Part shown: one piece after another, positions 1-61,465 of the stretch | Layout of the letters: each line of letters opens with the position of its first letter | Position numbering within the stretch: position 1 is the stretch's first letter | Source of the DNA: an uncultured Prevotellaceae bacterium | GTDB taxonomy: Bacteria; Bacteroidota; Bacteroidia; Bacteroidales; Bacteroidaceae | Assembly (NCBI GenBank): GCA_947166155.1 | Contig: CAMVDC010000001.1 | Span: forward strand, 1-61,465 | DNA length: 61,465 nucleotides | Direction of reading: 5' to 3' | Notes under the pieces: model-generated | What the model was told of the DNA's origin: nothing | What the model saw: the letters and a program-made list of their open reading frames with translations, nothing else | Database searches by the model: none | Program-made: the position numbers and the translations under genes

Positions 1-20
1 CCCTTAAAACCTAAAACATC

Positions 21-905
21 ATGGTAAAGAAAATCAAGCATGTTGTTTTGAACCGCCGGACACCCCCTCCGCTCTGCTCGTCCCCCTTTCAAGGGGACAG
101 TTTGCTATTCGTTCTTCTCCTCTGTAGTTGCATGTCTGGCGCAAATCGCTCTGGCATGGATGTTGAACCACCTTTATATAATGGTGAGACGAGTGGCACG
201 TTCTCTGCCGAGTTGCTGAGGAAATCTCTGGCAGAACTTAATACAAAATATGTTCGTTTTGTCGTGACAGACACTCTTGGATCAACTTTTTATTATGAAG
301 TTGATACACTCGCATCATCCTCTGGCACAGCAAGGCTCGCTATGCCAATCGACGAGAATACATATGTGGGCAAAATCGTTCTGCCTGACACTGTAGTGTA
401 TAGGAACCGAGCGTATGCACTGACGGATATATACACCGCATTTAGAGGACAGCAAAAACTGACAGATGTTGTATTGCCTCACACTGTACGCTCTTTATCT
501 TGTTCATGCTTTGCAGAGTGTGTTTCCTTGGAAGTGATTCACCTGCCTGCCAACCTTGAGTTTGTCGATTGCGATGTATTTGTTCACTGCGACAGATTGA
601 GGGATATATATATTGATGCATTAGTTCCACCCGTGGCAAGTCGGTTCACATTCATGGGTTTTAATGTGAGTAAGTGTACCTTGCATGTGCCGCAAGGTAG
701 AAAACAGAAGTACCGACAGGCAGATGGCTGGAAAGATGTTGGACATATAGTTGAGGAATGGCGGTTGGAGGCCAACAACAAGGAAGAAGAAAATCAAAAT
801 GGGAATCAAGGTAATGGAAATGACGGAGGGGGGAACACTATTGGAGCGCCTGATAATACATTATTACAATCACAACATTATGAGTATTTAAAAGACTGGA
901 ATTAA
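21..905 (+). CDS. BspA-type leucine-rich-repeat (LRR_5-like) protein, probable lipoprotein
   Basis: 294-aa ORF with degenerate LRR units (e.g. VVLPHTVRSLSCSCFAECVSLEVIHLPANLEFV). The C-terminal tail CTLHVPQGRKQKYRQADGWKDVGHIVEE is paralogous to the tail of ORF 2312..3016. LLLCSC lipobox-like segment. Start codon uncertain. Confidence 0.6.
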   Translation: MVKKIKHVVLNRRTPPPLCSSPFQGDSLLFVLLLCSCMSGANRSGMDVEPPLYNGETSGTFSAELLRKSLAELNTKYVRFVVTDTLGSTFYYEVDTLASSSGTARLAMPIDENTYVGKIVLPDTVVYRNRAYALTDIYTAFRGQQKLTDVVLPHTVRSLSCSCFAECVSLEVIHLPANLEFVDCDVFVHCDRLRDIYIDALVPPVASRFTFMGFNVSKCTLHVPQGRKQKYRQADGWKDVGHIVEEWRLEANNKEEENQNGNQGNGNDGGGNTIGAPDNTLLQSQHYEYLKDWN

Positions 906-918
906 AACAACTGTGTAT

Positions 919-1992
919 ATGATACGAACAATTCTCTACTCATTTCTTTTTATGGTCTCTGTCTGTATTAAAGCCCAGCAATTTACCTACACATACGATA
1001 CCATCCGACTTGATTTTGGTAGGCTCGGTTTAGCATCATCTTACTCAACATTGCTGTTCGGGACTGTTTTTCGTGATATGTATTGCTTTGTTGCATTAGG
1101 AAATGATGCTTGCCAATACTTGCTGATGACTGACATGCAGGGAAGGATGTTACACAAAATTAAGGTACCTATAGATACTGAAAACGAAAGGTACATAAGC
1201 GCTTTGCTTACACGCAACGACTCGCTCATCTTGAAGCGTAACAGGGAGTATACTGTCGACTGCTACGAACGTTGGAACTATGAATACGAAGTACTTAACG
1301 GATTGGAACATGAAATCGTGCCGAATGATATGCATGACTATTATCTCGATACGGGGTCATGGGAGATTCGTCCATGCAACACAGCTTTCTCCGCAATATA
1401 TGAAGACCGCAGGTTTGTCGCGCTAAGCATGGCCGCAGGGGAGTTTGGCAGCTGGCTGCTGTTTCAAGAAAAGAAGCATAAGAGACTGCATTTGTTCAGG
1501 GAGGCGACATTCCGTTTGTTTCGTATCGGCAAGAGTTACTATGGGATAAATTGGTATGGGATATTCAAGATTGACAGGCCAGAAAGCGCACCTGTAGTCG
1601 ATGGGAGCGTTCATCATACTGATTATGAATACAAGGCTGAATACTCAAGGGGTAAATACCTATACAAAACAAAGTCAGGAGATACATCTGAAATGATGTC
1701 TACGGAATTTATAGAAGATGGTTTTGTACATGGCAGGAGGCTTTATGTTGTGGTTCGTACGGCAGACGATTTATTTATAGCCAGATATGCAGACAAAAGT
1801 CTAATCCCCATGATGAGTTTAGGACAGCATTTTGCGCAGTGGAGAGTTTTCACGCAATTCAGCATGTCGGACTCAAATCGAGCGCTAATCAAACTATATG
1901 ACCGTGAGCAGCAACAATGTCGGGCACTTGTTTTCATTAACGAATTAAAAGTAAATGTTATATATATTATGTTACAAAACTCATATAAATAA
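919..1992 (+). CDS. hypothetical secreted protein (no family recognised)
   Basis: Uninterrupted ORF. ATG at 919 (the track starts at GTG 913) gives the signal-like N-terminus MIRTILYSFLFMVSVCIKAQQ. It sits between two LRR paralogues. Confidence 0.5.
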   Translation: MIRTILYSFLFMVSVCIKAQQFTYTYDTIRLDFGRLGLASSYSTLLFGTVFRDMYCFVALGNDACQYLLMTDMQGRMLHKIKVPIDTENERYISALLTRNDSLILKRNREYTVDCYERWNYEYEVLNGLEHEIVPNDMHDYYLDTGSWEIRPCNTAFSAIYEDRRFVALSMAAGEFGSWLLFQEKKHKRLHLFREATFRLFRIGKSYYGINWYGIFKIDRPESAPVVDGSVHHTDYEYKAEYSRGKYLYKTKSGDTSEMMSTEFIEDGFVHGRRLYVVVRTADDLFIARYADKSLIPMMSLGQHFAQWRVFTQFSMSDSNRALIKLYDREQQQCRALVFINELKVNVIYIMLQNSYK

Positions 1993-2139
1993 CTTTCATA
2001 AAAAAAGAATATATCATGCTGAAAGTAGAAATACAGTAAATCGGTCGGTTTCATCGGGGAAAATCCGCTTTTAGTTGAGAGATTTCAGGTTATTTAATAA
2101 ATAAACAACAGAATATTTGATTGGTATGACCGAAATGCT

Positions 2140-2147
2140 TATATTTG
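2140..2147 (+). promoter_or_regulatory. Bacteroidota -7 box TATATTTG (TAnnTTTG)
   Basis: Exact consensus match, 165 nt upstream of the LRR gene start at 2312. Confidence 0.4.
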
Positions 2148-2311
2148 CATGCGAATTACCATCAAAACCTAAAATGACATAGCTTATGCATGGACAGCCA
2201 ATACATAAGACAAATCTCCCCCTCGGGAATATGCTTAAGTGCGTATTAAGGGTGCCAATACGTTTATCTATGCCAGTATTTTAATGATGTTTTACTTAAA
2301 TTAACAATACA

Positions 2312-3016
2312 ATGACTTATCAACCCAACCCACATTTTCGGTTACTGTGTTTTGCCATAATCCAATTACTGATACCACTACCAAAGGCATTTTCTCAAAC
2401 TCCCACACTTGCTGGATATGAATTATATAAAACTACAGATAAAGCAAGTACGGCCATGTGGTTTCAAGTTATGATGTTTTCGACTGATAGCGGAGAAATC
2501 CAGAAAGCGTATTTCTGTAAGGAAAACATATTAGCAAAATCGTATAAGGGACTACTGCATATCCCTGGTTCTATAAAAACTGAATTCGGGGCTGTTATCC
2601 CTGTCGAAGGAGTTATTATGGGTGGATGTAGCGACTGTGATGAATTGGATAGTGTATATATTGAATATGGTATTAAAAATATCATACACGAAGCTTTTTC
2701 CGGTTGTATTAATTTACGCGGAATAAGACTGCCACCATCACTTGAATACATCGGAATGAAAGCGTTCGAGGGGTGTACATCACTGAGATGGATTGAGTTG
2801 CCACATCATTTACATACAATACAAGCAGAAGCATTTGCCGATTGCTGCAATATCAGGTATTGCAAAGTAAACTGGCACAAGCCAATAGATATTGGAAGTT
2901 CTGTATTTAAAGGATGTCAATTAAGTGGATGCACCCTTGTCGTTCCGCGCGGCACTCGCCGACTCTATGAGCAAGCCGAGGGCTGGAAGGACTTCGGACA
3001 TATTATTGAAGAATAG
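2312..3016 (+). CDS. BspA-type leucine-rich-repeat (LRR_5-like) protein
   Basis: 234-aa ORF with signal-like N-terminus and LRR units (IHEAFSGCINLRGIRLPPSLEYIGMKAFEGCTSLRWIELPHHLHTIQAEAF). Ends with CTLVVPRGTRRLYEQAEGWKDFGHIIEE, like ORF 21..905. A TATATTTG box lies upstream and a hairpin terminator downstream. Confidence 0.65.
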   Translation: MTYQPNPHFRLLCFAIIQLLIPLPKAFSQTPTLAGYELYKTTDKASTAMWFQVMMFSTDSGEIQKAYFCKENILAKSYKGLLHIPGSIKTEFGAVIPVEGVIMGGCSDCDELDSVYIEYGIKNIIHEAFSGCINLRGIRLPPSLEYIGMKAFEGCTSLRWIELPHHLHTIQAEAFADCCNIRYCKVNWHKPIDIGSSVFKGCQLSGCTLVVPRGTRRLYEQAEGWKDFGHIIEE

Positions 3017-3086
3017 CTATTAATAAAAATGCGTACCTTTGTTCTTGTTATTGATGTTTTGTCGCAAAAACAAAGGTAACAAAGGG

Positions 3087-3123
3087 GGCTGAAACCCGAA
3101 CGAGGATTTCAGCCTATTTTTTT
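3087..3123 (+). terminator. rho-independent terminator
   Basis: GGCTGAAA...TTTCAGCC forms an 8-bp stem, followed by TATTTTTTT, downstream of the LRR gene 2312..3016. Confidence 0.7.
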
Positions 3124-3207
3124 ATATTGCTAAAAAACTTTTACCGGACACCAATAATTTGGTATACTTTTACGTTATCATTTACAGCAACCTAAATATA
3201 AGATAGC

Positions 3208-4812
3208 ATGAAAAGAAGGAATTGTTTTGCACTCCTGGCAATATTAATTGCAACAACTCTGCAAGCCCAGCCTGTGACAGACGTTGACGATGGCCCTGCA
3301 GTATGGGGACAATGGACTGAGTGGGGCGACCAACAGAATGGCCTCTATCGTAACCCCGTCGTTCCGGCTGACTTCAGCGACATCGACTGCATCCGCGTTG
3401 GTGACGATTACTATGCCATTTCATCAACCATGCAGTTTTCGCCTGGTATGACCATACTGCACTCACGAGACTTGGTGAATTGGGAGTATGCCGGTCATGC
3501 CGTCAGTTACCTGACACAAATCAGTTCTGCGCTTTCGTGGCAGGAGATGAATCGTTACGGCAGGGGAGTCTGGGCGGGTACACTTCGTTATCATAAGGGC
3601 AGGTTTTATCTTTACTTCGGTACTCCCGACGAAGGATATTTCATGACCTCGGCCCCCAAGGCCGAAGGACCTTGGGAACCGTTGACTTGCCTGTTGGCAG
3701 ATGACGGGTGGGACGATTGTACCGTCTGTTGGGATGAGCGGGGCAACGGATGGTTCTTTGGCACTTGCTTCAAGGATAACTATAAGACCTTCCGGTTCAA
3801 GATGGCTCGCGATGGTCGAAGCATCGAACACCAGAGTGGAGTTGTCGTGAATGAAGGTAACGGTCGCGAGGCCAACAAAATCATATATCACGATGGCTTC
3901 TACTACCTACTGTTCAGTGAGCACAAGGGTGGAATAGGCCGTTATGTGATGGCTAAACGCGACAGTAAGATAACCGGTAAATTCTCCGAGGAGTGCCAAC
4001 TTCTCCAGCCTTGTACCGAGGCCAACGAGCCTAATCAGGGCGGCATTGTGGAGGGACCTGATGGGCATTGGTATTTCCTTACTCATCATGGATCGGGTGA
4101 CTGGAGCGGAAGGATTATGAGCCTGTTGCCTGTATCGTGGAAGAACGGTTGGCCCATGATTGGCAAGTTGAATGACAGCTCTGAACCTGGCGTGATGGTC
4201 TGGAAAGGTACAATGCCAGCCACACAGAATGCACGGCTCAATTTGCAGCGAAGTGACGATTTCGACACTCCGACACTCGGTGCGCAGTGGCAATGGAACT
4301 ACGAACCACGACGGGAGATGTTTTCCCTGTCCGAGCGTCCAGGGTGGCTCCGCCTCAAGGCTTTCAAGCCTCTTGAATCGCAGAACTTGCTGAAAGTTGG
4401 CAATACGATAACACAACGCTCGTTCCGCACACAAAACAACGAAGTCATTGTCAAACTCGACATCACCCATATTGCTGACGGTCTGCATACTGGCTTGGCT
4501 CATTTCTCTCATGCGTATGGTGCAATCGGTATCTTCAGACATCATGGTCAGAACTATATTGAGACCATCCAAGGCGGTAAGTGGGAAGCCTCTCAGCCTA
4601 TTCAGTCATCCTCTGTATGGCTAAAATCAGTTTGGGGACTCGATGGAATGAGCCGTTTCTATTATAGTACCGACGGCGATACCTTCCTACCATTAGGAAC
4701 CTATCAACTCTCCTGGGGATTCTATCGCGGTGACCGCATCGCAGTTTATTGTTTTAATGAACAGGCAGATACTGGTTATGTCGATGTGGATTATCTACAT
4801 TATTCTTTCTAA
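3208..4812 (+). CDS. glycoside hydrolase family 43 (beta-xylosidase/alpha-L-arabinofuranosidase-like) with C-terminal beta-sandwich
   Basis: Signal peptide MKRRNCFALLAILIATTLQAQ. GH43-type propeller motifs: NPVVPADFSDIDCIRVGDDYYAISST, GVWAGTLRYHKGRFYLYF, EANKIIYHDGFYYLLFSE, NQGGIVEGPDGHWYF. About 200 aa of C-terminal lectin-like domain. Confidence 0.85.
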   Translation: MKRRNCFALLAILIATTLQAQPVTDVDDGPAVWGQWTEWGDQQNGLYRNPVVPADFSDIDCIRVGDDYYAISSTMQFSPGMTILHSRDLVNWEYAGHAVSYLTQISSALSWQEMNRYGRGVWAGTLRYHKGRFYLYFGTPDEGYFMTSAPKAEGPWEPLTCLLADDGWDDCTVCWDERGNGWFFGTCFKDNYKTFRFKMARDGRSIEHQSGVVVNEGNGREANKIIYHDGFYYLLFSEHKGGIGRYVMAKRDSKITGKFSEECQLLQPCTEANEPNQGGIVEGPDGHWYFLTHHGSGDWSGRIMSLLPVSWKNGWPMIGKLNDSSEPGVMVWKGTMPATQNARLNLQRSDDFDTPTLGAQWQWNYEPRREMFSLSERPGWLRLKAFKPLESQNLLKVGNTITQRSFRTQNNEVIVKLDITHIADGLHTGLAHFSHAYGAIGIFRHHGQNYIETIQGGKWEASQPIQSSSVWLKSVWGLDGMSRFYYSTDGDTFLPLGTYQLSWGFYRGDRIAVYCFNEQADTGYVDVDYLHYSF

Positions 4813-4819
4813 AATCATA

Positions 4820-4861
4820 GGGAGGAAGTAGCTTGCAAGTACGCAGTATCCTTCCCTTTTT
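4820..4861 (+). terminator. possible rho-independent terminator
   Basis: GGGAGG...CCTTCCC forms an imperfect stem, followed by TTTTT, 8 nt after the GH43 stop. Confidence 0.4.
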
Positions 4862-5200
4862 GTAGAGCCTTCCTCTTTTGTCATATCGACGAACTCCGAC
4901 GTAAGGAGAGAGGTCGGAGCATATCTTGAAGTTGCAGGGCAACTTACATTTAGTAAAGTGATTCGCACTTTCAAGATCCCATCGACTCCACCACCATCAT
5001 GCTGTTTTCCAATGCTATCCTCAAGGGCGTGGGATGCCACCCGAAGACAAATAAAATAAAAATGAATAATGGAGGCTTATATAGAAAAAGAAATTATCAC
5101 GAGTTCTGTGTTTCAGAAAATTGGGGTTGCTATAACTATGTTTAGGGGACAGTAATAGATGTTTTTATGAAAAATGTTTGGTGGTGTCGATAATAAGTGG

Positions 5201-5208
5201 TATTTTTG
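5201..5208 (+). promoter_or_regulatory. Bacteroidota -7 box TATTTTTG
   Basis: Exact TAnnTTTG, 33 nt upstream of ATG 5241. This supports 5241 as the true start. Confidence 0.5.
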
Positions 5209-5240
5209 TCGTCGGAATTTTGTTTGAACTACTTGATACA

Positions 5241-7082
5241 ATGAAGAAACCGATATTGATGTTTGCTTGCCTCGTGGCGGGCAGCGTGGCTTTTGCCCAG
5301 AGTCACTGGGTGGGCACATGGGGCACGGCTCCACAACTGGTAGAGAACAACAACAACCCTCCTTCGCCTGGGCTGAGCGGCAATTCGTTGCGACAAATCG
5401 TGCAGGTGTCGATTGGCGGCGAGCGTGTGCGACTGAAGCTGACGAACGAGTTCAGCAACGGACCGGCACAAATCAAGGCTGTGGAACTGGCTTACGCCAA
5501 GACGGCTGGCAGCAGCAGTGCTATCGACGAGAGCTCAGTGGTGAGCCTTACGTTTGACGGCAATGCTGGTGTGACCATTCCTGCCAAGGGCAAGGTGGTG
5601 TCCGACCCTGTGGACTTCCATCTCGAGGGGCGGCAGAATGTGGCAATCACCCTACATTATGGTTCAGCTTCTTCGACCAATGTGAGCGGACATCCCGGCT
5701 CGCGCACCACGTCGTACTTGAAACAGGGCAACACCACGAACTTCAGCGGAGCTACGACCACCGACCACTGGTATAACATCCTGGCGCTTGAGGTAGAGGC
5801 TCCCGAGGATGCGGGTGCTGTGGCCATTCTGGGCAATTCGATTACCGACGGACGTGGTTCGACCACCAACCAGCAGAACCGCTGGCCCGATGTGCTTTCG
5901 CGCCGACTGCTGGCCAACACGCCGACGAGCCATGTGGCGGTGCTCAACATGGGCATCGGTGGCAACTGTGTGCTCGGCGGAGGTCTGGGTCCCGCTGCCG
6001 TGAACCGATATCAGCGCGACCTGCTGGGGCAGGAGGGAGTGAAGTGGATCATATTGTTTGAAGCCGTGAACGACCTGGGAGGTGCTCAGAATGGTGTGCA
6101 GACGGCCAAACGCATCATCGACGTGTATAAGCAAATCATACGCGAAGCTCACCAGAAGGGCATTTATGTGTTTGGTGCTACAGTCACACCGTTCAAAGGC
6201 AACAACTACTACTCGACCGACCACGAGAAGGGGCGCAGCACGCTGAACCAGTGGATTCGCAGCACGAAGATGCTCGACGGAGTGATAGACTTCGACGAGG
6301 CGGTGCGCAACCCCGACAACCCCGAAGCCATGCAGTCGCAGTTCCTGTTTGAAAACGACTGGCTGCACCTGAACGCCAAGGGTTATGAGACGATGGGTGG
6401 ATGTATCGACCTGAACTTGTTTACCAAGACCGACCCTGTGTCGGACGTGGAGGACGAGACCGAGGAATATGGCGAAGCGCTGTGGATAGAGGCAGAAGAC
6501 CTGCGCACCACCACTGCCGGCACGGCATACCGGCTGCAGGAAGATGTAGCGGCATCGAAGGGACAATATCTGGAAACGGTGGTGCAGACGGCCAACGGAG
6601 CACCGACCGACAGTGCATACATCCTTGCCGCCAACTTCACCACACCAAAGACCGACACATATTATATATATGCACGCGTGAAGTGCCCCACATGGGACGA
6701 CGACAGCTACTACGTGAGCCTCGACGGTGCGCTGACCAGCAGTTTCGTAAACGGACTCCAGACGGCATCGTGGGATTGGAAAGAGATATATCATGGCTCC
6801 ATGCGGGCAGGTGAGCACAAACTCTATATAGGCGGCCGTGAGGATGGTGCCTGCCTCGACAAACTCTGTATCACCACCAACCCCGAAGCCCCGACGGGCA
6901 TGGGAGGCACAGCCACACCTACAGCCATCAACCGCCTGACAACCGACCGACAAGCCGAGCAGGTGGAGATATACTCCATCGACGGCATGCGCTTGACGAA
7001 CAGCGCGATGCGCGGCACATTGATCGAAGTGCATCGCAAGAGCGACGGAAGCGTGGAGGTGAGGAAGGTGAAAAGTGAATAG
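5241..7082 (+). CDS. SGNH/GDSL-family hydrolase (carbohydrate esterase-like) with CBM-like domain and T9SS C-terminal domain
   Basis: ATG 5241 gives the signal peptide MKKPILMFACLVAGSVAFAQ; the track ORF begins 21 codons earlier at 5178. SGNH block I is AILGNSITDGRGS and block V is ENDWLHLN (DxxH). A beta-sandwich-like segment (WIEAEDL...YYIYARV...LDKLCIT) follows. The last ~70 aa resemble a T9SS sorting domain. Confidence 0.8.
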   Translation: MKKPILMFACLVAGSVAFAQSHWVGTWGTAPQLVENNNNPPSPGLSGNSLRQIVQVSIGGERVRLKLTNEFSNGPAQIKAVELAYAKTAGSSSAIDESSVVSLTFDGNAGVTIPAKGKVVSDPVDFHLEGRQNVAITLHYGSASSTNVSGHPGSRTTSYLKQGNTTNFSGATTTDHWYNILALEVEAPEDAGAVAILGNSITDGRGSTTNQQNRWPDVLSRRLLANTPTSHVAVLNMGIGGNCVLGGGLGPAAVNRYQRDLLGQEGVKWIILFEAVNDLGGAQNGVQTAKRIIDVYKQIIREAHQKGIYVFGATVTPFKGNNYYSTDHEKGRSTLNQWIRSTKMLDGVIDFDEAVRNPDNPEAMQSQFLFENDWLHLNAKGYETMGGCIDLNLFTKTDPVSDVEDETEEYGEALWIEAEDLRTTTAGTAYRLQEDVAASKGQYLETVVQTANGAPTDSAYILAANFTTPKTDTYYIYARVKCPTWDDDSYYVSLDGALTSSFVNGLQTASWDWKEIYHGSMRAGEHKLYIGGREDGACLDKLCITTNPEAPTGMGGTATPTAINRLTTDRQAEQVEIYSIDGMRLTNSAMRGTLIEVHRKSDGSVEVRKVKSE

Positions 7083-7141
7083 ACCCTCTGCCTTCTTCCC
7101 CCTCTGTACCCCCCTTCCCCCGTTGGGGGATTGAGGGGGAA
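7083..7141 (+). repeat. C-run/G-run nested hairpin module
   Basis: TTCCCCCTC (7096-7104) pairs with GAGGGGGAA (7133-7141). The inner pair is CCCCC-gtt-GGGGG (7117-7129). It lies directly after the SGNH hydrolase stop. Confidence 0.7.
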
Positions 7142-7216
7142 AAGAACAGTCTTGTAAACATAGTGGATAACACTTATTAAAAAACAACAATTTATAAACA
7201 ACATCTTAAACTTACT

Positions 7217-10200
7217 ATGAACATCATGAAACGTATTGCGTGCACCATAGCCTGTATGGTGCTGCTGGCAATGACCTCAGTGTCATCAGCCCAAGTGACA
7301 GATGTGTCACAGCGTAGGGGGGCATTGGCTAAATGGTCGACCTACAGGCAGATAGCCAACCAAGCCACCGACCACTCGGCATTCGACCAACTGCTGGTCG
7401 AGGCAGAGAAGGCCACCACCGATGCTGAGACACAGAGTTATGACGCCCAACTATGGACGGCACTGAAACACCTTATCGCTACCGGCGAGACCAAGACAGG
7501 TCAGTTCGACCTCACGGCGCTGGTGGCAAGCAGTTTCGAAGTGAGGGAATTCACCAACTCGAAGACTGGCAACGTGACCTACACCCTGACCGACATGCCT
7601 GCCGGAAACTACACCCTGAAGGTGCAAGCCTTCCAGCGTCCGGCCGACAACCTGACATCAAATTCGTGGTATGAGTCGGGACGCGATGTCTATAAGACCA
7701 ATATGTTTCTCGGCTCGGCCATGCAACCCATCAAGAACATCAACGACGACGCACGCTTCCGCCTCACCCAAGCCAGTTCGGACACCGAGGGAGCCAACAG
7801 CCTGTCGGTGCCGGGTTCGCTTGCGGGTGCCAAGGCTGCATTCAATGCCGGATTGTACTGGAACGTGATGCGCACTACCGTCGAGGCCGACGGCGACCTC
7901 AGAGTGGGTGTACGCATTGCATCGGCATCGACCGACAACTGGATGGTGTGTGGACAGATGCGCCTGTACTACGGAGCTAAAACCGTGGAAAAGACCTTGC
8001 GACAGTTGGTGAGATACAACATAACCGAAGACACATACGCCAACGTAGAGACCAACATAGTGGTGAATCCGGGCAAACCCGTGCCACTCTGCCTGCCGTT
8101 CAACCTCAACAAGTCGCAGACCGACTCGCTCTTCAAGGCCGTGTATGTGCTGGGAGGAGTGGAAGAAGTGGATGGTAAACTCGTGGGCAAGCTGGTGCCC
8201 GTGAGCACCATCGAAGCCGGACATAGCTACTATGTTGAGGTCGACGAGACAACCACGGTGGGAGGAAAAGACGTGCTGATGCGAGCCGTAGTGCCCGACA
8301 GCGTTCCTGCACTGTGGGAAGGCGGATATATGGTCGGTACCTACATGACCAAAGGCTATGGAGCCACACTCTATCTGTCGCCAGCCTTGCAGCCGAAAGC
8401 ATCGACCCTGACACTGCAACCCATGGACTATAACGACATGAGTTTCACCACCAACCTCGAGAACACCACTGCCCGCCGCTATCTGGCCACAGGTCCATAT
8501 ACCGAAGCATCGCCATCGGTCATCAGCAGCTACTACATGACCCCGCCATTGCGTCGCGACCAACCAAAGGCCGTAGTGATACCAGTGCCCGAAAGCACCG
8601 ACCGCATAAAGCTGACCCTGGCCTTCAAGCCCGACTTCTCGGACGGCAAGTCGCAGAACTTTGTGGCAGGAACCACCATGTGTGAGGTACAAAACCTCGT
8701 GCCACAACGCACATATTACTATAAGGTGGAACAAGGCGAAGAGGTGCTGACCAGCGGACAATTCAAGACCGAAGGAGTGGTGCGCATGATAAAGGCCAGC
8801 TCGGTGAGCAACATACGCGACCTGGGAGGATGGACCAACTGCGACGGCAACACAGTGCGCTATGAGAAGATATATCGTGGCAGCGAGTTGAATGTGGGTC
8901 AGGTGCTCAACTCCTACGACCTTCGCAAACTGCAGATGGTAGGTATGGCAGCCGAGATAGACCTGCGTGCCACCTACAACGTGAACGGACAGAACACCGC
9001 CTCGACCTTTGGCAGTTCGGTGCCATTCTACTTCTCCGACCTCGGTCGTTGGAGCGACAACACCCTGCAACTCGATGTCGACAAGTGGTCGGGCACGTTT
9101 AAGTTCCTTGTAAACAACGTGAATGCCGGCAAACCACTTTATTTCCACTGTGCTGTGGGAGCCGACCGCACCGGCTGTCTGGCACAGCTCATTGAGGGAG
9201 TGCTCGGACTCTCGCGCGACCAGATGTATCACGACTACGAACTCACATCCTATTCGCCTGCTGGCGAGCGCAAGAAGGTGAAGCTCGACCCTGCAATCAA
9301 CTACGTAATCCAGAGCTCGAAGGGCCACACCATGCAGGAGCACTACTTCCACTATCTTGTCACTAAGTTGGGAGTATCGGCCACCGACCTTCGCGACTTC
9401 GTGAACAACATGATTGACGGCGAGACCGCCATGCTCCACTATCCGCTCAGCTTTGATTTTGCCGACGATGTCTATTTTGAGTCGATGAGCGACATATATG
9501 CACGCTGCACCGTGGGTTCTAAAGTCCATAGCGGAGCACGCGCACAGTTGCAAGCCGATGGTGGCGAGGCTACAGCCGTGACAATGAAGGTTGAGGGACC
9601 CTTCATCGTTTTTGCCAACACAACCCTCAACCCCGCTACAACCTACACACTGACCATCCCGGCCAGTGCTATCGACAACCCCGAAGGCACATCGAACACA
9701 GAAGCTGTATCGCTCCGATTCCAAACCCCCGATACATTTGCACAGCGCGGATACCTCTATGCACCTGCACTCGATAAGTTTGTGAGCCGTGGTGCAAACT
9801 TCGGCTGCCGCATCATTGCCGACAACTTCGGACTGCCAGTAGCCATATCGACCGACACCGACGGCGACCGCCTGCTCAGTTTCCTCGACAACGGACTCTA
9901 CCTGTCGCACGACGGATATGGCGACCGTGCATCGACAGCCACCAACCTGAAGTGGACAATCGAAACCGTGGACGACGGCTTTGTGCTCAAATCATCGACA
10001 GGCAAGTATATGGCCCTCACAGGCAACAGCTACCTCACAGCCAACGCATCGACAGCCGCACAAGCAACCAAGTTGGTGATGAAGACCGCCGCCGAACAGC
10101 GCGAGATAGTGTCACGCCTGCAGTTCGACAACAACATAGCAGCCCTGAAGAAGGCCGGAGTGGAAACCACCGACGATGCAATAGCCAGTCAGATTGCAGC

Positions 10201-12472
10201 ATACAAGACCACAAACCTCACATCGAACATAAAGAACGCCACATCGGGCAACACCGGTTCATGGCCCCTCACCGAACCTGCCGACGCAAAGACTGCGAGT
10301 GCACAAGCCTATAACACAGGCAACTATGGTGGCGAACTCTTCAACAAACACGGATACGTGAGTCAAACCATCAGCGTAGATCGTGCTGGACTCTACAAGG
10401 TGACTGCCACCATCCTTTCGCGTCAAGGCAGCAATGCCAACTGCTATTCACTCGGCCGCGAGGGCTATGCACTCTCGAATGCATATATCTCGGTCAACGA
10501 TACCTATTGGGCACAAGTGCCCGACTGGTACTCAGCCGCTGCATCGTCGTCCAACCCCGACAACACGGGACAGGCCAAGACCCTCATGGACCAGGGCAAG
10601 TATCGGGTGGAACTCTATGCATACGTAGATGCCAGCAAGCGCATCACCATCAAGGTGCATCAGCCGGCTTACACGGTATTCACATGGTGTGTGTTCAACA
10701 ACTTCACCCTCACCCGCATCGAGACCGAAGGTGGTACTGACATCGAAGACCCCGACGCCGACCTCACGGGCGAAGGATATACCGACCTGCTGCCATCGAT
10801 GTTCCGTCAGTGGGACGACGCAGTCAACCCCACCACCAGCAGTGATGTGGCATGCGAGTACCACATCGACGAGCCAGCCATCACCGTTTATGGCGATGCA
10901 TCGCTTCCATACCTCAACTATGCCGACCTCTCTGACTACGAGAAACTCATCGTGGTCGTGACATCCGACACGCCGCGCATGTACTTCAACAAGGTGGATG
11001 GTGGCAAATACGACGCCAGCAACGAGGCTGCATCGGGTCGCATCGAAATCACACCGGCTGGCGGATGGGCCGAGAAGTATTACACTGTAGAGAACGGCCG
11101 CTGGACTATCGACCTCGCTCAGATGGTGGCCGACAAAGGTTATGCGCGCCTCAACGGCATCAAGGGTCCTACCTACGACACACCGGTAACGGTGAGCAAG
11201 ATGGTGCTCTATAAGACACCAAGACGTCTGCCCGCCAATGGAGAAAAGGGTTATCTCTATTCGCCCGCCACAAAGAAGTTTGTGACAGCCGACGGCACCC
11301 TGGGCAATACCGGTGAACTCTTTACCATAAAGGACGAAAACACCACATTCACCACCCCCGACGGCCGCACATTGCCTGCATTCCGTTTCCTCACCGACCA
11401 CCAGTCGGCTGGCGGCGACCATGGTTCGGGTCAGACAATGCTTTCGGTTCGCAACCTCGACCGTGTCACTACTACCGAGGATTATGGTTACGGAGTGTTC
11501 TCGCTCTACCTGGGCGAGAGCGGCAGCACTTTCCGCATCATGAACGCCAAGAACGCCGACCGCGGTATCCATAAGCAGTATGACTGTCTGGGATATGAAG
11601 GCGACGTGCTGAAGTTTGTGGCTGAAGCCGATGCGCCCTACTGGATATTCATGTCGGAATCGGAATACGAGAAGCAGAACCCCGTGGGCGATGCACGTGC
11701 AGTGTTGCAGCAAGTAATCGAGGCAGCCGAGACGGTCAATCCGTTAGGCTATTCTGAGTCGAGCCTCGATGCCCTCGACAAGGCAGTGAAGGCAGCAAAA
11801 GACCTGTTGAACGACAGTGCAGCCACAACCGAAAACCTTGAGAAGGCCACAACCGAGGTGCAGACAGCGCTTGAGGGCCTCACCCTGGGCGATGGCTACA
11901 GTTTGCTCGACGCTTCGATGTATCACATATGGAGCGGCGATGCACCAGGGTCGACCATCGTGGGCGACTACGACGGCACCAGTGGCGACGATACATTCTA
12001 TGGCGACGGTAACCTCGTGATCGAGAACTATGCCGACCTGACCGACTATGACAAACTCATCATCACAGTCACCTCAAATACTCCGCGCCTGTTCTTCAAC
12101 AAAGTGGATGGTGGCAAATACAATGCAAGCGATGAAAACGGTTCGGGACGCATCGAGATATCGACGGCAGGCGGATGGGCCGAGAAGTATTTCACCGTGA
12201 TCGACGGTGTATGGACCATCGACCTGGCAGCCATTCGTGCCGACAAGGGATATGTTCACCTCAATGCCATAAAGGGTCCTGCCTACGGACAGAGTGTGGA
12301 CATCAGCTCGATGTTGCTGTATAAAGCCCCCGAAACTACAGGCATCAGCCAAGTCAGCAACTGGCAAATGGTGACCGACGAATCTGTAGTCTATACCATC
12401 AGCGGCCAGCGAGTGGCAGCTCCGCAGCGCGGACTTAACATCGTAGATGGCAAGAAGGTGCTGGTGAAGTAA
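7217..12472 (+). CDS. 1751-aa modular T9SS cargo protein with embedded PTP-superfamily (CX5R) phosphatase domain
   Basis: Signal peptide MKRIACTIACMVLLAMTSVSSAQ. Residues ~520-740 carry NIRDLGGW...YRGSELN...AAEIDLR and the P-loop HCAVGADRTG (Cys645, nt 9146-9175). A FIVAR-like helical linker sits at ~aa 1490-1555. There are two ~150-aa internal repeats. The C-terminus VYTISGQRVAAPQRGLNIVDGKKVLVK is typical of T9SS type-A sorting domains. Confidence 0.85.
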   Translation: MNIMKRIACTIACMVLLAMTSVSSAQVTDVSQRRGALAKWSTYRQIANQATDHSAFDQLLVEAEKATTDAETQSYDAQLWTALKHLIATGETKTGQFDLTALVASSFEVREFTNSKTGNVTYTLTDMPAGNYTLKVQAFQRPADNLTSNSWYESGRDVYKTNMFLGSAMQPIKNINDDARFRLTQASSDTEGANSLSVPGSLAGAKAAFNAGLYWNVMRTTVEADGDLRVGVRIASASTDNWMVCGQMRLYYGAKTVEKTLRQLVRYNITEDTYANVETNIVVNPGKPVPLCLPFNLNKSQTDSLFKAVYVLGGVEEVDGKLVGKLVPVSTIEAGHSYYVEVDETTTVGGKDVLMRAVVPDSVPALWEGGYMVGTYMTKGYGATLYLSPALQPKASTLTLQPMDYNDMSFTTNLENTTARRYLATGPYTEASPSVISSYYMTPPLRRDQPKAVVIPVPESTDRIKLTLAFKPDFSDGKSQNFVAGTTMCEVQNLVPQRTYYYKVEQGEEVLTSGQFKTEGVVRMIKASSVSNIRDLGGWTNCDGNTVRYEKIYRGSELNVGQVLNSYDLRKLQMVGMAAEIDLRATYNVNGQNTASTFGSSVPFYFSDLGRWSDNTLQLDVDKWSGTFKFLVNNVNAGKPLYFHCAVGADRTGCLAQLIEGVLGLSRDQMYHDYELTSYSPAGERKKVKLDPAINYVIQSSKGHTMQEHYFHYLVTKLGVSATDLRDFVNNMIDGETAMLHYPLSFDFADDVYFESMSDIYARCTVGSKVHSGARAQLQADGGEATAVTMKVEGPFIVFANTTLNPATTYTLTIPASAIDNPEGTSNTEAVSLRFQTPDTFAQRGYLYAPALDKFVSRGANFGCRIIADNFGLPVAISTDTDGDRLLSFLDNGLYLSHDGYGDRASTATNLKWTIETVDDGFVLKSSTGKYMALTGNSYLTANASTAAQATKLVMKTAAEQREIVSRLQFDNNIAALKKAGVETTDDAIASQIAAYKTTNLTSNIKNATSGNTGSWPLTEPADAKTASAQAYNTGNYGGELFNKHGYVSQTISVDRAGLYKVTATILSRQGSNANCYSLGREGYALSNAYISVNDTYWAQVPDWYSAAASSSNPDNTGQAKTLMDQGKYRVELYAYVDASKRITIKVHQPAYTVFTWCVFNNFTLTRIETEGGTDIEDPDADLTGEGYTDLLPSMFRQWDDAVNPTTSSDVACEYHIDEPAITVYGDASLPYLNYADLSDYEKLIVVVTSDTPRMYFNKVDGGKYDASNEAASGRIEITPAGGWAEKYYTVENGRWTIDLAQMVADKGYARLNGIKGPTYDTPVTVSKMVLYKTPRRLPANGEKGYLYSPATKKFVTADGTLGNTGELFTIKDENTTFTTPDGRTLPAFRFLTDHQSAGGDHGSGQTMLSVRNLDRVTTTEDYGYGVFSLYLGESGSTFRIMNAKNADRGIHKQYDCLGYEGDVLKFVAEADAPYWIFMSESEYEKQNPVGDARAVLQQVIEAAETVNPLGYSESSLDALDKAVKAAKDLLNDSAATTENLEKATTEVQTALEGLTLGDGYSLLDASMYHIWSGDAPGSTIVGDYDGTSGDDTFYGDGNLVIENYADLTDYDKLIITVTSNTPRLFFNKVDGGKYNASDENGSGRIEISTAGGWAEKYFTVIDGVWTIDLAAIRADKGYVHLNAIKGPAYGQSVDISSMLLYKAPETTGISQVSNWQMVTDESVVYTISGQRVAAPQRGLNIVDGKKVLVK

Positions 12473-12494
12473 GGAAAGACTGATTAGTTTTTAA

Positions 12495-12521
12495 GGGAGT
12501 GCAGTGTCACTCCCTTTTTTT
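12495..12521 (+). terminator. rho-independent terminator
   Basis: GGGAGTG-cagtgt-CACTCCC is followed by TTTTTTT, 23 nt after the stop of the 1751-aa gene. Confidence 0.8.
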
Positions 12522-12646
12522 ATGCGTGTCACTCACGATTTTCATAAAAGCCATGGAAATTATAGAGTGGGGCGTATTGAGGAGTGTTTTTGTGTGGATA
12601 GTAAAAATAATTGATGGTTGTGAATTGCCAATTATCAATTGTTTCG

Positions 12647-12654
12647 TATCTTTG
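12647..12654 (+). promoter_or_regulatory. Bacteroidota -7 box TATCTTTG
   Basis: Exact TAnnTTTG, 56 nt upstream of ATG 12710 (DUF2851). Confidence 0.55.
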
Positions 12655-12709
12655 CACATCATTATTGCGTTTTTTTATTTTTAACCTTAATACACACGTC
12701 GGTTGCTCA

Positions 12710-14023
12710 ATGGAATATCTGCTGCATTATACATGGAAGCATCGCCTGTTTCCCTTTGGCGATATGGTCACCACCCACGGCGAGAAGGTCGAGGTGATGA
12801 GTGTCGGTATGCACAATAGCGACGGTGGCCCCGACTTTATCGGTGCGCGGCTGAAGATTGGCGGTGTGGAATGGGCTGGCAATGTAGAGATTCACATGCG
12901 CTCGAGCGACTGGTACCGGCATCATCACGACACCGATGCTGCCTACGACACGGTGGTGTTGCATGTGGTGGGGGAGGCCGATCGCGAGGTATATACACAC
13001 AGCGGTGTATGCCTGCCCCAGCTGGTGTTACGTGTCCCCGACGAGGTGAACGAAAACTATGAGCGGCTGAACCATGCCGACAGTCATCCGCGGTGTCAGG
13101 CCGTGTTGAGGCTGTTGCCCAGGGTCAGTATTACGTCGTGGCTTTCGTCGTTGTGTGTGGAGCGTCTGCACTCACGAGTCGACCAGTTGGATGTGCGCAG
13201 AGGTCAGTTAGGACAGAGTTGGGAAGATGTGGCCTTTGTCACCGTGGCACGCAACTTTGGTTTCGGAAAGAATGGCGATGCATTCGAGCGATGGGCCATG
13301 GCGCTGTCGACCAGCGCTATGAACAAACACCGCGACGACTTGTTTCAGGTCGAGGCACTCTTTTTCGGGACAGCAGGATTGCTGGCAGCCGAGGCTGATG
13401 CCTCCATGCCCGACTACTACCGACGCTTGCAGGCAGAATGGAAATACCTGTCGCGTAAGTTCGGATTGAAACCCATCGACGCCACGGCGTGGCAGTTCCT
13501 GCGTATGCGTCCGCAGAATTTTCCTTACACCCGCATTGCCCAGTTGGCCATGCTCTACCACGACGGATGCCTCGGCATGTCGCGCATAATGGGTGCACAG
13601 AATGTAGAAGAACTAATGCCACTGTTCGACACCTCGCTGAGCCATTTCTGGCAAACCCACTACACATTCTCATCTGAGCCCGTGCGCAGGCGCAGCGGTC
13701 AGCTGTCAGCTGCCTCGAAACGACTCATCATCCTCAATAGCGTGGTTCCACTGCTGTTTGCCTATGGCCGATACCGGTCGGACACCGCTTTGGTCGACCG
13801 TGCCCTCTCGTTGCTCGACGAGTTGCCGGCAGAATCAAACCACATCACACGCCAGTGGCAGCAGGCAGGAGTTGAATGTCGTTCGGCTGCCGACTCGCAA
13901 GCCCTTTACCAACTCACCACCCGATATTGCGAAGCCAAAGACTGCCTGCACTGCCGTTTCGGCCATGAATATATGCGTCAGAACCCGGGGTTTTTGAAGG
14001 AGAAGAGGGAGGACGAAAAATGA
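12710..14023 (+). CDS. DUF2851 family protein
   Basis: ATG 12710 (MEYLLHYTWKHRLFPF...GGPDFIGARLKIGGVEWAGNVEIHMRSSDWYRHHH) matches the characteristic DUF2851 N-terminus. The track ORF starts 33 codons upstream. A TATCTTTG box lies 56 nt upstream. Confidence 0.75.
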   Translation: MEYLLHYTWKHRLFPFGDMVTTHGEKVEVMSVGMHNSDGGPDFIGARLKIGGVEWAGNVEIHMRSSDWYRHHHDTDAAYDTVVLHVVGEADREVYTHSGVCLPQLVLRVPDEVNENYERLNHADSHPRCQAVLRLLPRVSITSWLSSLCVERLHSRVDQLDVRRGQLGQSWEDVAFVTVARNFGFGKNGDAFERWAMALSTSAMNKHRDDLFQVEALFFGTAGLLAAEADASMPDYYRRLQAEWKYLSRKFGLKPIDATAWQFLRMRPQNFPYTRIAQLAMLYHDGCLGMSRIMGAQNVEELMPLFDTSLSHFWQTHYTFSSEPVRRRSGQLSAASKRLIILNSVVPLLFAYGRYRSDTALVDRALSLLDELPAESNHITRQWQQAGVECRSAADSQALYQLTTRYCEAKDCLHCRFGHEYMRQNPGFLKEKREDEK

Positions 14024-14099
14024 GTGCGCACTTTCGGGGCCGAGAGTGCGCACTCGCGGGCCTGTGAGTGCGCACTCGCGAGCCTGCGAGTGCGCACTC
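14022..14099 (+). repeat. array of four exactly 22-bp-phased units, each carrying the 12-bp palindrome GAGTGCGCACTC
   Basis: Units start at 14022, 14044, 14066 and 14088. Three cores are exact and one is 11/12. GC-rich 10-nt spacers. The array starts inside the DUF2851 stop codon and is followed by ATTTTTT. Confidence 0.9.
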
Positions 14100-14107
14100 A
14101 TTTTTTA
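14066..14107 (+). terminator. intrinsic terminator formed by two palindrome cores
   Basis: GAGTGCGCACTC-gcgagcctgc-GAGTGCGCACTC can form a perfect 12-bp stem with a 10-nt loop, followed by ATTTTTT. Confidence 0.65.
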
Positions 14108-14201
14108 GTCAGTCGGCACTATTTTATTTTATAGTGTACGAAAGAGAGTGAAAAAACACAAAATATGTGGTCGGCACGCATTCCGAGTCGGTTTTTTTCG
14201 C

Positions 14202-14209
14202 TATATTTG
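14202..14209 (+). promoter_or_regulatory. Bacteroidota -7 box TATATTTG
   Basis: Exact TAnnTTTG, 63 nt upstream of the nucleoside permease start. Confidence 0.55.
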
Positions 14210-14271
14210 CAGCTGATATCTACTCATAACCAACAGACAATATAATCAAACCAAATAAACAATCGAAAGCA

Positions 14272-15558
14272 ATGAATTCAACAACCAACAAGAGCGGCTT
14301 GAAGTTCCGCCTCACCATCCTTAATTTCCTCGAGTTTGCAATATGGGGTGCTTACCTCACGTGTATGTCGCGCTACCTTATCACAGCCGGGCTTGGCGAC
14401 TATATCTCGTACTTCTACAGTGTTCAGGGATTTGTATCGCTGTTCATGCCTGCCCTGATGGGTATAGTGGCCGACCGCTGGATTCAGGCACAGAAAACCC
14501 TGTCATTATGCCAGTTTATTGCCGGCGTTGCTATGTGTGCCGTTGCACTGTATGGCAACAGTGCGGGAGCAAATGCCAACTTCGCCATCCTGTTCACGCT
14601 TTATACTATCAGTGTGGCCTTCTTCATGCCAACCATAGCCCTTACCAACAGTGTGGCCTATGCAGCACTTGAGGGTGCTGGCGAGGACACCGTGAAGGCA
14701 TTTCCACCAATCCGCGTGTGGGGTACCGTGGGTTTCATCGTCACCATGCTCTGTGTCGACTGGACAGGACTGCAGGATAAACCCTGGCAGTTTGCCGTTT
14801 CGGGCGGACTCAGCATCATAATGGCCTTCTATGCCCTCACCATGCCTGCATGCCCAACCAGCAAGGGTGGCGAGAAGCGCTCCCTGGTCGATGCATTGGG
14901 TCTCAAGGCCTTCACACTGTTCAAGCAACGCAAGATGGCCATCTTCTTCATCTTCTCTATGCTGTTGGGATCTGCACTCCAGATTACCAACGGATATGCC
15001 AATCCGTTTATCGCATCGTTTGGAGCTGAGGAAGCTTTTGCCAATACCTTCGGTGTGCAGCATGCCAACACGCTCATTTCCCTCTCGCAAATATCCGAAA
15101 CACTTTGCATACTGCTTATACCATTCTTCCTGAAGCGGTTTGGCATCAAGATTGTGATGCTCATGTCGATGTTTGCATGGGTGCTGCGATTCGGATTCTT
15201 TGCAGTGGGCGATCCCGGATTCCCAGGCGTAGTGCTCCTCATCCTTTCGATGATAGTATATGGTGTGGCTTTCGACTTCTTCAACATCAGCGGCTCGCTA
15301 TTTGTAGACCAAGAAACCGACCTGAACATCCGCAGCAGTGCACAAGGCCTGTTTATGATGATGACCAACGGATTTGGTGCCTCGATCGGCATGCTGCTCG
15401 CAGGCGAAGTGGTGAACCACTACACTCATGGCGAAGTAGTGAACGGCGAGTTTTACACCTTGGGCGACTGGAGCACCTGCTGGTACATCTTTGCAGGATA
15501 TGCACTGGTGGTAGCCGTGCTATTCGCTATATTGTTCAAGTACAAACACCAGAGGTGA
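14272..15558 (+). CDS. MFS nucleoside:H+ symporter (NupG/XapB-like)
   Basis: 428-aa polytopic membrane protein. N-terminus LKFRLTILNFLEFAIWGAYLTCMSRYL is typical of the nucleoside permease family. About 12 hydrophobic segments. Confidence 0.75.
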   Translation: MNSTTNKSGLKFRLTILNFLEFAIWGAYLTCMSRYLITAGLGDYISYFYSVQGFVSLFMPALMGIVADRWIQAQKTLSLCQFIAGVAMCAVALYGNSAGANANFAILFTLYTISVAFFMPTIALTNSVAYAALEGAGEDTVKAFPPIRVWGTVGFIVTMLCVDWTGLQDKPWQFAVSGGLSIIMAFYALTMPACPTSKGGEKRSLVDALGLKAFTLFKQRKMAIFFIFSMLLGSALQITNGYANPFIASFGAEEAFANTFGVQHANTLISLSQISETLCILLIPFFLKRFGIKIVMLMSMFAWVLRFGFFAVGDPGFPGVVLLILSMIVYGVAFDFFNISGSLFVDQETDLNIRSSAQGLFMMMTNGFGASIGMLLAGEVVNHYTHGEVVNGEFYTLGDWSTCWYIFAGYALVVAVLFAILFKYKHQR

Positions 15559-15681
15559 CAAAACCGACAGCGAATAGTGAAAGGCCAACCACCGAGTAGC
15601 TATTCGCTTGTTCCTTACATAGAACGACCCTCAAGGGTAACATCATCCGATTATTCACTTTTCGACTCCATTTTTTAAACT

Positions 15682-16380
15682 ATGAAGAAGATAGTTTTCC
15701 TCACCGGTGCCGGCATCAGTGCCGAGAGCGGAATCACCACCTTCCGCGATTCGGGCGGACTGTGGGAACAATACAAGGTGGAGGATGTGGCATCGATCGA
15801 AGGCTACTACCGCAACCCCCAGCTCGTGACCAACTTCTACAACGAGCGTCGCAACCAGCTGATGGAAGTGGAACCCAACGAGGCACACCGACTCGTGGCC
15901 AAACTTGAAGAGAAGTACGACGTGTGTGTAGTGACCCAAAATGTTGACGACCTGCACGAGCGTGCCGGCTCAACCAACATCATACACCTGCATGGCGAAC
16001 TGCGCAAGATAACATCGAGCCGTAACCCCAACGACCCGTCGCAAATCGAAACCCTGCCCGAGGGCCGTAGCATCACATACCCCGACGACCGCGCACGCGA
16101 CGGAAGTCCTGCCAGGCCATTCATCGTGTGGTTTGGCGAGGCTGTACCAATGATAGAGACAGCAGCACAGCAAGTAAGCACAGCCGACATACTGGTGGTG
16201 GTAGGCACATCGCTCAATGTATATCCGGCAGCAGGACTGCTCAACTATGCACGCAGCGATGCACAGATATACCTCATCGACCCCTCGCCAGCCAACGTGC
16301 CGCAATACATGAACATCCGCATCATTGCAAAAAAGGCCACCGAGGGAATGCGACAGCTGTATGAAGAGCTCTCAGAGTAA
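15682..16380 (+). CDS. cobB: NAD-dependent protein deacylase (Sir2/CobB family)
   Basis: MKKIVFLTGAGISAESGITTFRDSGGLWE, VVTQNVDDLHERAG and HLHGEL are sirtuin signature blocks. Confidence 0.9.
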   Translation: MKKIVFLTGAGISAESGITTFRDSGGLWEQYKVEDVASIEGYYRNPQLVTNFYNERRNQLMEVEPNEAHRLVAKLEEKYDVCVVTQNVDDLHERAGSTNIIHLHGELRKITSSRNPNDPSQIETLPEGRSITYPDDRARDGSPARPFIVWFGEAVPMIETAAQQVSTADILVVVGTSLNVYPAAGLLNYARSDAQIYLIDPSPANVPQYMNIRIIAKKATEGMRQLYEELSE

Positions 16381-16416
16381 TACACAATTCACAACCCCAC
16401 ATATCGCTAACTTTTT

Positions 16417-17262
16417 TTGAATACTATCCGTCACATCATCATCCCCCTCATTGCGTGGGCACTCCTTTGCCAGCCAACACGTGCACAGCAACCGACATTC
16501 CCCCTGCCCACCATTCCCGAGACACTGACCACCACCGAGCAGTGCCTCCAATACCTGTTGATGCACTATTGGGAGCTATACGACTTCGACGACACCACAG
16601 CCACCAACCAACTTGTTTGGGAACAGGGATTCGTCAATTTCATCGACATAATGCCAGTGGCCGACAGCATGCTATGTGAGCAGTCGATGGCTCTATATGT
16701 AGAAAAGGCACTTCTGACAGATCAGCGCATACAACGCTTCGACTACCTTGCCGACCACTACCTTGCCAACCGCCACTCACCCATGCGCAACGACATCATA
16801 TATGCACACCTGTTGCGCCAGGTAGTAGCATTCTACGCCAAACCTCAACACAAGAAAACACATGCCGCCAGGCTGCAACGCACTCGGTTCTTGCTCGAAA
16901 ACATCGACAAGAACCAGGTAGGCACCGTGGCATCCGACTTCAAATTCAAGGTCGACGGCAAGGGCAAGCAACACCTGCGCGACATAAAGTCGCCAATCAC
17001 CATCATCATGTTCTTCGACCCACAGTGCGACGACTGTCACCGAGCCATGCGGCAGATGGAGGACTCACCACTATTTGCCAACCCCGACATCAACATCCTG
17101 CGCATACAGCCAAGCCAGGTCAAGCGGCAATACTACGTCACTGTCACACCCTCGTTCTATCTGCTCGACCAAGATAAACATGTGTTGCTGAAGGATGTAG
17201 ACCTCAACACACTTTCCAACACACTGCCGCTCTACCTGCCATCATCCCACCCACAAGAATGA
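16417..17262 (+). CDS. thioredoxin-fold lipoprotein-like protein (DUF5106/TlpA-like)
   Basis: TTG start followed by the signal-like IIPLIAWALLCQPTRAQ. YLLMHYWELYDFDD resembles the DUF5106 N-terminal region. The later FFDPQCDDCH is a CxxC-type thioredoxin-fold motif. Confidence 0.5.
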   Translation: MNTIRHIIIPLIAWALLCQPTRAQQPTFPLPTIPETLTTTEQCLQYLLMHYWELYDFDDTTATNQLVWEQGFVNFIDIMPVADSMLCEQSMALYVEKALLTDQRIQRFDYLADHYLANRHSPMRNDIIYAHLLRQVVAFYAKPQHKKTHAARLQRTRFLLENIDKNQVGTVASDFKFKVDGKGKQHLRDIKSPITIIMFFDPQCDDCHRAMRQMEDSPLFANPDINILRIQPSQVKRQYYVTVTPSFYLLDQDKHVLLKDVDLNTLSNTLPLYLPSSHPQE

Positions 17263-17271
17263 TACCAAGTA

Positions 17272-17320
17272 TCGTCCCTTTTACTCCCCTTTAACTTCCC
17301 TTTAACTTCCCTTTTAATCT
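17272..17320 (+). repeat. CCCTTTAACTTCC word repeat (complement of the 43640-43690 words)
   Basis: TCGTCCCTTTTACTCCCCTTTAACTTCCCTTTAACTTCCCTTTTAATCT lies immediately upstream of the prmC ATG. Confidence 0.75.
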
Positions 17321-18244
17321 ATGGGCCACCTCTACCGACACATATTGCAACGCCTCACCAGTCACTACTATGCCGACGATCACCGCTCGGCCACAGCCAT
17401 AGCACTTATGTTGCTCGACGAAGTGGCACATCTCGACACAACCCATGTGCTGGCAGGCGACGACGACCATCTCGATGCCGACACCGTGTCCCGTATCAAC
17501 GACATGGCACAACGCCTGGAGCAAGGCGAGCCAGTGCAGTATGTGGTGGGACATACCCAGTTTTGCGGACTCACCATTGATGTCAACCCCTCGGTGCTCA
17601 TACCCCGACCCGAGACCGAAGACCTCGTCAGTTGCATCAACCATCCACATCCCCACCGCATCATCGACCTCGGGACCGGCAGCGGATGCATAGCACTTGC
17701 CCTGAAACACAGGTATCCAGAGGCAGAAGTAACAGCCGCCGACATCTCGGCCGATGCATTGCATACAGCCAGTCGTAATGCCAGCCGCCTGGGCCTGCAA
17801 GTCGGTTTCCGCGAGGCCGACATCCTGAAACTCGACCCCAAGACCCATGAACAGTGGGATGTGATAGTGTCAAACCCACCATACATACATCCCGACGAAT
17901 CGACTGCCATACGCCCACACGTACTCGACCATGAGCCACATTCGGCACTCTTTGTGCCAGCAGCCGACCCACTCATCTTCCATCGCGCCATCATCGGCTA
18001 TGCAGCAGCCACACTCCACCCCCAAGGCGGAGTCGTGGCCCTCGAGGTCAACTGCCGCTATGCATCGCATGTAGCCATGCTCATGCATCAGCATGGCTTG
18101 CAATCAGTGGCTATAGTAGCCGACCGATATGGCCAGCCGCGCATAGTGAGAGGATATAAACCTCCCCTAACCCCTCCCAAGGAAACCTCCCCTAACCCCT
18201 CCCAAGGAGGGGAATTCCATCCGGATGGAAATGGTAAATGGTAA
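17321..18244 (+). CDS. prmC: peptide chain release factor N5-glutamine methyltransferase
   Basis: SAM motif IIDLGTGSGCIALAL and catalytic NPPY (VSNPPYI). The last ~25 codons (PPLTPPKETSPNPSQGGEFHPDGNGKW) are read from an intergenic repeat module, so the native C-terminus is probably shorter. Confidence 0.85.
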   Translation: MGHLYRHILQRLTSHYYADDHRSATAIALMLLDEVAHLDTTHVLAGDDDHLDADTVSRINDMAQRLEQGEPVQYVVGHTQFCGLTIDVNPSVLIPRPETEDLVSCINHPHPHRIIDLGTGSGCIALALKHRYPEAEVTAADISADALHTASRNASRLGLQVGFREADILKLDPKTHEQWDVIVSNPPYIHPDESTAIRPHVLDHEPHSALFVPAADPLIFHRAIIGYAAATLHPQGGVVALEVNCRYASHVAMLMHQHGLQSVAIVADRYGQPRIVRGYKPPLTPPKETSPNPSQGGEFHPDGNGKW

Positions 18245-18306
18245 ATCCGTAAATTGTAAATCCAATAAGTTCCTCCTATCTCCTAAAAAATAAATAGTAA
18301 ATCATA
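18161..18306 (+). repeat. composite intergenic cassette (C-run/G-run hairpins, then CCATCCGGATGG, then GTAAAT words)
   Basis: CCTCCCCTAACCCCTCCCAAGG occurs twice, then GGAGGGGAATTCCATCCGGATGGAA (16-bp palindrome at 18215-18230), then ATGGTAAATGGTAAATCCGTAAATTGTAAATCC...TAAATAGTAAATC. It covers the prmC 3' end and the prmC-recX gap. Confidence 0.8.
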
Positions 18307-18325
18307 TCGGCTTTCCTTTAACACA

Positions 18326-18766
18326 ATGAAACCCATCAGTCCCGAGTCGGCCCTTTCGCGTTTACAAGCATTATGCTCACGCAGCGAACAATGTGAGTCG
18401 CATGTGCGTCAGCTTCTCATGCGTTGGCAGATACCGTCGGCCGAAGCCGACCGAATAGTCGACCGTCTCGTCGAAGACCACTATATCGACCATTCGCGCT
18501 ATGCCCAGGCCTACGTCCACGATCACCTCATGTTCGACCACTGGGGGCCACTTCGCATAGCCCAAGCACTCAGGCAGATGCACATCGACTCCGACATCAT
18601 CGACCATGCTATCAGCCAAATCGACCACGACACCGTTGTCGATGCCCTCACCCACGTCATTAGCCAACGCATGCGCAGCGACTCCGACCCCGACCGCATT
18701 ATCCGCTATGCCATGCAACGCGGATTTACCTACAGCGACATAAGCCAAGTAATAAGAGAGTTATAA
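18326..18766 (+). CDS. recX: RecX family regulatory protein
   Basis: 146 aa, all-helical. ALSRLQALCSRSEQCESHVRQLLMRW...VDRLVEDHYIDHSRYAQAYV is the typical RecX repeat pattern. Confidence 0.75.
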   Translation: MKPISPESALSRLQALCSRSEQCESHVRQLLMRWQIPSAEADRIVDRLVEDHYIDHSRYAQAYVHDHLMFDHWGPLRIAQALRQMHIDSDIIDHAISQIDHDTVVDALTHVISQRMRSDSDPDRIIRYAMQRGFTYSDISQVIREL

Positions 18767-18786
18767 CTCAAAAAAAACAGTTCTTT

Positions 18787-19503
18787 ATGTCAGCAGTGAA
18801 GATAGTAGCAAGTATTTTCAACCTGTTCTTTCCACGCTACTGCGTGTTGTGCAACCAGCGACTCACCATCAGCGAGCACCATATATGCCAGCAATGTTTC
18901 AGTGCGCTGCCACTCACTCAGGGTCATTACATGCCAGGCAACATCATGGAACAATCGTTTTGGGGACTCATGCCCATCGAGCGTGCCACGGCATTCTTCT
19001 ACTATTCTGCCCACGAAGTGAGAACCTTAGTCCATGCTGCCAAATATCACAAACACCCCATGGTGGCACAACATGTGACACAGATGCTGACACGCGACAT
19101 GATACCATCGGGTTTCTTCAAGTCAATCGATGCCATCATACCAGTGCCTATACATACTATGCGCGAACTGAAGCGTGGCTACAACCAAAGTCTCTATATA
19201 GCCCAAGGCATCAGCATCGAAACCGGATTACCGATTCTGCCGCATGCTGTGATACGAACAAGATATACCGATAGCCAGACCCACAAAAATGTGATGGAGC
19301 GTAGAGAAAACATGGAGAATGTGTTCAGAGTCGTTGACAATAAAAGCATCAAAGGTAAACACCTGCTATTGGTCGATGATGTAATCACTTCGGCCGCCAC
19401 GATATCATCGCTGGCACTCGAACTCACAGCCGCTGGATGTAGTAAGATATCAATTCTGAGCATGGCTTATGCATCACCACACATAATCTTACCACAACCA
19501 TGA
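18787..19503 (+). CDS. comF: ComF family protein (phosphoribosyltransferase-like)
   Basis: N-terminal Cys pairs (CVLCNQ...CQQC) plus the PRTase motif LLLVDDVITSAATI. Its stop overlaps the comEC start (ATGA). Confidence 0.8.
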   Translation: MSAVKIVASIFNLFFPRYCVLCNQRLTISEHHICQQCFSALPLTQGHYMPGNIMEQSFWGLMPIERATAFFYYSAHEVRTLVHAAKYHKHPMVAQHVTQMLTRDMIPSGFFKSIDAIIPVPIHTMRELKRGYNQSLYIAQGISIETGLPILPHAVIRTRYTDSQTHKNVMERRENMENVFRVVDNKSIKGKHLLLVDDVITSAATISSLALELTAAGCSKISILSMAYASPHIILPQP

Positions 19504-21131
19504 AACATCCAACCCTCCCGCTGCTACTCGCTTTAGTCATTGGCATTGCTGTCGGCTATGCCTTGAACTTCCACATCGTTTTGTCGGTGCCAGTGTTGGT
19601 AGTGGCAGTGGTGATGATGGCAGTGGTGATGATTGTACTTGGAAAACGCTCAACACGGATGACGTTCAGCGTTGCGGTCATGATAACATTTGTCGTTATT
19701 GGTATGCTGAGATACCGATTTGAGCACGATTGCATTGCCAACAGGGTGGCCGACGGTACTCACTACATCACTGGCACGGTGTGTGAGATTCCGCGTCATA
19801 AGCCTAAAACCTATGAAGTAACCGTCAAGACCGACGAGGGAAGGCGTATCGTTGCATACCTTGAGCGTGGCGAAAAGGCCAATATGGGCGACAGGATAGC
19901 AATATATACAAGTCGAGGAACGCAATCTACATGGAATCCCAACGACAAACCATATGGCAGCGATGATGCCGAGCAAATCATCATGCGCTATCGTCGCAAC
20001 CTTTATCTGCAAGGCATATCGGCCACATGCTATGCCGATTCGCTCTCGTGGAGAATTATAAACGACAAAGATGTTGGTCACACATCATTCCTCGAGCGTC
20101 TGCATCAGTTGCAGGCATATATGGTTGAGGCCTACACAGCATCGGGACTCGATGGTGATGAGGGTGCCATAATCCAAGCCATCACCACTGGTAGCAAGAC
20201 ACAGATATCGCCCGCATTGCGACAGCAGTACTCACGTTCGGGCTTAAGCCATCTGCTTGCACTCTCGGGTTTCCACCTCACCATCATTTACTTCATACTT
20301 CAGTTCATTATGGCTGCTCAACTGCTGTCTGGTCGTCGCCGCCTGTTGGCCGACATCGGTACGCTGGTCGCCATTTGGACATTCGTCGTCATCACTGGGG
20401 CTCCGCCTTCATTGCTCAGGGCGGCCATCATGTGCAGCCTGCTCACACTGGGCAATTCCATCAGCATATCATACGATTTGCTCACCGACAAAATGTCGGT
20501 TAAGATAGGCACAAACCTCGATGAAATGGGGAAAAACCGGGGATTAAACTCTTTGATACTGGCAGCAATTATAATGCTTCTATGCAATCCTTTTTACTTG
20601 TTCCAACTTTCATTCCAACTCTCGTTTGCTGCGATGCTGGCCATCGTCATGTGTAGCGACATCACTTCTGCCATCTTGCTTCGCCTTCGTTTGGGCTTGC
20701 CAGTAAATAAGTTGGGGAGAATGGTGGTAAAGACAGTCAACTTCATCATACAATATGTAGCAGGCAGCATTGTCATCAGCACTATTTCTGCCGTAGCAAC
20801 CATGCCGCTTGTTGCATATCATTTCCAGATAATATCGATAGTATCGCCCATCACCACACTTATTGCCACTCCGCTCACTTTGGTCCTCATCGTGCTCGCT
20901 ATTGTATGGTGGGTCGTTCATCTGTTTGCCATCGACCCACAAGCCATAAGCCTTGGCTTGAAGAGGACGGCAGAACAGATGAACGACTTGAGCCGCTGGA
21001 CATCCCAACACGACTGGAGCAGCTATGGTATCGAGATCAACGTCGTTACCGTAGTGGCTATGTATGCCTTGGTGGTGGTGATTTACCTTATGCTACGTAT
21101 TCTGCTTCGTAGGTTGGAGTGGATAGAATAA
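19500..21131 (+). CDS. comEC: ComEC/Rec2 family competence membrane protein
   Basis: Polytopic membrane protein with the signature SGLSHLLALSGFHLTI. No C-terminal metallo-beta-lactamase domain. Confidence 0.8.
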   Translation: MKHPTLPLLLALVIGIAVGYALNFHIVLSVPVLVVAVVMMAVVMIVLGKRSTRMTFSVAVMITFVVIGMLRYRFEHDCIANRVADGTHYITGTVCEIPRHKPKTYEVTVKTDEGRRIVAYLERGEKANMGDRIAIYTSRGTQSTWNPNDKPYGSDDAEQIIMRYRRNLYLQGISATCYADSLSWRIINDKDVGHTSFLERLHQLQAYMVEAYTASGLDGDEGAIIQAITTGSKTQISPALRQQYSRSGLSHLLALSGFHLTIIYFILQFIMAAQLLSGRRRLLADIGTLVAIWTFVVITGAPPSLLRAAIMCSLLTLGNSISISYDLLTDKMSVKIGTNLDEMGKNRGLNSLILAAIIMLLCNPFYLFQLSFQLSFAAMLAIVMCSDITSAILLRLRLGLPVNKLGRMVVKTVNFIIQYVAGSIVISTISAVATMPLVAYHFQIISIVSPITTLIATPLTLVLIVLAIVWWVVHLFAIDPQAISLGLKRTAEQMNDLSRWTSQHDWSSYGIEINVVTVVAMYALVVVIYLMLRILLRRLEWIE

Positions 21132-21149
21132 TGGCCAGTTGATGTGGGT

Positions 21150-22106
21150 TTACTGTGCCATGACCAGGTAGGTGTAGTAGGCAATAGCCACTACAACAAG
21201 CACGCTGCCTTTCCAACGATTGACGATATGGCGCCTACTGATTAGGAGCAGTAGTGTGAGCAGGGTGATGGATAGGGCCATGACTGCGAGGTCGACGTAG
21301 TTGATGCCCTCGGGGCGGATTGGGGTGATGGTGGCCGATGTGCCCACGATGAGCAGTATGTTGAAGATATTGCTACCAACCACGTTGCCCATTGCCATGT
21401 CGGTATCGCCTTTGCGAGCTGCTATGACCGAGGTGGCCAGTTCAGGCAGTGAGGTTCCTATGGCTACGATGGTGAGTGCGATTATCGACTGACTCACTCC
21501 GAGGCGTGTAGCTATGTCGGAAGCACTGTCGACAAACCAGTCGCCACCGATGATGAGCATGGCAAGACCAAGCACTATGTAGAGTATCTGTTTCCATATC
21601 GGCATGATTTCCGACGAGGTGGTGGAGTCTTTCTCGGGACGCCCTTGCCTCAGTGTTTGCCAGATGGAGAACGACAGATATATGAAGAACAAAACGAGCA
21701 GCATGATGCCCTCCATGCGGCTTATCTGCATCTGCGGTTTGACGAAGAACAGCAGTGTGGGCAGGAGGATGGCTATGGCGAGGTTGACGGGTATGTCGCG
21801 ACGCAGCAGTGCTCCACGACACACTACCGGACAAAACAGGGCTGTGATGCCCACCACGGCCAGGGTGTTAAATATGTTGCTGCCAACTACGTTACCGAGC
21901 GACATGTCGGAGTTGCCCTTTGTGGCTGATATGGTGCTGACTACAAACTCGGGCAGTGATGTGCCAAATGCCACAATGGTGAGACCTATGATTAGCGAGG
22001 GAACTCGCAATCGTTTTGCCAACGAACTGCCGCCGTCGGTGAGCAGGTCGGCTCCCTTGACAACGAGAAACAGACCTACGAGAAATTGAATGATGTCGAG
22101 TGTCAT
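21150..22106 (-). CDS. calcium/sodium antiporter (CaCA/YrbG family)
   Basis: Two internal alpha-repeats: GTSLPEFVVSTISATKGNSDMSLGNVVGSNIFN and GTSLPELATSVIAARKGDTDMAMGNVVGSNIFN. Confidence 0.9.
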   Translation of the reverse strand: MTLDIIQFLVGLFLVVKGADLLTDGGSSLAKRLRVPSLIIGLTIVAFGTSLPEFVVSTISATKGNSDMSLGNVVGSNIFNTLAVVGITALFCPVVCRGALLRRDIPVNLAIAILLPTLLFFVKPQMQISRMEGIMLLVLFFIYLSFSIWQTLRQGRPEKDSTTSSEIMPIWKQILYIVLGLAMLIIGGDWFVDSASDIATRLGVSQSIIALTIVAIGTSLPELATSVIAARKGDTDMAMGNVVGSNIFNILLIVGTSATITPIRPEGINYVDLAVMALSITLLTLLLLISRRHIVNRWKGSVLVVVAIAYYTYLVMAQ

Positions 22107-22107
22107 T

Positions 22108-22262
22108 TTTTATAATGAATAATTTATAATGTTATAATGAATAATGAATAATGAATAATGAATAGCTGATGTCTATCTTCAATCATCTTCATCTATCATC
22201 AATCATCTATCATCTATCATCTATCATTTATCATCAATCATCTATCATCAATCATCAATCAT
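22108..22262 (-). repeat. AATGAATA word repeats plus ATCATCTATC word repeats
   Basis: 22108-22170 reads TATAATGAATAATTTATAATGTTATAATGAATAATGAATAATGAATAGCTGATG. 22170-22262 holds about nine degenerate (C)ATCTATCAT/CAATCAT units. Together they fill the gap between the DUF2752 gene and the antiporter start. Confidence 0.8.
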
Positions 22263-22281
22263 CTTTTATCAATTATGTAGG

Positions 22282-22677
22282 TTAAATTGACAATATGTTT
22301 CTGACCACTCCCCAGCCGATGAAGATGATGAGCGCTGCGATTTGTGCTTTGCGATTGTTGACAAGTTGCCTGATGGATTCGAGTGCTTTGATGTCGGTGT
22401 ATTCGGCAACGAGGATGACGATGGTCAGCGGAATGACGAGCACGAGGAAGTAGTTGTAGCTGAAAGCCTCGATGAAATGGCCGTGGAGCATGGCATGCAG
22501 GCTGCGTTGCAACCCACACAATGGGCATGCAAGTCCTGTTAACAGCCTCAACGGACATTGTGGCAACAGTATGTGTCCCGTGTCGGATGGGTCGACAAAA
22601 TAATACACCACCCCTACTGCTGCCAGTGTGAGCAGCAGCATGGGTGGTATGCTTGTCTTACTCGAGGGTGAGTTCAT
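22282..22677 (-). CDS. DUF2752 domain membrane protein
   Basis: CPLRLLTGLACPLCGLQRSLHAML is the characteristic DUF2752 cysteine motif. The alternative start at 22641 would remove the 20-nt overlap with the upstream gene. Confidence 0.65.
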   Translation of the reverse strand: MNSPSSKTSIPPMLLLTLAAVGVVYYFVDPSDTGHILLPQCPLRLLTGLACPLCGLQRSLHAMLHGHFIEAFSYNYFLVLVIPLTIVILVAEYTDIKALESIRQLVNNRKAQIAALIIFIGWGVVRNILSI

Positions 22678-24760
22678 TGATTATGCGTTTAGCTTTGCCG
22701 TATTTCTCGATGACCGAGAGCACGTAGCGTATATCGACACCGATGCATCGCTGCAGGCGGTTGTCGAACTTCAGGTCGCCGCTCATGGCTTCCCAGTTGC
22801 CGTCGAAGGCAAGTCCGATGAGTCGGCCTTTGCCGTCGAACATGCCGCTGCCGCTGTTGCCGCCAGTGATGTCGTTGTTGGTGAGGAAGCAGAGTGGCAT
22901 CTGTCCGAGTTCGGGGTCGATGTATCGGTTGCCAAACTTGCCTTTCTTCAGCCACTTGTAGACCGATGGCAGGAGTTGGTAGTCGTAGTTGTCGGGGTTT
23001 TGCTCATATTTGTTGATGAGCGACTGAGGCAGTGTGTAGTGCACGTAGTTGGTGGTAGGTGATGGTGAATAGCCCTCAACGATGCCGAAGCTGAGTCGCA
23101 GTGTGAAGTTGGCATCGGGGTAGTATTCTTTGTCGTGGTTCATCTCGCGCAGTGCATTGCCCAGCAGGCGCTCATACTCGTCGATAGGTGTTTGTTCATA
23201 ACACTCGTAGATTTTGGTGATAACACTCACCGCGATGTCGAACATAGGGTCGGCATATATGTCTTCGATTGATGAAATCTGGCTGAGTGCCTCGCGGTTG
23301 GTGAGCTTCGAGTTTGAGTAGATGAAGTCGGTGAAACGGTCTACGTCGGAAGCATAAAGTGAGTCGATTGTGCCGATGAAATCGGGCCAATAGTTGCGAT
23401 TTATTGCTTGTCGGCGATAGTTCTTTATCATAGCAGCAAACACTTTCTTGTCGACATCGATGTCGATATCCTTGTAGGCTTTCTCTATGGCTTTCTTCAG
23501 TGCTGCTGATTCGTCGTCTTCTTGCAGGCGGCGCATCATCTGGCGTATGGTGAACTGCAGGATGTCGCTGCCGCTGTAGAACGACTCTTCGAGCAGGGTC
23601 ATGGTGTATTGGTTGTTGAAGTTCTCGGCATAGAGGTTGCGCAGCGAGTCGAGTATTCCTATGTATTGTTTCTTGCCGTTGGCACGTGCCCAGCGGTCGA
23701 TTTCGGCCTCGAGTGTGCGTTTCTCTGCAATCACGTCGAGGTCTTGCAGTGCTTTGTTCTGTCCCAGCGAGAATTTCCAGTAGTTAGAACTGCTGGCATA
23801 CTTCGAGGCATACATGATGCGTGTCTGGTCGGATTGCTTCATTGCCTCGTCGAGGATGCCGAGCTTCACTGTGCGCACGCTGTAGCGCAGGTCGTTGGTG
23901 GTGTGCATCGTGTTGTCTATTCCGTAGCTGCTGAGGTAGCGGTCGGTGCTGCCGGGATAGCCCAGGGTCATGCAGTATGATCCTGGCTGATAGCCTTGGG
24001 TCGACACGTGTGCATAGCTTACGGGGTGGAGTGGTACGTTGTCGGCACTGTATTCGGCTGGTGTGCCGTCGGGTGCGGCATAGATGCGGAACACACTGAA
24101 GTCGCATGTCTGTCGTGGCCACATCCAGTTGTCGGTGTCGCCGCCGAATTTGCCCAGACTCTGTGGTGGTGCAAACACAAGGCGCACGTCGTCGTAGCGC
24201 TGATATACCGACAGGTAGTATTTGCTGCCGCGGTAGTAGGGGGTCACTTCGCCGTATATGCTCTTTACGGTGTCGAGCACTTCGGCATGAATCACTTGTG
24301 TGACACTGTCGATTTTCAGTGCTTTTATCTGCTCGTCCATATCGGAATTGATGCACGAGAGCACGCGTTCGCTCACGTCTTCGGTGCGCAAGTGGAAAGC
24401 CACATAGAGTTCAGGGTTGGGCAGTTCGTCCTTCAGCCGTTTGGCCACAAATCCGTTTTTCAGGTAGTCGTGACGAGTGGTCGAGTGTTCTTGTATGGCA
24501 TCGAATCCGCAGTGGTGGTTTGTAAACACGAGTCCGTCGGGGCTCACCACGACTCCAGAGCAGAAACCGCCGAACATGACTATGGCTCCGTTGAGCGATG
24601 GCCCGTTGGGGTTGTAGAGTTGTTCGGGTGTCAGTTCAAGTCCCATTTGGTGGAGGTGGTTCCATGTGTTTCCCGACATGTTGCCAATCATCCACATTCC
24701 TTCATCGGCACGTGCGAGCATCGATGCTATGCACATAGCCGTTAATAGCAGTTTCTTCAT
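22658..24760 (-). CDS. S46 family dipeptidyl-peptidase (DPP7/DPP11-like)
   Basis: 700 aa. Signal peptide followed by ADEGMWM, a hallmark of the S46 N-terminus. TNHHCG (catalytic His) and the C-terminal GGNSGSGMF (catalytic Ser). Confidence 0.9.
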   Translation of the reverse strand: MKKLLLTAMCIASMLARADEGMWMIGNMSGNTWNHLHQMGLELTPEQLYNPNGPSLNGAIVMFGGFCSGVVVSPDGLVFTNHHCGFDAIQEHSTTRHDYLKNGFVAKRLKDELPNPELYVAFHLRTEDVSERVLSCINSDMDEQIKALKIDSVTQVIHAEVLDTVKSIYGEVTPYYRGSKYYLSVYQRYDDVRLVFAPPQSLGKFGGDTDNWMWPRQTCDFSVFRIYAAPDGTPAEYSADNVPLHPVSYAHVSTQGYQPGSYCMTLGYPGSTDRYLSSYGIDNTMHTTNDLRYSVRTVKLGILDEAMKQSDQTRIMYASKYASSSNYWKFSLGQNKALQDLDVIAEKRTLEAEIDRWARANGKKQYIGILDSLRNLYAENFNNQYTMTLLEESFYSGSDILQFTIRQMMRRLQEDDESAALKKAIEKAYKDIDIDVDKKVFAAMIKNYRRQAINRNYWPDFIGTIDSLYASDVDRFTDFIYSNSKLTNREALSQISSIEDIYADPMFDIAVSVITKIYECYEQTPIDEYERLLGNALREMNHDKEYYPDANFTLRLSFGIVEGYSPSPTTNYVHYTLPQSLINKYEQNPDNYDYQLLPSVYKWLKKGKFGNRYIDPELGQMPLCFLTNNDITGGNSGSGMFDGKGRLIGLAFDGNWEAMSGDLKFDNRLQRCIGVDIRYVLSVIEKYGKAKRIINELTLE

Positions 24761-24775
24761 TGTCTTTATTTACAA

Positions 24776-26263
24776 CTATTTATTATTGTTTGTTATCTTT
24801 CGATGTCTGTCGAAATACTTTCCTACGACGGGTATCGACTTCGGTGGCAGGTCGTGATACAGCACATGTGCTATGAACAGGACAACGAACACAGTGCCTA
24901 TTGCCATCTTGGGCAGTGGCTTATCGACGAGTCCCATAGCGTAGCGCATGGCGAAATACATCGCAACCGTAATGACTATGTATGTAGTGATGGTCTTCAG
25001 GTCGTAGTCTATCTTGTTCTTTTTCTGACCCACTATGTAGGATAATACCATTGCCGTGAAGTATCCGGCAAATCCTGCCCAGGCGCATGCCATATAGCCA
25101 AAATGTGGTATGAACAGATAGTTGACCGCGATGAGCACCACGCATCCACATACTGAGAATATGGCTCCCCAGATGGTTTTGTCGATGAGTTTGTACCAGA
25201 ACGAGAGGTTGAAGTATATGCCCATCATTATTTCGGCTGCCATCACGATGGGCACTATGTCCATGCCCACTCGGTATTCTTCGTCGACAATGCGTTGCAA
25301 CAGTGGCAGATATGCAATGACGCAGATGAATGCAAACAGTGTGAAGATGATGAAGAACTTCATGCCCAGGGCGTAGGTCTCCTTGCTGTCGCGTTCCTTG
25401 GTCTGTGAAAAGACGAAGGGTTCGTAGGCATATCGGAATGCCTGGGTGATCATGGCCATCACCATAGCTACCTTCACGCATGCACCGTAGATTCCCAGTG
25501 CGGCACGTCCCTCTTCGCGTGGCAACACTCGTGGCAGCATCAGTTGTCCTGCCACTTGGTTCAGTATGCCGGCGATGCCCAGAATGAGCAGCGGCCAGGT
25601 ATAGGCCAGCATCGAGCGGCAGTAGTCTTTGTTGAAACGCCAGGGACATTCGCGCAACTCGCCTATGAAGCACAGCATCACCACCGATGTACATATCAGG
25701 TTGATGACCACGGTGTAGGTCACCGTTATTTCCCAGTTGTCCACAAATTTCGGTATGATGGCGTATGCCAGCACATTGAGTGTGCAGCTCAACAGTATGA
25801 ACAGCATCTTCAGGGTGACAAACCTGATGGGGCGTTTCTTGTATCGCAGGTAGCTGAACAGTATTGCCTGGAATGCATCCATGCCCACAATAATTGCCAT
25901 CATGCCTATATACCATGGGTGCTCTTCATATCCCAGTGCAGCCGCCACCTGTGGCAGCAAGGCCAGCACTGCCGTTACGAACACGAGGGCCACACCGCCC
26001 ACCATGATGAGCGTGGTGCTCAGCACCTCCATCGGGCGTTCTTCCTTGTTCATGAATCTGAAGAAGGTGGTCTCCATGCCAAATGTCAGTATCACCAGCA
26101 CGATGGCTGTCATGGCATACAGGTCGTTCACTATGCCGTAGTCCGACAGGCTTTTCAGGGTGTAGGTGTATAACGGCACGAGCAGGTAGTTGAGAAACCT
26201 GCCCACAATACTGCTGATTCCGTAGATAGCAGTGTCTTTTATCAAGCTTTGAATCTTTGACAT
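24776..26263 (-). CDS. MOP-superfamily polysaccharide/oligosaccharide flippase (Wzx-like)
   Basis: 495-aa protein with ~14 TM segments. N-terminus KDTAIYGISSIVGRFLNYLLVPLYT is typical of polysaccharide biosynthesis (Wzx) proteins. Confidence 0.7.
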   Translation of the reverse strand: MSKIQSLIKDTAIYGISSIVGRFLNYLLVPLYTYTLKSLSDYGIVNDLYAMTAIVLVILTFGMETTFFRFMNKEERPMEVLSTTLIMVGGVALVFVTAVLALLPQVAAALGYEEHPWYIGMMAIIVGMDAFQAILFSYLRYKKRPIRFVTLKMLFILLSCTLNVLAYAIIPKFVDNWEITVTYTVVINLICTSVVMLCFIGELRECPWRFNKDYCRSMLAYTWPLLILGIAGILNQVAGQLMLPRVLPREEGRAALGIYGACVKVAMVMAMITQAFRYAYEPFVFSQTKERDSKETYALGMKFFIIFTLFAFICVIAYLPLLQRIVDEEYRVGMDIVPIVMAAEIMMGIYFNLSFWYKLIDKTIWGAIFSVCGCVVLIAVNYLFIPHFGYMACAWAGFAGYFTAMVLSYIVGQKKNKIDYDLKTITTYIVITVAMYFAMRYAMGLVDKPLPKMAIGTVFVVLFIAHVLYHDLPPKSIPVVGKYFDRHRKITNNNK

Positions 26264-26268
26264 AGTTT

Positions 26269-27318
26269 TCAGAACAGACTATTCATCCCGCTGTCGCCCT
26301 TGGGGGCATACATGTTGCGGCCCAGGTGTCGGTAGGCCAGTTCGGTCACTTCGCGTCCGCGTGGGGTGCGTTTCAGGAATCCCTCCTTTATGAGGAATGG
26401 CTCATACACTTCCTCCACGGTTCCTGCCTCTTCGCCCACGGCGGTGGCTATGGTACCGATGCCCACGGGTCCGCCACGGAATTTGTCGATTATGGTAGTC
26501 AGTATCTTGTTGTCGATTTCGTCGAGGCCATAGCGGTCGATGTTGAGTGCCTCGAGTGCCACGCGGGCTATATCGGTGTCTATGCTTCCGTTGCCGCGCA
26601 CCTGTGCAAAGTCGCGCACTCGGCGCAAGAGCGCATTGGCAATACGTGGGGTTCCGCGGCTGCGGCTTGCTATCTCGTAGGCCGACTCCTGGTTGCATGG
26701 TATGCCCAGCAGGCGTGCCGAGCGCATGATGATTCGTGCCAACACGTCGGCATCGTAGTATTCGAGGTGGAGGTTGATGCCAAATCGGGCGCGGAGCGGA
26801 GCTGTGAGCAGTCCGCTGCGGGTGGTGGCGCCCACCAGGGTGAATGGGTTGAGGTCTATCTGTATGCTGCGCGCCGAGGGTCCCTTGTCGATCATGATGT
26901 CGATGCGGTAGTCCTCCATGGCCGAGTAGAGATATTCCTCGACCACAGGGCTCAGACGGTGTATCTCGTCGATAAACAGCACGTCGTTTTCCTCGAGCGA
27001 GGTGAGTATGCCGGCCAGGTCGCCCGGCTTGTCGAGCACCGGTCCGCTCGTTATCTTGAATCCCACACCCAGTTCGTTGGCAATAATCTGCGACAGTGTG
27101 GTCTTACCCAGTCCTGGAGGGCCGTGCAGCAGAGTGTGGTCGAGTGGCTCGCCACGATATTTTGCAGCTTCGACAAACACTTTCAGGTTGTCCACAATCT
27201 TGGTCTGTCCGCTGAAGTCGTCGAACCGTAGCGGGCGCAGTGCGTTCTCGAAGTCCTTGTCGCCCTTGCCTGCCACATATTGTTCTTCGTGTATATCAAA
27301 ATCCTTGTCGTTGGTCAT
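26269..27318 (-). CDS. ruvB: Holliday junction branch migration DNA helicase RuvB
   Basis: Walker [11 protein letters not shown], Walker [10 protein letters not shown], and [16 protein letters not shown]. Confidence 0.97.
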
Positions 27319-27371
27319 TCGTTGTACGTCTTTCTTCTTACCATTAAGTACATTTTCTCGTTCTGAGCACG

Positions 27372-27379
27372 CAAAGTTA
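27372..27379 (-). promoter_or_regulatory. Bacteroidota -7 box TAACTTTG (minus strand)
   Basis: The plus strand reads CAAAGTTA, 54 nt upstream of the ruvB start. Confidence 0.5.
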
Positions 27380-27559
27380 CGAAAACATGTAGAAATGAAA
27401 AAATGAAGAAATAAAAAAATGAAGAAATGCAGATGCGAAAGAATGAAAATGCAATGATTTGATAGTTTTGAGGCACAAAAAAACGTGAAAACGCGTGTGC
27501 CGATGCAATAAAAGTCAAAATAATGTGATTAACCTTGCTTGTGTATGAAAAAAAATTAC

Positions 27560-27567
27560 TACCTTTG
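27560..27567 (+). promoter_or_regulatory. Bacteroidota -7 box TACCTTTG
   Basis: Exact TAnnTTTG, 93 nt upstream of tRNA-Asn. Confidence 0.4.
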
Positions 27568-27659
27568 CAGCCGATTCGGACGTACTGAGGTCGTTTTCGA
27601 TATCTTTTGGTGCATCCGATTCAGGTAAAACGAGGGCTCATCACTGATGCCCACACACT

Positions 27660-27733
27660 GCTTCAGTAGCTCAGTCGGTTAGAGCACCTGACTGTTAATC
27701 AGGGGGTCGTTGGTTCAAGTCCATCCTGAAGCG
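27660..27733 (+). tRNA. tRNA-Asn (anticodon GTT)
   Basis: Manual cloverleaf. Acceptor GCTTCAG/CTGAAGC. D-arm GCTC-AGTCGGTTA-GAGC. Anticodon arm CCTGA-CTGTTAA-TCAGG (GTT at 27694-27696). T-arm GTTGG-TTCAAGT-CCATC has one T-T mismatch. CCA is not encoded. A 12-bp hairpin terminator follows. Confidence 0.85.
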
Positions 27734-27744
27734 CAAATCTGGGT

Positions 27745-27787
27745 CCACGGGAATGGAAACAAACCTCCATTCCCGTGGTTTCGGTTT
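27745..27787 (+). terminator. rho-independent terminator after tRNA-Asn
   Basis: CCACGGGAATGG-aaacaaacct-CCATTCCCGTGG is a perfect 12-bp stem, followed by TTTCGGTTT. Confidence 0.7.
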
Positions 27788-27810
27788 AAGCACTTCCTAA
27801 GGAGGAATAA

Positions 27811-28030
27811 CCTCCCCTAACCCCTCTCTTATCTCCCCGAAGGGGAGAGGATGCCATCCGGGGAGAAGACCCCCTCCCCCTGTGGGTACTCCCCCTTTCA
27901 GGTGGGAGAGTCCATCCGGATTGAAATAACTAAATAGTTAAATAGTACATAAATCGTAAATAGTAAATCGTCAAATCGTAAATATTATTTGTTTCCGCTA
28001 TTCATTATTCATTATTAATTATTCATTAAA
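27811..28030 (+). repeat. composite intergenic cassette (complete example)
   Basis: Module order: CCTCCCCTAACCCCTCTC, CTCCCCgaaGGGGAG, CCATCCGG variants (two), TAAATAGTTAAATAGTACATAAATCGTAAATAGTAAATCGTCAAATCGTAAAT, ATTATTTGTTTCCGCTATTCATTATTCATTATTAATTATTCATTAAA, then the dus ATG. Confidence 0.85.
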
Positions 28031-29029
28031 ATGACCATCGGCAACATAAATCTCGGCTCACAGCCCGTCATGCTGGCACCCATGGAGGATGTCACCGACC
28101 AGGCATTCCGGCTCCTGTGCAAGGAGTTCGGCGCCTCGATGGTGTATTCCGAATTTGTCAGTGCCGACGCACTCATACGTAGTGTGAGTCGTTCGCTCGA
28201 GAAAATCACACTGTCCGACCTCGAACGCCCCGCTGCCGTGCAGATTTACGGCCGCGATGTCGACTCGATGGTCGAGGCAGCACGCATAGTGGAGAGCGAG
28301 GCACACCCCGATGTCATCGACATCAACTGGGGATGCCCCGTGAAGAAAGTGGCTGGCAAGGGTGCAGGAGCGGGTATGCTCAGGAATCCCGAACTCATGT
28401 TGCAAATCACGCGTGCCGTGGTCGATGCCGTCAAGACCCCCGTCACCGTCAAGACCCGACTGGGATGGGACCATAACTCAATCATCATCAACACCCTTGC
28501 CGAGCAATTGCAAGACTGCGGCATACAGGCACTCACCATCCACGGACGTACGCGCAGCCAGATGTATACCGGCCTTGCCGACTGGGAACCGATAGGCGAG
28601 GTGAAACGCAATCCGCGCATCACCATACCCATCATCGGCAATGGCGATATCGACAGCCCCGAGCGCGCCAAGGAGTGTTTCGACCGCTATGGAGTCGATG
28701 CCATCATGGTGGGTCGTGCCACATTTGGCCAACCCTGGATTTTCAGGGAAATCCGGCACTACCTGCTCACGGGTCAAACCCTCGACAGCCTCACGGCCAG
28801 TTGGAAACTCAATGTGCTGCGCCGTCAGGTGCTCCAGAGTGTGGAGTGTAACAAGAAAAGCGAACTCAGCGGCATCATGCATGTGCGCCGACATCTTGCT
28901 GCCTCGCCATTGTTCAAGGGAATACCCAATTTCCGCAGTCATCGCATCGCCATGTTGCGGGCCGAGACGGTCGACCAGCTTTTCTCCATTCTCGACGAGA
29001 TAGAGCATACTTTCATTCTCACAGAGTAA
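28031..29029 (+). CDS. dus: tRNA-dihydrouridine synthase (Dus family)
   Basis: LAPMEDVTDQAFRLLCKEFGA, DINWGCPVKKV (catalytic Cys) and HGRTRSQMY are Dus motifs. Confidence 0.9.
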   Translation: MTIGNINLGSQPVMLAPMEDVTDQAFRLLCKEFGASMVYSEFVSADALIRSVSRSLEKITLSDLERPAAVQIYGRDVDSMVEAARIVESEAHPDVIDINWGCPVKKVAGKGAGAGMLRNPELMLQITRAVVDAVKTPVTVKTRLGWDHNSIIINTLAEQLQDCGIQALTIHGRTRSQMYTGLADWEPIGEVKRNPRITIPIIGNGDIDSPERAKECFDRYGVDAIMVGRATFGQPWIFREIRHYLLTGQTLDSLTASWKLNVLRRQVLQSVECNKKSELSGIMHVRRHLAASPLFKGIPNFRSHRIAMLRAETVDQLFSILDEIEHTFILTE

Positions 29030-29335
29030 GTCTTTACCTGAAAAACCATTCCCGAATAATAATCTGCACCGCCTTGGGGGGGATATCACCCCGAAAAGGC
29101 CGAAAAAGCGCGAACAAACACGGTTTCATCGGCAAAATCAGCACATAGAACGCATGTTTTTGTATGTGTAAATACATGCGGTTTATGCCGTGGGGGGGGG
29201 GATATAAATACATATACAACCAGTTTTCATAAATACGACGGTTTCATCGGTAAAATCAGCCCGATTTGGTAAAAAACGCTCGATGTATTAACACCCGGGG
29301 GGGATATCAGGGGGGATATTTTTCCCCCCCTTTCT
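29030..29335. repeat. degenerate ~118-bp tandem duplication with G-run+ATAT motifs
   Basis: GGGGGG(G)ATAT occurs at about 29075, 29192, 29297 and 29310. CGGTTTCATCGG(C/T)AAAATCAGC occurs at 29120 and 29239, with a related CGGTTTCATCGGGGAAAATC at 2047. Confidence 0.6.
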
Positions 29336-29385
29336 CACGGTGCTTATCAACCCATCTACAGATACCTGTGGAGGGGGCAAAAAAT

Positions 29386-29463
29386 GAGTGCGCACTCGCG
29401 GGGTCGCGAGTGCGCAGTCTCAGGCCCGCGAGTGCGCACTCTCGGCCTTGCGAGTGCGCACTC
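29386..29463 (-). repeat. inverted copy of the 22-bp GAGTGCGCACTC array
   Basis: Units start at 29386, 29408, 29430 and 29452, preceded by AAAAAAT (29379-29385). After reverse-complementing, the spacers align in order with the 14022 array (7/10, 9/10 and 8/10 matches). It lies downstream of the T9SS-CTD relic on the minus strand. Confidence 0.85.
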
Positions 29464-29592
29464 TCTGACGCCCGTTTCGGCGGTCACCTTAAATTCCATG
29501 CCTAAATGTTGTTTTCACTTCACCCACACCTTGGTTTCATCTTGGTGCATCTCGCCGCTCGGCAAATCTCTGGTGCAAGCCTGGATTTGCTC

Positions 29593-29811
29593 TCACTTCA
29601 CCCACACCTTCCTGCCGCCAACTATGTTCAGTCCTCGCTGCGGACGGAGTATGCGCTGACCCTGCAGGTTGTAGATGCGTGCTGGACCACGATAAGGTAC
29701 GGCAGATGTTTGTGTGATGCCGTCAGCGATGTGGTTGGTGTTTACTACCTCATGTTCCTTGCCCAAATGGTCGCGGACTATATAATTCTTGTCGGGGTCG
29801 AACCCCGGTAT
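29593..29811 (-). pseudogene. orphan relic of a T9SS C-terminal sorting domain (3' end of a decayed cargo gene)
   Basis: This minus-strand frame has no start codon and is bounded upstream by TAG. It reads ...ITQTSAVPYRGPARIYNLQGQRILRPQRGLNIVGGRKVWVK*. That aligns with the C-terminus of the 1751-aa protein (ISQVS...VYTISGQRVAAPQRGLNIVDGKKVLVK*). The terminal 18-mer encoding KVWVK* is duplicated 78 bp downstream (29515-29532). Confidence 0.55.
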
Positions 29812-30251
29812 CTACATGTCGGTCTCGTATAACATTTCACAATCATACGCCATCCCTGTTCTGTACAATTGCAATACTATACATGTGGAGTCGGGACTAT
29901 TTGTCGGTTCTTCGTGTACAATTGCATACAACGCGCTGCAAGATACATTGTGTGTTGATTTTTAGCGTTCCACCTTGTTTTACTTCAAAATGATTTTTTA
30001 TTCGTACCCTGCCTTCCGACTTTATTTGAAGGTTGGTACCAGTATTTACAATGACTTGGCCACTGGGTAAATCTGTTGTAGCATCACTCTATTAATACAG
30101 CAGTCGATACTGTTAACAATATCTATTATGTGCAAACATATTGGCATGAAAATGATATATAGATACCTTATTTTCCGCTCTCTGCCTTCCTCTTTCCATC
30201 CAAATAGCACGATTTTTGTGCTTACACCCCTCTCCTTTCATATTATTTAGC

Positions 30252-30259
30252 TATCTTTG
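30252..30259 (+). promoter_or_regulatory. Bacteroidota -7 box TATCTTTG
   Basis: Exact TAnnTTTG, 23 nt upstream of the dapB ATG. Confidence 0.6.
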
Positions 30260-30281
30260 CAACTCAAAACACGCATGAAAT

Positions 30282-30974
30282 ATGAAGATAGCATTGATAG
30301 GATATGGCAAGATGGGACACATGATTGAGCAGGTGGCCCTGAGCCGCGGACATGAAATAGTGAGCATCATCGACATCGACAACCAGGCTGATTTCGACTC
30401 CGATGCATTCCGCTCGGCCGACGTGGCAATTGAGTTCACCGCACCACATGTGGCATACGGAAACTACCTGCGTGCATGGGAACAGGGGGTGAAAGTGGTA
30501 TCGGGCAGCACGGGATGGCTGAAAGAACATGGCGACGAGGTGCGCCGTGCATGTAAGGAGGAGGGCAAGACCCTGTTTTGGGCTTCCAACTTCAGCCTCG
30601 GTGTAGCTATATTCTCGGCTGTGAACAAATATCTGGCTCGCATCATGCAACGGTTTCCGCAGTACGGGGTCAGCATGACCGAGACTCACCACATACACAA
30701 ACTCGACGCCCCAAGCGGCACTGCCATCACCCTGGCCGAACAGATAAAGGGCGAGGCACCAAGGTTTGCCGATGTAAAGATCAACTCGATTCGTGAAGGC
30801 GAAGTGCCAGGCATACATACTATAGAATACGACAGCCCGGCCGACAAGATAACCATCACCCACGATGCCCATAATCGCTCAGGGTTTGCTCTCGGCGCAG
30901 TGATGGCTGCCGAATATACCGCTCAGCACGAGGGACTGCTCACGATGGAAGATATGATGGGACCACTCCTATGA
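30282..30974 (+). CDS. dapB: 4-hydroxy-tetrahydrodipicolinate reductase
   Basis: MKIALIGYGKMGHMI (NAD(P)-binding motif), ETHHIHKLDAPSGTA and ITHDAHNRSGFA are DapB motifs. Confidence 0.93.
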   Translation: MKIALIGYGKMGHMIEQVALSRGHEIVSIIDIDNQADFDSDAFRSADVAIEFTAPHVAYGNYLRAWEQGVKVVSGSTGWLKEHGDEVRRACKEEGKTLFWASNFSLGVAIFSAVNKYLARIMQRFPQYGVSMTETHHIHKLDAPSGTAITLAEQIKGEAPRFADVKINSIREGEVPGIHTIEYDSPADKITITHDAHNRSGFALGAVMAAEYTAQHEGLLTMEDMMGPLL

Positions 30975-30976
30975 TA

Positions 30977-31140
30977 ACCGGTCCCCCCCTCTTATCCCCC
31001 CAAAGGGGGAAGATGCCATCCGGATGGAAATAACCAAATAATTAAATAGTACATAAATCGTAAATAGTAAATCGTTAAATCGTAAATGAACAAATAAATA
31101 CAAATGGTAAATGGTAAATCTGTAAATAGTAAATGAGATT
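30977..31140 (+). repeat. composite intergenic cassette (dapB-lepB gap)
   Basis: CCCCCCCTCTTATCCCCCCaaaGGGGGAAGATG, then CCATCCGGATGG (31016-31027), then TAAAT words. Positions 31016-31087 are 94% identical (68/72) to 27912-27983. Confidence 0.88.
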
Positions 31141-32655
31141 ATGACAAAATTCAAGGGAACGAAACAGATAAAGGCTGAACGCGCTAATGCGGCTGCCGAC
31201 GCGAAAAAGAACAAACGCAAGAACTGGGTGAAATTCATCATCGCCACCATCCTCTACCTTGCATTCCTCTACTGGGTAGGCAGTTGGTGGGGACTCATCG
31301 TACTGCCGTTCTTGTTTGATGCCTACATCACCAAGAAAATAAAGTGGACATGGTGGAAGGAACTCGAGAGCCCAGTGGCACGCACCATCATGAGTTGGGT
31401 CGATGCCCTGGTGTTCGCCCTCGTGGCCGTCTATTTCGTCAATCAGTTCTTCTTCCAGAACTATCAGATACCAAGCTCGTCGCTCGAGAAGTCGCTGCTC
31501 ACCGGCGACTACCTGCTTGTGAGCAAACTGAGCTATGGCCCGCGCATACCACAGACACCGCTCACCATGCCGCTCACACAGCACACACTGCCATTCGGAG
31601 GCATTCAGTCGTATATAGAATGGCCACACTGGGAATACCGCCGAGTGAAAGGACTGGGACATGTGGAGTGGGGCGACATCGTGGTGTTCAACTATCCTGC
31701 CGGCGACACGGTGGCAGTGAACTTCCCCGGCGACTTCTACGAACGATGCTACATGCTGGGCCTTCAAGCCATGAACGAGCAGGGAGTGCGCCTGCCGGCC
31801 ATGAAAGAACTCTCGACCGAAGAGCAGATGCGCATGTTCGACCAACTCTATGCTGTGGGCAAGCAGATTGTGGTGCAGCAAAGCAATGTGTACGGCCCGA
31901 TAAAGAGCCGACCCACCGACCGACGTGAAAACTATGTGAAACGCTGTGTGGGTCTGCCGGGACAGACCCTGCAGATAAAAGACAAGATAATATACATCGA
32001 CCAGGAAGCCAAGCCCACACCCACACAGGCACAGTTCAACTACTACATCTATGCCAAGGGTCCGTGTCCCGACAAGCTGAGAGCCGACATCGACATGAGC
32101 GACGAGGACTACCGCCAGTGGAACGACCGCCCCGACCACCCGTTCGAGGAGCACCGGCTGGGAGTGCCACTCACCAAGGCAGCACTCGAGACACTGAAGA
32201 GCCACACCGAACTAATCGACAGCATCGTAGAGATTCTCGACACCAACTCGGGACATGTATATCCACTGAACCACGACTACGGATGGACACGCGACAACTA
32301 CGGTCCGGTGTGGATTCCGAAGAAGGGCGAAAGCATCGACCTCAACCTCGACAACATAGCCATCTACGACCGCCCCATCAGGGTGTATGAAGGACATGAC
32401 CTGAAGGTGAAGGACGGCAAAATATATATCGACGGCAAGGAAGCCAGCAGCTACACCTTCAAGATGGACTACTACTGGATGATGGGCGACAACCGCCACA
32501 ACTCCGCCGACAGCCGCTACTGGGGATTCGTGCCCGAAGACCATGTGGTGGGTAAGCCACTGTTCATCTGGTGGTCGGTATGTCCCGACTCCAACCCCGA
32601 AGCAAGCCACATTCGTTGGCACAGGCTCTTCTCGTGGGTTGACAACATTAAGTGA
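31141..32655 (+). CDS. lepB: signal peptidase I (long Bacteroidota form)
   Basis: IPSSSLEKSLLTGDYL (catalytic Ser box), YVKRCVGLPGQ (Lys box) and MMGDNRHNSADSRYWGFVPEDHVVGKP (box E). Confidence 0.93.
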   Translation: MTKFKGTKQIKAERANAAADAKKNKRKNWVKFIIATILYLAFLYWVGSWWGLIVLPFLFDAYITKKIKWTWWKELESPVARTIMSWVDALVFALVAVYFVNQFFFQNYQIPSSSLEKSLLTGDYLLVSKLSYGPRIPQTPLTMPLTQHTLPFGGIQSYIEWPHWEYRRVKGLGHVEWGDIVVFNYPAGDTVAVNFPGDFYERCYMLGLQAMNEQGVRLPAMKELSTEEQMRMFDQLYAVGKQIVVQQSNVYGPIKSRPTDRRENYVKRCVGLPGQTLQIKDKIIYIDQEAKPTPTQAQFNYYIYAKGPCPDKLRADIDMSDEDYRQWNDRPDHPFEEHRLGVPLTKAALETLKSHTELIDSIVEILDTNSGHVYPLNHDYGWTRDNYGPVWIPKKGESIDLNLDNIAIYDRPIRVYEGHDLKVKDGKIYIDGKEASSYTFKMDYYWMMGDNRHNSADSRYWGFVPEDHVVGKPLFIWWSVCPDSNPEASHIRWHRLFSWVDNIK

Positions 32656-32713
32656 TTGACAACTTCGCCAACGAGTAATTGACAGTTGAAACCGATAACA
32701 GACACGTGGCCTC

Positions 32714-33835
32714 ATGAAGATAGGGTTTGATGCTAAACGGCTGTTCTGCAACTTCACAGGACTGGGCAACCACAGCCGTACCACCATCGACATACTCGGA
32801 GCAGAATATCCCGAGACGCAGATGTATCTCTACACTCCGCGCCTCACGCTCAACCCTACTACACAACCCTACACCACACGTCGAAACTGCCACCTGCGCA
32901 CACCCCAGGGGATGGTGAAAGGCAGTTTGTGGCGCACGATGGCAGTGAGCCGCGAGGCACAGCGCGATGGCATAGACCTGTGGCACGGACTATCGAACGA
33001 ACTGCCCATGGGACTCAAGAGCCGACACATACCGTCGGTGGTGACCATACACGACGTGGCGTTCCACACGTTTCCCGACATGTATCACCGCCACGACCGC
33101 ATGATATACGACCTGAAATGGAGGTACGCATGCCGGAATGCCGACCAAATCATAGCCATAAGTCAGTGTACGGCTCGCGACATAGTGAAGTACTACGGAG
33201 TGGATGAGCGCAAATTGAATGTGGTGTACCAGCCCGTCAATTCAATCTACTACCAAGAGCCCACGACTCCCAACCGCAAACACCCTTACATGTTATATGT
33301 GGGGTCGGTCAACTCGAGGAAAAACCTCATGGGAGTGGTGCAGGCAATGGCCTCGATACCCGAGTCGGTACGCATACCCCTCGTGGTTGTAGGCGATGGC
33401 GGAGCATACAAGCGCCAGGTGATGGAATACGTGGAAAGTCATCGACTCACATCGATGGTGGAGTGGCGCACAGCAGCCAGCCACGACGAACTGCGAAGCC
33501 TCTACACCGATGCCACGCTGTTTGTCTATCCCTCGTTCTACGAAGGATTCGGACTGCCGGTGGTCGAAGCGTCGCTATGCAAATGCCCTGTGCTGACATC
33601 GAGCATAAGCAGCCTGCCCGAAGCCGCTGGACCTCATGCCGTGCTTGTCGACCCATACGACAACTCCGACATAGCTCGTGGCATGATGAAACTGCTGGAC
33701 AGCCATGAACTGCGCGAGCAGATAGGAGCCGACAGCCGCCGATATGCCATGCAGACATTCAGCCCGTCGGTGTTGGCTACCAACTTGATGAACGTATATC
33801 ACAAGACTATAAACAGAACGGATAACACTTTTTAA
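32714..33835 (+). CDS. glycosyltransferase family 4 (GT-B, GT1-Pfam type)
   Basis: 373 aa with the C-terminal EX7E-type motif FVYPSFYEGFGLPVVEA. Confidence 0.8.
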   Translation: MKIGFDAKRLFCNFTGLGNHSRTTIDILGAEYPETQMYLYTPRLTLNPTTQPYTTRRNCHLRTPQGMVKGSLWRTMAVSREAQRDGIDLWHGLSNELPMGLKSRHIPSVVTIHDVAFHTFPDMYHRHDRMIYDLKWRYACRNADQIIAISQCTARDIVKYYGVDERKLNVVYQPVNSIYYQEPTTPNRKHPYMLYVGSVNSRKNLMGVVQAMASIPESVRIPLVVVGDGGAYKRQVMEYVESHRLTSMVEWRTAASHDELRSLYTDATLFVYPSFYEGFGLPVVEASLCKCPVLTSSISSLPEAAGPHAVLVDPYDNSDIARGMMKLLDSHELREQIGADSRRYAMQTFSPSVLATNLMNVYHKTINRTDNTF

Positions 33836-33850
33836 ATACACTTATATATT

Positions 33851-35161
33851 ATGCCGAAAACCGTATATCTGGGAATGATAGGCGATATCATGCACCCAGG
33901 ACTTATAAACATAATCAACGAAGGAGCCAAGTATGGCGAGGTGATGATAGGATTGTTTACCGACCATGCTATAGCCAACCATCGCCGGCTGCCATACCTC
34001 AACTTCGAGCAGCGCAGGAACGTGATTGAAAACATACGTGGCGTGTCGCGTGTGGTGCCACAGGACGAGTGGAGCTATGTGGAAAACCTGAAGCGCTATC
34101 GTCCCGACTACATCATCCACGGCGACGACTGGCAGCAGGGTCCCGACCGCTACATACGCGACGAAGTGTTCAAGGTGATGGCGGCTCAGGGCGGCGAGGT
34201 GATAGAGATTCCATATACCAAGGGAATATCCGACTCGAGCCTTAAGGACGAGATGACATCCATCGGAGTGACTCCACAAACCCGACTCTCATCGCTCAGA
34301 CGCCTTATATCGGCCAAGCCTGTGGTGAGAATACTCGAATCGCACAGCGGACTGACCGGACTCATCATCGAACACACAACGGTGGATGTTGACGGACAGA
34401 CACGCGAGTTTGACGGCATGTGGGCATCGAGCCTCACCGACTCTACCAGCAAAGGTAAGCCAGACATCGAGGCGGTAGATCTCACAACACGTCTGCACGA
34501 CCTCAACGACACACTCGAAGTGACCACCAAGCCTGTCATCTTCGACGGCGACACTGGTGGCAAGGTGGAACATTTCGGTTTCACGGTGCGCACCCTGGAG
34601 CGACTCGGCATATCGGCCGTGATCATCGAAGACAAGGTGGGGCTGAAGCAAAACTCGCTCTTCGGCACCGATGCAGTGCAGACACAAGACACCATAGAGG
34701 GCTTCTCGGCCAAGATACGTGCAGGCAAGGATGCACAGATTACTCGCGACTTCATGATTATCGCGCGTTGTGAAAGCCTCATTGCAGGTAAACCGGTGGA
34801 CGATGCACTCGAACGCTGTCACGCATACGTTGAGGCAGGAGCCGACGGAATCATGATACACTCGAAGAATAAGAGCGGCGACGACATTCGCGAGTTCTGC
34901 ATCAGATTCCGACAGACCGATTCACACACACCGATAGTGGCTGTGCCTACGACCTACAACCAATTTACCGAGGAGCAACTGGCCGAATGGGGCATCAACA
35001 TCGTGATATATGCCAACCACATGCTGCGCTCGGCCTACCCTGCAATGGTGGAGTGTGCCAAGTCGATACTCACACACAGCCGCAGCCTCGAGGCATCCGA
35101 CAAATACTGTATGCCGATAAAAGAAATACTCAACCTCATACCAGGAACAATAAAGAAATGA
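33851..35161 (+). CDS. aepX: bifunctional cytidylyltransferase-like domain / phosphoenolpyruvate phosphomutase
   Basis: The N-terminal ~125 aa resemble the glycerol-3-phosphate cytidylyltransferase fold (YLGMIGDIMHPGLINII...IIHGDDW). The C-terminal ~300 aa carry PEP mutase motifs (ILESHSGLTGLI, MWASSLTDS, IIEDKVGLKQNSLFG). Its stop overlaps the next start (ATGA at 35158-35161). Confidence 0.85.
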   Translation: MPKTVYLGMIGDIMHPGLINIINEGAKYGEVMIGLFTDHAIANHRRLPYLNFEQRRNVIENIRGVSRVVPQDEWSYVENLKRYRPDYIIHGDDWQQGPDRYIRDEVFKVMAAQGGEVIEIPYTKGISDSSLKDEMTSIGVTPQTRLSSLRRLISAKPVVRILESHSGLTGLIIEHTTVDVDGQTREFDGMWASSLTDSTSKGKPDIEAVDLTTRLHDLNDTLEVTTKPVIFDGDTGGKVEHFGFTVRTLERLGISAVIIEDKVGLKQNSLFGTDAVQTQDTIEGFSAKIRAGKDAQITRDFMIIARCESLIAGKPVDDALERCHAYVEAGADGIMIHSKNKSGDDIREFCIRFRQTDSHTPIVAVPTTYNQFTEEQLAEWGINIVIYANHMLRSAYPAMVECAKSILTHSRSLEASDKYCMPIKEILNLIPGTIKK

Positions 35162-36285
35162 TAAGTCCACAATTCTTCATCGACGAACTGGGTCGGCACG
35201 GTATCGACTTCTATACCGGAGTGCCCGACTCCCTGCTCAAAAACATCTGTGCCTACATCACCGACACACTTCCCCACGACCACAACATCATAGCCGCCAA
35301 CGAAGGCGGAGCAATGGGCATTGCAGCCGGATACCATCTGGCTACAGGACGCATACCTGTGGTGTATATGCAGAACTCGGGCGAGGGAAACATCATAAAC
35401 CCCCTGGCATCGCTCACCGACAAGGAGGTGTACTGCATACCGGTGTTGTTGATAATCGGTTGGAGAGGCCGGCCTGGTGTTCACGACGAGCCCCAGCATG
35501 TGAAGCAAGGCAAGGTGACCACCGGACTGCTCAACACCATGGGGATAGACTACACGGTGCTGAGCAAAGACACCGACACTGCAGCCAAACAGATAAAGAC
35601 GGCCGTAGATTACATGCACCGCACCAACGAATGCTATGCCCTGGTGGTTGAGAAAGAGACATTCGAGGCCTATACATTGAGCAATACAAAAGCAACGATA
35701 CTCACCCTTGCTCGCGAAGAAGCGATAGAGAGTGTGGTGGAAACGCTCGAAGCCGATGCTGTGGTGGTATCTACTACCGGAATGATATCGAGAGAGTTGT
35801 TTGAGATACGTGAGCGCAGAGGACAAGACCACTCGCGCGACTTCCTGACAGTGGGCTCGATGGGGCATGCTTCGCAGATAGCACTGGGCATTGCATTACA
35901 ACAACCGCAGCGACCTGTGTATTGCTTCGACGGCGACGGTGCTGCAATAATGCACATGGGAGGCATGGCCATTGCTGCAAGCATGAAACCAAGCAACCTC
36001 ACACATATAGTATTCAACAACGGGGCTCACGACTCGGTAGGCGGACAGCCGACCGTGGGACTCGATATCGACCTGCCTGCCGTTGCAAAGGCTGTGGGCT
36101 ACAAGCATGTATATTCTGCCGACAACCTGACGGAGCTGACCGAAATACTCGGCAAGGCTAAAGGCGAGGAAGGACCGAAGCTGATACAGATATGTGTGAA
36201 GAAAGGCAACCGCAAAGACCTGGGTCGACCTACCACCACACCACAGCAGAACAAGGAGGCATTAATGAATTTCCTGAAAAGATGA
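35158..36285 (+). CDS. aepY: phosphonopyruvate decarboxylase (ThDP-dependent)
   Basis: MISPQFFIDELGRHGIDFYTGVPDSLLK N-terminus. ThDP-binding motif FDGDGAAIMHMGGMA...VFNNGAHDSVGGQPT. Sits directly after the PEP mutase, and its stop overlaps the next start (ATGA at 36282-36285). Confidence 0.85.
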   Translation: MISPQFFIDELGRHGIDFYTGVPDSLLKNICAYITDTLPHDHNIIAANEGGAMGIAAGYHLATGRIPVVYMQNSGEGNIINPLASLTDKEVYCIPVLLIIGWRGRPGVHDEPQHVKQGKVTTGLLNTMGIDYTVLSKDTDTAAKQIKTAVDYMHRTNECYALVVEKETFEAYTLSNTKATILTLAREEAIESVVETLEADAVVVSTTGMISRELFEIRERRGQDHSRDFLTVGSMGHASQIALGIALQQPQRPVYCFDGDGAAIMHMGGMAIAASMKPSNLTHIVFNNGAHDSVGGQPTVGLDIDLPAVAKAVGYKHVYSADNLTELTEILGKAKGEEGPKLIQICVKKGNRKDLGRPTTTPQQNKEALMNFLKR

Positions 36286-36995
36286 AGACAGCAGTAATCA
36301 TGGCCGCCGGCATGGGAACCCGCTTCGGCAAGATGACCGAAACCATGCCTAAGGGCTTTATTCCATACAAAGGAAAGGCGATGGTGGTGCGTAGCATAGA
36401 GACACTCATCGGTTGCGGCATCGAGCGCATCATTATCGGTACGGGCTACCAGCACGAGTGTTATGATGCGTTGAAGGAGCAATATCCGCAAATAGAGTGT
36501 GTGCTTTCGCCACGATATGCCGAGACCAACAGCATGTACACCCTATGGAACTGTCGCGAAGCAATAGGCAGCGACGACTTCCTGCTGCTTGAGTCCGACC
36601 TCGTGTTCGAGCCACGAGCCATCCGCGAACTCATCGATTGCGCTTACGAATCGGCTATGCTCATCACACCTGTCACCAAGTTTCAAGACCAATACTACGT
36701 GGAAATGAACTCGAAGTGCGAACTGGTAGCATGTTCGACCAACGAGCACGACATACATCCGCAAGGCGAATTGGTGGGCATACACAAGTTGAGCAACAAG
36801 TTCTACAAGACATGTATCGACGACTATGCAACCAAGGTAGAAGCACAGCCAAAGCTGGGATATGAATACCAGCTGCTCCATACATCCAGGCACTTGATGC
36901 CGATGAATGTGTTGAGGCTCGAAGGACTGCAATGGTATGAAATCGACGATATCGACGACCTCACATTTGCCGAGCAACATGTGAAGATAGAATGA
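36282..36995 (+). CDS. LicC-like nucleotidyltransferase (candidate phosphonate-specific cytidylyltransferase, PntC-like)
   Basis: ATG 36282 (the track ORF starts 30 codons earlier, inside aepY). MKTAVIMAAGMGTRFGKMTETMPKGFIP is the NTP-transferase G-loop. The C-terminal WYEIDDIDDLTFAE matches the LicC family ending. Confidence 0.75.
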   Translation: MKTAVIMAAGMGTRFGKMTETMPKGFIPYKGKAMVVRSIETLIGCGIERIIIGTGYQHECYDALKEQYPQIECVLSPRYAETNSMYTLWNCREAIGSDDFLLLESDLVFEPRAIRELIDCAYESAMLITPVTKFQDQYYVEMNSKCELVACSTNEHDIHPQGELVGIHKLSNKFYKTCIDDYATKVEAQPKLGYEYQLLHTSRHLMPMNVLRLEGLQWYEIDDIDDLTFAEQHVKIE

Positions 36996-37062
36996 ATAAT
37001 TAATAATTAATAATGAATAGCGGATGCTACGTTAATTAATAATGAATAGCGGATGCTTGAGC
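36991..37062 (+). repeat. two copies of the AATAATGAATAGCGGATGCT word (same family and orientation as 38216-38415)
   Basis: AATGAATAATTAATAATTAATAATGAATAGCGGATGCTACG is followed by TTAATTAATAATGAATAGCGGATGCTTGAGC, directly after the nucleotidyltransferase stop and 42 nt before aepZ. Confidence 0.85.
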
Positions 37063-37103
37063 AATAACAATAATATAAAATATATAATTAATAATATATA
37101 ATT

Positions 37104-38219
37104 ATGACTACACCCATAATTCCTACAATAAAGCGAAATGTGCTGCTCAACCCGGGTCCGGCCACAACGACCGACACTGTGAAGATGGCACAAGTGGTGC
37201 CCGACATCTGTCCGCGCGAAAAGGAATTTGCAGGCCTAATGAAAGGTTTGCGTTCCGACTTGCTGCGCGTGGCACACGCACCGGCCGACCAATTCACTGC
37301 AGTGCTTTTCTGCGGTTCGGGCACTATAAACATCGATATATGTATCAACTCGTTGCTGCCCGAAGGCAAGAAGATTCTGGTGGTGAACAACGGTGCTTAC
37401 AACAGCCGCGCCGTCGAGGTGTGCCAGATGTATCACTTGCCATATATCGACCTGAAGTCGAGTGTGTTTGAGCGGCCTAACCTTGCCGACATAGAACGTA
37501 CGCTCAACGAAAACCCCGATGTGGCTGTGGTGTATTGCTGCCACCACGAGACAGGCACAGGCGTTCTCAACCCCATTCGCGAGATTGGAGCCATGGCACA
37601 TCGGCACGGAGCCATTTTCATAAGCGACACCACATCGACCCTTGGCATGATACCGTTCGACATGGTTGAAGATAATGTCGATTTCTGCATGGCATCAGCA
37701 CAGAAAGGGCTCATGGCCATGTCGGGCTTGTCGTTCATCATTGGCAGGAAAGACATCATCGAAGCATCGAAACACTATCCGACACGCTCATACTACTGCA
37801 ACCTATATATGCAGTACGATTACTTCGAGCGTACCGGCGAGATGCATTTCACCCCACCCGTTCAGACCATCTATGCCACAATCCAGGCACTCAAAGAGTA
37901 TTTTGCCGAGGGCGAGGAAGCCAAGTTTGCCCGCCACCGCCGAGTGTATGAAGCCATACGCCGCGGAGTAGCACGCCTCGGCCTCGAGACAGTCATCGAC
38001 CCCGCCATCGAGTCAGGTCTTGTGGTGTCGGTGAAATACCCCGACGACCCACATTTCTCGTTCGAGCGTGTACACGACTACTGCTACGAACGCGGATTCA
38101 CCATCTATCCTGGCAAGATAAGCACCACCAACACCTTCCGCCTCTGTGCGCTCGGAACCATCGATGTGCAGGACATCGAAGACTTCTTCGTGGTATTTGA
38201 ACAGGCACTGAGGAGTTAA
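37104..38219 (+). CDS. aepZ: 2-aminoethylphosphonate:pyruvate aminotransferase (class V aminotransferase)
   Basis: LLNPGPATTTDTVKMAQVVPDICPREKEF N-terminus and the PLP-lysine region MASAQKGLMAMSGLSF. Located inside the phosphonate gene cluster. Confidence 0.8.
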   Translation: MTTPIIPTIKRNVLLNPGPATTTDTVKMAQVVPDICPREKEFAGLMKGLRSDLLRVAHAPADQFTAVLFCGSGTINIDICINSLLPEGKKILVVNNGAYNSRAVEVCQMYHLPYIDLKSSVFERPNLADIERTLNENPDVAVVYCCHHETGTGVLNPIREIGAMAHRHGAIFISDTTSTLGMIPFDMVEDNVDFCMASAQKGLMAMSGLSFIIGRKDIIEASKHYPTRSYYCNLYMQYDYFERTGEMHFTPPVQTIYATIQALKEYFAEGEEAKFARHRRVYEAIRRGVARLGLETVIDPAIESGLVVSVKYPDDPHFSFERVHDYCYERGFTIYPGKISTTNTFRLCALGTIDVQDIEDFFVVFEQALRS

Positions 38220-38415
38220 TGAATAATTAATAATAATGAATAGCGGATGCTCTTTGTTAATGAATAATTAATAATGAATAGCGGATGCTCTTTGTTAATG
38301 AATAATTAATAATGAATAGCGGATGCTTTTTGTTAATGAATAATTAATAATGAATAGCTGAAGCTCTTTGTTAATGAATAATTAATAGCGGATGCTTGGT
38401 GCACAGCGGATGCTA
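38216..38415 (+). repeat. tandem repeat, 38-bp unit TTAATGAATAATTAATAATGAATAGCGGATGCTCTTTG, ~5 copies
   Basis: Units at 38216 (41 bp), 38257, 38295 and 38333, with a degenerate copy at 38371. The array starts at the aepZ stop codon and ends 28 nt before the licD start. Confidence 0.92.
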
Positions 38416-38442
38416 CTTCAATCCTTCAATTATTCAATATAA

Positions 38443-39312
38443 ATGGAGAAAACAGTAATTCCAGCAGGTTTCCTCGACGAGGAGACGAGGAGCGGATATG
38501 TAGTCACAGCCGACATGAAGCGTGTTTGGTCGGTTCAGTTGGAGATGGTTGAGGCATTGCTCGACATCTGTCAGCGCCACAACCTGCGCATTTGGGCCGA
38601 TGCGGGTACATTGCTCGGAGTCATACGTCATGGTGGATATATTCCTTGGGACGACGATATCGACATGGTGATGCCTCGTGAGGACTACGACCGTTTGCAG
38701 CAGATAGCGCCGCATGAGTTGGCCGAGCCTCTCTTCTTCCAAACCATGCACACCGACCCTGGTTACACACACCGTCATGCACAGATTCGCAACTCCAACA
38801 CCGCGGCCATAGGTCTGAACCAGAAGTCATATACTTGTAATTGCGGCATATTCATCGACATCTTTCCACTTGAATACATGCCGGCCAGCCCCCGTCACTT
38901 CAAGCGCCACTACAATCGCATCACCCGCCTGAAGCAACATATACGTCTCATTCAGCGACTGCTCTTGCCGCTGCCCCGGGGCATATACATGTATTGCCGG
39001 AATCACACCACATGCCTGTCCGACGAACGTCTGTTCGACCAGTACGAGGACCTGTTGCGCAGTGTGAAGCGCAGCGACGCATCGACATGGGTCGATATCA
39101 CGTTCAACCACACATCGCCGCAACGCCCTATAGTGCTATACGAGCAGACGCTGTGGATGGATTTCGAGTACCTGAAGATGCCCGTGCCTGCCGGCTACGA
39201 TGCCATTCTCACCACCCATTTCGGCGATTATATGACTCCGGTCAAGTCGCCTTCATACCATGGTACATTGATTTACGATACCGAACATAGTTATAAGGAG
39301 ATACTGAAATAA
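38443..39312 (+). CDS. licD: LicD-family phosphotransferase (copy 1)
   Basis: LRIWADAGTLLGVIRHGGYIPWDDDIDMVMPREDYDRL and IDIFPLE are LicD signature blocks. Confidence 0.8.
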   Translation: MEKTVIPAGFLDEETRSGYVVTADMKRVWSVQLEMVEALLDICQRHNLRIWADAGTLLGVIRHGGYIPWDDDIDMVMPREDYDRLQQIAPHELAEPLFFQTMHTDPGYTHRHAQIRNSNTAAIGLNQKSYTCNCGIFIDIFPLEYMPASPRHFKRHYNRITRLKQHIRLIQRLLLPLPRGIYMYCRNHTTCLSDERLFDQYEDLLRSVKRSDASTWVDITFNHTSPQRPIVLYEQTLWMDFEYLKMPVPAGYDAILTTHFGDYMTPVKSPSYHGTLIYDTEHSYKEILK

Positions 39313-39331
39313 GGAGTTGACATTTTTCATT

Positions 39332-40159
39332 ATGGCAGACTACGACATACACATGCTGCATGAGCGCATACTGAGAATCATGGACGTCATTCACACGGTG
39401 TGCGAGGCTCATGGCCTTCGCTACTATCTGTGGGCAGGCACCATGTTGGGAGCCGTGCGCCATGGCGGCTTCATTCCTTGGGACGATGATGCCGACATAG
39501 CTATGCCTCGCCACGACTACGACTTGCTTGTGGCGAATGCCGAGCAGTGGTTTCCTGCTCCTTTCGAGCTCACATCCATTGAGAAGAGCACGCGCTTCAC
39601 CGGCACTTATGCAAAAATAGTAGATGCCAGTACCACCATCGTCGAGCGCTACGACTTCAATTCGGTGGGGGGCATATATGTCGACCTCTTTCCGCTCGAC
39701 GGCATGAGCAGCAATCCTGTTTGCGCCCGAAGCCATGTGACGCGTTATTCCGTCTTGCGCCAGATGGCATACTTCTGCAACCGCAATCCATATAAGCATG
39801 GTCGTGGACCCTCGTCGTGGCTGCCGCTGTTGATTCAGCGATGCTACAGCAACTACGACTTGCAGTCGAAGGCCATATCGCTGATGCGGCATTATGATTA
39901 CGACAGTCACGACATGATATGCGACTACGACTTTGGTTGTCATGGCATTATGCCAAAGCAGTATGCCGGACGCCCCACACCCATAGGCTTTGAGGGCCAC
40001 ACGTTTCTTGGGGTGGAGAATGCCCACGACTACCTCACCCATCTGTATGGCGACTACATGCAGCTGCCGCCCATTGAGCAGCGTCGTCAGCACAATTTCT
40101 ATTATCTCAACTACGACCTCCCCTTCCGTCAGTATGTCGACGAGCGTAAGTTTGTGTAA
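39332..40159 (+). CDS. licD: LicD-family phosphotransferase (copy 2)
   Basis: ATG 39332 (the track uses TTG 39317). LRYYLWAGTMLGAVRHGGFIPWDDDADIAMPRHDYDLL and VDLFPLD. Paralogue of the preceding gene. Its 3' end overlaps the convergent GT4 gene by 31 nt. Confidence 0.8.
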   Translation: MADYDIHMLHERILRIMDVIHTVCEAHGLRYYLWAGTMLGAVRHGGFIPWDDDADIAMPRHDYDLLVANAEQWFPAPFELTSIEKSTRFTGTYAKIVDASTTIVERYDFNSVGGIYVDLFPLDGMSSNPVCARSHVTRYSVLRQMAYFCNRNPYKHGRGPSSWLPLLIQRCYSNYDLQSKAISLMRHYDYDSHDMICDYDFGCHGIMPKQYAGRPTPIGFEGHTFLGVENAHDYLTHLYGDYMQLPPIEQRRQHNFYYLNYDLPFRQYVDERKFV

Positions 40160-41226
40160 ACCTCCACTATCTTTTTATAAAATATATCATAGTTGAGGTG
40201 CGACTGGAAGTAGTCGGAGGCTGCCTTGCCCATATTCCTGCGCATGGCGGCATCGTTTGTCATCATGCTCAGAGCATCGGCCAGCGCGTGGCTGTCGGCA
40301 GGTGGCACAAGCATGCCGTTGATGCCCGATGTGATATATTCCTGCTGTCCGCCGCCCGTGGTGGTTATCACGCATTTGCCCTGCGACATATATTCCATGC
40401 ATGCCAGCGACGACGATTCGGGCACTATGCTGGGCACCACTCCGAAGTCGGCTCCGCGTATATATGAAAACACATTGGGGCGGAACCCTATGAGGTGCAC
40501 GCGCCCTTCAAGTCGTTTGGTCTTTATTTTTTCCTTCAGAAATGCTGTATAGGTTTCATCGCCGCTTCCTATTATCACCAGGTGGAGTGGCATGTTGTGC
40601 TTCATTGTCAAGGCATTGATCAGTGTGATGAGCCCTTTCTCGGGTGCTATGCGACCGTGATACATGGCCACGACCATGTCGGCATCAATCGAGAACATGC
40701 TGTGCAGGTCTTCTGCCTGGGTGGATTCAGGCAGCGATATGCTGTTGAGTACGACGCATAGTTTCGCTTTGTCGATGGTGGGATTGGTGGCAAGGAATGC
40801 ATCCATCGCCACGTGCGACACAAACACCACACGGTCAACGTGTCGGTACAGCCATCGGTAGGGCAGCGATGTCTTGGCATGGCGCACCAGGTGGCGAGTC
40901 ACCACCACACTCATCGCCCCATTGTGGTTGAAGAGTCGGGCATAGCATGCGGTAAACGCATCCTTGAAGTTGTGGACATGTACCACACATGGCTCCTTGC
41001 CCACTATCGCTGCCAGCTTCTTGGCGCTCCTCACATCGGCCACACCCTTCAGTGGCAGTGTGTGGACCTCGATTCCTGCTTGCTTCATCCGAGTGGTGAT
41101 GGTGTCGACGGGGCGGCACACTACCACCACTCGATGCCCGTCGGCTTGCAATCGGCGGCAGAGGTCGAAGGCGTATTGCTCACCTCCGCCCCACACTTTG
41201 TTTGATATGATGTGGTAGATGGTCAT
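40129..41226 (-). CDS. glycosyltransferase family 4
   Basis: 365 aa. N-terminal YHIISNKVWGGGEQYAFDLCRRL and C-terminal GADFGVVPSIVPESSSLACMEYMSQGKCVI fit the GT-B fold pattern. Confidence 0.75.
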   Translation of the reverse strand: MTIYHIISNKVWGGGEQYAFDLCRRLQADGHRVVVVCRPVDTITTRMKQAGIEVHTLPLKGVADVRSAKKLAAIVGKEPCVVHVHNFKDAFTACYARLFNHNGAMSVVVTRHLVRHAKTSLPYRWLYRHVDRVVFVSHVAMDAFLATNPTIDKAKLCVVLNSISLPESTQAEDLHSMFSIDADMVVAMYHGRIAPEKGLITLINALTMKHNMPLHLVIIGSGDETYTAFLKEKIKTKRLEGRVHLIGFRPNVFSYIRGADFGVVPSIVPESSSLACMEYMSQGKCVITTTGGGQQEYITSGINGMLVPPADSHALADALSMMTNDAAMRRNMGKAASDYFQSHLNYDIFYKKIVEVYTNLRSSTY

Positions 41227-41236
41227 GGGTTGTTTT

Positions 41237-41400
41237 TAATTAATAATGAATAGCGGAGACAAATAATATTTACGATTTAGAAATGGAATAGAACGGACCC
41301 TCTCCCCGGCCCTCCCCCTTTATGGGGAGGGTGTCCATCCGGATGGCTTCCTCTCCCCATAAAGGGGGAGATGCCCAAAGGGCAGAGAGGGTCTGCCCTT
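41237..41400 (-). repeat. composite intergenic cassette (GT2-GT4 gap, minus orientation)
   Basis: Read on the minus strand, the order runs from the GT2 stop through G/C-run hairpins, CCATCCGGATGG (41335-41346), AAATCGTAAATATTATTTGTCTCCGCTATTCATTATTAATTAAAA, to the GT4 ATG. This is the same module order as upstream of dus. Confidence 0.85.
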
Positions 41401-41401
41401 T

Positions 41402-42160
41402 TCAACCTTCCGATGTCGCTTTTTTCTTCTCATACACCTTGGCCAGATAGTAGAACTTGCTCGATGCCGAGAACACGGCTTTGATGAATCCGGCGCGGCC
41501 CTCGAGGCAGGCACCCTCGATGAAGTAGTATTTTATGAATCGCCACAGGGGCGAGAGCATCATCTTCATGAGCGATGCGTCGGTAGTGCCGCGTTTCACG
41601 AGTTCGTTGTCGGTATATTCGTTCATCTTCTTCAGCTGTCCGCCCACGGTGAACCCCATGTGCAATAGTGCGTACTTCGGGTCCTTGGGCATGTGGCCCA
41701 CGCTGCCGCTTATCTTGGGCACTGAGTGTATGGTAGGAGGCCATGTGGCCTTGGTGTGGTTCATGAATCGCAGTTGTGGGTCGGGATACGAAGCCTTGAT
41801 CCATCGCCCCAGAAACATGTTTTTGCGGTTCACGTAGAGTGCATCGTGGTGGTCGGCCTGCTCGATGTAGTCGTACAGATAGTCCCTCAGCTCGGGTGTC
41901 ACACGTTCGTCGGCATCCACCACCAGCACCCACTCGTTGCTGGCCGAGTGGATAGCAAAGTCGCGTGCCGGTTCGCAAATGTTGTACGAGCCCTTGGGGA
42001 ATGTCACCACGTGGCAACCATATCGTCGAGCCACCTCGACCGTGGTGTCGGTACTCTCCATGTCGCACACCACCACCTCGTCGAAGTCCTTGACCGACTC
42101 CAGTGTCCCGGCCAGCGTCTCGGCCGCGTTGTATGTGTTGATAACTATCGAAATCTTCAT
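41402..42160 (-). CDS. glycosyltransferase family 2
   Basis: ATG 42160 gives MKISIVINTYNAAETL, then DEVVVCDMESTD and VLVVDADERV (DXD), which fit a GT-A fold. The track ORF starts 8 codons upstream. Confidence 0.8.
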   Translation of the reverse strand: MKISIVINTYNAAETLAGTLESVKDFDEVVVCDMESTDTTVEVARRYGCHVVTFPKGSYNICEPARDFAIHSASNEWVLVVDADERVTPELRDYLYDYIEQADHHDALYVNRKNMFLGRWIKASYPDPQLRFMNHTKATWPPTIHSVPKISGSVGHMPKDPKYALLHMGFTVGGQLKKMNEYTDNELVKRGTTDASLMKMMLSPLWRFIKYYFIEGACLEGRAGFIKAVFSASSKFYYLAKVYEKKKATSEG

Positions 42161-42328
42161 CGTCATGCATCTTTTCGATGGCAAAGATAGTAATTATTTC
42201 ACATTCCGACGCTCACAATCACCGATTATTTTGCCAAAGACCTCATATTCCTCGTGCCCATCAGCGGCTTTATCAGCCAAAGCTGATATTTCGGTCGCAT
42301 GCGCCTGGCATCCGACAAAACCCTGAGC

Positions 42329-42634
42329 CTACGCACTAAAAACCTCGCGACTACGCATGAAAAAACTCGCGAGTGCGGAGGAATTCTTTAATTTGCGACG
42401 CAAATTATTAAATTTACGTCGCAGTTTTATTAATTTTCCACCGAAAATTATTAAATTTACGTCGCAAATTAAAGAATTACTCCGCACTCGCAGGCAAATT
42501 AGTCCGCACTCGCAGCAAAATTACTGCGCACTCGCAATAAAACTTAACCGTTCCTTCAATAAAACTTCACCGTTCTTCCAGCAAGACTCTACCTTTCTTT
42601 CAGCAAAACTCACCGTTCTCGCTGCAAAAAGAGG
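42329..42634 (+). repeat. ~14-unit array of 22-bp phased repeats around a 98-bp core bounded by 25-bp inverted repeats (element A)
   Basis: Each unit has an A/T-rich half and a G/C-rich half (CGCACTCG, ACGTCGCA or ACCGTTC types). Core IR arms are AATTCTTTAATTTGCGACGCAAATT (42381-42405) and its complement with one mismatch. The 113-bp segment 42380-42492 is 92% identical to 54321-54433. Confidence 0.9.
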
Positions 42635-42799
42635 GTGGCGTGGTGCATGGTGATATGCGCGCGTGTGCGCGTGTAATATTAATAAGGTGTGGTGCATGTA
42701 GTGGCAGGCAGTTGGTCGTTTCGCGTGGTGGATGATGGCGTTGAGGCCGATTTATGCATATTTCGTGTGATAAGGTCGGGTGGTTACATGGTTTTTTCG

Positions 42800-42807
42800 T
42801 ATCTTTG
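42800..42807 (+). promoter_or_regulatory. Bacteroidota -7 box TATCTTTG
   Basis: Exact TAnnTTTG, 15 nt upstream of the LPS-kinase ATG. Confidence 0.55.
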
Positions 42808-42821
42808 CATCGCAATAACTG

Positions 42822-43592
42822 ATGACGATTATGACGAGATATGAACTGAGTGGCGAATATGACTCCAACCGCGATTTGCTCGATTTCATCGGCCGAATCG
42901 ACACAGAGTTCGACACCGAAGGCCGGATTTTGTTTGCCGGCAGGCGCAACACGCTGGGGGAGTTTTGCATAGCCGAGGGGCACCCAGTGCTCGGACATGT
43001 GGTGGTGAAGCGTTTCAACGTCCACGGCCCGCTGGCAAGCATTGTGTATGGAGTGTTTCGACGTTCGAAGGCTCAGCGTGCTTTCCGCAGCGCCTTGCGC
43101 CTGATGGAGGCGGGATGCAGCACTCCGCAGCCGATAGGGTGGATTGAGGTGAAGAGCGGCATGCTGCTCAGGCGTTGCTACTATATATGCACATACACCG
43201 AGGCACAGTCGGTGCGCACCGAGTTGGAGGTGGAACGTAACATGGAGCTTGCCACGAGTTTTGCCCACTTCATCGCACGCATGCATTCGCACGGCATCGT
43301 TCACCACGACCTCAACCTGTCGAACGTGCTTTACGAACTCGATGCCGACGGGCGATATGTCGTTTCGGTAATCGACATCAACCGCACTACCTACACTCCG
43401 CCATCGCGCCTGTCGCTGCGCAGCTGCATCGACGACTTCGTGAGATGGACCGACGACCCCGAACTCTTTGAACACGTAATGCGCCGATATGCCGAAGCGC
43501 GCAACCTCGACCCCGAGGCCTTTCTCGCGAAGGCATGGGGCATGAAACGCTGGCACGATGTGTGGTGGAAAGTGAAGAAATGGCGACTATAA
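42822..43592 (+). CDS. lipopolysaccharide kinase family protein (Kdo/WaaP/InaA type)
   Basis: 256 aa. VVKRFN (Lys), catalytic loop HGIVHHDLNLSNVLY, then VIDINR. A TATCTTTG box lies 15 nt upstream. Confidence 0.7.
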   Translation: MTIMTRYELSGEYDSNRDLLDFIGRIDTEFDTEGRILFAGRRNTLGEFCIAEGHPVLGHVVVKRFNVHGPLASIVYGVFRRSKAQRAFRSALRLMEAGCSTPQPIGWIEVKSGMLLRRCYYICTYTEAQSVRTELEVERNMELATSFAHFIARMHSHGIVHHDLNLSNVLYELDADGRYVVSVIDINRTTYTPPSRLSLRSCIDDFVRWTDDPELFEHVMRRYAEARNLDPEAFLAKAWGMKRWHDVWWKVKKWRL

Positions 43593-43800
43593 AGCCCCCC
43601 TAACACCTCCAAAGCCCCCTCCCTGAATAATTGAAAGGAAGTTAAAGGGAAGTAAAAGGGAGTTAAAAGGGAGTTAAAGGGACGATACCTACTCCGAGGC
43701 AACATCCGTCCTTTTAACTTCATAGCGAAGCGATAACTTCTTTTCCATTCCTTTCCATTCCTAAATAGTAAATAGTAAATCTGTAAATAGTAAATAACAA
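43593..43800 (+). repeat. composite intergenic cassette variant with AAGGGAAGTTAA words
   Basis: CCCCCCTAACACCTCCAAAGCCCCCTCCC, then GGAAGTTAAAGGGAAGTAAAAGGGAGTTAAAAGGGAGTTAAAGGGA (the complement of 17272-17320), then TTCCATTCCTTTCCATTCC, then TAAATAGTAAATAGTAAATCTGTAAATAGTAAATAAC. Confidence 0.8.
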
Positions 43801-43801
43801 A

Positions 43802-44836
43802 GTGGATTGTTACGTAAAGATAGAATCGCCCAACACGGCCAAGCGCCATGTGGATAGGCTCATGGAGCTTATGGGCGCACGCGACCTTTCGGTCGACATA
43901 CGCGGCGGCCGCAGCAAGACGAGCAAGCATGTGGCCACATTCATGCGCAAACTGATGAGCATGGCCAACCTAATGCTACAGCTGAAACGTGGCGACACAC
44001 TGCTCATTCAGTATCCGTTCAAGAAATTCTATGTGACGCAATGCCGCATAGCACACTGGCGTGGAGCCAAGACAGTGACGCTGATACACGACCTCGGGAC
44101 TTTCCGCCGCGGTAAACTGACGGCCGAGAAGGAGATACGACGCCTGTCGCACACCGACGTGATCATCGCCCACAACCCCAGCATGAGGGCATGGCTCGAG
44201 GGGCATGGATGCAAGGTGCCAATCGTGGACCTCGACATCTTCGACTATCTTGCCCCTACACGTCCGGGCGACAAGGCACAAAACTACTCGCAACACCACA
44301 TCCCCACCGTGGTGTTTGCAGGAGGCATAAGTCGCCGGAAGACCAACTTCATATATGATGTCGACGAGAAAATCGACGGCATACACCTCGACATCTATGG
44401 CTCGGGACTTGAGCCCGATGCCGACAAGCATTGGCGCAACACCACATTCCATGGCTCGATCGACTCCGACGAGTTTATCGCCACCATCGATGCCGACTGG
44501 GGCCTGGTGTGGGACGGCGATACGGTCGACGGCTGTCAGGGCACATGGGGCAGCTATCTCAGGGTCAACAACCCCCACAAAGCATCGTTCTACCTGCGTG
44601 CCGAGCTGCCAGTCATAGTGTGGAAAGAGTCGGCCATGGCCCCGTTCATCATAAATCAAGGTGTGGGAATAGCAGTCGATTCGCTCAGCCAACTGCCACA
44701 AGTGCTCACACAAATCACCCCGCAGCAGTATGCCGCCTACAGGCAGGCAGCCGAGGAAATGGCCGGCCGGCTTGGCAGCGGCCACTATTTCTACAAAGCA
44801 TATCGCAAGGCACTCGGCATGATAGGCAGGGAGTGA
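43802..44836 (+). CDS. putative sugar transferase (WbbI/galactofuranosyltransferase-like)
   Basis: GTG start. The C-terminal block GSYLRVNNPHKASFYLRAELPVIVWKESAMAPFI resembles WbbI-like beta-1,6-galactofuranosyltransferases. The assignment is from memory and the start is uncertain. Confidence 0.45.
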   Translation: MDCYVKIESPNTAKRHVDRLMELMGARDLSVDIRGGRSKTSKHVATFMRKLMSMANLMLQLKRGDTLLIQYPFKKFYVTQCRIAHWRGAKTVTLIHDLGTFRRGKLTAEKEIRRLSHTDVIIAHNPSMRAWLEGHGCKVPIVDLDIFDYLAPTRPGDKAQNYSQHHIPTVVFAGGISRRKTNFIYDVDEKIDGIHLDIYGSGLEPDADKHWRNTTFHGSIDSDEFIATIDADWGLVWDGDTVDGCQGTWGSYLRVNNPHKASFYLRAELPVIVWKESAMAPFIINQGVGIAVDSLSQLPQVLTQITPQQYAAYRQAAEEMAGRLGSGHYFYKAYRKALGMIGRE

Positions 44837-44977
44837 TGCTGACATGTGTGACAAAATGGCACACCAACCACCACTGGCATGCACTTTGCACCTGTATGAG
44901 AGTGTAGCCACAATGATGTGGACCTGCACTAAACCCAAACGAAACAAGTATAAACAAATAAAAAACATCAACAGATT

Positions 44978-45247
44978 ATGAACATCAAACCATTGGCTGA
45001 CAGAGTAGTCATTCTACCTGCTCCAGCAGAAACCAAGACTCAGGGCGGAATCATCATCCCCGACACAGCAAAAGAGAAACCGCTGCAAGGCGAAGTAGTG
45101 GCAGCCGGAAACGGCACCAAAGACGAGGAAATGGTACTCAAGGTAGGCGACAAAGTGCTCTATGGCAAGTATGCCGGCACCGAACTGGAGTATGAGGGCG
45201 AGAAGTACCTCATCATGCGCCAAAGCGACGTATTAGCTATATTGTAA
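44978..45247 (+). CDS. groES: co-chaperonin GroES
   Basis: [44 protein letters not shown]. Confidence 0.97.
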
Positions 45248-45311
45248 TGGGTAGGTGAGCTTGGAGCATGAGACCTCCGAGTCCTCCGATACTTCTGAGC
45301 ACTCCAAGCAC

Positions 45312-45348
45312 CCGCTATTCATTATTCATTATTAATTATTCATTAAAA
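45312..45348 (+). repeat. CCGCTATTCATTATTCATTATTAATTATTCATTAAAA module upstream of groEL
   Basis: A stretch of 36-37 bp is identical to 27995-28030, which lies directly upstream of the dus start. Confidence 0.9.
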
Positions 45349-45366
45349 ATAAACACATCAACTATC

Positions 45367-46995
45367 ATGTCAAAGGAACTTAAATTCAATATAGACGCCC
45401 GCGAGCAAGTGAAGCTGGGCGTAGACACACTGGCAAATGCCGTGAAGGTGACACTCGGTCCTAAAGGCCGCAACGTGATTATCGAAAAGAAGTTTGGCGC
45501 ACCACAAATCACTAAGGACGGTGTGACCGTAGCTAAGGAAATAGAACTGGAAGACGCATTCCAGAACACAGGAGCACAGCTCGTGAAGAGCGTGGCTTCG
45601 AAGACCGGCGACGATGCCGGCGACGGAACAACTACCGCTACAGTATTGGCACAAGCCATCTGCACTGCCGGATTGAAGAACGTGGCTGCTGGTGCTAACC
45701 CAATGGACCTGAAGCGCGGTATCGACAAGGCCGTGGCAAAGGTGGTGGAACACATCAAGAGCCAGAGCGAACAGGTGGGCGACAACTACGAGAAGATAGA
45801 ACAAGTGGCCACCGTGAGTGCCAACAACGACAGCGAGATAGGTAAACTCATTGCCGATGCAATGAAGAAAGTGTCGAAAGACGGCGTAATCACCATCGAG
45901 GAAGCCAAGAGCCGCGACACAACCATAGGAGTGGTTGAAGGTATGCAGTTCGACCGCGGTTACCTCTCACCATACTTCGTGACCGACACCGAGAAGATGG
46001 AATGCCAGATGGAAAACCCACTCATCCTCATCTACGACAAGAAAATATCCAACCTCAAGGAGTTCCTCCCAATACTCGAACCAGCCGTACAGACAGGACG
46101 TCCACTGCTCGTCATTGCAGAAGACATCGACAGCGAGGCACTCACCACATTGGTAGTGAACCGCCTGCGCAGCCAACTCAAGATATGCGCCGTGAAGGCA
46201 CCAGGATTCGGCGACCGCAGGAAGGCAATGCTCGAAGACATCGCAATCCTCACCGGTGGTGTGGTTATCAGCGAAGAGAAGGGCCTGAAACTCGAACAAG
46301 CTACTGTCGACATGCTGGGTAGCGCCGAGAAGGTGACCATCTCGAAGGACAACACAACCATCGTGGGCGGTAAGGGCGACAAGCAACTCATCCAAGACCG
46401 CGTGAACCAAATCAAGGCCGAAATCAAGGCAACCACCAGCGACTACGACAAAGAGAAGCTACAGGAACGCCTTGCCAAGCTGAGCGGCGGTGTGGCAGTG
46501 CTCTACGTGGGTGCTGCAAGCGAAGTCGAGATGAAGGAAAAGAAAGACCGTGTCGACGATGCACTCTGCGCAACACGTGCTGCAATCGAGGAAGGAACCG
46601 TAGTAGGTGGTGGAGTAGCACTCATCCGCTCTATCGAAGCCCTCGACGGACTCAAAGGCGAGAATGCCGACGAGCAGACAGGTATCCAGATCATACGTCG
46701 TGCAATCGAAGAACCACTCCGCCAGATTGTGGAGAACGCAGGCCTTGAAGGCAGCGTAGTGGTAGAGAAGGTGCGCAACGGAAAGGGCGACTTTGGCTAC
46801 AACGCACGCAAGGATGCATACGAGAACCTGCGCGAAAGCGGAATCCTCGACCCTGCCAAGGTGACACGTGTGGCACTTGAAAACGCTGCCAGCATTGCAG
46901 GCATGCTGCTCACTACCGAGTGTGTCATCTGCGACAAGAAGGAGGATAAGCCCGAAATGCCAATGGGCGGAGGCGGCATGGGTGGAATGATGTAA
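45367..46995 (+). CDS. groEL: chaperonin GroEL
   Basis: ATG 45367 gives [37 protein letters not shown], then [10 protein letters not shown], with the C-terminal GGMGGMM tail. The track ORF starts 33 codons upstream, inside a repeat. Confidence 0.98.
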
Positions 46996-47051
46996 TCAGC
47001 ATCGTAAACACACATATCACCAAAAATAATACGTAAAGACTTACATACTAA

Positions 47052-47103
47052 AGCCACGATGGAATAAACAAACCCTAATGACCGTCGTGGCTTTTCTTTT
47101 TTT
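47052..47103 (+). terminator. rho-independent terminator after groEL
   Basis: AGCCACGATGG...CCGTCGTGGCT forms an 11-bp stem with one G-U pair, followed by TTTTCTTTTTTT. Confidence 0.75.
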
Positions 47104-47146
47104 ACATTTTTTCATCCTTTCATTCTTTCATTAAGATTATATTTCG

Positions 47147-47154
47147 TATCTTTG
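47147..47154 (+). promoter_or_regulatory. Bacteroidota -7 box TATCTTTG
   Basis: Exact TAnnTTTG, 26 nt upstream of the mutS ATG. Confidence 0.6.
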
Positions 47155-47179
47155 CAGGAAGTAACACAAAAACCCTCAC

Positions 47180-49798
47180 ATGCCAAAAGAAACCATAACA
47201 CCCATGATGAAGCAGTTCTTCGACTTCAAGGCAAAGTATCCCAATGCTTTGCTCTTGTTTCGATGTGGTGACTTCTATGAGACCTACGCCGACGATGCTG
47301 TCGAGGCTGCCGACATACTGGGCATAACACTCACAAAACGAGGTACGGGCGGAAGCGAACGGTCAAGCAACACAGCCATGGCCGGCTTCCCATATCATGC
47401 GCTCGACACATACCTGCCAAAACTCATAAGGGCAGGAAAGCGTGTGGCCATTTGCGACCAACTGGAAGACCCGAAGCTCGCGAAGAAACTCGTGAAACGT
47501 GGAGTGACCGAAGTGGTGACACCTGGTGTGGCTATGGACGACGGTGTGCTCAACCGCAGCGAAAACAACTTCCTCGCAGCCGTCAACTGGGGCAAGGCTA
47601 CATGTGGACTGTCGTTGCTCGACATATCGACGGGCGAATTCTATGTGGCACAAGGCACTACCGACTATATCGATAAACTCATCAACAACTTTGCTCCCAA
47701 GGAGGTGTTGTATGAAGAAGGACGACGACAGCAGTTTGAAGCTGCATTCGGCACCAAACTCAACAAATACATGCTGCCCGACTGGGTGTTTGCATCCGAC
47801 GACGCCTACCAACGGGTGACCCGGCACTTCGGAGTGAAGAACATGAAAGGATTCGGCATAGACCACCTGCGCGACGGAATCACGGCAGCAGGAGCCATAC
47901 TCCACTACCTGGCCGAGACCCAGCACAACAACATAAGCCACATACTGAAGATATCACAAATAGAGGAGGACCAATACGTAAGGCTCGACAAATTCACCAT
48001 ACGCAGCCTCGAACTGATCAGCGCCATGAACGAAGGCGGTACATCGCTGCTTGGAGTCATCGACAAGACCGTGTGCCCCATGGGCAGCCGATTGCTGCGC
48101 AGGTGGGTGGTCTTTCCGCTCAAGGACATAAAAGCCATACAGCAGCGACAGAGGGTGGTGGAATGTTTCTTCCGGCACACCGACCTGCGCGACATCATAC
48201 ACGAGAACCTGCAAAACGTGGGCGACATGGAGCGTATAGCCTCGAAGGTGGCCGTAGGGCGTGTATCACCTCGCGACCTACTGCAACTCAAGGCGGCACT
48301 GGCTGCCATACGCCCCATAAGGCAGGCCTGCATCGAGAGCGACGACGAAAGCCTAGTGGCCATGGGCGGGCAGCTCGATGAATGTATTGAGGTGTATGAA
48401 CGCATTGAGAAGGAAATAAAAAACGACGCGCCGTTCATCGTGAGAAACGGTGGAGTGATAGCCGACGGAGTCAATGCCGAACTCGACGAACTGCGCGAAG
48501 TGGCATACTCGGGCAAGGACTACCTGCTCAAGATGCAGCAGCGCGAGATAGAACGCACAGGCATCACAAGCCTCAAGATAGGGTTCAACAATGTGTTTGG
48601 ATACTATATCGAAGTGAGAAACACCTTTAAGGACATGGTGCCGCCCGAGTGGATCAGGAAACAGACACTGGTGCAGGCCGAGCGATACATAACCCAGGAA
48701 CTGAAAGAATATGAGGACAAGATACTGGGTGCTCAAGACCGCATCCTCTCGCTCGAAGCCAACCTATATGCCGACCTCGTAGCCTATATATCGAAATATG
48801 TCGACCGACTGCAACACAATGCCAACCAACTGGCACGCATCGACTGCCTGCTCTCGTTTGCCACGTGTGCAGCTGCATACAAGTATGTATGCCCTGTGGT
48901 CGACGACAGCCTCGTCATAGACATCAAGGCTGGGCGACATCCGGTCATAGAGCGCCAGATGCCCATAGGCGAGCAATATGTGGCCAACGACGTGATGCTC
49001 AGTTCTGACTCACAACAGATAATTGTCATCACAGGTCCAAACATGGCGGGTAAGTCGGCACTGCTGCGACAGACGGCCCTCATCACCATCATGGCACAGA
49101 TAGGCAGCTTTGTGCCGGCCGACAGTGCACGCATCGGTATATGCGACAAGGTGTTTACCCGTGTGGGAGCCAGCGACAACATATCGCTTGGCGAAAGTAC
49201 CTTCATGGTCGAGATGACCGAGGCGGCAAGCATCATCAACAACCTCTCGCCACGATCGCTCGTCTTGTTCGACGAACTGGGACGAGGCACCAGCACCTAC
49301 GACGGTATATCGATTGCCTGGGCTATCATCGAATACATACACGAGAATGCTCGCAGCCACGCACGTACACTATTTGCCACTCACTATCACGAGCTCAACG
49401 AGATGGAACGCCTCTTCTCGCGAGTAAAGAACTATAATGTGTCGGTGAAGGAAGCCGACGGGAAGGTCATCTTCCTGCGCAAACTGGTGCCTGGCGGCAG
49501 CGAACACTCGTTTGGAATACATGTGGCGCGCCTTGCCGGTATGGTGCCAAGTGTGGTGAAACGTGCCGACCAGGTGCTGAAGGAGTTGGAACGCAACAAC
49601 TCGGGCGATGGTATTTCACGTCCGCAGACACAGTCGATTCACGATAGCGGCACCCATCAACTGTCGTTCTTCCAGCTCGACGACCCTGTGCTTTCGCAGG
49701 TGCGCGACGAGATTATCGGTACCGACATCAATGCACTCACGCCACTCGAGGCACTCAACAAACTGAATGAAATAAAGAGAATCCTCACAGGTAAGTGA
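47180..49798 (+). CDS. mutS: DNA mismatch repair protein MutS
   Basis: [30 protein letters not shown], Walker A GPNMAGKS, and [12 protein letters not shown]. Confidence 0.97.
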
Positions 49799-49800
49799 TT

Positions 49801-49822
49801 AACGGTGCTACCGTTCTTTTAG
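49801..49822 (+). terminator. weak hairpin after mutS
   Basis: AACGGT-gct-ACCGTT is followed by CTTTTAG. Confidence 0.3.
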
Positions 49823-49871
49823 ATATAAAGTGATAAATGATAGGAATAGCCTTTTTGGCAAGAAGCAATAC

Positions 49872-51104
49872 ATGACACGAACAGACTTTGAGATAATGGC
49901 ACCTGTGGGCAGCCGTGAAAGCTTGGCTGCAGCAATACATGCGGGTGCCGACAGCATATATTTCGGAATCGGACGCCTGAACATGCGGTCGCATTCGGCA
50001 GGACGTTTCACTATCGACGACCTCTACGACATTGCTGCCACATGTCGCGAAGCGGGCGTGAAGAGCTACCTCACGGTCAACACCATCATCTACGACGAAG
50101 ATATCAGCGACATGCACGAAATAGTGGATGCGGCAGCGAAGGCAGGCATTTCGGCCATCATTGCGAGCGATGTGGCTGTCATGACCTATTGCCGCAAGGT
50201 GGGAGTGGAGGTACACCTGAGCACTCAGCTCAACATATCAAATATAGAGGCTTTGCGATTCTATGCCCAGTTTGCCGATGTGAGCGTATTGGCTCGCGAG
50301 CTGAATATGCATCAAGTGAAGCATATCTACGAGCAAATCAAGGAGCAACACATCACTGGACCTTCGGGACAGGAGGTGAAGATCGAGATGTTTTGCCACG
50401 GTGCGCTCTGCATGGCGATAAGCGGCAAGTGCTACCTTAGCCTTCAGAATGCGGGACGCAGTGCCAACCGCGGCGAGTGTGTGCAGATTTGCCGTCGCGG
50501 ATACGAGGTGACTGATGTGGAGACGGGCACACAACTGAATATCGACAACAAATACATCATGTCGCCACGCGACTTGAAGACTATTCGCTTCATCGACATC
50601 ATGATGGATTCGGGAGTCCGTGTGTTTAAGATTGAGGGACGTGCACGCGGTCCTGAATACGTCCACACGGTTGTTTCGGCTTACAACGAGGCTATCAACG
50701 CCGTGATTGACGGCACATTCACCGACGAGCGCAAGGATGAGTGGGACAGCCGGCTGGCCACTGTGTTCAATCGCGGCTTCTGGGATGGCTACTACCAGGG
50801 TGCGCGCCTTGGCGAGTGGTGTGATGTATATGGCAACAAAGCCACGGAGAAGAAGGAATATGTGGGTAAGTGTGTGAAATACTTCTCGAAGTTGGGTGTG
50901 GGAGAGTTTGTCATCGAGAATTCGCCACTCAGTGTGGGCGACAAGATATTGGTGACAGGGCCTACTACAGGTGCCCTCATCCAGCAGGTGGATGAAATCC
51001 GCTTCGACCTTCAACCTGTCGATACAGCTACTCGCGGTCAGCACATAAGTATCAAAACAAATGAGAAAGTGCGACCCAACGACATGCTTTATGTGATGAA
51101 ATAG
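49872..51104 (+). CDS. peptidase U32 family protein
   Basis: ATG 49872 gives MTRTDFEIMAPVGSRESLAAAIHAGADSIYFG. The CHGALCMAISGKCYLS cysteine motif is typical of U32 (PrtC-like) proteins. Confidence 0.85.
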   Translation: MTRTDFEIMAPVGSRESLAAAIHAGADSIYFGIGRLNMRSHSAGRFTIDDLYDIAATCREAGVKSYLTVNTIIYDEDISDMHEIVDAAAKAGISAIIASDVAVMTYCRKVGVEVHLSTQLNISNIEALRFYAQFADVSVLARELNMHQVKHIYEQIKEQHITGPSGQEVKIEMFCHGALCMAISGKCYLSLQNAGRSANRGECVQICRRGYEVTDVETGTQLNIDNKYIMSPRDLKTIRFIDIMMDSGVRVFKIEGRARGPEYVHTVVSAYNEAINAVIDGTFTDERKDEWDSRLATVFNRGFWDGYYQGARLGEWCDVYGNKATEKKEYVGKCVKYFSKLGVGEFVIENSPLSVGDKILVTGPTTGALIQQVDEIRFDLQPVDTATRGQHISIKTNEKVRPNDMLYVMK

Positions 51105-51179
51105 CCGCCCCTAACCCCCTCCAAGGAGGGGAACTCCATCCGGATGGCATCATCCCCCCTTGGGGGGATAAGAGGGGGG
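51105..51179. repeat. C-run/G-run hairpin module with CCATCCGGATGG between convergent genes
   Basis: CCGCCCCTAACCCCCTCCAAGGAGGGGAACTCCATCCGGATGGCATCATCCCCCCTTGGGGGGATAAGAGGGGGGC fills the whole gap between the U32 peptidase stop and the stop of the small ORF. Confidence 0.85.
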
Positions 51180-51356
51180 CTACCTCCTGCTTTTATATAT
51201 GGTCACGCTGAACCATACGATGGCGAGCGCGAATATGGCAGCATACATCAGGAGCGATGGGTCGTGGAGTACGCACGAAGCCCATATAGCACCTCCGAGG
51301 CATATAGCGAGGAAGCACAGCGATGTAATCATCAATATGCGTTGCAGCTTGCTCAT
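51180..51356 (-). CDS. small (58-aa) predicted two-TM membrane protein
   Basis: Not in the track because it is under 60 aa. Hand translation gives [58 protein letters not shown]. Its ATG overlaps the cysS stop (ATGA at 51353-51356). Confidence 0.4.
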
Positions 51357-52858
51357 TTCTTCAGTTTCCAGCTAAATCCGTCTTTTGTATCTTTTACTTC
51401 AAATCCCAGTTCGGCCAGGCGGTCGCGAATCATGTCGCTTGTGGCCCAGTCCTTGTTGGCTTTGGCCTTCATGCGCTGTTCGAGCAGCATGTCGACCACG
51501 TGTCCGAATGCCTCTTCGCGTGCGGCTCCGCTTCCTGCCTGTGTGCTGTCGATTTGCAATCCCATGAGTTCGATGGCGAAGAGTCGGAACACACGGCGTG
51601 CTTCCTCGAGTGCGTCGGCGCTGATGGTGGCGTGGTGGTCGGCTACTTGGTTGATGAGTTTCGACATCTCGAAGAGGTTGGATATCACGATCGGGGTGTT
51701 GAAGTCGTCGTTCATGGCCTCGTAGCAGTTTTCTTCTATCTGCTTTATCTGCTGGGTGGTGATGGTTCCTGCTTCGGCGGGGTTGATGGCAAGCAGTGTC
51801 TTGTAGGCGTCGGTGAGTCGTTCCAGTCCTCGCTGTGCAGCTATGAGTGCTTCGTTGCTGAAGTCCACGGTGCTGCGATAGTGTGCCTGCAGTATGAAGA
51901 ATCGTATGGTCATAGGGCTGTAGGCCTGTGACAGCATCTCGTTGCCGTCTTTGTCCTTATGGCTTCCGGCGAAGAATTCGGCCAGTGTGATGAAGTTGCC
52001 GAGGCTTTTGCCCATTTTTTGTCCGTTGATGGTTATCATGTTGTTGTGCATCCAGTAGCGCACCATCTGGTCGCCCTGGCTTGCTACGGCTTGTGCTATC
52101 TCGCATTCGTGGTGTGGGAATATGAGGTCCATGCCGCCTCCGTGTATGTCGAAGTGGTGGCCGAGGTATTTGCGTCCCATGGCGGTGCACTCGCAGTGCC
52201 ATCCGGGGAATCCGTCGCTCCATGGCGAGGGCCATCGCATGATGTGTTCGGGCATAGCTTTTTTCCACAGGGCGAAGTCGGCTTGGTTGCGCTTTTCGCC
52301 TACTCCTGCCAGTTCGCGCGATGCATCTTTTATGTCGTCAAGGTTGCGTCCCGAAAGTATTCCGTAGTGGTGTTTCTTGTTGTATGCCTCGACATCGAAG
52401 TATACCGAGCCGTTCGACTCATAAGCGAATCCGTTGGCCATGATTTCCTTCACCAGCTCTTCTTGTTCGATGATATGGCCGGTGGCGTGGGGCTCTATCG
52501 ATGGTGGCAGGCATCCGAGTGCCCGCATGGCGTCGTGGAATCGGTTGGTGTAGTATTGCGCTACCTCCATCGGCTCCAGTTGCTCCAGTCGTGCCTTCTT
52601 GGCTATCTTGTCTTCACCCTCGTCGGCATCATGTTCCAGGTGCCCTACGTCGGTTATGTTGCGCACATATCTCACCTTGTATCCCAGGTGGGTGAGATAG
52701 CGGAATACTATGTCGAAAGTGATGGCGGGACGTGCATGCCCCAGGTGGGCATCGCCGTAGACGGTCGGGCCACACACGTACATACCTACGTGTGGTGCGT
52801 CGATTGGCCTGAACAGTTCCTTCTGTCGGGTCAGTGTGTTGTATACGAGTAGATTCAT
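51353..52858 (-). CDS. cysS: cysteine--tRNA ligase
   Basis: [19 protein letters not shown] (HIGH motif), GWHCECTAM, and KMGKSLGN (KMSKS motif). Confidence 0.97.
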
Positions 52859-52862
52859 GATG

Positions 52863-52870
52863 CAAAATTA
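52863..52870 (-). promoter_or_regulatory. Bacteroidota -7 box TAATTTTG, 4 nt from the cysS ATG (candidate leaderless promoter)
   Basis: The minus strand reads TAATTTTG-CATC-ATG. It sits just after the terminator of the upstream gene. Confidence 0.4.
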
Positions 52871-52910
52871 CGAATTTATTTTGAGTCGGCCACTATTCAT
52901 CGCCTTTTTT

Positions 52911-52951
52911 CTTAAAAAAGACAGAGGATATGCCTCCTTGGCACATCCTCT
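52911..52951 (-). terminator. rho-independent terminator (minus strand) between the Spy-like gene and cysS
   Basis: The minus strand reads AGAGGATGTGCC-aagga-GGCATATCCTCT (a 12-bp stem with one G-U wobble pair), followed by GTCTTTTTT. Confidence 0.65.
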
Positions 52952-52961
52952 TTACTTATTT

Positions 52962-53075
52962 GGTCTTGTAATTGAGTTCTTGAGTTTTTGAGTTCTTGAG
53001 TTCTTGAGTTTTTAAGTTCTTTAGTTTTTGCGAGACCTCAAGACCTTACGAGCTCAAGACCTAAAAAAACTTACT
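52962..53075 (-). repeat. GAGTTCTTGAG / CTCAAGACC word repeats
   Basis: TTGAGTTCTTGAGTTTTTGAGTTCTTGAGTTCTTGAGTTTTTAAGTTCTTTAG is followed by the partly complementary GACCTCAAGACCTTACGAGCTCAAGACC. It lies downstream of the Spy-like gene and before its terminator. Confidence 0.75.
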
Positions 53076-53096
53076 AACTCACGAACTACCTCTCTT

Positions 53097-53591
53097 TTAC
53101 TGCTGCTGCTGACGTGGTCCCTGACCGCCTTGGCGCTGACCGCCACCGAATCCCTGACCGCCGCCGAAGCCTTGTCCGCCACCCTGCTGGAAGCGCTGGC
53201 GCATTTCTTCTTGCTGCTTCTGATACTTAGTATATTGTTCTTCAGTCAGGATGCCCTTCAGTGCCTTTTCCTGAGCTGCCTGGCGCTCCTGCATCTGCTT
53301 CATCATGGCCTCGCGGTCGAAGTTCTGTGGCTGACCGCCGCCTTCCATCATCTTCTGCATGCGCTCCTGCTGCTCCTTCTGCTGAGCAGTGAAGTATTCC
53401 TTCAGTTTCTTGTATTGCTCGTCGTTTACACCGAGTTGTTCCTTCAGACGGTCGGCCTGACGTGTAGCCATCTCTTCTGGGTTGAATTCACGACGCTGAC
53501 GCTGTCCTTGTCCTTGTCCTTGTCCCTGCACCTGAGCCATCATGCTCAGCGACATTACCATTGCTGCAATAGCAAAAATCAGTTTCTTCAT
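53097..53591 (-). CDS. periplasmic Spy/CpxP-like (LTxxQ-motif, DUF4890-like) protein with G/Q-rich tails
   Basis: Signal peptide MKKLIFAIAAMVMSLSMMAQ. GQGQGQGQ and GGGQGFGGGQGFGGGQ low-complexity ends flank a helical core that carries LTEEQYTKY. Confidence 0.6.
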   Translation of the reverse strand: MKKLIFAIAAMVMSLSMMAQVQGQGQGQGQRQRREFNPEEMATRQADRLKEQLGVNDEQYKKLKEYFTAQQKEQQERMQKMMEGGGQPQNFDREAMMKQMQERQAAQEKALKGILTEEQYTKYQKQQEEMRQRFQQGGGQGFGGGQGFGGGQRQGGQGPRQQQQ

Positions 53592-53702
53592 AATTCTTAC
53601 GGTTTTTAGTTGTTAATAATATCTGTTTTAGTTGATTTGCAATCTTATGACCCTTGCAAACAGAAATGGTTTAATGCACCGATGCAGCTTTTAGGAATTT
53701 AC

Positions 53703-54098
53703 CTACCGCGAGGGGAATTTTCCCCTATGTTCGCACATCAGCGCCACGACATACGCCACGGCTACACCCGCGGTGTATGCCACCATGTCGGACACAAGGA
53801 ATCCCTGCCCCAGGACCAGGTGTCCCACCACGGTACTCCTCACGGCGCATAGCCACGGCCACGTGATGAGTTGACTCAGTTCGACGGCATAGCAGGTGAT
53901 GAGCGCTGCCACTGCCACCCGGCTCAACTTCCATCCTGCTGCCGCTGCGCGCCACAAGCAGAACATCATCACCGCCCAAAGGCCATCGCCCACACAGGCA
54001 GGTATCCACCCACAGCGGCGCGACAGCAACCCCGCAACCACCACCAGGGCAGTGGCCGCAAGATATATCATTCGTAGTTTCATGTGTGTATGCTTCAT
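53703..54098 (-). CDS. DUF2809-like small membrane protein
   Basis: 131 aa with four hydrophobic segments. LLSRRCGWIPACVGDGLWAVMMFCLW resembles the DUF2809 pattern. Start ambiguous (M1, M6 or M10). Confidence 0.45.
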   Translation of the reverse strand: MKHTHMKLRMIYLAATALVVVAGLLSRRCGWIPACVGDGLWAVMMFCLWRAAAAGWKLSRVAVAALITCYAVELSQLITWPWLCAVRSTVVGHLVLGQGFLVSDMVAYTAGVAVAYVVALMCEHRGKFPSR

Positions 54099-54204
54099 CG
54101 TTTTCTTACATAAACGGAACTACACCTTATTATATTATATATAGCACGCAATAATAATAAATATAGCACGCAGTTTCTTTCATAGGGCATCAAAACACCA
54201 CGCG

Positions 54205-54490
54205 GATATGCAGGTTTTGCTGCGAGAGCGGTGTAATTTGCTTGCGAGTACGTAGAAGTTTTGCTGCGAGAGCGGTGTAATTTGCTTGCGAGTACGTAGA
54301 AGTTTTGCTGCGAGTGCGTAGGAATTCTTTAATTTGCGACGCAAATTAATAAAATTGCGACGCAGTTTTATTAATTTTCCACCGAAAAACAATAAATTTG
54401 CGTCGCAAATTAAAGAATTAGTCCGCACTCGCAAGGTTTTTACTGCGCACTCGCAGGTAAATTACTACGCACTCGCGAGGTTTCTTCTCT
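54205..54490 (+). repeat. ~13-unit array of 22-bp phased repeats around the same core (element B)
   Basis: Perfect 25-bp inverted repeats at 54322-54346 and 54395-54419, separated by 48 bp. An exact 44-bp tandem duplication spans 54214-54257 and 54258-54301. The left-arm TGCGAG-GCG units are the complement of the right-arm CGCACTCGCA units. Confidence 0.9.
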
Positions 54491-54516
54491 GTACTTGCAT
54501 GCAAAAAACATGTGCA

Positions 54517-55536
54517 CTATATGGCATCGACGACGTTGAATCCGAAATCGAACAAGGTCTGTGCCTCGGTGAATCGCGATGCATGGGTCTTGCTCTTGAG
54601 CAGTACGAGGGTGAGCGTGGAGCCTCCGGGGCGGCTGACCGACGCAGCGAGACACGCACCGGCATTGCGGGTGAAGCCTGTCTTCACACCATTGCAGCCG
54701 TCGTACTGGTTTAGCAGTTGGTTGGTGTTCCAGCATGGCATGTGGCGGCCGTCGGTGAGTGGAAGGTCGGCATAGGGTGTGCTCACGATTTCAGCAAACA
54801 GGGTGTCGGCCATGCAGTAGCGTGTGAGGACGAGCAGGTCGCGTGCGGTGCTGTAGTTGCTGTCGTTGGGCAGGCCGTTGGGATTGGCAAAATGGGTGCT
54901 GTCCATGTGCAGGTAAGCCGCCTTGTCGTTCATCATCGAGACAAAAGCCAGCGTGTCGCCTGCTATATGCTGCGCAATGGCGTATGCCGCCACATTGTCG
55001 CTCTGCAACATCATCTCGACCAGGAGGTTGTGGAGTGTGAACTGATAGCCGGGGCGCACCATGGCACCGGTGGTGACGAAGATGTCGGGAGTGATGACGA
55101 CAGTGTCGCTGAGGTTGCCATGCTCCAATGCAATGAGGCATGTCATCATCTTGGTAAGGCTGGCGGGATACATGCGGCGGTCGGCATCGCGGGCACTGAG
55201 CATCATGCCCGACGAGTCATCGACCATAATCCACGACTCGGCAGTGAGGCGGGCGAGCGATGCGTAGCCGTCGATGGTGTCGATGTTGACGTGGGTGCTG
55301 AGGGTGGTGTCGATGGTGCAGGCACGCTCCAGTCGCAACTGCTCGGCACGGCGCGATGAAGAGTCGCCGCAACTTGAAAAGCTTAGAGTGGCGAGCACTG
55401 CCATCAACCAACAACGAATGATGATTGATGAGCGGCCGATGCTGGTGGTTTTATCCCTTTGGATGCTGGTGGTTTTATCCCTTTGGACGCTGGTGGTTTT
55501 ATCCCTTTGGATGCTGGTGGTTTTATCCCATTCCAT
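54517..55536 (-). CDS. D-alanyl-D-alanine carboxypeptidase (S11 serine peptidase, PBP5/6-like)
   Basis: SxxK motif PASLTKMMT, then LQSDN (SxN) and a C-terminal KTGFT (KTG). Lipobox-like LSFSSC. The first 35 codons are four octapeptide repeats encoded by a 24-bp tandem repeat. The alternative start is 55404. Confidence 0.85.
   Translation of the reverse strand: MEWDKTTSIQRDKTTSVQRDKTTSIQRDKTTSIGRSSIIIRCWLMAVLATLSFSSCGDSSSRRAEQLRLERACTIDTTLSTHVNIDTIDGYASLARLTAESWIMVDDSSGMMLSARDADRRMYPASLTKMMTCLIALEHGNLSDTVVITPDIFVTTGAMVRPGYQFTLHNLLVEMMLQSDNVAAYAIAQHIAGDTLAFVSMMNDKAAYLHMDSTHFANPNGLPNDSNYSTARDLLVLTRYCMADTLFAEIVSTPYADLPLTDGRHMPCWNTNQLLNQYDGCNGVKTGFTRNAGACLAASVSRPGGSTLTLVLLKSKTHASRFTEAQTLFDFGFNVVDAI
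55441..55530 (-). repeat. 24-bp tandem repeat, 3.75 copies (GCTGGTGGTTTTATCCCTTTGGAT)
   Basis: Units at 55441, 55465 and 55489, with a partial unit at 55513. On the minus strand it encodes DKTTS(I/V)QR octapeptides at the 5' end of the carboxypeptidase ORF. It also contains the AlkD-like gene stop codon. Confidence 0.9.
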
Positions 55537-56308
55537 AATGTAGATAGTGTTGTCGTTCTTCTTCAGTCATGCGCTCGATGGCATATCGCAAGGCAGTGCG
55601 TGGCATGTGGTGGGCATGTTGGTCGAGAAACTGCCGCAGCACATCCATCGACACGTTGTTGCCCACTTCGCGCAACATCCACCCTACGGCCTTGTGCATG
55701 AGGTCGTGGGGATGATTGAGATGAAAGGTTGCATAACGCAGGCACCACGAAGGGTCGCCATAGCGTGTAGGCATCTGACTGCACACGATGCTCATGCGCT
55801 GCTTCCACAGGCAAGGACTATCGGCCAGCGCATCGACCACACTGCGCTTATGCTCAATGCTTCCATCGCCCAGAAACGTAGGCAGCATGAGCCAGCGGCC
55901 GAGAATCTTCGGTGCCGAAAGGTCGACGAGGTCCCAGTTGTCGGCCCTCTCGGCATAGCTGAGGTAGAGTGTGACTATCTCGTCGCGCGAGCGTATGGCA
56001 TCGGGGTCGTTTGTGAGTCGCTTCTGTGAAAGGCGTTCGAACCGTAAGACCAAAATGAGCAGGCCGCAGAGCCGCACCTCGTGCCAGCTGCTGAGCAACA
56101 GTTGTGGCACTTCGCTCAGCGGCACATCGGCTGCCCACTTCGCAACCTCACGCGTCTGCGGTACCTTCAATCCAAGAAACTCATCACCCTCGCCATATTC
56201 GCCGGGGCCTGTCTTGAAAAAACGCATCAACACACGTCGCTGCTCGTCGTTGCGCAGTGAGATGAGGCGTGAGATGATGTCGGAAGATGTTATGCAACTT
56301 GTTTTCAT
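55523..56308 (-). CDS. DNA alkylation repair protein (AlkD-like HEAT-repeat family)
   Basis: FFKTGPGEYGEGDEFLGLKVPQTREVAK and later W..R are typical of the DNA_alkylation family. Confidence 0.75.
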   Translation of the reverse strand: MKTSCITSSDIISRLISLRNDEQRRVLMRFFKTGPGEYGEGDEFLGLKVPQTREVAKWAADVPLSEVPQLLLSSWHEVRLCGLLILVLRFERLSQKRLTNDPDAIRSRDEIVTLYLSYAERADNWDLVDLSAPKILGRWLMLPTFLGDGSIEHKRSVVDALADSPCLWKQRMSIVCSQMPTRYGDPSWCLRYATFHLNHPHDLMHKAVGWMLREVGNNVSMDVLRQFLDQHAHHMPRTALRYAIERMTEEERQHYLHYGMG

Positions 56309-56312
56309 GCCA

Positions 56313-56320
56313 CAAATTTA
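56313..56320 (-). promoter_or_regulatory. Bacteroidota -7 box TAAATTTG, 4 nt from the AlkD-like ATG (candidate leaderless promoter)
   Basis: The minus strand reads TAAATTTG-TGGC-ATG. Confidence 0.4.
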
Positions 56321-56395
56321 CGAAGATAATCGCAAAAAGACGCGATGCAACATTAGTTTTTAGCATTCTTTGGCATCGAATAGACAAAAAAGCGG

Positions 56396-56403
56396 TAACT
56401 TTG
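56396..56403 (+). promoter_or_regulatory. Bacteroidota -7 box TAACTTTG
   Basis: Exact TAnnTTTG, 136 nt upstream of the BASS transporter ATG. The C/A-rich repeat would form the 5' UTR. Confidence 0.45.
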
Positions 56404-56439
56404 CAGCGGTTTTTGTGAGTGCAGAAGCACATAAACCAC

Positions 56440-56538
56440 ACCAACCACAAACTCACAACCATTCACGACAACGATTAATACACAACCACTAATACACAAC
56501 TATTCACAATCATTAATACACAACCATTTACAACAACA
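56440..56538 (+). repeat. G-poor C/A-rich word repeats upstream of the BASS transporter
   Basis: CACACCAACCACAAACTCACAACCATTCACGACAACGATTAATACACAACCACTAATACACAACTATTCACAATCATTAATACACAACCATTTACAACAACA precedes the ATG. ATTAATACACAAC recurs with a ~21-23-nt period. Confidence 0.75.
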
Positions 56539-57528
56539 ATGTTACGCATATTTCAGGCCATAAGTCGCTGGCTGGCCACCTACACCTCGCCTTTCATCAT
56601 TGCCATAGCACTGCTCACCTTCTTCCTGCCCGACCTCTTCGTATGGGTGCGCGGCAATACTCAGACGGTCATTCTCGGCATCATCATGCTCACCATGGGT
56701 ATGACACTGACCACCGAGGACTTCCGCATTCTGGCGCGTCGGCCGCTCGACATACTCATCGGCGCATGTGCTCAGTTTATCATCATGCCACTTGTGGCGT
56801 GGTTGCTGGTGAGGGTATTCAACCTCGAACCGGCACTGGCCCTCGGCATCCTGCTCGTAGGTTGCTGTCCTGGAGGCGTGTCGAGCAACATCATGTCGTA
56901 TCTGTGCCACGGCGATGTGGCCTTCTCGGTAGGCATGACCTGTGCGTCGACCCTGCTTGCGCCAGTCATGACACCCCTCTTGATGCAACTGACGGCAGGC
57001 GAGATAATCAAGATCGACGCTGTCGGCATGTTTATCAACATCCTCATCGTGACCGTCATACCGGTTGCAATCGGTTGGTTCCTCAACTACACATTCTCGC
57101 GTCGCAAGTCATTCCCTGCCATTCAGTCGCTGATGCCCGGCTTGAGTGTCATCTGCCTTGCATGCATAGTGGGCGGAGTGATATCTACCGTTCACGACGA
57201 CCTCGTGAGTCGCGGCCTCATACTCTTCCTCTGGACATTTGCCGTGGTGCTCTGCCACAATTCGCTCGGCTACCTGCTGGGCTGGCTGGCCGGCCGGGTA
57301 GCAGGCTTCAACACAGCCAAGAAGCGCACCATATCGATCGAGGTAGGTATGCAGAATGCAGGACTGGCCACCGTCCTTGCCAGCACATTCTTTGCTGCAC
57401 AGCCACTTGCGGTGCTCCCATGTGCCATCAGTTGTGCCTGGCACAGCATCAGCGGCACCATCCTCGCCGGCATGTTCATGCAATATGACAAGAGGAAAAG
57501 TGACAGCAAAAAGACATCACGACAATAA
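56539..57528 (+). CDS. bile acid:sodium symporter (BASS) family transporter
   Basis: 329-aa polytopic protein. GILLVGCCPGGVSSNIMSYL and EVGMQNAGLA are BASS signature segments. Confidence 0.85.
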   Translation: MLRIFQAISRWLATYTSPFIIAIALLTFFLPDLFVWVRGNTQTVILGIIMLTMGMTLTTEDFRILARRPLDILIGACAQFIIMPLVAWLLVRVFNLEPALALGILLVGCCPGGVSSNIMSYLCHGDVAFSVGMTCASTLLAPVMTPLLMQLTAGEIIKIDAVGMFINILIVTVIPVAIGWFLNYTFSRRKSFPAIQSLMPGLSVICLACIVGGVISTVHDDLVSRGLILFLWTFAVVLCHNSLGYLLGWLAGRVAGFNTAKKRTISIEVGMQNAGLATVLASTFFAAQPLAVLPCAISCAWHSISGTILAGMFMQYDKRKSDSKKTSRQ

Positions 57529-57540
57529 AAGAAGCTACCA

Positions 57541-57665
57541 TTACAGCCATAACAACTCCATACACAAACAACAACTCCATACACAAACAACAACTCCATA
57601 CACATAGCAACAACCTCATACACAACCTACAACCTCATACACATAGCAACAACTTCATACACAAA
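57541..57665 (+). repeat. G-poor C/A-rich tandem words downstream of the BASS transporter
   Basis: AACAACTCCATACACAAACA occurs three times, followed by variants such as AGCAACAACCTCATACACA. Only a handful of G residues occur in about 125 nt. Confidence 0.8.
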
Positions 57666-57668
57666 AAA

Positions 57669-57702
57669 AGGTGCTGCAGCAATAATGCTACAGCACCTTA
57701 TT
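57669..57702. terminator. bidirectional hairpin terminator between the BASS transporter and frdB
   Basis: AGGTGCTGCAGC-aataat-GCTACAGCACCT has an A-run on the left and a T-rich stretch on the right, between convergent genes. Confidence 0.65.
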
Positions 57703-57800
57703 ATATATATATACAGCTTTCGTAAGTTCTACTTACTTCTGCTTACTCATCCCACCTCCCTCCCCAATAAAAGGAGGGAAGGAGATAAGGTCTGACTTCC

Positions 57801-58559
57801 TTAGTCGGCCAGCTTTGCCTTGATGAACTCGCGGTTGAGGCGTGCGATGTTGGCGATAGTTTCACACTTAGGACATACGGCTTCGCATGCACGGGTGTTG
57901 GTGCAGTTGCCGAATCCCAGTTCGTCCATCTTGGCCACCATTGCCTTCGCACGCTTGGCTGCCTCGGGACGTCCCTGTGGCAGGAGGGCGAGCTGACTCA
58001 CCTTGCTCGATACGAACAACATGGCTGAACCATTCTTACATGCAGCTACGCAGGCACCGCAACCGATGCACGATGCGCAATCCATTGCCTCGTCGGCATC
58101 CTGCTTAGGAATGAGGATTGCGTTGGCATCCTGCGGAGCACCGGTACGTACGGTAGTATAACCACCTGCCTGGATAATCTTGTCGAATGCAGAGCGATCG
58201 ACCATACAGTCTTTGATGACAGGGAATCCGGCCGAGCGCCATGGCTCGACGGTGATGGTCTCACCATCCTTGAATCGGCGCATGTAGAGCTGACATGTGG
58301 TTGCACCACGCTCGGTCTTTCCGTGTGGTGTACCGTTGATATAGAGTGAGCACATACCGCATATTCCTTCACGACAGTCGTGATCGAATACGAATGGCTC
58401 CTTACCAGCGTCGATGAGTTCCTCGTTCATGATGTCGAGAGCCTCGAGGAATGAAGTATCGTCTGGTATGTTCTTCAAATCGTGAGTTTCGAAGTGGCCC
58501 TTGTCCTTCGGACCGTTCTGCTTCCAGAACTTTATAGTGACATTTATATTCTTAGCCAT
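57801..58559 (-). CDS. frdB: fumarate reductase/succinate dehydrogenase iron-sulfur subunit
   Basis: ATG 58559 gives [14 protein letters not shown]. Cys clusters [25 protein letters not shown] and [12 protein letters not shown]. The track ORF starts 28 codons upstream, inside frdA. Confidence 0.93.
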
Positions 58560-58560
58560 A

Positions 58561-60540
58561 TTAATTCTTGTAGTTACGTGTTTGTACCTTGATTGCTTCG
58601 TACTGGAGTGGCTCCTTGATGAGTTCAGGATCCTTGTCAGCACCCTCGTACTTCCAGCATCCTACGTAGAAGTAGTTCTCGTCGTCGCGCTTTGCCTCGC
58701 CTTCTTCTGTCTGGTATTCCTCGCGGAAGTGGCCACCGCATGATTCATTGCGCGAGAGGGCATCGTGGGCAACGAGTTCGCCCATGGTGAAGAAGTCGCG
58801 GAGGTGGATTGCCTTGTCGAGCTCGACGTTGAGACCTTCCTTTGTGCCAGGCACGAAGAGGTTTGTGTCGAATTCCTTCTGCAGTTCCTTCATCTTGGCG
58901 ATACCGGTCTTCAGTCCTTCGGCTGTGCGGCCCATACCTACGTATTCCCACATGATGTGTCCGAGTTCCTTGTGGATAGAGTCGACAGAACGCTTACCCT
59001 TGATGTTGAGCAGACGTGTGAGTTCGGCATCCACGGCCTTCTCTGCTTCGGCAAACTCAGGCAGGTCGGTCGATACTTTTGGCCATATAGCCTGGTCGGC
59101 AAGGTAGTTCTGAATAGTGTAAGGCAGAACGAAATATCCGTCGGCCAGTCCTTGCATCAGTGCGGATGCACCGAGGCGGTTGGCTCCGTGGTCGGAGAAG
59201 TTGCACTCGCCGATAGCGAAGAGGCCAGGGATAGAGGTCTGCAGTTCGTAATCTACCCATACACCACCCATTGTGTAGTGGATAGCAGGATAAATCATCA
59301 TGGGCTTGTAGTATTTCACGCCGTTGATTTCGTTGGCAAGGTCGCCAGGATATACGTCGGTGATTTCTTCATACATGTCGAAGAGGTTGCCGTAACGTTG
59401 CTTCATGGCATCGAGTCCGAGGCGGTTGATACTTTCAGAGAAGTCGAGGAACACGGCAAGACCTGTGTTGTTGACACCGAATCCCTTGTCGCAACGCTCT
59501 TTGGCTGCACGGCTTGCCACGTCGCGAGGCACGAGGTTACCGAATGCAGGGTAGCGGCGCTCCAGATAGTAGTCGCGGTCTTCCTCGGGTATTTCCCAGC
59601 CTTCCTTTGTGCCTGCCTGCAGGGCCTTGGCATCTTCCAGTTTCTTTGGTACCCAGATACGTCCGTCGTTACGCAGTGACTCCGACATGAGTGTGAGCTT
59701 CGACTGCTTGTCGCCGTGAACCGGGATACATGTTGGGTGGATCTGCACGTAGGATGGGTTGGCCATGTATGCACCCTTGCGGTAGCATTGAACGGCTGCT
59801 GTGCAGTTACATCCCATTGCGTTGGTCGAGAGGAAGTAAGTGTTGCCGTATCCGCCGGTAGCGATGACAACTGCGTTGGCAGTGAATCGCTCGAGCTTTC
59901 CGGTGACGAGGTTCTTGGCGATGATGCCGCGAGCCTTACCGTCGACGATGACTACATCTTCCATCTCGTAGCGTGTGTAGAGCTTCACCTTGCCTGCCTG
60001 CACTTGTGCTGACAGTGCGCTATATGCACCCAGCAGGAGCTGCTGACCGGTCTGACCCTTTGCGTAGAAGGTACGGCTCACCTGTGCTCCGCCGAATGAG
60101 CGGTTGGCCAGTGTGCCTCCGTATTCACGTGCGAACGGTACGCCCTGTGCTACACATTGGTCGATGATTGAGTTGCTGACTTCTGCCAGACGATATACGT
60201 TGGCTTCGCGGGCACGGTAGTCGCCACCCTTGACTGTGTCGTAGAACAGACGATATACGCTGTCGCCGTCGTTCTGATAGTTCTTGGCTGCATTGATACC
60301 ACCCTGTGCAGCGATTGAGTGTGCACGGCGTGGTGAGTCCTGGATGCAGAAGTTGAGTACGTTGAAGCCCATTTCGCCAAGGCTTGCGGCAGCACTGGCA
60401 CCAGCCAGACCTGTACCTACGACGATGACGTCGAGCTTCAGTTTGTTCTTTGGGTTTACCAGGCGCTGGTGAGCTTTATAGTTCGACCATTTCTCGGCCA
60501 CTGGTCCCTCGGGTATTCTTGAATCTATTTTGATTGGCAT
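58561..60540 (-). CDS. frdA: fumarate reductase/succinate dehydrogenase flavoprotein subunit
   Basis: FAD motif [15 protein letters not shown], then [15 protein letters not shown] (covalent-FAD His) and HYTMGG. Confidence 0.95.
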
Positions 60541-60607
60541 AATCGTATTTACTATTTACAGATTTACAATTTACGATTTAATTCTATTTGTTTTCCATTT
60601 TCCATCT
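60541..60607 (-). repeat. TAAAT/TTCCATT word module in the frdC-frdA gap
   Basis: The minus strand reads AGATGGAAAATGGAAAACAAATAGAATTAAATCGTAAATTGTAAATCTGTAAATAGTAAATACGATT and is followed by the frdA ATG. Confidence 0.8.
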
Positions 60608-60623
60608 GGCGATGGTGTGTTCC

Positions 60624-61340
60624 TTATTTCACAGGAAATGGCAGGAGTTTGAAGTCGCACTGACCCACATAGTCGGGGAAGAAAGCGAAACCGAGTACCA
60701 CGATGAGGAATATGAGCATAACGACAGTAGCCCATATTTGTCCGATGCACTTCCAGCGGTTGAACCAAATGTGTCCGCTCAGTCCCATTGTCTGCATCGA
60801 CGACCAGATGCCGTGAGTGAGGTGGAACCAGATGGCAACGATCCAAATGACGTACAATGCAGCGATTACTGGGTTGGAGAATGTCTGTTGGATGTATCCG
60901 AAACCGTCGGTTGGTTCGAGTCCTCCAAGCAAAGGTTGTCCGATGATTTCTGCAAACATCATGTTATACCAGAAGTCCTTGAGGTGGAGCAGCAGTCCGA
61001 TGAGGATGATGATGCCGAGCACCAGCATGTTCTGGCTGGCCCATTCCACCTTGTCGGGTTTAGCAGTGACCGCATACTTGTTGTTGCCACGAGCCTTGCG
61101 GTTCTGGAAGTTGAGGATAAATGCATAGACGATGTGCACCAACACGAGCAGGGCCAGTCCCATCGTGGCTGCTATGGCATACCAGTTGGAGCCGAGCAGG
61201 GCGCAGATGGTGTTGTAAGCGTCTTTGCTGATGAGGGCAACCACGTTCATGCATCCGTGGAACGTGATGAAGAGAACCAGTGCAAGGCCCGAGATGGACA
61301 TTACCAGTTTTCTTCCGATAGATGAATTAAATAACCACAT
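60624..61340 (-). CDS. frdC: fumarate reductase/succinate dehydrogenase cytochrome b subunit
   Basis: 238-aa membrane protein with five TM segments, directly upstream of frdA-frdB (the Bacteroides frdCAB order). Conserved His residues sit within the TM helices. Confidence 0.85.
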   Translation of the reverse strand: MWLFNSSIGRKLVMSISGLALVLFITFHGCMNVVALISKDAYNTICALLGSNWYAIAATMGLALLVLVHIVYAFILNFQNRKARGNNKYAVTAKPDKVEWASQNMLVLGIIILIGLLLHLKDFWYNMMFAEIIGQPLLGGLEPTDGFGYIQQTFSNPVIAALYVIWIVAIWFHLTHGIWSSMQTMGLSGHIWFNRWKCIGQIWATVVMLIFLIVVLGFAFFPDYVGQCDFKLLPFPVK

Positions 61341-61401
61341 AAATAAATCTTTTGTTTGTTAATATTGTTTTTGATTTTGTTTTGGTCGGCGTATGTGTCG
61401 G

Positions 61402-61409
61402 CAAAGATA
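61402..61409 (-). promoter_or_regulatory. Bacteroidota -7 box TATCTTTG (minus strand)
   Basis: The plus strand reads CAAAGATA, 62 nt upstream of the frdC start. Confidence 0.55.
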
Positions 61410-61465
61410 CGAAATAATTCATAATTTCACGTGCATAAACAGTAATAATTTGCTGTATCATGCGG

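What the first reader, a model, noticed from the sequence alone, without database searches (positions are those of the whole stretch)
27811..28030. Modular intergenic cassette reused across the window with a fixed module order
Seen: the gaps at 18161-18306, 27811-28030, 30977-31140, 41237-41400 (minus strand), 43593-43800 and 60541-60607 (minus strand) share a module order. The gaps at 7083-7141, 51105-51179 and 57741-57795 carry parts of it. The order, read from the upstream gene's stop towards the downstream gene's start, is as follows. (1) CCCCTAACCCCTCC-type C-runs pairing with G-runs, for example CTCCCCgaaGGGGAG. (2) The palindrome CCATCCGGATGG. (3) (N)GTAAAT / TAAATCG words. (4) Optionally ATTATTTGT(T/C)TCCGCTATTCATTATT...AATTAAAA, ending at the ATG. 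Copies are far more similar than chance allows: 68/72 identity between 27912-27983 and 31016-31087, and 36-37 identical bp between 27995-28030 and 45312-45348. The TAAAT words close all three reading frames within about 16 nt. No transposase is present. Inference: this is a family of non-autonomous composite elements that may supply a terminator-like hairpin, a frame-independent stop trap and an A/U-rich initiation region. I cannot tell from the sequence whether the family has been described.
Basis: partly seen in the sequence, partly recalled or inferred. Interest (0 to 1): 0.65.

Follow-up and report, generated by a model that had tools for sequence, protein, structure and literature searches.

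The report
Mosaic hairpin-and-heptamer intergenic repeats
Between many genes of this uncultured rumen bacterium lies the same small set of repeated DNA pieces, G/C-rich hairpins joined at a 12-base palindrome followed by A/T-rich 7-base repeats that run up to the next start codon. They resemble the REP/BIME repeats of E. coli rather than one jumping cassette, and they probably mark where one gene's message ends and the next gene's translation begins.

Summary
The window is a 61-kb chromosomal stretch of an uncultured rumen Bacteroidales (Prevotellaceae-like). Eight intergenic gaps reuse the same few repeat modules far above chance.

Modules 1 and 2 are halves of a REP/REPIN-like element. G/C-rich hairpin units occur singly or as inverted doublets (-49 and -71 kcal/mol here), joined at the palindrome CCATCCGGATGG. 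The same family occurs in many rumen and human-gut contigs.

Module 3 (TAAAT 7/8-nt arrays) and module 4 (CCGCT + ATTCATT arrays) are A/T-rich leaders. TAAAT arrays end 4-8 nt before start codons, also inside an operon (frdC-frdA) and in related species; module 4 also fills the groES-groEL spacer.

Strains with identical flanking proteins differ by presence, replacement, inversion and copy number of single modules. Breakpoints lie in the A/T arrays, so modules move or convert separately.

The order follows gene polarity: hairpin beside the upstream stop, array beside the downstream start. My best reading is a BIME-like mosaic that punctuates cistrons: an RNA 3' hairpin or terminator plus an unstructured, Shine-Dalgarno-less initiation leader. 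The 'stop trap' is mostly a by-product.

I found no transposase, no Rfam family and no usable expression data.

The parts
18161..18228 (+). Two partial REP-like units (CCTCCCCTAACCCCTCCC AAGG AGGGG) followed by the core palindrome CCATCCGGATGG (18217-18228). This is a half form. It overlaps the 3' end of the prmC ORF (17321-18244).
   Evidence: (family D5)
18229..18306 (+). TAAAT 7/8-nt word arrays that start directly at the core, upstream of recX (ATG at 18326). The first TAA is the stop of the extended prmC ORF.
27811..27923 (+). Chain of REP-like units after tRNA-Asn and its canonical terminator (27745-27778). It consists of a unit at 27811-27853, a truncated core CCATCCGG at 27854-27861, a second unit at 27862-27911, and the core variant CCATCCGGATTG at 27912-27923.
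27924..27983 (+). TAAAT block. Together with the core it forms the 72-nt segment that is 68/72 identical to 31016-31087. This core + block is present or absent independently at the dus and lepB gaps in different strains.
   Evidence: (D13)
27984..28030 (+). ATTATTTGT (a near match to the Bacteroidetes -7 box TAnnTTTG) followed by the leader CCGCT(ATTCATT)n, which ends at the dus ATG (28031).
   Evidence: (D9, I10)
30982..31027 (+). REP-like unit (TCCCCCCCTCTTATCCCCCCAAAGGGGGAAGATG) plus the core at 31016-31027, 7 nt after the dapB stop. This is a half form. In strains L003-L009 a different hairpin and the variant core CCCTCCGGAAGG replace it.
   Evidence: (I8)
31028..31140 (+). TAAAT arrays. 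The last unit ends 6 nt before the lepB ATG. The leader is 85% identical over 59 nt to the frdA leader, right up to the ATG. The copy number of GGTAAAT varies between strains.
   Evidence: (I5)
41296..41393 (-). Full REP doublet: two inverted hairpin units around the core at 41335-41346. It folds to -71 kcal/mol (z = -5.8) and lies about 35 nt after the stop of the 41430-42170 gene.
41227..41289 (-). A short TAAAT word pair, then ATTATTTGT, then the CCGCTATTCATT leader, ending at the glycosyltransferase start (41226). It is 95% identical over 42 nt to the dus leader.
   Evidence: (I10)
43593..43801 (+). C-run REP remnants (43594-43625) without a palindrome, then 11-nt repeats (43634-43682), then a TAAAT array (43755-43796) that ends 6 nt before a GTG start (43802).
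45309..45366 (+). CCGCT(ATTCATT)n leader inside the groES-groEL spacer (groES 44978-45247; groEL starts at 45367). It is 37/37 identical to the dus copy.
   Evidence: (D9)
51105..51179 (.). Full REP doublet around the core at 51136-51147, between the convergent genes U32 peptidase (+) and cysS (-). It starts at the base after the stop codon and folds to -49 kcal/mol (z = -3.5).
   Evidence: (I8)
60541..60623 (-). frdC-frdA intercistronic spacer: a degenerate core (CCATCGCCAGATGG) plus a TAAAT array ending 6 nt before the frdA ATG. This is the 'empty' allele. Other strains carry a 68-nt REP + core insert here.
7083..7150 (+). REP-like hairpin without a core, starting at the stop codon of the GDSL lipase gene.
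   Evidence: z = -2.8
57735..57800 (-). REP-like hairpin without a core, about 10 nt after the frdB stop. A separate canonical hairpin + T-run terminator follows it.
   Evidence: z = -3.0
22107..22171 (-). CAGCT(ATTCATT)n leader upstream of the Na/Ca exchanger gene (start 22106), in the same orientation as the gene. A (TGATAGA)13 array precedes it.
36996..37060 (-). Two CCGCTATTCATT copies that are antisense to the flanking + strand genes. They contradict a fixed orientation for module 4.
38215..38401 (-). A 38-nt tandem array (4.5 copies) built from the CCGCTATTCATT module, antisense to the flanking + strand genes.
   Evidence: (D3)

Best explanation
The 'cassette' is a mosaic of at least three separate repeat families that share the intergenic space of this genome. 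It resembles the bacterial interspersed mosaic elements (BIMEs) of E. coli.

(a) REP/REPIN-like elements. These are G/C-rich hairpin units of several subtypes. They occur singly or as inverted doublets that fold into one long hairpin with the 12-bp palindrome CCATCCGGATGG at the apex. They sit directly after stop codons and between convergent genes.

(b) Arrays of TAAATNG/TAAATNNG words. They begin at or near the palindrome and end 4-8 nt before the next start codon.

(c) A CCGCT + (ATTCATT)n leader. In two gaps it is preceded by ATTATTTGT, a near match to the Bacteroidetes -7 promoter box.

Shown here: the anatomy, the copy excess, the position rules, the occurrence in other species and the strain polymorphism.

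Inferred, on the RNA: the hairpins end or protect the upstream message. Doublets would act as strong, orientation-independent terminators. Single units would act as weak 3' hairpins, which are tolerated inside operons. The A/U-rich arrays would keep the start-codon region unstructured, as Shine-Dalgarno-less Bacteroidetes initiation requires.

Inferred, on spread: modules are copied between gaps piecewise. The routes would be recombination or gene conversion that uses the dispersed A/T arrays as homology, plus slippage within arrays. A dedicated transposase for the hairpin units is possible but was not seen.

On this reading, the constant order is a consequence of gene polarity, not of one element moving as a block.
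For: Anatomy and excess.

Doublets:
- They fold at -71 and -49 kcal/mol, with z = -5.8 and -3.5.
- Thirty non-redundant doublets from metagenomes fold at -46 to -87 kcal/mol. Pairs between the two arms are kept, and 6 of 21 pairs show changes on both sides.
- Flanks are A-rich before the element (0.43) and T-rich after it (0.48).

Family beyond this species:
- 115 hairpin-bearing core sites lie in contigs of GC 0.38-0.58 from rumen and human gut.
- A covariance model finds the same hairpin units with other spacers in 6 of 80 related-species loci.

Position:
- All 8 hairpin elements in the window lie 0-77 nt after an upstream 3' end, and none lies in the three divergent gaps.
- TAAAT arrays are co-oriented with the downstream gene in 6 of 6 cases.
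- The array end lies 4-8 nt before the start for lepB, frdA, an ispF-like gene, the L170 and L171 genes and the 43802 gene.
- Contig loose ends after the array read GAATATG and TAATATG.
- The same arrays stand before groEL in two other species.

Operon context:
- Cassettes occur in the frdC-frdA and groES-groEL spacers.
- None of the cassette-preceded genes has a TAnnTTTG box. Several neighbouring genes have one 4-25 nt from their start, and frdC has one 61 nt upstream.

Piecewise mobility:
- The dapB-lepB gap is 167 nt in some strains and 83-91 nt in others.
- In the tRNA-dus gap the hairpin unit is inverted and the arrays are absent in L001/L002.
- The core + 72-nt block is present at both gaps, only at lepB, or only at dus, depending on the strain.
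- A 68-nt hairpin + core insert is present or absent in the frdC-frdA spacer, with FrdA 100% identical.
- Breakpoints fall in AAAT and ATTCATT words.

Copy number: repeats reach tens to more than 100 times unique depth.

Background: Bacteroidetes lack Shine-Dalgarno use and show low GC before start codons (PMC3155529, PMC6847099).
Against: - There is no direct expression evidence. The only RNA data are assembled contigs that break at repeats, so no 5' or 3' ends could be read.
- Single hairpin units fold no better than shuffled sequence (z = -0.2 and +1.1), so a role as terminator or stabiliser is weak for half forms.
- Canonical hairpin + T-run terminators exist separately (27745-27778, and downstream of frdB). 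The REP-like hairpins may therefore be selfish passengers.
- In many species the arrays begin 0-12 nt from the palindrome, with different words. Independent families plus gene polarity do not fully explain this.
- Leaders are identical right up to the ATG at non-homologous genes, which is hard to obtain by untargeted recombination alone.
- Seven antisense copies of module 4 have no leader role.
- The direction of each polymorphism (gain or loss) is not known.
Confidence: 0.55

Rival explanations
1. One reading: one non-autonomous composite element (hairpin, palindrome, word array, leader) transposes as a unit and lands between a stop and a start codon.
For: - The same order occurs in five gaps of the window.
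- Among half forms in other species, the hairpin side faces a 3' end and the array side a 5' end in 15 cases. The reverse holds in about 4 independent cases.
- In each genome the arrays abutting the core use one word, here TAAAT.
- BrickBuilt of P. gingivalis is a precedent for a MITE-like element that carries an internal tandem repeat (PMC4596501).
Against: - Strain alleles differ by single modules and never by the whole block.
- The 68-nt frd insert has no target-site duplication and no terminal inverted repeats.
- Doublets occur without arrays, and arrays without hairpins.
- Module 4 also occurs antisense.
- There is no transposase in the window.
Confidence: 0.1
2. The hairpin + palindrome part is a true REPIN family copied by a single-copy RAYT (TnpA_REP, HUH/Y1) transposase encoded elsewhere in the genome. 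The arrays are unrelated microsatellites.
For: - The architecture is that of a REPIN: two inverted, imperfectly palindromic units with a spacer that fold into a long hairpin, plus decayed singlets.
- There is presence/absence polymorphism.
- TnpA_REP subclasses 2.4 and 2.6 are reported in Bacteroidetes, flanked by 'atypical secondary structures' (PMC6006769).
Against: - No ORF with HUH and Y motifs was found in the window or in about 210 fetched loci, although that search had low power.
- There is no conserved GTAG or CGTC tetranucleotide at the hairpin foot.
- ORFs bracketed by two elements are ordinary genes.
- This reading does not explain why arrays start at the palindrome.
Confidence: 0.25
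3. The 12-bp palindrome is a protein recognition site, for a site-specific recombinase, a nuclease or a nucleoid protein. It would join and exchange hairpin units and arrays, so that the gaps are assembled by cassette exchange at the core.
For: - The same exact core joins at least four different hairpin subtypes and many different heptamer arrays across species.
- Cores bracket segments at 27854-27923, and in L136, L170 and L198.
- A hairpin unit is inverted relative to the core between strains.
Against: - Allele breakpoints map to the A/T words and to the stop codon, not to the core.
- Related species carry the same hairpin doublets with unrelated spacers.
- The search pattern required the exact core, so its apparent invariance is partly by construction.
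- The core decays in several copies.
Confidence: 0.1
4. Nothing is mobile or copied. The similarity reflects independent selection for the same terminator, promoter and leader signals.
For: - The position rules are what function alone would predict.
- TAAAT arrays precede groEL in two other species.
Against: - Identities of 37/37, 68/72 and 42 nt at 95% between non-homologous genes are far beyond any signal consensus.
- Strains with identical proteins show presence/absence and replacement alleles.
- Antisense copies exist.
Confidence: 0.04

Closest known systems
REP sequences and BIMEs (bacterial interspersed mosaic elements) of E. coli and other enterobacteria
   Same: - Short, imperfectly palindromic extragenic units, in alternating orientation.
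- They are combined with other conserved motifs in a set order. In BIME-1/RIP the central motif between two inverted REPs is a protein (IHF) site.
- They are located after stop codons, between cistrons of operons and between convergent genes.
- They are proposed to act as mRNA 3' stabilisers and terminators.

The BIME anatomy and the report that REPs within about 15 nt of a stop codon reduce expression of the upstream gene (Liang, Rudd and Deutscher 2015) are from my own knowledge.
   Different: - The sequences are unrelated, built from C-runs and G-runs.
- There is a 12-bp perfect palindrome at the centre.
- The host phylum is different.
- The units are directly coupled to 7-nt tandem arrays that reach the next start codon.
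- No binding protein is known.
REPINs mobilised by RAYT transposases (Pseudomonas, Enterobacteria; PMC3116915, PMC3337134)
   Same: - Doublets of inverted REP units with a spacer form a long hairpin.
- Singlets occur as decayed forms.
- There are many copies per genome.
- The families are lineage-restricted.
   Different: - No RAYT was found.
- There is no GTAG or CGTC tag (PMC3733652 describes these tags).
- Several hairpin subtypes share one apex motif.
BrickBuilt MITE-like element of Porphyromonas gingivalis (PMC4596501)
   Same: - It is a Bacteroidales element found only in intergenic DNA.
- Flanking leader and tail pieces enclose a tandem repeat whose copy number varies.
- It influences neighbouring transcription.
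   Different: - BrickBuilt has 23-nt repeats, IS5-like terminal inverted repeats and 19 copies.
- Here the repeats are 7/8 nt, no terminal inverted repeats were found, and the hairpin part is a REP-like palindrome.
- I did not test sequence homology with BrickBuilt.
- The 22-nt GAGTGCGCACTC arrays elsewhere in the window are the closer analogue of BrickBuilt.
Reused or 'mobile' promoters and upstream regions of prokaryotes (PMC3575422)
   Same: Near-identical upstream regions stand in front of non-homologous genes within one genome.
   Different: - Here the reused piece reaches the ATG.
- It also occurs inside operons, without a recognisable -7 box.
- It therefore looks like a translation leader rather than a promoter.
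A/U-rich, Shine-Dalgarno-less initiation regions of Bacteroidetes (PMC3155529, PMC6847099)
   Same: A low-GC, unstructured region directly upstream of start codons, with A at -3 and -6 in the leader ends GATTATG and AAAATG.
   Different: Here the region is built from a repeated word array that is shared between genes and polymorphic in copy number.

Membership tests
REP / REPIN | Short, imperfectly palindromic units repeated many times in extragenic DNA | tested here: met
   Hairpin units lie at 8 gaps in 61 kb, all of them extragenic or overlapping a stop codon. Their depth in DNA metagenomes is 8-40 times that of unique DNA.
REP / REPIN | Inverted doublets that fold into one long hairpin | tested here: met
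   The two window doublets have z = -5.8 and -3.5. Thirty metagenome doublets fold at -46 to -87 kcal/mol, and pairs between the arms are kept.
REP / REPIN | Conserved GTAG or CGTC tetranucleotide at the foot of the hairpin | tested here: not met
   The alignment of 30 doublets shows no such invariant tag. The invariant columns are the core palindrome and the C/G runs.
REP / REPIN | A cognate single-copy RAYT (Y1/HUH) gene flanked by the units | tested here: inconclusive
   No HUH...Y ORF was found in the window or in about 210 fetched loci. There is no transposase Pfam hit in the window. The whole genome was not available, so the search has low power.
BIME-type mosaic | Palindromic units combined with other conserved motifs in a recurrent order | tested here: met
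   The order hairpin, core, word array holds in 4 window gaps. In 15 cross-species half forms against about 4 the hairpin faces a 3' end. Chains of units joined by cores occur at 27811-27923 and in L170.
BIME-type mosaic | The central motif is bound by a host protein (IHF, gyrase) | not testable with these tools
   This needs binding assays with the 12-bp palindrome.
MITE | Terminal inverted repeats and a target-site duplication around a defined insert | tested here: not met
   The 68-nt insert in the frdC-frdA spacer has neither. Its borders lie in AAATGGAAAA and AAATGAG words. The other alleles are replacements, not clean insertions.
Intrinsic (rho-independent) terminator | A stable G/C-rich hairpin followed by a U-run | tested here: inconclusive
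   Doublets are very stable, and their flanks are A-rich before and T-rich after (0.43 and 0.48). Clean T-runs are rare. Single units are no more stable than shuffles. Separate canonical terminators exist. No 3'-end data were available.
Bacteroidetes sigma-AB promoter | A -7 box TAnnTTTG at a suitable distance from the gene | tested here: not met
   No TAnnTTTG lies upstream of any cassette-preceded gene. The dus and glycosyltransferase leaders have ATTATTTG, with 2 mismatches or a 3-nt spacer. In the related species of L020, arrays do sit directly before perfect boxes.
Rfam RNA families | A match at the gathering score to a curated family | tested here: not met
   Only tRNA-Asn reaches threshold. 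The weak hits on the hairpins are to miRNA models far below threshold.

The most novel reading that the evidence does not exclude
Hairpin unit, CCATCCGGATGG and a lineage-specific heptamer array together form one self-propagating 'intercistronic punctuation' element of rumen and gut Prevotellaceae. The palindrome would be the recognition or seeding site of an unknown enzyme. The element would install, in one step, a 3' hairpin for the upstream gene and a ready-made Shine-Dalgarno-less translation leader a few bases before the start codon of the downstream gene. The host would then have come to depend on mobile DNA for its translation initiation regions.
Probability: 0.15. Interest if true: 0.75.

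Novelty: new variant of a known kind. Interest (0 to 1): 0.45.

Why it matters
- Interspersed palindromic repeats are well studied in Proteobacteria and hardly at all in Bacteroidales, which dominate gut and rumen communities.
- This family is abundant, spread over many uncultured Prevotellaceae-like species, and variable between co-existing strains. It is therefore a source of strain markers and of assembly breaks in metagenomes.
- The leaders reused up to the ATG offer a natural set of portable Shine-Dalgarno-less initiation regions. Such regions are of practical use for expression tools in Prevotella and Bacteroides, and for testing how these ribosomes choose start codons.
- If the palindrome proves to be an enzyme site, it would define a new way of building intergenic regions.

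Tried and rejected
- Rfam at gathering and at E <= 1 gave nothing but tRNA and sub-threshold miRNA hairpin hits.
- The sigma-70 promoter and terminator scan is not informative for Bacteroidetes. It only pointed to the canonical terminator after tRNA-Asn.
- For RNA evidence, 14 runs are labelled RNA (metatranscriptomes). All are kept only as assembled contigs, which break at the repeats and pile up depth from all copies, so no transcript ends could be read.
- Exact-protein look-ups failed for the U32 peptidase, the glycosyltransferase and cysS, probably because gene starts were called differently.
- A regular-expression search for RAYT/IS200-like HUH...Y ORFs in all fetched DNA found none. ORFs bracketed by two elements are ordinary genes.
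- The viral contig scan gave four hits. Three are chance and one (L221) is a half form with an adjacent tandem-repeat array. There is no sign of a phage origin.
- For literature, no paper holds the core sequence in this context. The held supplementary alignments of the human-microbiome structured-RNA survey do not contain it. That survey's 80-bp palindromic Bacteroidetes candidate HMP2_1065 could not be compared.
- I considered and dropped the following: a telomere-like CCCTAA meaning of the C-runs, a restriction-site or DNA-uptake-sequence reading of the palindrome (there is no excess inside genes), CRISPR, integron attC, and assembly artefact. Artefact is excluded because the elements recur in independent assemblies from several studies.
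Full report
**Source and setting**

The window is ordinary chromosomal DNA with housekeeping genes. They include prmC, recX, comEC, ruvB, tRNA-Asn, dus, dapB, lepB, a glycan/phosphonate cluster, groES-groEL, mutS, cysS and frdCAB.

Contigs that encode exactly the same Dus or FrdA protein come from sheep and cattle rumen metagenomes. The organism is therefore an uncultured rumen Bacteroidales, Prevotellaceae-like. No ORF in the window is a transposase or recombinase.

**Check of the observation**

- CCATCCGGATGG is exact at four intergenic sites and off by one base at a fifth.
- GTAAATNGTAAAT has 18 hits against 0.15 expected.
- CCGCTATTCATTATT has 11 hits against 0.08 expected.
- The quoted identities are correct: 68/72 and 37/37.

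With a corrected gene map, the order hairpin, palindrome, TAAAT words, optional ATTATTTGT/CCGCTATTCATT holds in four gaps, read from upstream stop to downstream start. It also holds, without the palindrome, in a fifth.

Several details do not hold.
- Seven copies of the CCGCTATTCATT module are antisense to their neighbours (36996-37103 and 38220-38442).
- The prmC ORF runs through the first element and stops in the first TAAAT word.
- All three frames are closed within 14-22 nt at only three of six arrays.

**What modules 1 and 2 are**

A scan of public metagenome contigs for C-run/G-run hairpin + CCATCCGGATGG returned 120 stretches and stopped at its limit. Twenty core sites lie in high-GC contigs; those I looked at lie in what looks like coding DNA, and I take them as chance hits. 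The rest, in contigs of GC 0.38-0.58 from rumen and human gut, show one recurrent anatomy.
- 41 sites are doublets: a hairpin unit, the palindrome and an inverted copy of a hairpin unit. An example is GCCCCCTCCCGTCCTCCCCGAGGGGAGGAGAATG CCATCCGGATGG CTTCCCTCCCCCTCGGGGGAGTTGGAGGGGGGC.
- 74 sites are half forms, with a unit on one side only.

Doublets fold into a single long hairpin with the palindrome at the apex. Thirty non-redundant doublets fold at -46 to -87 kcal/mol. The consensus fold keeps the pairs between the arms, and six of 21 pairs show changes on both sides. The loops of the two units are reverse complements of each other, so the whole element is dyad-symmetric, not just each unit.

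The window's own doublets are 41296-41393 (z = -5.8) and 51105-51179 (z = -3.5). The window's half forms fold no better than shuffled sequence.

There are at least four unit subtypes: GCCCCCTCC..CTCCCCC; GACCCTCTCT-GCCCnnnGGGC-..; CCCCTAACCCCTCC-AAGG; and CCCCTCTTATCCCCCC. All are joined to the same core. One subtype carries an extra small stem whose pairs covary between contigs.

A covariance model built from the doublets finds the same units with other spacers in 6 of 80 loci from related species. The hairpin unit is therefore more widespread than the exact core.

This is the anatomy of REP sequences, REPIN doublets and BIME mosaics. The conserved GTAG/CGTC tag of classical REPs is absent, and no RAYT gene was found, although the search for one had little power. 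RAYT-type genes with 'atypical' flanking structures are reported for Bacteroidetes (PMC6006769).

**Where the hairpin elements sit**

All eight hairpin elements in the window lie after the 3' end of the upstream gene.
- Three sit 0-2 nt after the stop codon (7083, 43594, 51105).
- Two are 7-12 nt away (dapB, frdB).
- One overlaps the ORF end (prmC).
- One is about 35 nt away (the 41430 gene).
- One is 77 nt after tRNA-Asn, behind that gene's own canonical terminator.

None lies in the three divergent gaps, which are among the longest. Across metagenome doublets the ten bases before the element are A-rich (0.43) and the ten after it T-rich (0.48). That is the look of a bidirectional terminator.

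**What modules 3 and 4 are**

TAAAT arrays are co-oriented with the downstream gene in six of six cases. Their last unit ends 4-8 nt before the start codon of lepB, frdA, an ispF-like gene, two further genes on other contigs and the 43802 gene.

In DNA metagenomes, at least 10-14 different contigs join each side of the array at 43762-43796. The sequences that follow read GAATATG or TAATATG.

The array also lies inside the frdCAB operon. The CCGCT(ATTCATT)n module lies inside groES-groEL. Similar arrays stand before groEL in two other species, and after hairpin units in two more.

Canonical Bacteroidetes -7 boxes (TAnnTTTG) occur 4-25 nt before the starts of dapB, the 41430 gene, the 42822 gene, mutS, cysS and the 55523 gene, and 61 nt before frdC. 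None occurs before any gene that is preceded by a cassette. The cassettes therefore sit mostly between co-directional cistrons whose upstream partner owns the promoter.

Only the dus and glycosyltransferase leaders carry ATTATTTGT, a near -7 box. These are the two gaps with a strong upstream hairpin. This is an inference, not a demonstration of promoter activity.

Given that Bacteroidetes do not use Shine-Dalgarno pairing and need low-GC, unstructured start regions (PMC3155529, PMC6847099), the arrays are best read as translation leaders. They would also space the start codon away from a G/C-rich hairpin.

**Strain comparisons**

All of these comparisons involve 100% identical flanking proteins.

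1. The dapB-lepB gap is 167 nt in the window and in L002. In seven other assemblies it is 83-91 nt. There, a different hairpin and the variant core CCCTCCGGAAGG replace the unit from the stop codon onward, and a 56-nt TAAAT block is missing.
2. In the tRNA-dus gap, L001 and L002 carry the same hairpin unit inverted, on the other side of the core. They have no TAAAT array and no CCGCT module.
3. The core + 72-nt TAAAT block is at both gaps in the window, only at lepB in L002, and at the dus gap but not at lepB in L003, L007 and L008.
4. The frdC-frdA spacer is 82-83 nt in four assemblies and 150 nt in four others. The difference is a 68-nt hairpin + degenerate core + short A-rich tail, with no target duplication. 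A ninth assembly adds an unrelated 74-nt insert inside the array.
5. Unit numbers of GGTAAAT and ATTCATT vary, as do those of the 19-nt minisatellite after frdB.

Breakpoints fall in AAAT/ATTCATT words or at the stop codon, not in the core. Modules thus change one at a time. This argues against a single composite transposon. It argues for recombination, conversion and slippage among dispersed repeats, possibly together with a dedicated mobilising enzyme for the hairpin units.

**What remains unexplained**

In half forms from many species the tandem array begins 0-12 nt from the palindrome. Period 7 dominates. The word differs by lineage: TAAATNG here, and TGTACTC, CGTTAAA, GACTTTT, GAAACTT, ATTCTAC and GTAAGAN elsewhere.

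With crude gene calls, the hairpin side faces a 3' end and the array side a 5' end in 15 cases. The reverse holds in about 4 independent cases.

Gene polarity explains the order. It does not explain the tight junction at the core, nor why leaders are identical right up to the ATG. This leaves room for the more novel reading, that hairpin, core and array form one propagating unit with the palindrome as an enzyme site. I rate that at about 0.15.

**Verdict**

Its interpretation needs correcting.

It is a BIME/REPIN-like mosaic of separate repeat families in a rumen Prevotellaceae-like lineage. Its probable roles are as an RNA 3' hairpin or terminator and as a Shine-Dalgarno-less initiation leader. 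It is not one cassette with a fixed order, and the stop trap is largely a by-product.

I found no description of this family in the searchable literature or in Rfam. I file it as a new variant of a known kind, of moderate interest. Function rests on position and analogy, and the expression experiments that would settle it are listed under next steps.

Noticed in passing
window 14011-14121, 29353-29485, 42317-42619, 54214-54483: A second, unrelated repeat family. It consists of 21-22-nt tandem units, most built around GAGTGCGCACTC or CGCACTCGC, bracketed by A-runs and T-runs, with the four sites partly inverted relative to each other. In DNA metagenome contigs this family reaches about 650-1090x, against about 7-9x for unique DNA, which is among the highest depths seen in the stretch laid (the TAAAT array bin 43689-43795 reaches 1484x in run X10). 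It resembles the BrickBuilt minisatellite/MITE of P. gingivalis in layout.
   Followed up: partly
window 57551-57665; L211-L217: A 19-nt minisatellite (GTGTATGRAGTTGTTGYTT on the frd strand) lies downstream of frdB. It has from 1 to about 7 copies in different strains that encode an identical FrdA.
   Followed up: partly
L216 about 2410-2483 (frdC-frdA spacer); same start also in L162: A 74-nt insert (GAACCTTTTGGAGCAGCGAGTGC...GCGAACTAAGT) sits inside the TAAAT array in one strain, between two TAAAT words. It may be another small mobile element that targets the arrays.
   Followed up: no
window 17321-18244: The prmC ORF has no stop of its own before the repeat. It reads about 27 codons through the hairpin units and the palindrome and stops at the first TAA of the TAAAT array. 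In L001 the called product is 299 aa, against 307 aa here.
   Followed up: partly
window 22172-22264, 27381-27429, 47093-47132, 52972-53030, 61350-61383: Many other intergenic gaps are filled with their own 7-, 8- or 12-nt tandem arrays: TCTATCA x13, GAAAAAAT x6, TTTCATTC x5, TTGAGTTC x7 and a 12-nt TTTTGTTTTTAA unit x2.8. Short-period arrays seem to be a general habit of intergenic DNA in this lineage.
   Followed up: no
window: upstream of 30282, 42170(-), 42822, 47180, 52858(-), 56308(-): Perfect Bacteroidetes -7 boxes (mostly TATCTTTG) lie only 4-25 nt before start codons. This implies very short leaders or leaderless mRNAs for these genes.
   Followed up: no
window 55438-55529: A 24-nt tandem repeat (GATGCTGGTGGTTTTATCCCTTTG x3.8, 97% matches) lies inside the 5' end of the long ORF called for the D-Ala-D-Ala carboxypeptidase (54517-55536, minus strand). 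Either it encodes an 8-residue protein repeat, or the true start is further downstream.
   Followed up: no
window 29030-30281: A 1.25-kb stretch between dus and dapB has no convincing gene. Assemblies call small 63-108-aa ORFs on either strand there, without Pfam hits. It contains one of the 22-nt repeat arrays and a 23-nt direct repeat (29120 and 29238).
   Followed up: no
window 1-4000: The first 4 kb have a lower GC (0.42 against about 0.52). They encode BspA-type leucine-rich-repeat proteins and a GH43 enzyme, which may be a region of different origin.
   Followed up: no
L118, L135, L143, L144, L152, L165, L169, L173, L179, L185, L197: One locus of a human-gut Bacteroidales species recurs in many independent assemblies. 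It carries the same core palindrome between two different hairpins, followed by a canonical terminator (GGAGCTGCAAA...TTTGCAGCTCC GTTTTT). The core motif is therefore not confined to the rumen.
   Followed up: no

Follow-up and report, generated by a model that had tools for sequence, protein, structure and literature searches.

The decoration of cell-surface glycans with 2-aminoethylphosphonate (AEP) by LicD-like transferases is a known kind of phosphonyl tailoring pathway (Rice et al. 2019; B. fragilis PSB capsule). In T. denticola, A. rimae and O. uli, Pnt clusters combine Ppm, Ppd and an AEP transaminase with PntC and LicD-like phosphotransferases (PMC6697681). LicD enzymes can be flexible in their choice of donor, as Mf1 accepts both CDP-choline and CDP-ethanolamine (PMC11982090). 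As for acceptors, an experimentally defined LOS cluster of B. thetaiotaomicron comprises GT9, an LPS kinase, 13 glycosyltransferases and four tailoring enzymes (PMC5850320), and phosphoethanolamine is found on the LOS core of B. fragilis (bioRxiv 10.1101/2024.04.13.589361). Here we analyse a glycan locus of an oral Prevotella-like bacterium that carries a four-gene cassette predicted to make and activate the C-P compound AEP. To our knowledge, no LicD has been demonstrated to use CMP-AEP, and we know of no report of phosphonate decoration on any Bacteroides LOS.

Gene content and the AEP cassette

The locus is flanked by dapB-lepB and groES-groEL-mutS within the window (the whole stretch of DNA analysed, 61,465 nt), and six metagenome contigs (L001-L006) show this arrangement as well, at 97-99% identity. 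Profile searches with Pfam and NCBIfam matched PEP_mutase, Ppd, AEP transaminase, LicD, NTP_transf_3 and Kdo/WaaP kinase, recovering all the genes of a preliminary description at the same positions and in the same order (Table 1): GT4a, AepX, AepY, PntC, AepZ, LicD1 and LicD2 on the plus strand, then GT4b and GT2 on the minus strand, then the kinase and the WbbI-like transferase on the plus strand. Packing is operon-like, with a 15-nt gap between GT4a and Ppm and overlaps at Ppm/Ppd and Ppd/PntC; the 375-aa AepY gene called in L001-L006 has its start overlapping the Ppm stop codon (ATGA). No Bacteroidetes -7 box was found from the dapB promoter box (30252) to LicD2. A TATCTTTG box lies just upstream of GT2 (42182-42189) and another before the kinase gene (42800-42807). 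GT4b converges on LicD2 with a 31-nt overlap, and a convergent GT4 and GT2 pair is also found 3' of LicD in two other AEP-cassette loci (L109, L112). Among strains L001-L006, the AT-rich repeat after PntC is variably present, and the 38-nt repeat occurs in 3 or 5 copies.

Table 1. Features of the glycan locus, in window coordinates
Feature	Position	Strand	Evidence or remark
GT4a, GT4 glycosyltransferase, conserved left border of slot	32714..33835	+	Pfam Glycos_transf_1, Glyco_transf_4
AepX/Ppm, N-terminal Fom1-like cytidylyltransferase domain fused to PEP phosphomutase	33851..35161	+	TIGR02320, PF01467 (CTP_transf_like)
AepY/Ppd, phosphonopyruvate decarboxylase, ThDP-dependent	35158..36285	+	TIGR03297
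PntC, CTP:AEP cytidylyltransferase, LicC fold	36282..36995	+	NTP_transf_3; PDB 6PD1 match
Species-specific AT-rich repeat, two copies	36990..37060	.	directly 3' of PntC stop codon
AepZ, 2-aminoethylphosphonate aminotransferase, class V	37104..38219	+	TIGR03301
Tandem array, five 38-nt repeats	38213..38414	.	between AepZ and LicD1
LicD1, LicD-family phosphotransferase, second clade	38443..39312	+	PF04991 E = 5e-39
LicD2, slot-adjacent LicD, conserved right border of slot	39332..40159	+	PF04991 E = 8e-40
GT4b glycosyltransferase	40129..41226	-	Pfam
GT2 glycosyltransferase	41402..42166	-	254-aa gene called in L002
Kdo/WaaP-family protein-kinase-like sugar kinase	42822..43592	+	PF06293 38.4 bits (gathering score 21.3)
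WbbI/Gtf3-like GT-B glycosyltransferase	43802..44836	+	NF007326 E = 8e-66, below cut-off

Ppm, Ppd and AepZ all exceed the NCBIfam equivalog cut-offs (407.5 bits against 319.6, 513.5 against 312.5 and 458.6 against 360.8, respectively), and the expected Ppm-specific motif is present as EDKVGLKQNS at AepX residue 260. The nucleotidyltransferase scores 141.8 bits against the AEP-specific T. denticola enzyme PntC (PDB 6PD1), which it matches over its full length (residues 2-233), far above its score of 58.4 bits against pneumococcal LicC (1JYK). Because of this PntC-type match, the operon-like Ppm-Ppd-PntC-AepZ block and the lack of licA/licB in the window, the earlier proposal that the head group is a phosphonate and not phosphocholine is well supported by the sequence. 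By these sequence assignments, Ppm converts PEP to phosphonopyruvate, and Ppd decarboxylates this to phosphonoacetaldehyde, pulling the Ppm reaction forward; AepZ then yields AEP by transamination, and PntC joins AEP and CTP into CMP-AEP.

Scans of every large ORF of the 61-kb window with Pfam and NCBIfam gave no Wzx, Wzy, Wzz/Wza, initiating phosphoglycosyl transferase or UpxY/Z and no choline kinase or permease, in keeping with what had been described. Genes for GT9, DUF4254, LpxL, WaaA and WaaL are likewise absent from the window. Beside ruvB, 6.4 kb upstream, lies a gene for a 495-aa protein with several membrane passes and weak MatE/MFS matches, possibly a MOP flippase. The kinase carries the motifs HHDLNLSN and IDIN and reaches 43.5 bits against the KdkA model NF002475, under the equivalog cut-off of 142. 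The WbbI-like transferase has an identical protein in L002 with Gtf3_N and Gtf3_C on record, and homologues in L017, L025, L047 and L115.

A slot between GT4a and LicD

GT4a has orthologues of 45-62% identity in 37 loci, where the gene is followed on its 3' side by the AEP cassette, by a HisC-like/LicC-like cassette, or by LicD directly. Among the closest orthologues, the order GT4a>Ppm>Ppd>PntC>AepZ>LicD is seen in the window, L007, L016/L110, L041, L109 and L112, while L114, which starts at AepZ, has AepZ>LicD. GT4a>HisC-like>LicC-like>LicD is found in L010, L014, L020, L021, L025 and L026; L111 and L115 also have the HisC-like>LicC-like>LicD block, and L113 has the same genes in another arrangement. 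Nine loci have GT4a>LicD with no cassette at all. Flanks are shared between L010, which has the alternative cassette, and L041, which has the AEP cassette: their identity is 85% in GT4a, 76% in LicD, 67% in the kinase, 65% in the second LicD and 79% in the second GT4. On these comparisons, we propose that a fixed GT4-LicD slot takes interchangeable head-group cassettes, at least two in number, and that aepX-aepY-pntC-aepZ is one of them. The alternative nucleotidyltransferase scores higher against LicC (82 bits) than against PntC (65 bits), the reverse of the window enzyme, and together the HisC/CobD-like PLP enzyme and the LicC-like cytidylyltransferase probably make a CDP-amino-alcohol, e.g. 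CDP-ethanolamine. If so, this phospho-amino-alcohol decoration would have AEP as its C-P analogue.

Comparison with L007, another Prevotellaceae MAG, reveals a mosaic. DNA identity rises from about 60-70% to about 96% at the start of Ppm and collapses after the AepZ stop codon, the flanking genes being only about 60-65% identical; the share of conserved codons that differ is 8-17% in the cassette and 44-55% in the flanks. In L007 the flanks have a GC content of 46.5% and the cassette 51.9%, near the 51.6% of the window. Given the sharp change of identity at the cassette edges, a recent transfer of the cassette is the most likely explanation of these sequences, and the cassette has probably passed between lineages through recombination at its edges. 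Alternatively, the flanking alleles could have been replaced in a close relative, with the cassette itself not transferred.

The two LicD proteins share 33% identity. LicD2, whose orthologues are 43-64% identical, belongs to the slot, and LicD1 is, in this species, an insertion that separates LicD2 from the cassette. LicD1 groups with second LicDs of L020 (61% identity), L047, L017 and L025, loci that have no AEP cassette. In the DHD[D/F]G motif of the slot-adjacent LicD, Phe is found in 7/7 AEP-cassette loci (DYDFG in LicD2) and Asp in 9/9 alternative-cassette loci, and the residue has switched independently at least twice. This rule is correlative, drawn from about 16 loci with few independent events. 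In our reading, the LicD that receives the AEP cassette has Phe in place of Asp. Two LicDs without an adjacent cassette have a variant YDF-KH motif, and in the LicD1 clade this position is Phe or Tyr whatever the cassette type. The preliminary description had left two acceptor sites and two head-group variants side by side as explanations for the paralogues. The sequences make two acceptor sites the more likely of the two, because related single-cassette loci also hold two LicDs of different clades (L010, L016, L020, L025, L041, L115).

The acceptor glycan

In about 20 loci of other Bacteroidales, the GT4a orthologue directly follows DUF4254, with or without a GT9 heptosyltransferase-like gene. 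GT4a orthologues also adjoin LptE, LpxL-like lipid A acyltransferases (Lip_A_acyltrans) and a Kdo/WaaP-family kinase; LpxL-like genes lie inside or beside orthologous loci with LptE nearby, and homologues of the window kinase adjoin GT4a in many loci, as in Alloprevotella tannerae. It is this gene-neighbourhood association in other genomes that supports a LOS-core acceptor, and with the lack of capsule genes it agrees with the earlier view that an LPS/LOS core or another non-capsular glycan is likelier than a capsule. We consider it reasonably probable that the locus adds AEP to an oligosaccharide that is not capsular and is most likely the LOS core. GT4a, GT4b, GT2 and the WbbI-like transferase would build this oligosaccharide, and the Kdo/WaaP-family kinase would phosphorylate a core sugar. 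LicD2, and probably also LicD1, would use CMP-AEP as the donor for attaching the aminoethylphosphonyl group to sugar hydroxyls, forming a phosphonate ester, presumably with one acceptor position for each LicD.

AEP might also be made, activated and transferred by LicD to a different acceptor, namely the outer, species-specific portion of the protein O-glycan of Bacteroidota, a short exopolysaccharide built on undecaprenyl phosphate, or a free glycolipid. The absence of GT9, DUF4254 and LpxL from the window and the possible MOP flippase beside ruvB would fit such an acceptor, WbbI/Gtf3-type and GT2/GT4 enzymes are not specific for LPS, and phosphate and amino modifications do occur, rarely, on Bacteroidota O-glycans (PMC12871550). 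However, the O-glycosylation (LFG) locus begins with metG followed by wzx (PMC12871550), neither of which is near the locus studied here. The window also has no initiating phosphoglycosyl transferase, and GT4a orthologues repeatedly adjoin GT9, the LPS kinase, Lip_A_acyltrans and LptE, so that we regard these acceptors as unlikely. The transfer of AEP to a glycosyl-diacylglycerol or ceramide-type lipid, as Mf1 places phosphocholine on glucosyl-diacylglycerol, is very unlikely indeed. Phosphonoglycans or phosphonolipids are the presumed products of about half of all ppm clusters (PMC8942020), and the Mf1 diacylglycerol cholinephosphotransferase model is the sole NCBIfam match of both LicDs, but its scores of 63-67 bits are far under the cut-off of 225. 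Moreover, the locus holds a sugar kinase along with four or five glycosyltransferases, and it has no gene of lipid synthesis, for instance for a CDP-alcohol phosphatidyltransferase, an acyltransferase or a serine palmitoyltransferase.

It is very improbable that the LicDs use another CDP-activated group made elsewhere, with an unlinked enzyme consuming CMP-AEP and the adjacency reflecting a recombination hotspot. In favour of this reading, the GT4a-LicD pair occurs without a cassette in at least nine relatives, therefore LicD can work with donors encoded elsewhere, and LicD1-clade genes are found in loci without AEP genes. Against this, AepZ lies directly 5' of LicD (gaps of -4 to 40 nt) in seven independent AEP-cassette loci, the window differing by the intervening LicD1; the DHD[D/F]G residue changes with cassette type; and LicD is directly 3' of the same module in capsule loci too. 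The phylogenetic coupling of LicD and glycosyltransferase genes to aepXYZ, on which the original proposal leaned, holds in part: the genes are separable, as most relatives have the scaffold without aepXYZ, but a cassette beside the scaffold is always found in this one slot and covaries with one LicD residue. Decoration of a LOS core with AEP accordingly stays our preferred, if still provisional, reading.

Relation to known systems

To what is known of AEP tailoring, the comparison adds the fixed GT4-LicD slot, the cassette mosaic and the LOS-gene neighbourhood of orthologous loci. The window shares with the Pnt pathway a PF01467-fused Ppm, Ppd, a class-V AEP transaminase, a PF12804 PntC matching that of T. 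denticola, LicD directly downstream, and the proposed logic of making CMP-AEP and then moving it to a cell-surface glycan. It differs in that PntC stands alone, whereas it is fused to the transaminase in Tde1415, in that the module appears as a movable insert in the GT4-LicD slot of a Bacteroidales LOS-like locus, and in that relatives carry a phosphoester-type cassette as an allelic alternative. The CyTase-PEP mutase fusion is also known from Fom1 of fosfomycin biosynthesis, whose CyTase domain (PDB 5X3D) the N-terminal domain of AepX matches at 155 bits. However, the second histidine of HxGH is leucine here (HPGL in place of HPGH, kept in homologues at 73% identity), and the window has no HEP-forming reductase or Fom3-like gene.

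The B. fragilis PSB-type aepXYZ capsule loci (GCF 743, PMC8942020) likewise have a 436-aa CTP_transf_like-Ppm fusion and Ppd, AepZ, PntC and LicD in one operon, and the window Ppm is 86-87% identical to a very large Bacteroidales family. Those loci encode Wza, a chain-length protein, a Wzx flippase and a TagF-like gene, none of which is in the window, and their order is Ppm-Ppd-AepZ-PntC instead of Ppm-Ppd-PntC-AepZ. This contrast is real, since a classical capsule locus that has Wza, Wzx and a TagF-like gene does carry a Ppm homologue 86% identical to that of the window. By gene composition, the locus resembles B. thetaiotaomicron BT3362-BT3380 (PMC5850320), with many glycosyltransferases, an LPS-kinase-family gene and tailoring enzymes, and with no Wzx or Wzy in either; a GT9 heptosyltransferase-like first gene is common to BT3362 and orthologous GT4a loci, but not to the window. 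As in lic1 (licABCD) of Haemophilus and Streptococcus, a LicC-fold cytidylyltransferase is paired with LicD transferases that, in lic1, decorate LOS or teichoic acid, and S. pneumoniae likewise has two LicD paralogues for two sites. Unlike lic1, the window has neither the LicB choline permease nor the LicA choline kinase; its nucleotidyltransferase is of the PntC type, and its head group would be made de novo from PEP.

The phosphonate genes and their setting

The pathway for 2-aminoethylphosphonate (AEP) encoded in the window is itself of a known kind, since the main features of a Ppm-Ppd-PntC-AepZ/LicD module were reported by Rice et al. (PMC6697681): some 60% of Ppm enzymes carry a fused nucleotidyltransferase, a cluster may hold a fused and a separate nucleotidyltransferase together, AEP is the preferred PntC substrate, and LicD-like phosphotransferases are encoded near such clusters. 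What is new here is the placement of the module in a locus resembling that of a lipooligosaccharide (LOS) core rather than a capsule, a slot in that locus with interchangeable phosphonate and phosphoester cassettes, an apparently recent mosaic exchange, and a LicD residue that covaries with the cassette. Every step beyond the formation of CMP-AEP is one that we infer.

The gene list and coordinates of the preliminary description were reproduced by ORF listing and by Pfam and NCBIfam scans. The locus lies among housekeeping genes, with dapB and lepB upstream and groES, groEL and mutS downstream, and it recurs on six metagenome contigs of the same species (L001-L006) at 97-99% identity. By their matches, GroEL (92%), dapB (80%) and lepB (78%) indicate GTDB Bacteroidaceae/Prevotellaceae. 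Going by study names alone, we presume that the contigs with identical proteins may be oral. When all other large ORFs of the window were scanned, none matched Wzx, Wzy, Wza/Wzc, an initiating transferase, UpxY/Z, licA or licB, and Rfam and tRNA scans of the locus gave no match.

Features of the locus and of other regions of the window
Feature	Position	Strand	Evidence or remark
Left-end region	1-12472		lower GC (40-43%); BspA-type leucine-rich-repeat proteins
1751-aa protein	7217-12472		tyrosine-phosphatase-family and FIVAR domains
Purine-rich repeat	17267-17317		intergenic
495-aa multi-pass membrane protein	24776-26263	-	beside ruvB; sub-threshold MatE and MFS; no NCBIfam match
Spacer	29030-30281		about 1.25 kb
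GT4a	32714-33835	+	GT4 Pfam domains
CTP_transf_like/PEP-mutase fusion (Ppm)	33851-35161	+	TIGR02320 407.5 bits, cut-off 319.55; EDKVGLKQNS at residue 260
CyTase domain of Ppm	33851-34250	+	residues 1-133
Phosphonopyruvate decarboxylase (Ppd)	35158-36285	+	TIGR03297 513.5 bits, cut-off 312.5; start codon overlaps Ppm stop codon
LicC-fold nucleotidyltransferase (PntC)	36282-36995	+	NTP_transf_3
AT-rich repeat	36990-37060		abuts PntC stop
AEP transaminase (AepZ)	37104-38219	+	TIGR03301 (PhnW-AepZ) 458.6 bits, cut-off 360.8
AT-rich repeat	38213-38414		abuts AepZ stop
LicD1	38443-39312	+	PF04991 135 bits, gathering score 22.6
LicD2	39332-40159	+	PF04991 138 bits, gathering score 22.6; 33% identity to LicD1
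GT4b	40129-41226	-	GT4-type; convergent with LicD2
AT-rich repeat	41223-41261		abuts GT4b start
GT2	41402-42166	-	Glycos_transf_2
Hairpin	42369-42540		near-perfect, 50-nt arms; RNA fold -66.5 kcal/mol, z = -8.6
Kdo/WaaP-family kinase	42822-43592	+	PF06293
Purine-rich tandem repeats	43631-43682		TTAAAGGGAAG-like, period about 11 nt; between kinase and WbbI-like gene
WbbI/Gtf3-like transferase	43802-44836	+	NF007326 E = 8e-66, below cut-off
groEL ORF as listed	45268-46995		5' extension spans the inverted repeat copy; GroEL model begins at residue 34-35, so true start near 45367
AT-rich repeat (inverted)	45307-45360		just upstream of groEL start

Ppm carries the Ppm-specific EDKxxxxxNS motif and scores at equivalog level. 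The separate nucleotidyltransferase gives a full-length alignment with the solved, AEP-specific PntC domain of T. denticola Tde1415 (6PD1; 141.8 bits) and a weak one with pneumococcal LicC (1JYK; 58.4 bits), and, judged by these alignments, is closer to characterised PntC than to LicC. This PntC-type enzyme, together with the absence from the window of the licA choline kinase and licB choline permease, upholds the earlier proposal that the head group is a phosphonate and not phosphocholine; for lack of licA and licB, a lic1 phosphocholine locus was rejected. The N-terminal domain of the Ppm fusion matches the CyTase domain of Fom1 (5X3D) at 155 bits, with HPGL in place of the Fom1 nucleotidyltransferase motif HPGH. 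The HPGL variant is kept in homologues at 73% identity, L007, L016 and L041 have it, and its coexistence with a separate PntC raises the question of the domain's task.

Bacteroidetes-type -7 boxes (TATCTTTG) lie just upstream of dapB, of the GT2 and kinase starts and of mutS. None was found between lepB and LicD2, so the plus-strand genes from dapB to LicD2 may be co-transcribed, which is a weak indication, as the TAnnTTTG box is only weakly enriched in total (33 vs 23 expected) and only start-codon-proximal boxes were used, as hints. Sigma-70 promoter and intrinsic-terminator scans gave counts near the shuffle expectation and were left unused.

Several repeats accompany the locus. An AT-rich repeat of about 38 nt (TTGTTAATGAATAATTAATAATGAATAGCGGATGCTCT) has nine copies in the window, all inside 8.4 kb; its copy number varies among same-species contigs (3 or 5; 0 or 2), and contigs built from short reads are interrupted there. 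Loci of other species lack it, including L007 from another Prevotellaceae MAG, and a metagenome scan placed it on eight other short contigs, mostly beside a start codon. Having no hairpin and no consensus promoter, it was rejected as an integron-attC-like or promoter element. The hairpin lies in the 637-nt intergenic region between the divergent GT2 and kinase genes, is followed by three 22-nt tandem repeats, and may represent either a MITE-like insertion or a regulatory sequence. The purine-rich repeat has similar copies elsewhere in the window and in L007 (10249-10373), at 85-91% identity over 34-48 nt.

Outside the locus, the left-end proteins resemble surface proteins and seem to have no connection with the present finding. 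The 495-aa membrane protein, which may be a MOP-type flippase, lies 6.4 kb from the locus with housekeeping genes between. Between dus and dapB, L001 has a 481-aa gene with no Pfam match (4499-5944) where the window has only a spacer; strains thus differ by an indel immediately upstream of the locus.

Alternative cassettes in a head-group slot

A GT4a scan of species-representative genomes gave 80 loci, with a best identity of 62%. Among the closest GT4a orthologues, sorting by tblastn and ORF classification gave three arrangements of the slot, that is, of the position between GT4a and the adjacent LicD (LicD2 in the window). Type A, with GT4a followed by Ppm, Ppd, PntC, AepZ and LicD, comprises the window, L007, L016 and L041, and three further loci reached later through LicD homologues (L109, L112 and L114). 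In the Type A loci other than the window, GT4a and Ppm are 4-24 nt apart, and AepZ and LicD range from a 4-nt overlap to a gap of 39 nt. In Type B (L010, L014, L020, L021, L025 and L026), GT4a is followed by a HisC/CobD-like PLP enzyme, a LicC-like nucleotidyltransferase and LicD; in L111, L113 and L115 the same cassette genes lie beside LicD and not directly after a GT4a orthologue. This cassette thus recurs across LOS-like loci of Bacteroidales. In the nine Type C loci, LicD lies within a few bases of GT4a.

The Type B nucleotidyltransferase (about 243 aa, with a weak DUF6564 match) scores higher against LicC (82 bits) than against PntC (65 bits), and the PLP enzyme (about 345 aa) has its nearest relatives among histidinol-phosphate aminotransferases and enzymes of the threonine-phosphate decarboxylase-like kind. 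The likely product is a CDP-linked phospho-amino-alcohol, with phosphoethanolamine, aminopropanol phosphate and serinol phosphate as candidate head groups. A literature search found no direct precedent for a HisC-like/LicC/LicD pathway; we suspect that BT3373-BT3376 of B. thetaiotaomicron form the same deacetylase, HisC-like, LicC-like and LicD set as in L111.

The two cassettes act as alleles of one slot, because outside the cassette the Type B locus L010 and the Type A locus L041 correspond gene by gene, with identities of 85% for GT4a, 76% for LicD, 67% for the kinase, 65% for the second LicD and 79% for the second GT4. The Type C locus L017 has the full gene set of the window minus the cassette: GT4a, LicD2, GT2 (66%), a LicD1-like gene, the kinase (42%), the WbbI-like gene (62%) and a GT4b-like gene.

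Comparison of the window with L007 shows a mosaic. DNA identity is about 60-70% over GT4a, climbs to about 96% at the Ppm start, remains high as far as the AepZ stop, the PntC-AepZ spacer excepted, and is lost beyond that stop. In the cassette, 8-17% of conserved codons differ and third-position identity is 83-92%; in the GT4a and LicD2 flanks the values are 44-55% and 43-48%. Purifying selection on the proteins cannot account for this pattern. In L007 the GT4-cassette-LicD-GT2 block is flanked by genes for an Mrr-type restriction endonuclease and a phage-type integrase (812-1849 and 9242-10237), and its cassette has a GC content of 51.9%, near the window's 51.6%, with 46.5% in the L007 flanks. 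The same trend is seen with L016 and L041, whose cassette proteins are 87-95% identical and whose flanks are 60-83% identical. We read the mosaic as a recent transfer of the cassette. Alternatively, the flanking alleles may have been replaced in a close relative, without transfer of the cassette; under either reading, the sequence comparison places recombination breakpoints at the cassette edges.

LicD paralogues and a cassette-linked residue

LicD1 and LicD2 carry the motifs IPWDDDIDM and IPWDDDADI of the family pattern GxxRHxGxIPWDDDxD, whose motif residues are invariant in the 27 LicDs aligned. The LicD conserved alongside the slot is LicD2; LicD1 belongs to a separate clade, whose relatives sit in loci of Types B and C with just one cassette or none. 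The preliminary description had taken two transferases to mean two acceptor sites or two head-group variants. Since several relatives pair two LicDs with a single cassette, two acceptor positions are the better reading, and the second alternative loses ground.

In the 27-LicD alignment, the DHD[D/F]G site of the slot-adjacent LicD is Phe wherever the locus is Type A and Asp wherever it is Type B or Type C. In the tree the L041 LicD falls within the Type B sequences, which implies at least two independent Phe/Asp switches. A database search added 120 LicD homologues, with Asp in 88, Phe in 23 and Ser in 7. Gene contexts looked up in this independent set follow the rule: four Phe-type proteins (P0156, P0161, P0198 and P0180) lie behind AEP genes, and the loci of three Asp-type proteins (P0124, P0153 and P0227) contain the HisC-like/LicC-like cassette, which immediately precedes the LicD in L111 and L115. 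P0139 and P0141 stand outside the rule, as their motif is a shortened YDF-KH and no cassette adjoins them. LicD1-clade proteins have Phe or Tyr at the site whatever the cassette type. Alignment to FKRP, a LicD-family member of solved structure, covers the N-terminal Asp motif only, so that the site is not mappable onto it. The correlation suggests that the site is a candidate determinant of donor specificity, and the fixed adjacency together with this covariation leads us to predict that LicD transfers the head group from the CMP or CDP donor made by the neighboring genes.

The acceptor glycan and related systems

A Ppm that is 86% identical to that of the window belongs to a classical capsule locus, which also encodes Wza, a chain-length protein, Wzx and a TagF-like protein, so that the module is not bound to a single glycan type. 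Scans of the window found none of UpxY/UpxZ, Wzx, Wzy, Wza/Wzc and an initiating transferase, which are present around the homologous AEP module in L093-L095, and a capsule locus was rejected. A locus for Bacteroidota O-glycosylation (LFG), defined by a metG-wzx start (PMC12871550), was likewise rejected, as the locus is bordered by lepB and groES and the scans detected neither metG nor wzx. A phosphonolipid product is unlikely, since the locus has four glycosyltransferases but lacks genes for lipid synthesis.

By association, the neighbors of the GT4a orthologues point to LPS. DUF4254 lies directly upstream of them in about 20 loci, a GT9 heptosyltransferase-like gene lies between the two in five (L031, L032, L033, L036 and L043), and GT9 is also near the orthologue in L110. 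LpxL-like lipid A acyltransferases are found within or beside L014, L111, L113 and others, and LptE is nearby in L107 and L108. A Kdo/WaaP-family kinase adjoins GT4a in relatives, and the Alloprevotella tannerae locus is reduced to kinase and GT4a. The locus also has four glycosyltransferases, with no Wzx, Wzy or export genes in the window, as in a LOS core cluster of the BT3362-BT3380 type. These LPS-gene neighbors and the absence of capsule genes support the earlier preference for an LPS/LOS core or another non-capsular glycan over a Wzy-dependent capsule. Against a LOS-core acceptor, tblastn found no GT9 or DUF4254 in the 61-kb window, which also lacks an LpxL gene, and the window's kinase, although above the gathering score of PF06293 (38.4 bits vs 21.3) and provided with an HHDLNLSN catalytic loop, scores 43.5 against the KdkA model, far below its equivalog cut-off of 142. 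Weighing both sides, we consider a LOS-core acceptor moderately probable from gene content, favored because the relatives' neighbors match the LOS cluster of B. thetaiotaomicron and because the B. fragilis core bears phosphoethanolamine.

Decoration of bacterial surfaces with phosphonates is thought to be common and has been chemically characterised in a handful of cases; we know of no CMP-AEP-using transferase that has been demonstrated to work. Our model, which is possible though it may well prove wrong, is that the LOS core locus of oral and gut Prevotellaceae would hold a modular head-group slot, in which recombination would exchange the HisC-like/LicC-like cassette for a phosphoester amino-alcohol with aepX-aepY-pntC-aepZ, and that a single Asp-to-Phe change in the downstream LicD would switch its donor from a CDP-linked group to a CMP-phosphonate. 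A core decoration of carbon-phosphorus (C-P)-linked AEP would then be a first for LOS or LPS. For abundant human oral and gut bacteria, a C-P group is predicted in LOS and not in capsule. If so, the zwitterionic AEP group would withstand phosphodiesterases and could change recognition by antimicrobial peptides, complement, pentraxins and phages, and cassette exchange between strains or species would give Prevotellaceae a new way of varying their LOS antigens. The near-isogenic loci, which differ in the head-group cassette alone and in one residue of the neighboring LicD, offer a natural comparison, and the cassette-linked residue therefore provides a concrete mutational test of how LicD chooses between phosphonate and phosphate donors.

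A literature search turned up no open-access paper that describes AEP on the core of an LPS or LOS and no direct precedent for LicD in Bacteroides LOS or for DUF4254. Phosphoethanolamine has been described on the LOS core of B. fragilis (bioRxiv 10.1101/2024.04.13.589361), and the LOS cluster of B. thetaiotaomicron contains GT9, an LPS kinase, 13 glycosyltransferases, four tailoring enzymes and a GtrA-like protein (PMC5850320). Although the window itself is without GT9, the neighborhoods of its GT4a orthologues are similar in composition to this B. thetaiotaomicron cluster (BT3362-BT3380).

Follow-up and report, generated by a model that had tools for sequence, protein, structure and literature searches.

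A fused cytidylyltransferase-type domain without the second HxGH histidine on the PEP mutase of a PntC-containing phosphonate operon

The window, a stretch of 61,465 nucleotides, carries an operon in which a PEP mutase (Ppm) with an N-terminal, Fom1-like domain of the cytidylyltransferase (CyTase) fold (residues 1-140; 33851..34270, plus strand) is encoded next to a separate nucleotidyltransferase (NTase). As judged from alignments and a tree, the second histidine of HxGH is replaced by Leu, Ile or Tyr in one distinct clade of such domains, which includes that of the window and is descended from the hydroxyethylphosphonate (HEP) cytidylyltransferase domain of the Fom1 type. HxGH forms are mostly the sole NTase of HEP clusters, whereas non-His forms are almost always accompanied by a separate NTase of the GT-A type. 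Taken together, the clade-wide loss of the histidine, the purifying selection and the almost constant presence of a separate NTase suggest that the fused domain is probably no longer the supplier of CMP-phosphonate.

The phosphonate operon and its separate nucleotidyltransferase

The host is a rumen Prevotella-type bacterium. The co-directional block extends from 32714 to 40159 on the plus strand, and its first gene encodes a GT4 glycosyltransferase (32714..33835; PF00534/PF13439); in the closest relatives, the fusion gene is likewise immediately preceded by a 52-62% identical GT4. It is followed by the CyTase-Ppm fusion ORF (33851-35161, 436 aa), in which PF01467 (CTP_transf_like) covers residues 12-107 and PEP_mutase residues 149-407. 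The PEP mutase domain (residues 149-436; 34295..35161) scores 407.5 bits with TIGR02320 (cut-off 319.55) and carries the catalytic motif EDKxxxxxNS as EDKVGLKQNS (residues 260-269, at 34628-34657), and the fusion protein is the sole Ppm of the genome. Then come, on the same strand, phosphonopyruvate decarboxylase (Ppd/AepY; 35158..36285; TIGR03297, 514 bits vs 312.5), PntC, a LicC-like cytidylyltransferase of 2-aminoethylphosphonate (AEP) (36282..36995), AEP aminotransferase (AEPT/AepZ; 37104..38219; TIGR03301, 458.6 bits vs 360.8) and two LicD-family phosphotransferases (PF04991), at 38443..39312 (E 5e-39) and at 39317..40159 (E 8e-40; the latter ORF is read from a TTG and its true start is uncertain). 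Ppm, Ppd, AEPT, NTase and LicD-type transferase, which characterize phosphonyl-tailoring (Pnt) clusters, are present in one neighbourhood with glycan genes; no Fe-ADH gene is found in the window cluster, and the operon is of a known kind, which decorates surface sugars with AEP.

As reported in a preliminary description of this DNA, the Ppm stop and the Ppd start overlap in an ATGA (35158-35161), and so do the Ppd stop and the PntC start (36282-36285). Such overlaps are seen in the closest relatives only, with gaps of 5-50 nt in the others, and represent ordinary translational coupling. The separate LicC-like NTase was also correctly placed between decarboxylase and aminotransferase, its G-loop AAGMGTRFG being located at 36303-36329 and WYEIDDIDD at 36933-36959. 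Residues 2-233 of this protein match the PntC domain of Tde1415 (PDB 6pd1; E 3.3e-40), and its K24, E104 and E195 align with K25, E104 and E196 of Tde-PntC, which contact CMP-AEP. It combines the LicC/GT-A NTase domain and the G-loop with the Lys and the pair of Glu, not Asp, residues for the AEP amine that are typical of PntC, an enzyme that makes CMP-AEP and is a competent AEP cytidylyltransferase on its own (Rice et al., 2019; PMC6697681). CMP-AEP is most likely supplied by this PntC, whose preference for AEP over phosphocholine is suggested by these residues and by the context.

From the family assignments, Ppm would convert PEP into phosphonopyruvate, and its decarboxylation into phosphonoacetaldehyde by Ppd would pull the Ppm reaction forward. 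AEPT would then form AEP, PntC would condense it with CTP into CMP-AEP, and the two LicD would attach the phosphonyl group to a glycan that the flanking glycosyltransferases assemble.

Fusions of an NTase to Ppm and PntC enzymes making CMP-AEP had both been cited as previously reported, rightly so (PMC6697681): 23.6% of Ppm enzymes are PF01467-Ppm fusions, and explicit mention is made of clusters that combine a Ppm-fused with a separate NTase (Rice et al., 2019; PMC6697681). The presence of two NTases in one phosphonate cluster is already published since 2019. That work neither looks at the catalytic motifs in fused PF01467 domains nor separates HxGH from non-His forms, nor does it relate these forms to the HEP and AEP branches (PMC6697681). 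Our full-text literature search returned nothing on HxGH versus non-His forms or on their link to HEP/AEP branches, and the literature on DUF6564, CMP-AEP and PntC yielded nothing beyond Rice et al. (2019) and Li and Horsman (2022).

A clade of fused domains without the second histidine

The fused domain scores 37.7 bits with PF01467 (GA 21), and its best match in both sequence and fold is the CyTase domain of Fom1 (PDB 5x3d), with an E-value of 9e-45 and about 50% identity. Its AF2 model (pLDDT 91.9) superimposes in Foldseek on 5x3d with a target TM of 0.97 and an rmsd of 0.9 A, and on 1coz with a target TM of 0.81 (E 1e-10), so that the modelled domain has a Rossmann-like nucleotidyltransferase fold and the absence of such a fold, which would have spoken against the initial proposal, is not seen. 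The cytidylyltransferase-like domain proposed at the N-terminus is therefore present, but it spans about 140 and not about 125 residues. With TIGR01518, the TagD/GCT equivalog, it reaches 53.7 bits, below the cut-off of 165.4.

Four stretches of it were compared with canonical enzymes. Within residues 11-22 of the fusion protein (GDIMHPGLINII), the HxGH superfamily signature, which requires both histidines, reads H15-P-G-L18 (33893..33904); the replacement of the second His by Leu, already noticed in the preliminary description, is real when aligned with Fom1 (HPGH), GCT (HWGH) and ECT (HYGH). The loop H44-R45-R46 (33980..33997), for which the HxGH-type consensus is Y44-K45-R46, aligns with K44/K46 of GCT in a register uncertain by one residue, in the region where the substrate-phosphate loop has its catalytic Lys (GCT K46, CCT K122); position 45 is Lys in 101 of 102 HxGH types, against Lys in 65 and Arg in 20 members of the non-His clade. 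QDEWSY (34061..34078) carries E73-W74-S75 in place of the T-L-D of HxGH types including Fom1, in a putative head-group subsite whose residues were positioned relative to the ligand by alignment alone. Finally, the phosphate-binding RTxGISTT motif has an equivalent that reads YTKGISDS (34214..34237): T123, G125 and S127 are kept, and directly after GIS, at the first Ser/Thr position, stands Asp128; this position is Ser or Thr in 93 of 102 Fom1-type domains and variable in the non-His clade (S 42, A 30, D 9). E73, W74 and D99, all of them new, are reminiscent of the subsite in which choline/ethanolamine enzymes bind their cationic head group, and would suit AEP; H44, a His that is likewise new and conserved, could make up for the missing H18.

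The missing histidine is not a peculiarity of the window. Among 80 related genomic loci the motif reads HPGL in 71, HPGY in 8 and HHGY in one, His18 being found in none, and all six Leu codons are used at Leu18; a one-off mutation or a sequencing error is ruled out on these grounds. His18 is present in 102/102 representative domains of the HxGH group, which is itself defined by this residue, and no other residue occurs there outside the non-His groups. In the tree, the non-His sequences form one clade (SH-aLRT 97) nested among the HxGH types. Even samples of 400 genomes at phylum and order level contained almost only the HxGH type, and a family-level sample was used instead. Two sequences with I18, E/D73 and S75 (P0189 and P0240) were considered as an independent second loss of the His, and rejected for want of usable context and of a firm placement in the tree.

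Seven more positions conserved in HxGH types, at each of which Fom1 carries the HxGH-type residue, are changed in the clade: Y44H, T73E, L74W, D75S and Q99D, with W113 and S128 becoming variable. The new residues are themselves conserved (H44 in 82/85, E/D73 in 85/85, W74 in 83/85, D/E99 in 74/85). Most family-conserved residues, several of them also common to GCT, are kept, namely D12, H15, G17, N20, R46, R55, Q71, H90, D93, W94, R103, E119, Y122 and T123. The dN/dS of the N-domain (0.02-0.06) equals that of the Ppm domain. Its amino-acid divergence, apparently 1.7-fold faster, is only about 1.3-fold faster when matched for Ppm divergence, the N-domain/Ppm ratio being 1.26-1.48 in non-His and 1.11-1.16 in HxGH types at equal Ppm divergence. 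The options put forward at first had been another substrate, a role in regulation or channelling, and catalytic degeneration: a decaying relic is ruled out by this dN/dS and by the mostly kept family-conserved positions, whereas a changed role is backed by the genomic context.

In a context sample centred on one subfamily, 80 HxGH fusions are accompanied by Ppd in 73-74, by Fe-ADH in 62-65, by AEPT in none and by any GT-A NTase in 5. Among 80 non-His fusions, none has Fe-ADH and 71 have PntC or DUF6564. An adjoining GT-A NTase (PntC or DUF6564) is found in 60 of the 62 non-His loci with adequate flanks, as well as beside the basal HPGI member, and PntC or DUF6564 is present in 18/18 high-quality genomes with a non-His domain, in 16 of them no more than about 5 kb away on the same contig. 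The survey of co-occurrence suggested at the outset thus shows a clear pattern, but as the non-His clade has a single origin, the association amounts to one evolutionary event plus the triple-fusion case (see below), and a Fisher p value overstates it. The number of LicD genes varies from 0 to 4 at loci with both NTases and does not track them, which rules out one NTase per LicD.

Clusters in which a non-His domain would be the lone NTase were considered as proof of its activity. L033 has a lipid-type cluster and no PntC in its 2.1-Mb MAG; its near-twin L039 has no PntC in the lipid-type cluster but one elsewhere in the genome, and the genomes of L035 and L056 also have PntC elsewhere. After this genome check only L080 (Alistipes) remains, with AEPT, an octopine-DH-like gene, a TagF-like transferase and no PntC found in the genome, and it is suggestive, not decisive.

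Possible roles of the fused domain

What could a conserved domain without its second histidine do? The most likely reading, to which we attach about even chances, is that it has been repurposed as a module of Ppm that binds a nucleotide, a phosphonate or both and takes part in regulation or scaffolding; it could for example sense CTP or CMP-AEP at the committed step. In CaFADS, mutation of the second His (H31A/D) abolishes activity but not nucleotide binding (PMC3509593). The dN/dS of about 0.02 and the newly conserved pocket would fit equally well an enzyme that is active but has altered its mechanism or substrate, and to this extent count against a binding module. A narrower and quite tentative proposal is that the cytidylyltransferase has turned into a sensor, which would bind CTP or CMP-AEP and allosterically set PEP mutase activity. 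The triphosphate site would have become less positive (His to Leu, and Ser to Asp in the subgroup of the window) and the head-group pocket acidic and aromatic, giving a pseudoenzyme feedback module on the PEP-draining step, common to several gut and rumen phosphonate pathways.

Alternatively, the fused domain could be an active, non-canonical cytidylyltransferase whose substrate has shifted from HEP to an amine phosphonate, either AEP or one of its derivatives, and which works in parallel to PntC and feeds, for example, one of the two LicD encoded downstream or a second acceptor. This is less likely, although purifying selection as strong as on Ppm, the 14 family residues kept from D12 to T123, the newly conserved H44, E/D73, W74 and D/E99, and the CMP-dependent transferases of L080 and L033, where no PntC was found, all speak for it, as does PfCCT, whose head-group Trp binds ammonium by cation-pi (PMC6060094). 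Leu or Ile, however, cannot stand in for a phosphate-contacting His, and the equivalent CaFADS mutants are dead. In the window, Asp128 moreover occupies the Ser/Thr position at which mutation inactivates CaFADS (S164D; PMC3509593) and PfCCT (T761A; PMC6060094), and Arg replaces the otherwise near-invariant K45. PntC alone is competent (PMC6697681), LicD numbers do not track the two NTases, and a parallel enzyme would leave unexplained why a separate NTase is kept in 60/62 loci, across phyla and three pathway types; as to L033, its MAG is small and its near-twin has PntC elsewhere.

Domains of the GCT type form dimers, Ppm forms oligomers, and the fused domain could be purely architectural, an oligomerisation or stability module or a spacer of Ppm left from a HEP-type ancestor, with no ligand role. 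The eroded CyTase kept between the PntC-like and Ppm domains of triple fusions and the slightly faster divergence of the N-domain would agree with this, but a scaffold would need neither the near-invariant family residues nor the conserved replacements in the pocket, and we regard it as improbable. Simple redundancy, with a canonical active site duplicating PntC, is barely credible: the operon does contain both folds, and phosphonate cytidylyltransferases are known from both families, but the intact site that this would demand is not seen, the second His being absent clade-wide and seven other Fom1-type positions altered, and no HxGH-type fusion of our sample (0/80) occurs with AEPT. At the level of sequence, such redundancy is excluded.

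Fused domains of this kind occur in about a quarter of the known PEP mutases and, on the model of Fom1, are usually taken for working cytidylyltransferases. If activity is lost in the gut and rumen clade, many annotations of surface-phosphonate loci in Bacteroides, Prevotella and Fibrobacter, and the corresponding pathway predictions, need correcting, and the recurrent puzzle of two NTases per phosphonate cluster gains an explanation that is concrete and can be tested. The motif state (HxGH versus HPG[L/I/Y]) would then be a simple marker of HEP-type versus AEP- or other amine-type clusters. Regulation at the first, PEP-consuming step, if true, would be the first point of control described for the biosynthesis of phosphonates.

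Comparison with known systems

Fom1 of Streptomyces wedmorensis (fosfomycin biosynthesis; 5x3d with HEP-CMP) has the same architecture, with PF01467 at the N-terminus and Ppm after it. It differs by HPGH, Y44-K45, T73-L74-D75, Q99, W113 and GISST, where the window has HPGL, H44-R45, E73-W74-S75, D99, Q113 and GISDS. Fom1 activates HEP made by Fe-ADH, whereas the window cluster, without Fe-ADH, is predicted to make AEP; and Fom1-like HxGH fusions are mostly the sole NTase of their cluster (a second one in 5/80), whereas the window also has PntC. The rest of the operon follows the Ppm-Ppd-AEPT-PntC-LicD logic of the Pnt clusters of Treponema denticola (Tde1415), Atopobium rimae, Olsenella uli and Bacteroides fragilis (aepX-aepY-aepZ/PntC) (PMC6697681), and its 6pd1-like PntC has the same AEP-contacting Lys and Glu residues as that of Tde1415.

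With GCT/TagD, CCT and ECT, the fused domain has in common the Rossmann-like fold, the first His, HGDDW, W74 and the T-x-G-I-S core; it differs from them by the lack of the second His and by Asp for the first Thr of RTEGISTT, of which the Arg is replaced by Tyr, as in Fom1. Triple fusions of a PntC-like domain, CyTase and Ppm make up 2.8% of Ppm enzymes (Rice et al., 2019; PMC6697681). They also tie both NTase folds to one Ppm and occur in the bacterial family of the window. Unlike in the window, both NTase domains are joined to Ppm, the cluster belongs to the HEP type (Fe-ADH), and HxGH is intact while GISST is lost: in the seven aligned sequences, from eight genomes, HSGH/HFGH is kept and GISST lost in 7/7. 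As a second lineage, these triple fusions are consistent with the proposal that the fused CyTase of the window is no longer the supplier of CMP-phosphonate.

The operon and its separate nucleotidyltransferase

ORF and profile annotation places seven co-directional genes of the phosphonate operon on the + strand, from 32714 to 40159. A GT4 glycosyltransferase gene comes first and is followed by the CyTase-Ppm fusion (33851-35161; 436 aa), in which a cytidylyltransferase (CyTase) domain of family PF01467 precedes the PEP mutase (Ppm) domain (TIGR02320, 407.5 bits for a cut-off of 319.55; motif EDKVGLKQNS at residues 260-269), then by genes for phosphonopyruvate decarboxylase (Ppd; TIGR03297, 514 bits), a LicC-like nucleotidyltransferase of 237 aa (36282-36995), an AEP aminotransferase (AEPT; TIGR03301, 458.6 bits) and two LicD-family transferases. 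Downstream of these lie GT4 and GT2 genes in convergent orientation. The source is a rumen Prevotellaceae MAG, in which a genome-wide search finds the fusion to be the sole Ppm, and one further locus, L001, is 99% identical. The two ATGA stop-start overlaps and all the motifs quoted in the preliminary description are present at the locus.

The only sizeable intergenic gaps of the operon bracket AEPT, which is flanked on both sides by AT-rich repeats (36991-37104 and 38215-38387): short 7- and 14-bp repeats upstream and, starting at the AEPT stop codon, a tandem array of 38-bp units (4.5 copies, 94% matches). The 3' end of the second LicD ORF overlaps that of the convergent GT4 gene by 31 nt (40129-40159).

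Over its full length, the separate nucleotidyltransferase aligns with the Treponema denticola Tde1415 PntC domain (6pd1, E 3.3e-40); the G-loop, the Lys (K24 for K25) and the two Glu (E104; E195 for E196) are all conserved. In the CMP-AEP complex solved for Tde1415, both Glu face the AEP amine; phosphocholine-specific LicC has Asp there. We read this protein as the putative AEP cytidylyltransferase of the operon. The predicted pathway from PEP through phosphonopyruvate, phosphonoacetaldehyde and AEP to CMP-AEP, made by PntC, followed by LicD transfer, is secure.

A clade of fused domains without the second His

The nearest relative of the fused domain is the Fom1 cytidylyltransferase domain (5x3d, E 9e-45). 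The nucleotidyltransferase fold predicted for it, as proposed earlier, is not in doubt, because its AlphaFold model (pLDDT 91.9) superposes on 5x3d (target TM 0.97, rmsd 0.9 Å), with GCT, CCT and ECT next in the structural ranking. Alignment also bears out HPGL in place of HxGH, Fom1 having HPGH, GCT HWGH and ECT HYGH.

With the fusion protein as query, 80 genomic loci are recovered (79-99% identical), and none has the second His (71 HPGL, 8 HPGY, 1 HHGY); they come mainly from Prevotellaceae, Bacteroidaceae and Fibrobacter, with a few from other bins, and use all six Leu codons for Leu18. A library-wide search with the fused domain gives 150 representatives, mostly HxGH; those more than about 54% identical to the window carry L or I at position 18, the Y forms coming from the genomic loci and not from these representatives. 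In the tree, one clade (SH-aLRT 97) nested among HxGH types unites every L and Y row with three I rows; HPGI forms are basal in it and HPGY forms (Bacteroides) derived.

When this non-His clade (85 domains) is compared with 102 HxGH-type domains, further positions differ: Y44 becomes H (82/85), T73 becomes E/D (85/85), L74 W (83/85), D75 S (83/85) and Q99 D/E (74/85), whereas the near-invariant W113 and also S128 become variable and the near-invariant K45 is K or R. The window protein has R45 and Asp128, its GIS motif reading YTKGISDS. D12, H15, G17, N20, R46, R55, Q71, Y76, H90, G91, D93, W94, R103, E119, Y122 and T123 are retained.

The domain cannot be regarded as a decaying remnant: over 78 gap-free genes (Nei-Gojobori), its dN/dS is 0.02-0.06, the same as that of the Ppm domain. 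At equal Ppm-domain divergence, its own divergence exceeds that in HxGH fusions by a factor of only about 1.3 (N-domain/Ppm ratio 1.26-1.48 vs 1.11-1.16). Between the two types, divergence is disproportionate in the N-domain (0.485, vs 0.344 for Ppm), which points to a probable burst of N-domain change on the stem of the clade. This disproportion is illustrated by G1036, a genome of the window's family, whose Ppm domain is 80% identical to that of the window and whose HTGH N-domain is only 50% identical.

Fibrobacter (Fibrobacterota) and Prevotellaceae/Bacteroidaceae CyTase-Ppm genes share about 86% amino-acid identity (L003-L022 vs window 33851-35161), and bins labelled Clostridia, Myxococcota or Planctomycetota hold a few copies. 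Such similarity across phyla points to recent transfer between bacteria of the rumen and gut or, in part, to errors of binning.

Gene neighbourhoods of the two types

An alignment of true Ppm fusions of the HxGH type, scanned against metagenome contigs, yields 80 loci, all HxGH, a set centred on one subfamily and with many short contigs. Ppd is present in 73-74 of them, directly followed in 62-65 by an iron alcohol dehydrogenase (Fe-ADH), an order that marks the hydroxyethylphosphonate (HEP) branch, as in fosfomycin. AEPT is found in none of the 80, and the transferases are TagF-like or LicD. PntC is also absent from other HxGH subfamilies, sampled singly.

The non-His loci have no Fe-ADH (0/80). 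PntC occurs in 48 of 80, most with AEPT too, in glycan-type contexts or in lipid-type ones with a CDP-alcohol phosphatidyltransferase. Another 22 carry a transaminase-free cassette of Ppd, metallophosphoesterase, SDR, DUF6564 and saccharopine-DH-like genes, in which the basal HPGI representative is found too; iterated profiles place DUF6564 in the same GT-A nucleotidyltransferase family as PntC. The co-occurrence survey proposed earlier gives a second nucleotidyltransferase, PntC or DUF6564, in 60 of 62 non-His loci with adequate flanks, vs any GT-A-fold enzyme in 5 of 80 HxGH loci (4/26 where at least 5 kb lie downstream), an association resting on one or two evolutionary events and not 80, as the clade has one origin. 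Among high-quality genomes, the non-His domain is carried by 17 of the window's family and one of another family; all 18 have a PntC or DUF6564 homologue, which in 16 lies no more than about 5 kb away on the same contig.

In the transaminase-free cassette (for example L006:11322-16116; also L003, L004, L008, L010, L012, L016-L018, L020, L021, L038, L040, L049, L052, L054, L055, L059, L061, L066, L067, L078 and L161), the SDR is an epimerase/dehydratase and LicD genes are usually close by. A phosphonolipid-type variant (L028, L031, L033, L036, L037, L039, L071-L077) has CDP-alcohol phosphatidyltransferase-family and LPG_synthase_TM genes before or after AEPT, and additionally a PAP2 gene in L028, L031, L033 and L039. 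Opine-type enzymes adjoin the phosphonate core in L080:3926-7726, L035:1657-2631, L019:14329-15288 and L172:9813-10835: an Alistipes cluster (L080) has an octopine/nopaline-DH-like gene after AEPT, and in the others ornithine-cyclodeaminase/mu-crystallin genes come directly after Ppm (without Ppd) or after PntC-AEPT. These neighbours hint at N-alkylated or phosphonoalanine-type products.

A second lineage agrees with this pattern: in the window's family, eight genomes have triple fusions of PntC-like, CyTase and Ppm domains, of about 680 aa, in Ppd/Fe-ADH/LicD clusters (L169:4509-6554, L170:4584-6623, L173-L178). Alignment of seven shows a CyTase that retains HSGH/HFGH and Y44-K45 and has an SDPKY-like sequence and a 4-residue insertion in place of GISST; the G-loop and Lys are preserved in the PntC-like domain at the N-terminus. 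The non-His clade lacks the second His and the triple fusions lack GISST, so that each of the two lineages in which a CyTase is accompanied by a GT-A nucleotidyltransferase shows erosion of one of the two signature motifs; stand-alone CyTase domains keep both.

In many metagenomic HxGH CyTase fusions, the PEP_mutase-superfamily domain lacks EDKxxxxxNS and scores weaker with PF13714 (P0149, P0150, P0146, P0159, P0160, P0209, P0227, P0196), and in P0154 its place is taken by a phosphopantetheine-binding domain. The CyTase domain has a wider range of partners than RefSeq suggested.

A proposed binding part of Ppm or a possible unusual enzyme

A few members of the superfamily function with motif variants, TrpRS having TIGN and PPAT lacking the first His, so that sequence alone cannot prove the fused domain inactive. 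In Corynebacterium FAD synthetase, H31A/D mutants of the second HxGH His show adenylyl transfer below detection and ATP:Mg binding in the wild-type range, and S164D, at the residue we align with Asp128 of the window, is dead (PMC3509593). In Plasmodium CCT, T761A, aligned here with the same Asp128, cuts kcat by about 1400-fold; this enzyme also requires its loop Lys and has a Trp as its cation-pi head-group subsite (PMC6060094). The loss of the phosphate-contacting His with the changes at K45 and S128, an otherwise strongly conserved site, and a near-obligate second nucleotidyltransferase in three different pathway types best fit a former HEP cytidylyltransferase. Riding with Ppm, the domain would have entered amine-type clusters, ceded catalysis to a GT-A enzyme and been retained as a ligand-binding part of Ppm, a reading to which we give about an even chance.

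The sequence comparison excludes plain redundancy with PntC. E73, W74 and D99, acidic and aromatic residues that are newly conserved, together with H44, placed by alignment, would fit a pocket for an ammonium-bearing phosphonate, which may suit a CMP-AEP/CTP sensor or a non-canonical AEP cytidylyltransferase alike. The latter, a possible but rather doubtful reading, also draws on loci without PntC. The lipid-type clusters L033 and L039 have cleanly lost it; the L039 genome has a PntC elsewhere (71% identical), and none was found in the 2.1-Mb MAG of L033. The Alistipes locus L080 combines an HPGL fusion with Ppd, AEPT, a flippase, a TagF-like transferase and an octopine-DH-like gene; PntC is missing from the locus, from the 298 bp that remain before the contig ends and from the assembled genome. 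These two PntC-less cases, L033 and L080, keep an active enzyme in play. A scaffold without ligand is improbable, less likely than either a sensor or a non-canonical enzyme.

In the searchable literature, we found nothing on the clade-wide loss of the second His, on its link to AEP and DUF6564 branches vs the HEP branch, or on complementary motif erosion in triple fusions, and no mention of DUF6564. Two nucleotidyltransferases per phosphonate cluster, PF01467-Ppm fusions and PntC are already published (PMC6697681, PMC8942020). Fom1, the nearest relative, differs from the non-His clade in carrying the HxGH-type residue at each of the altered positions.
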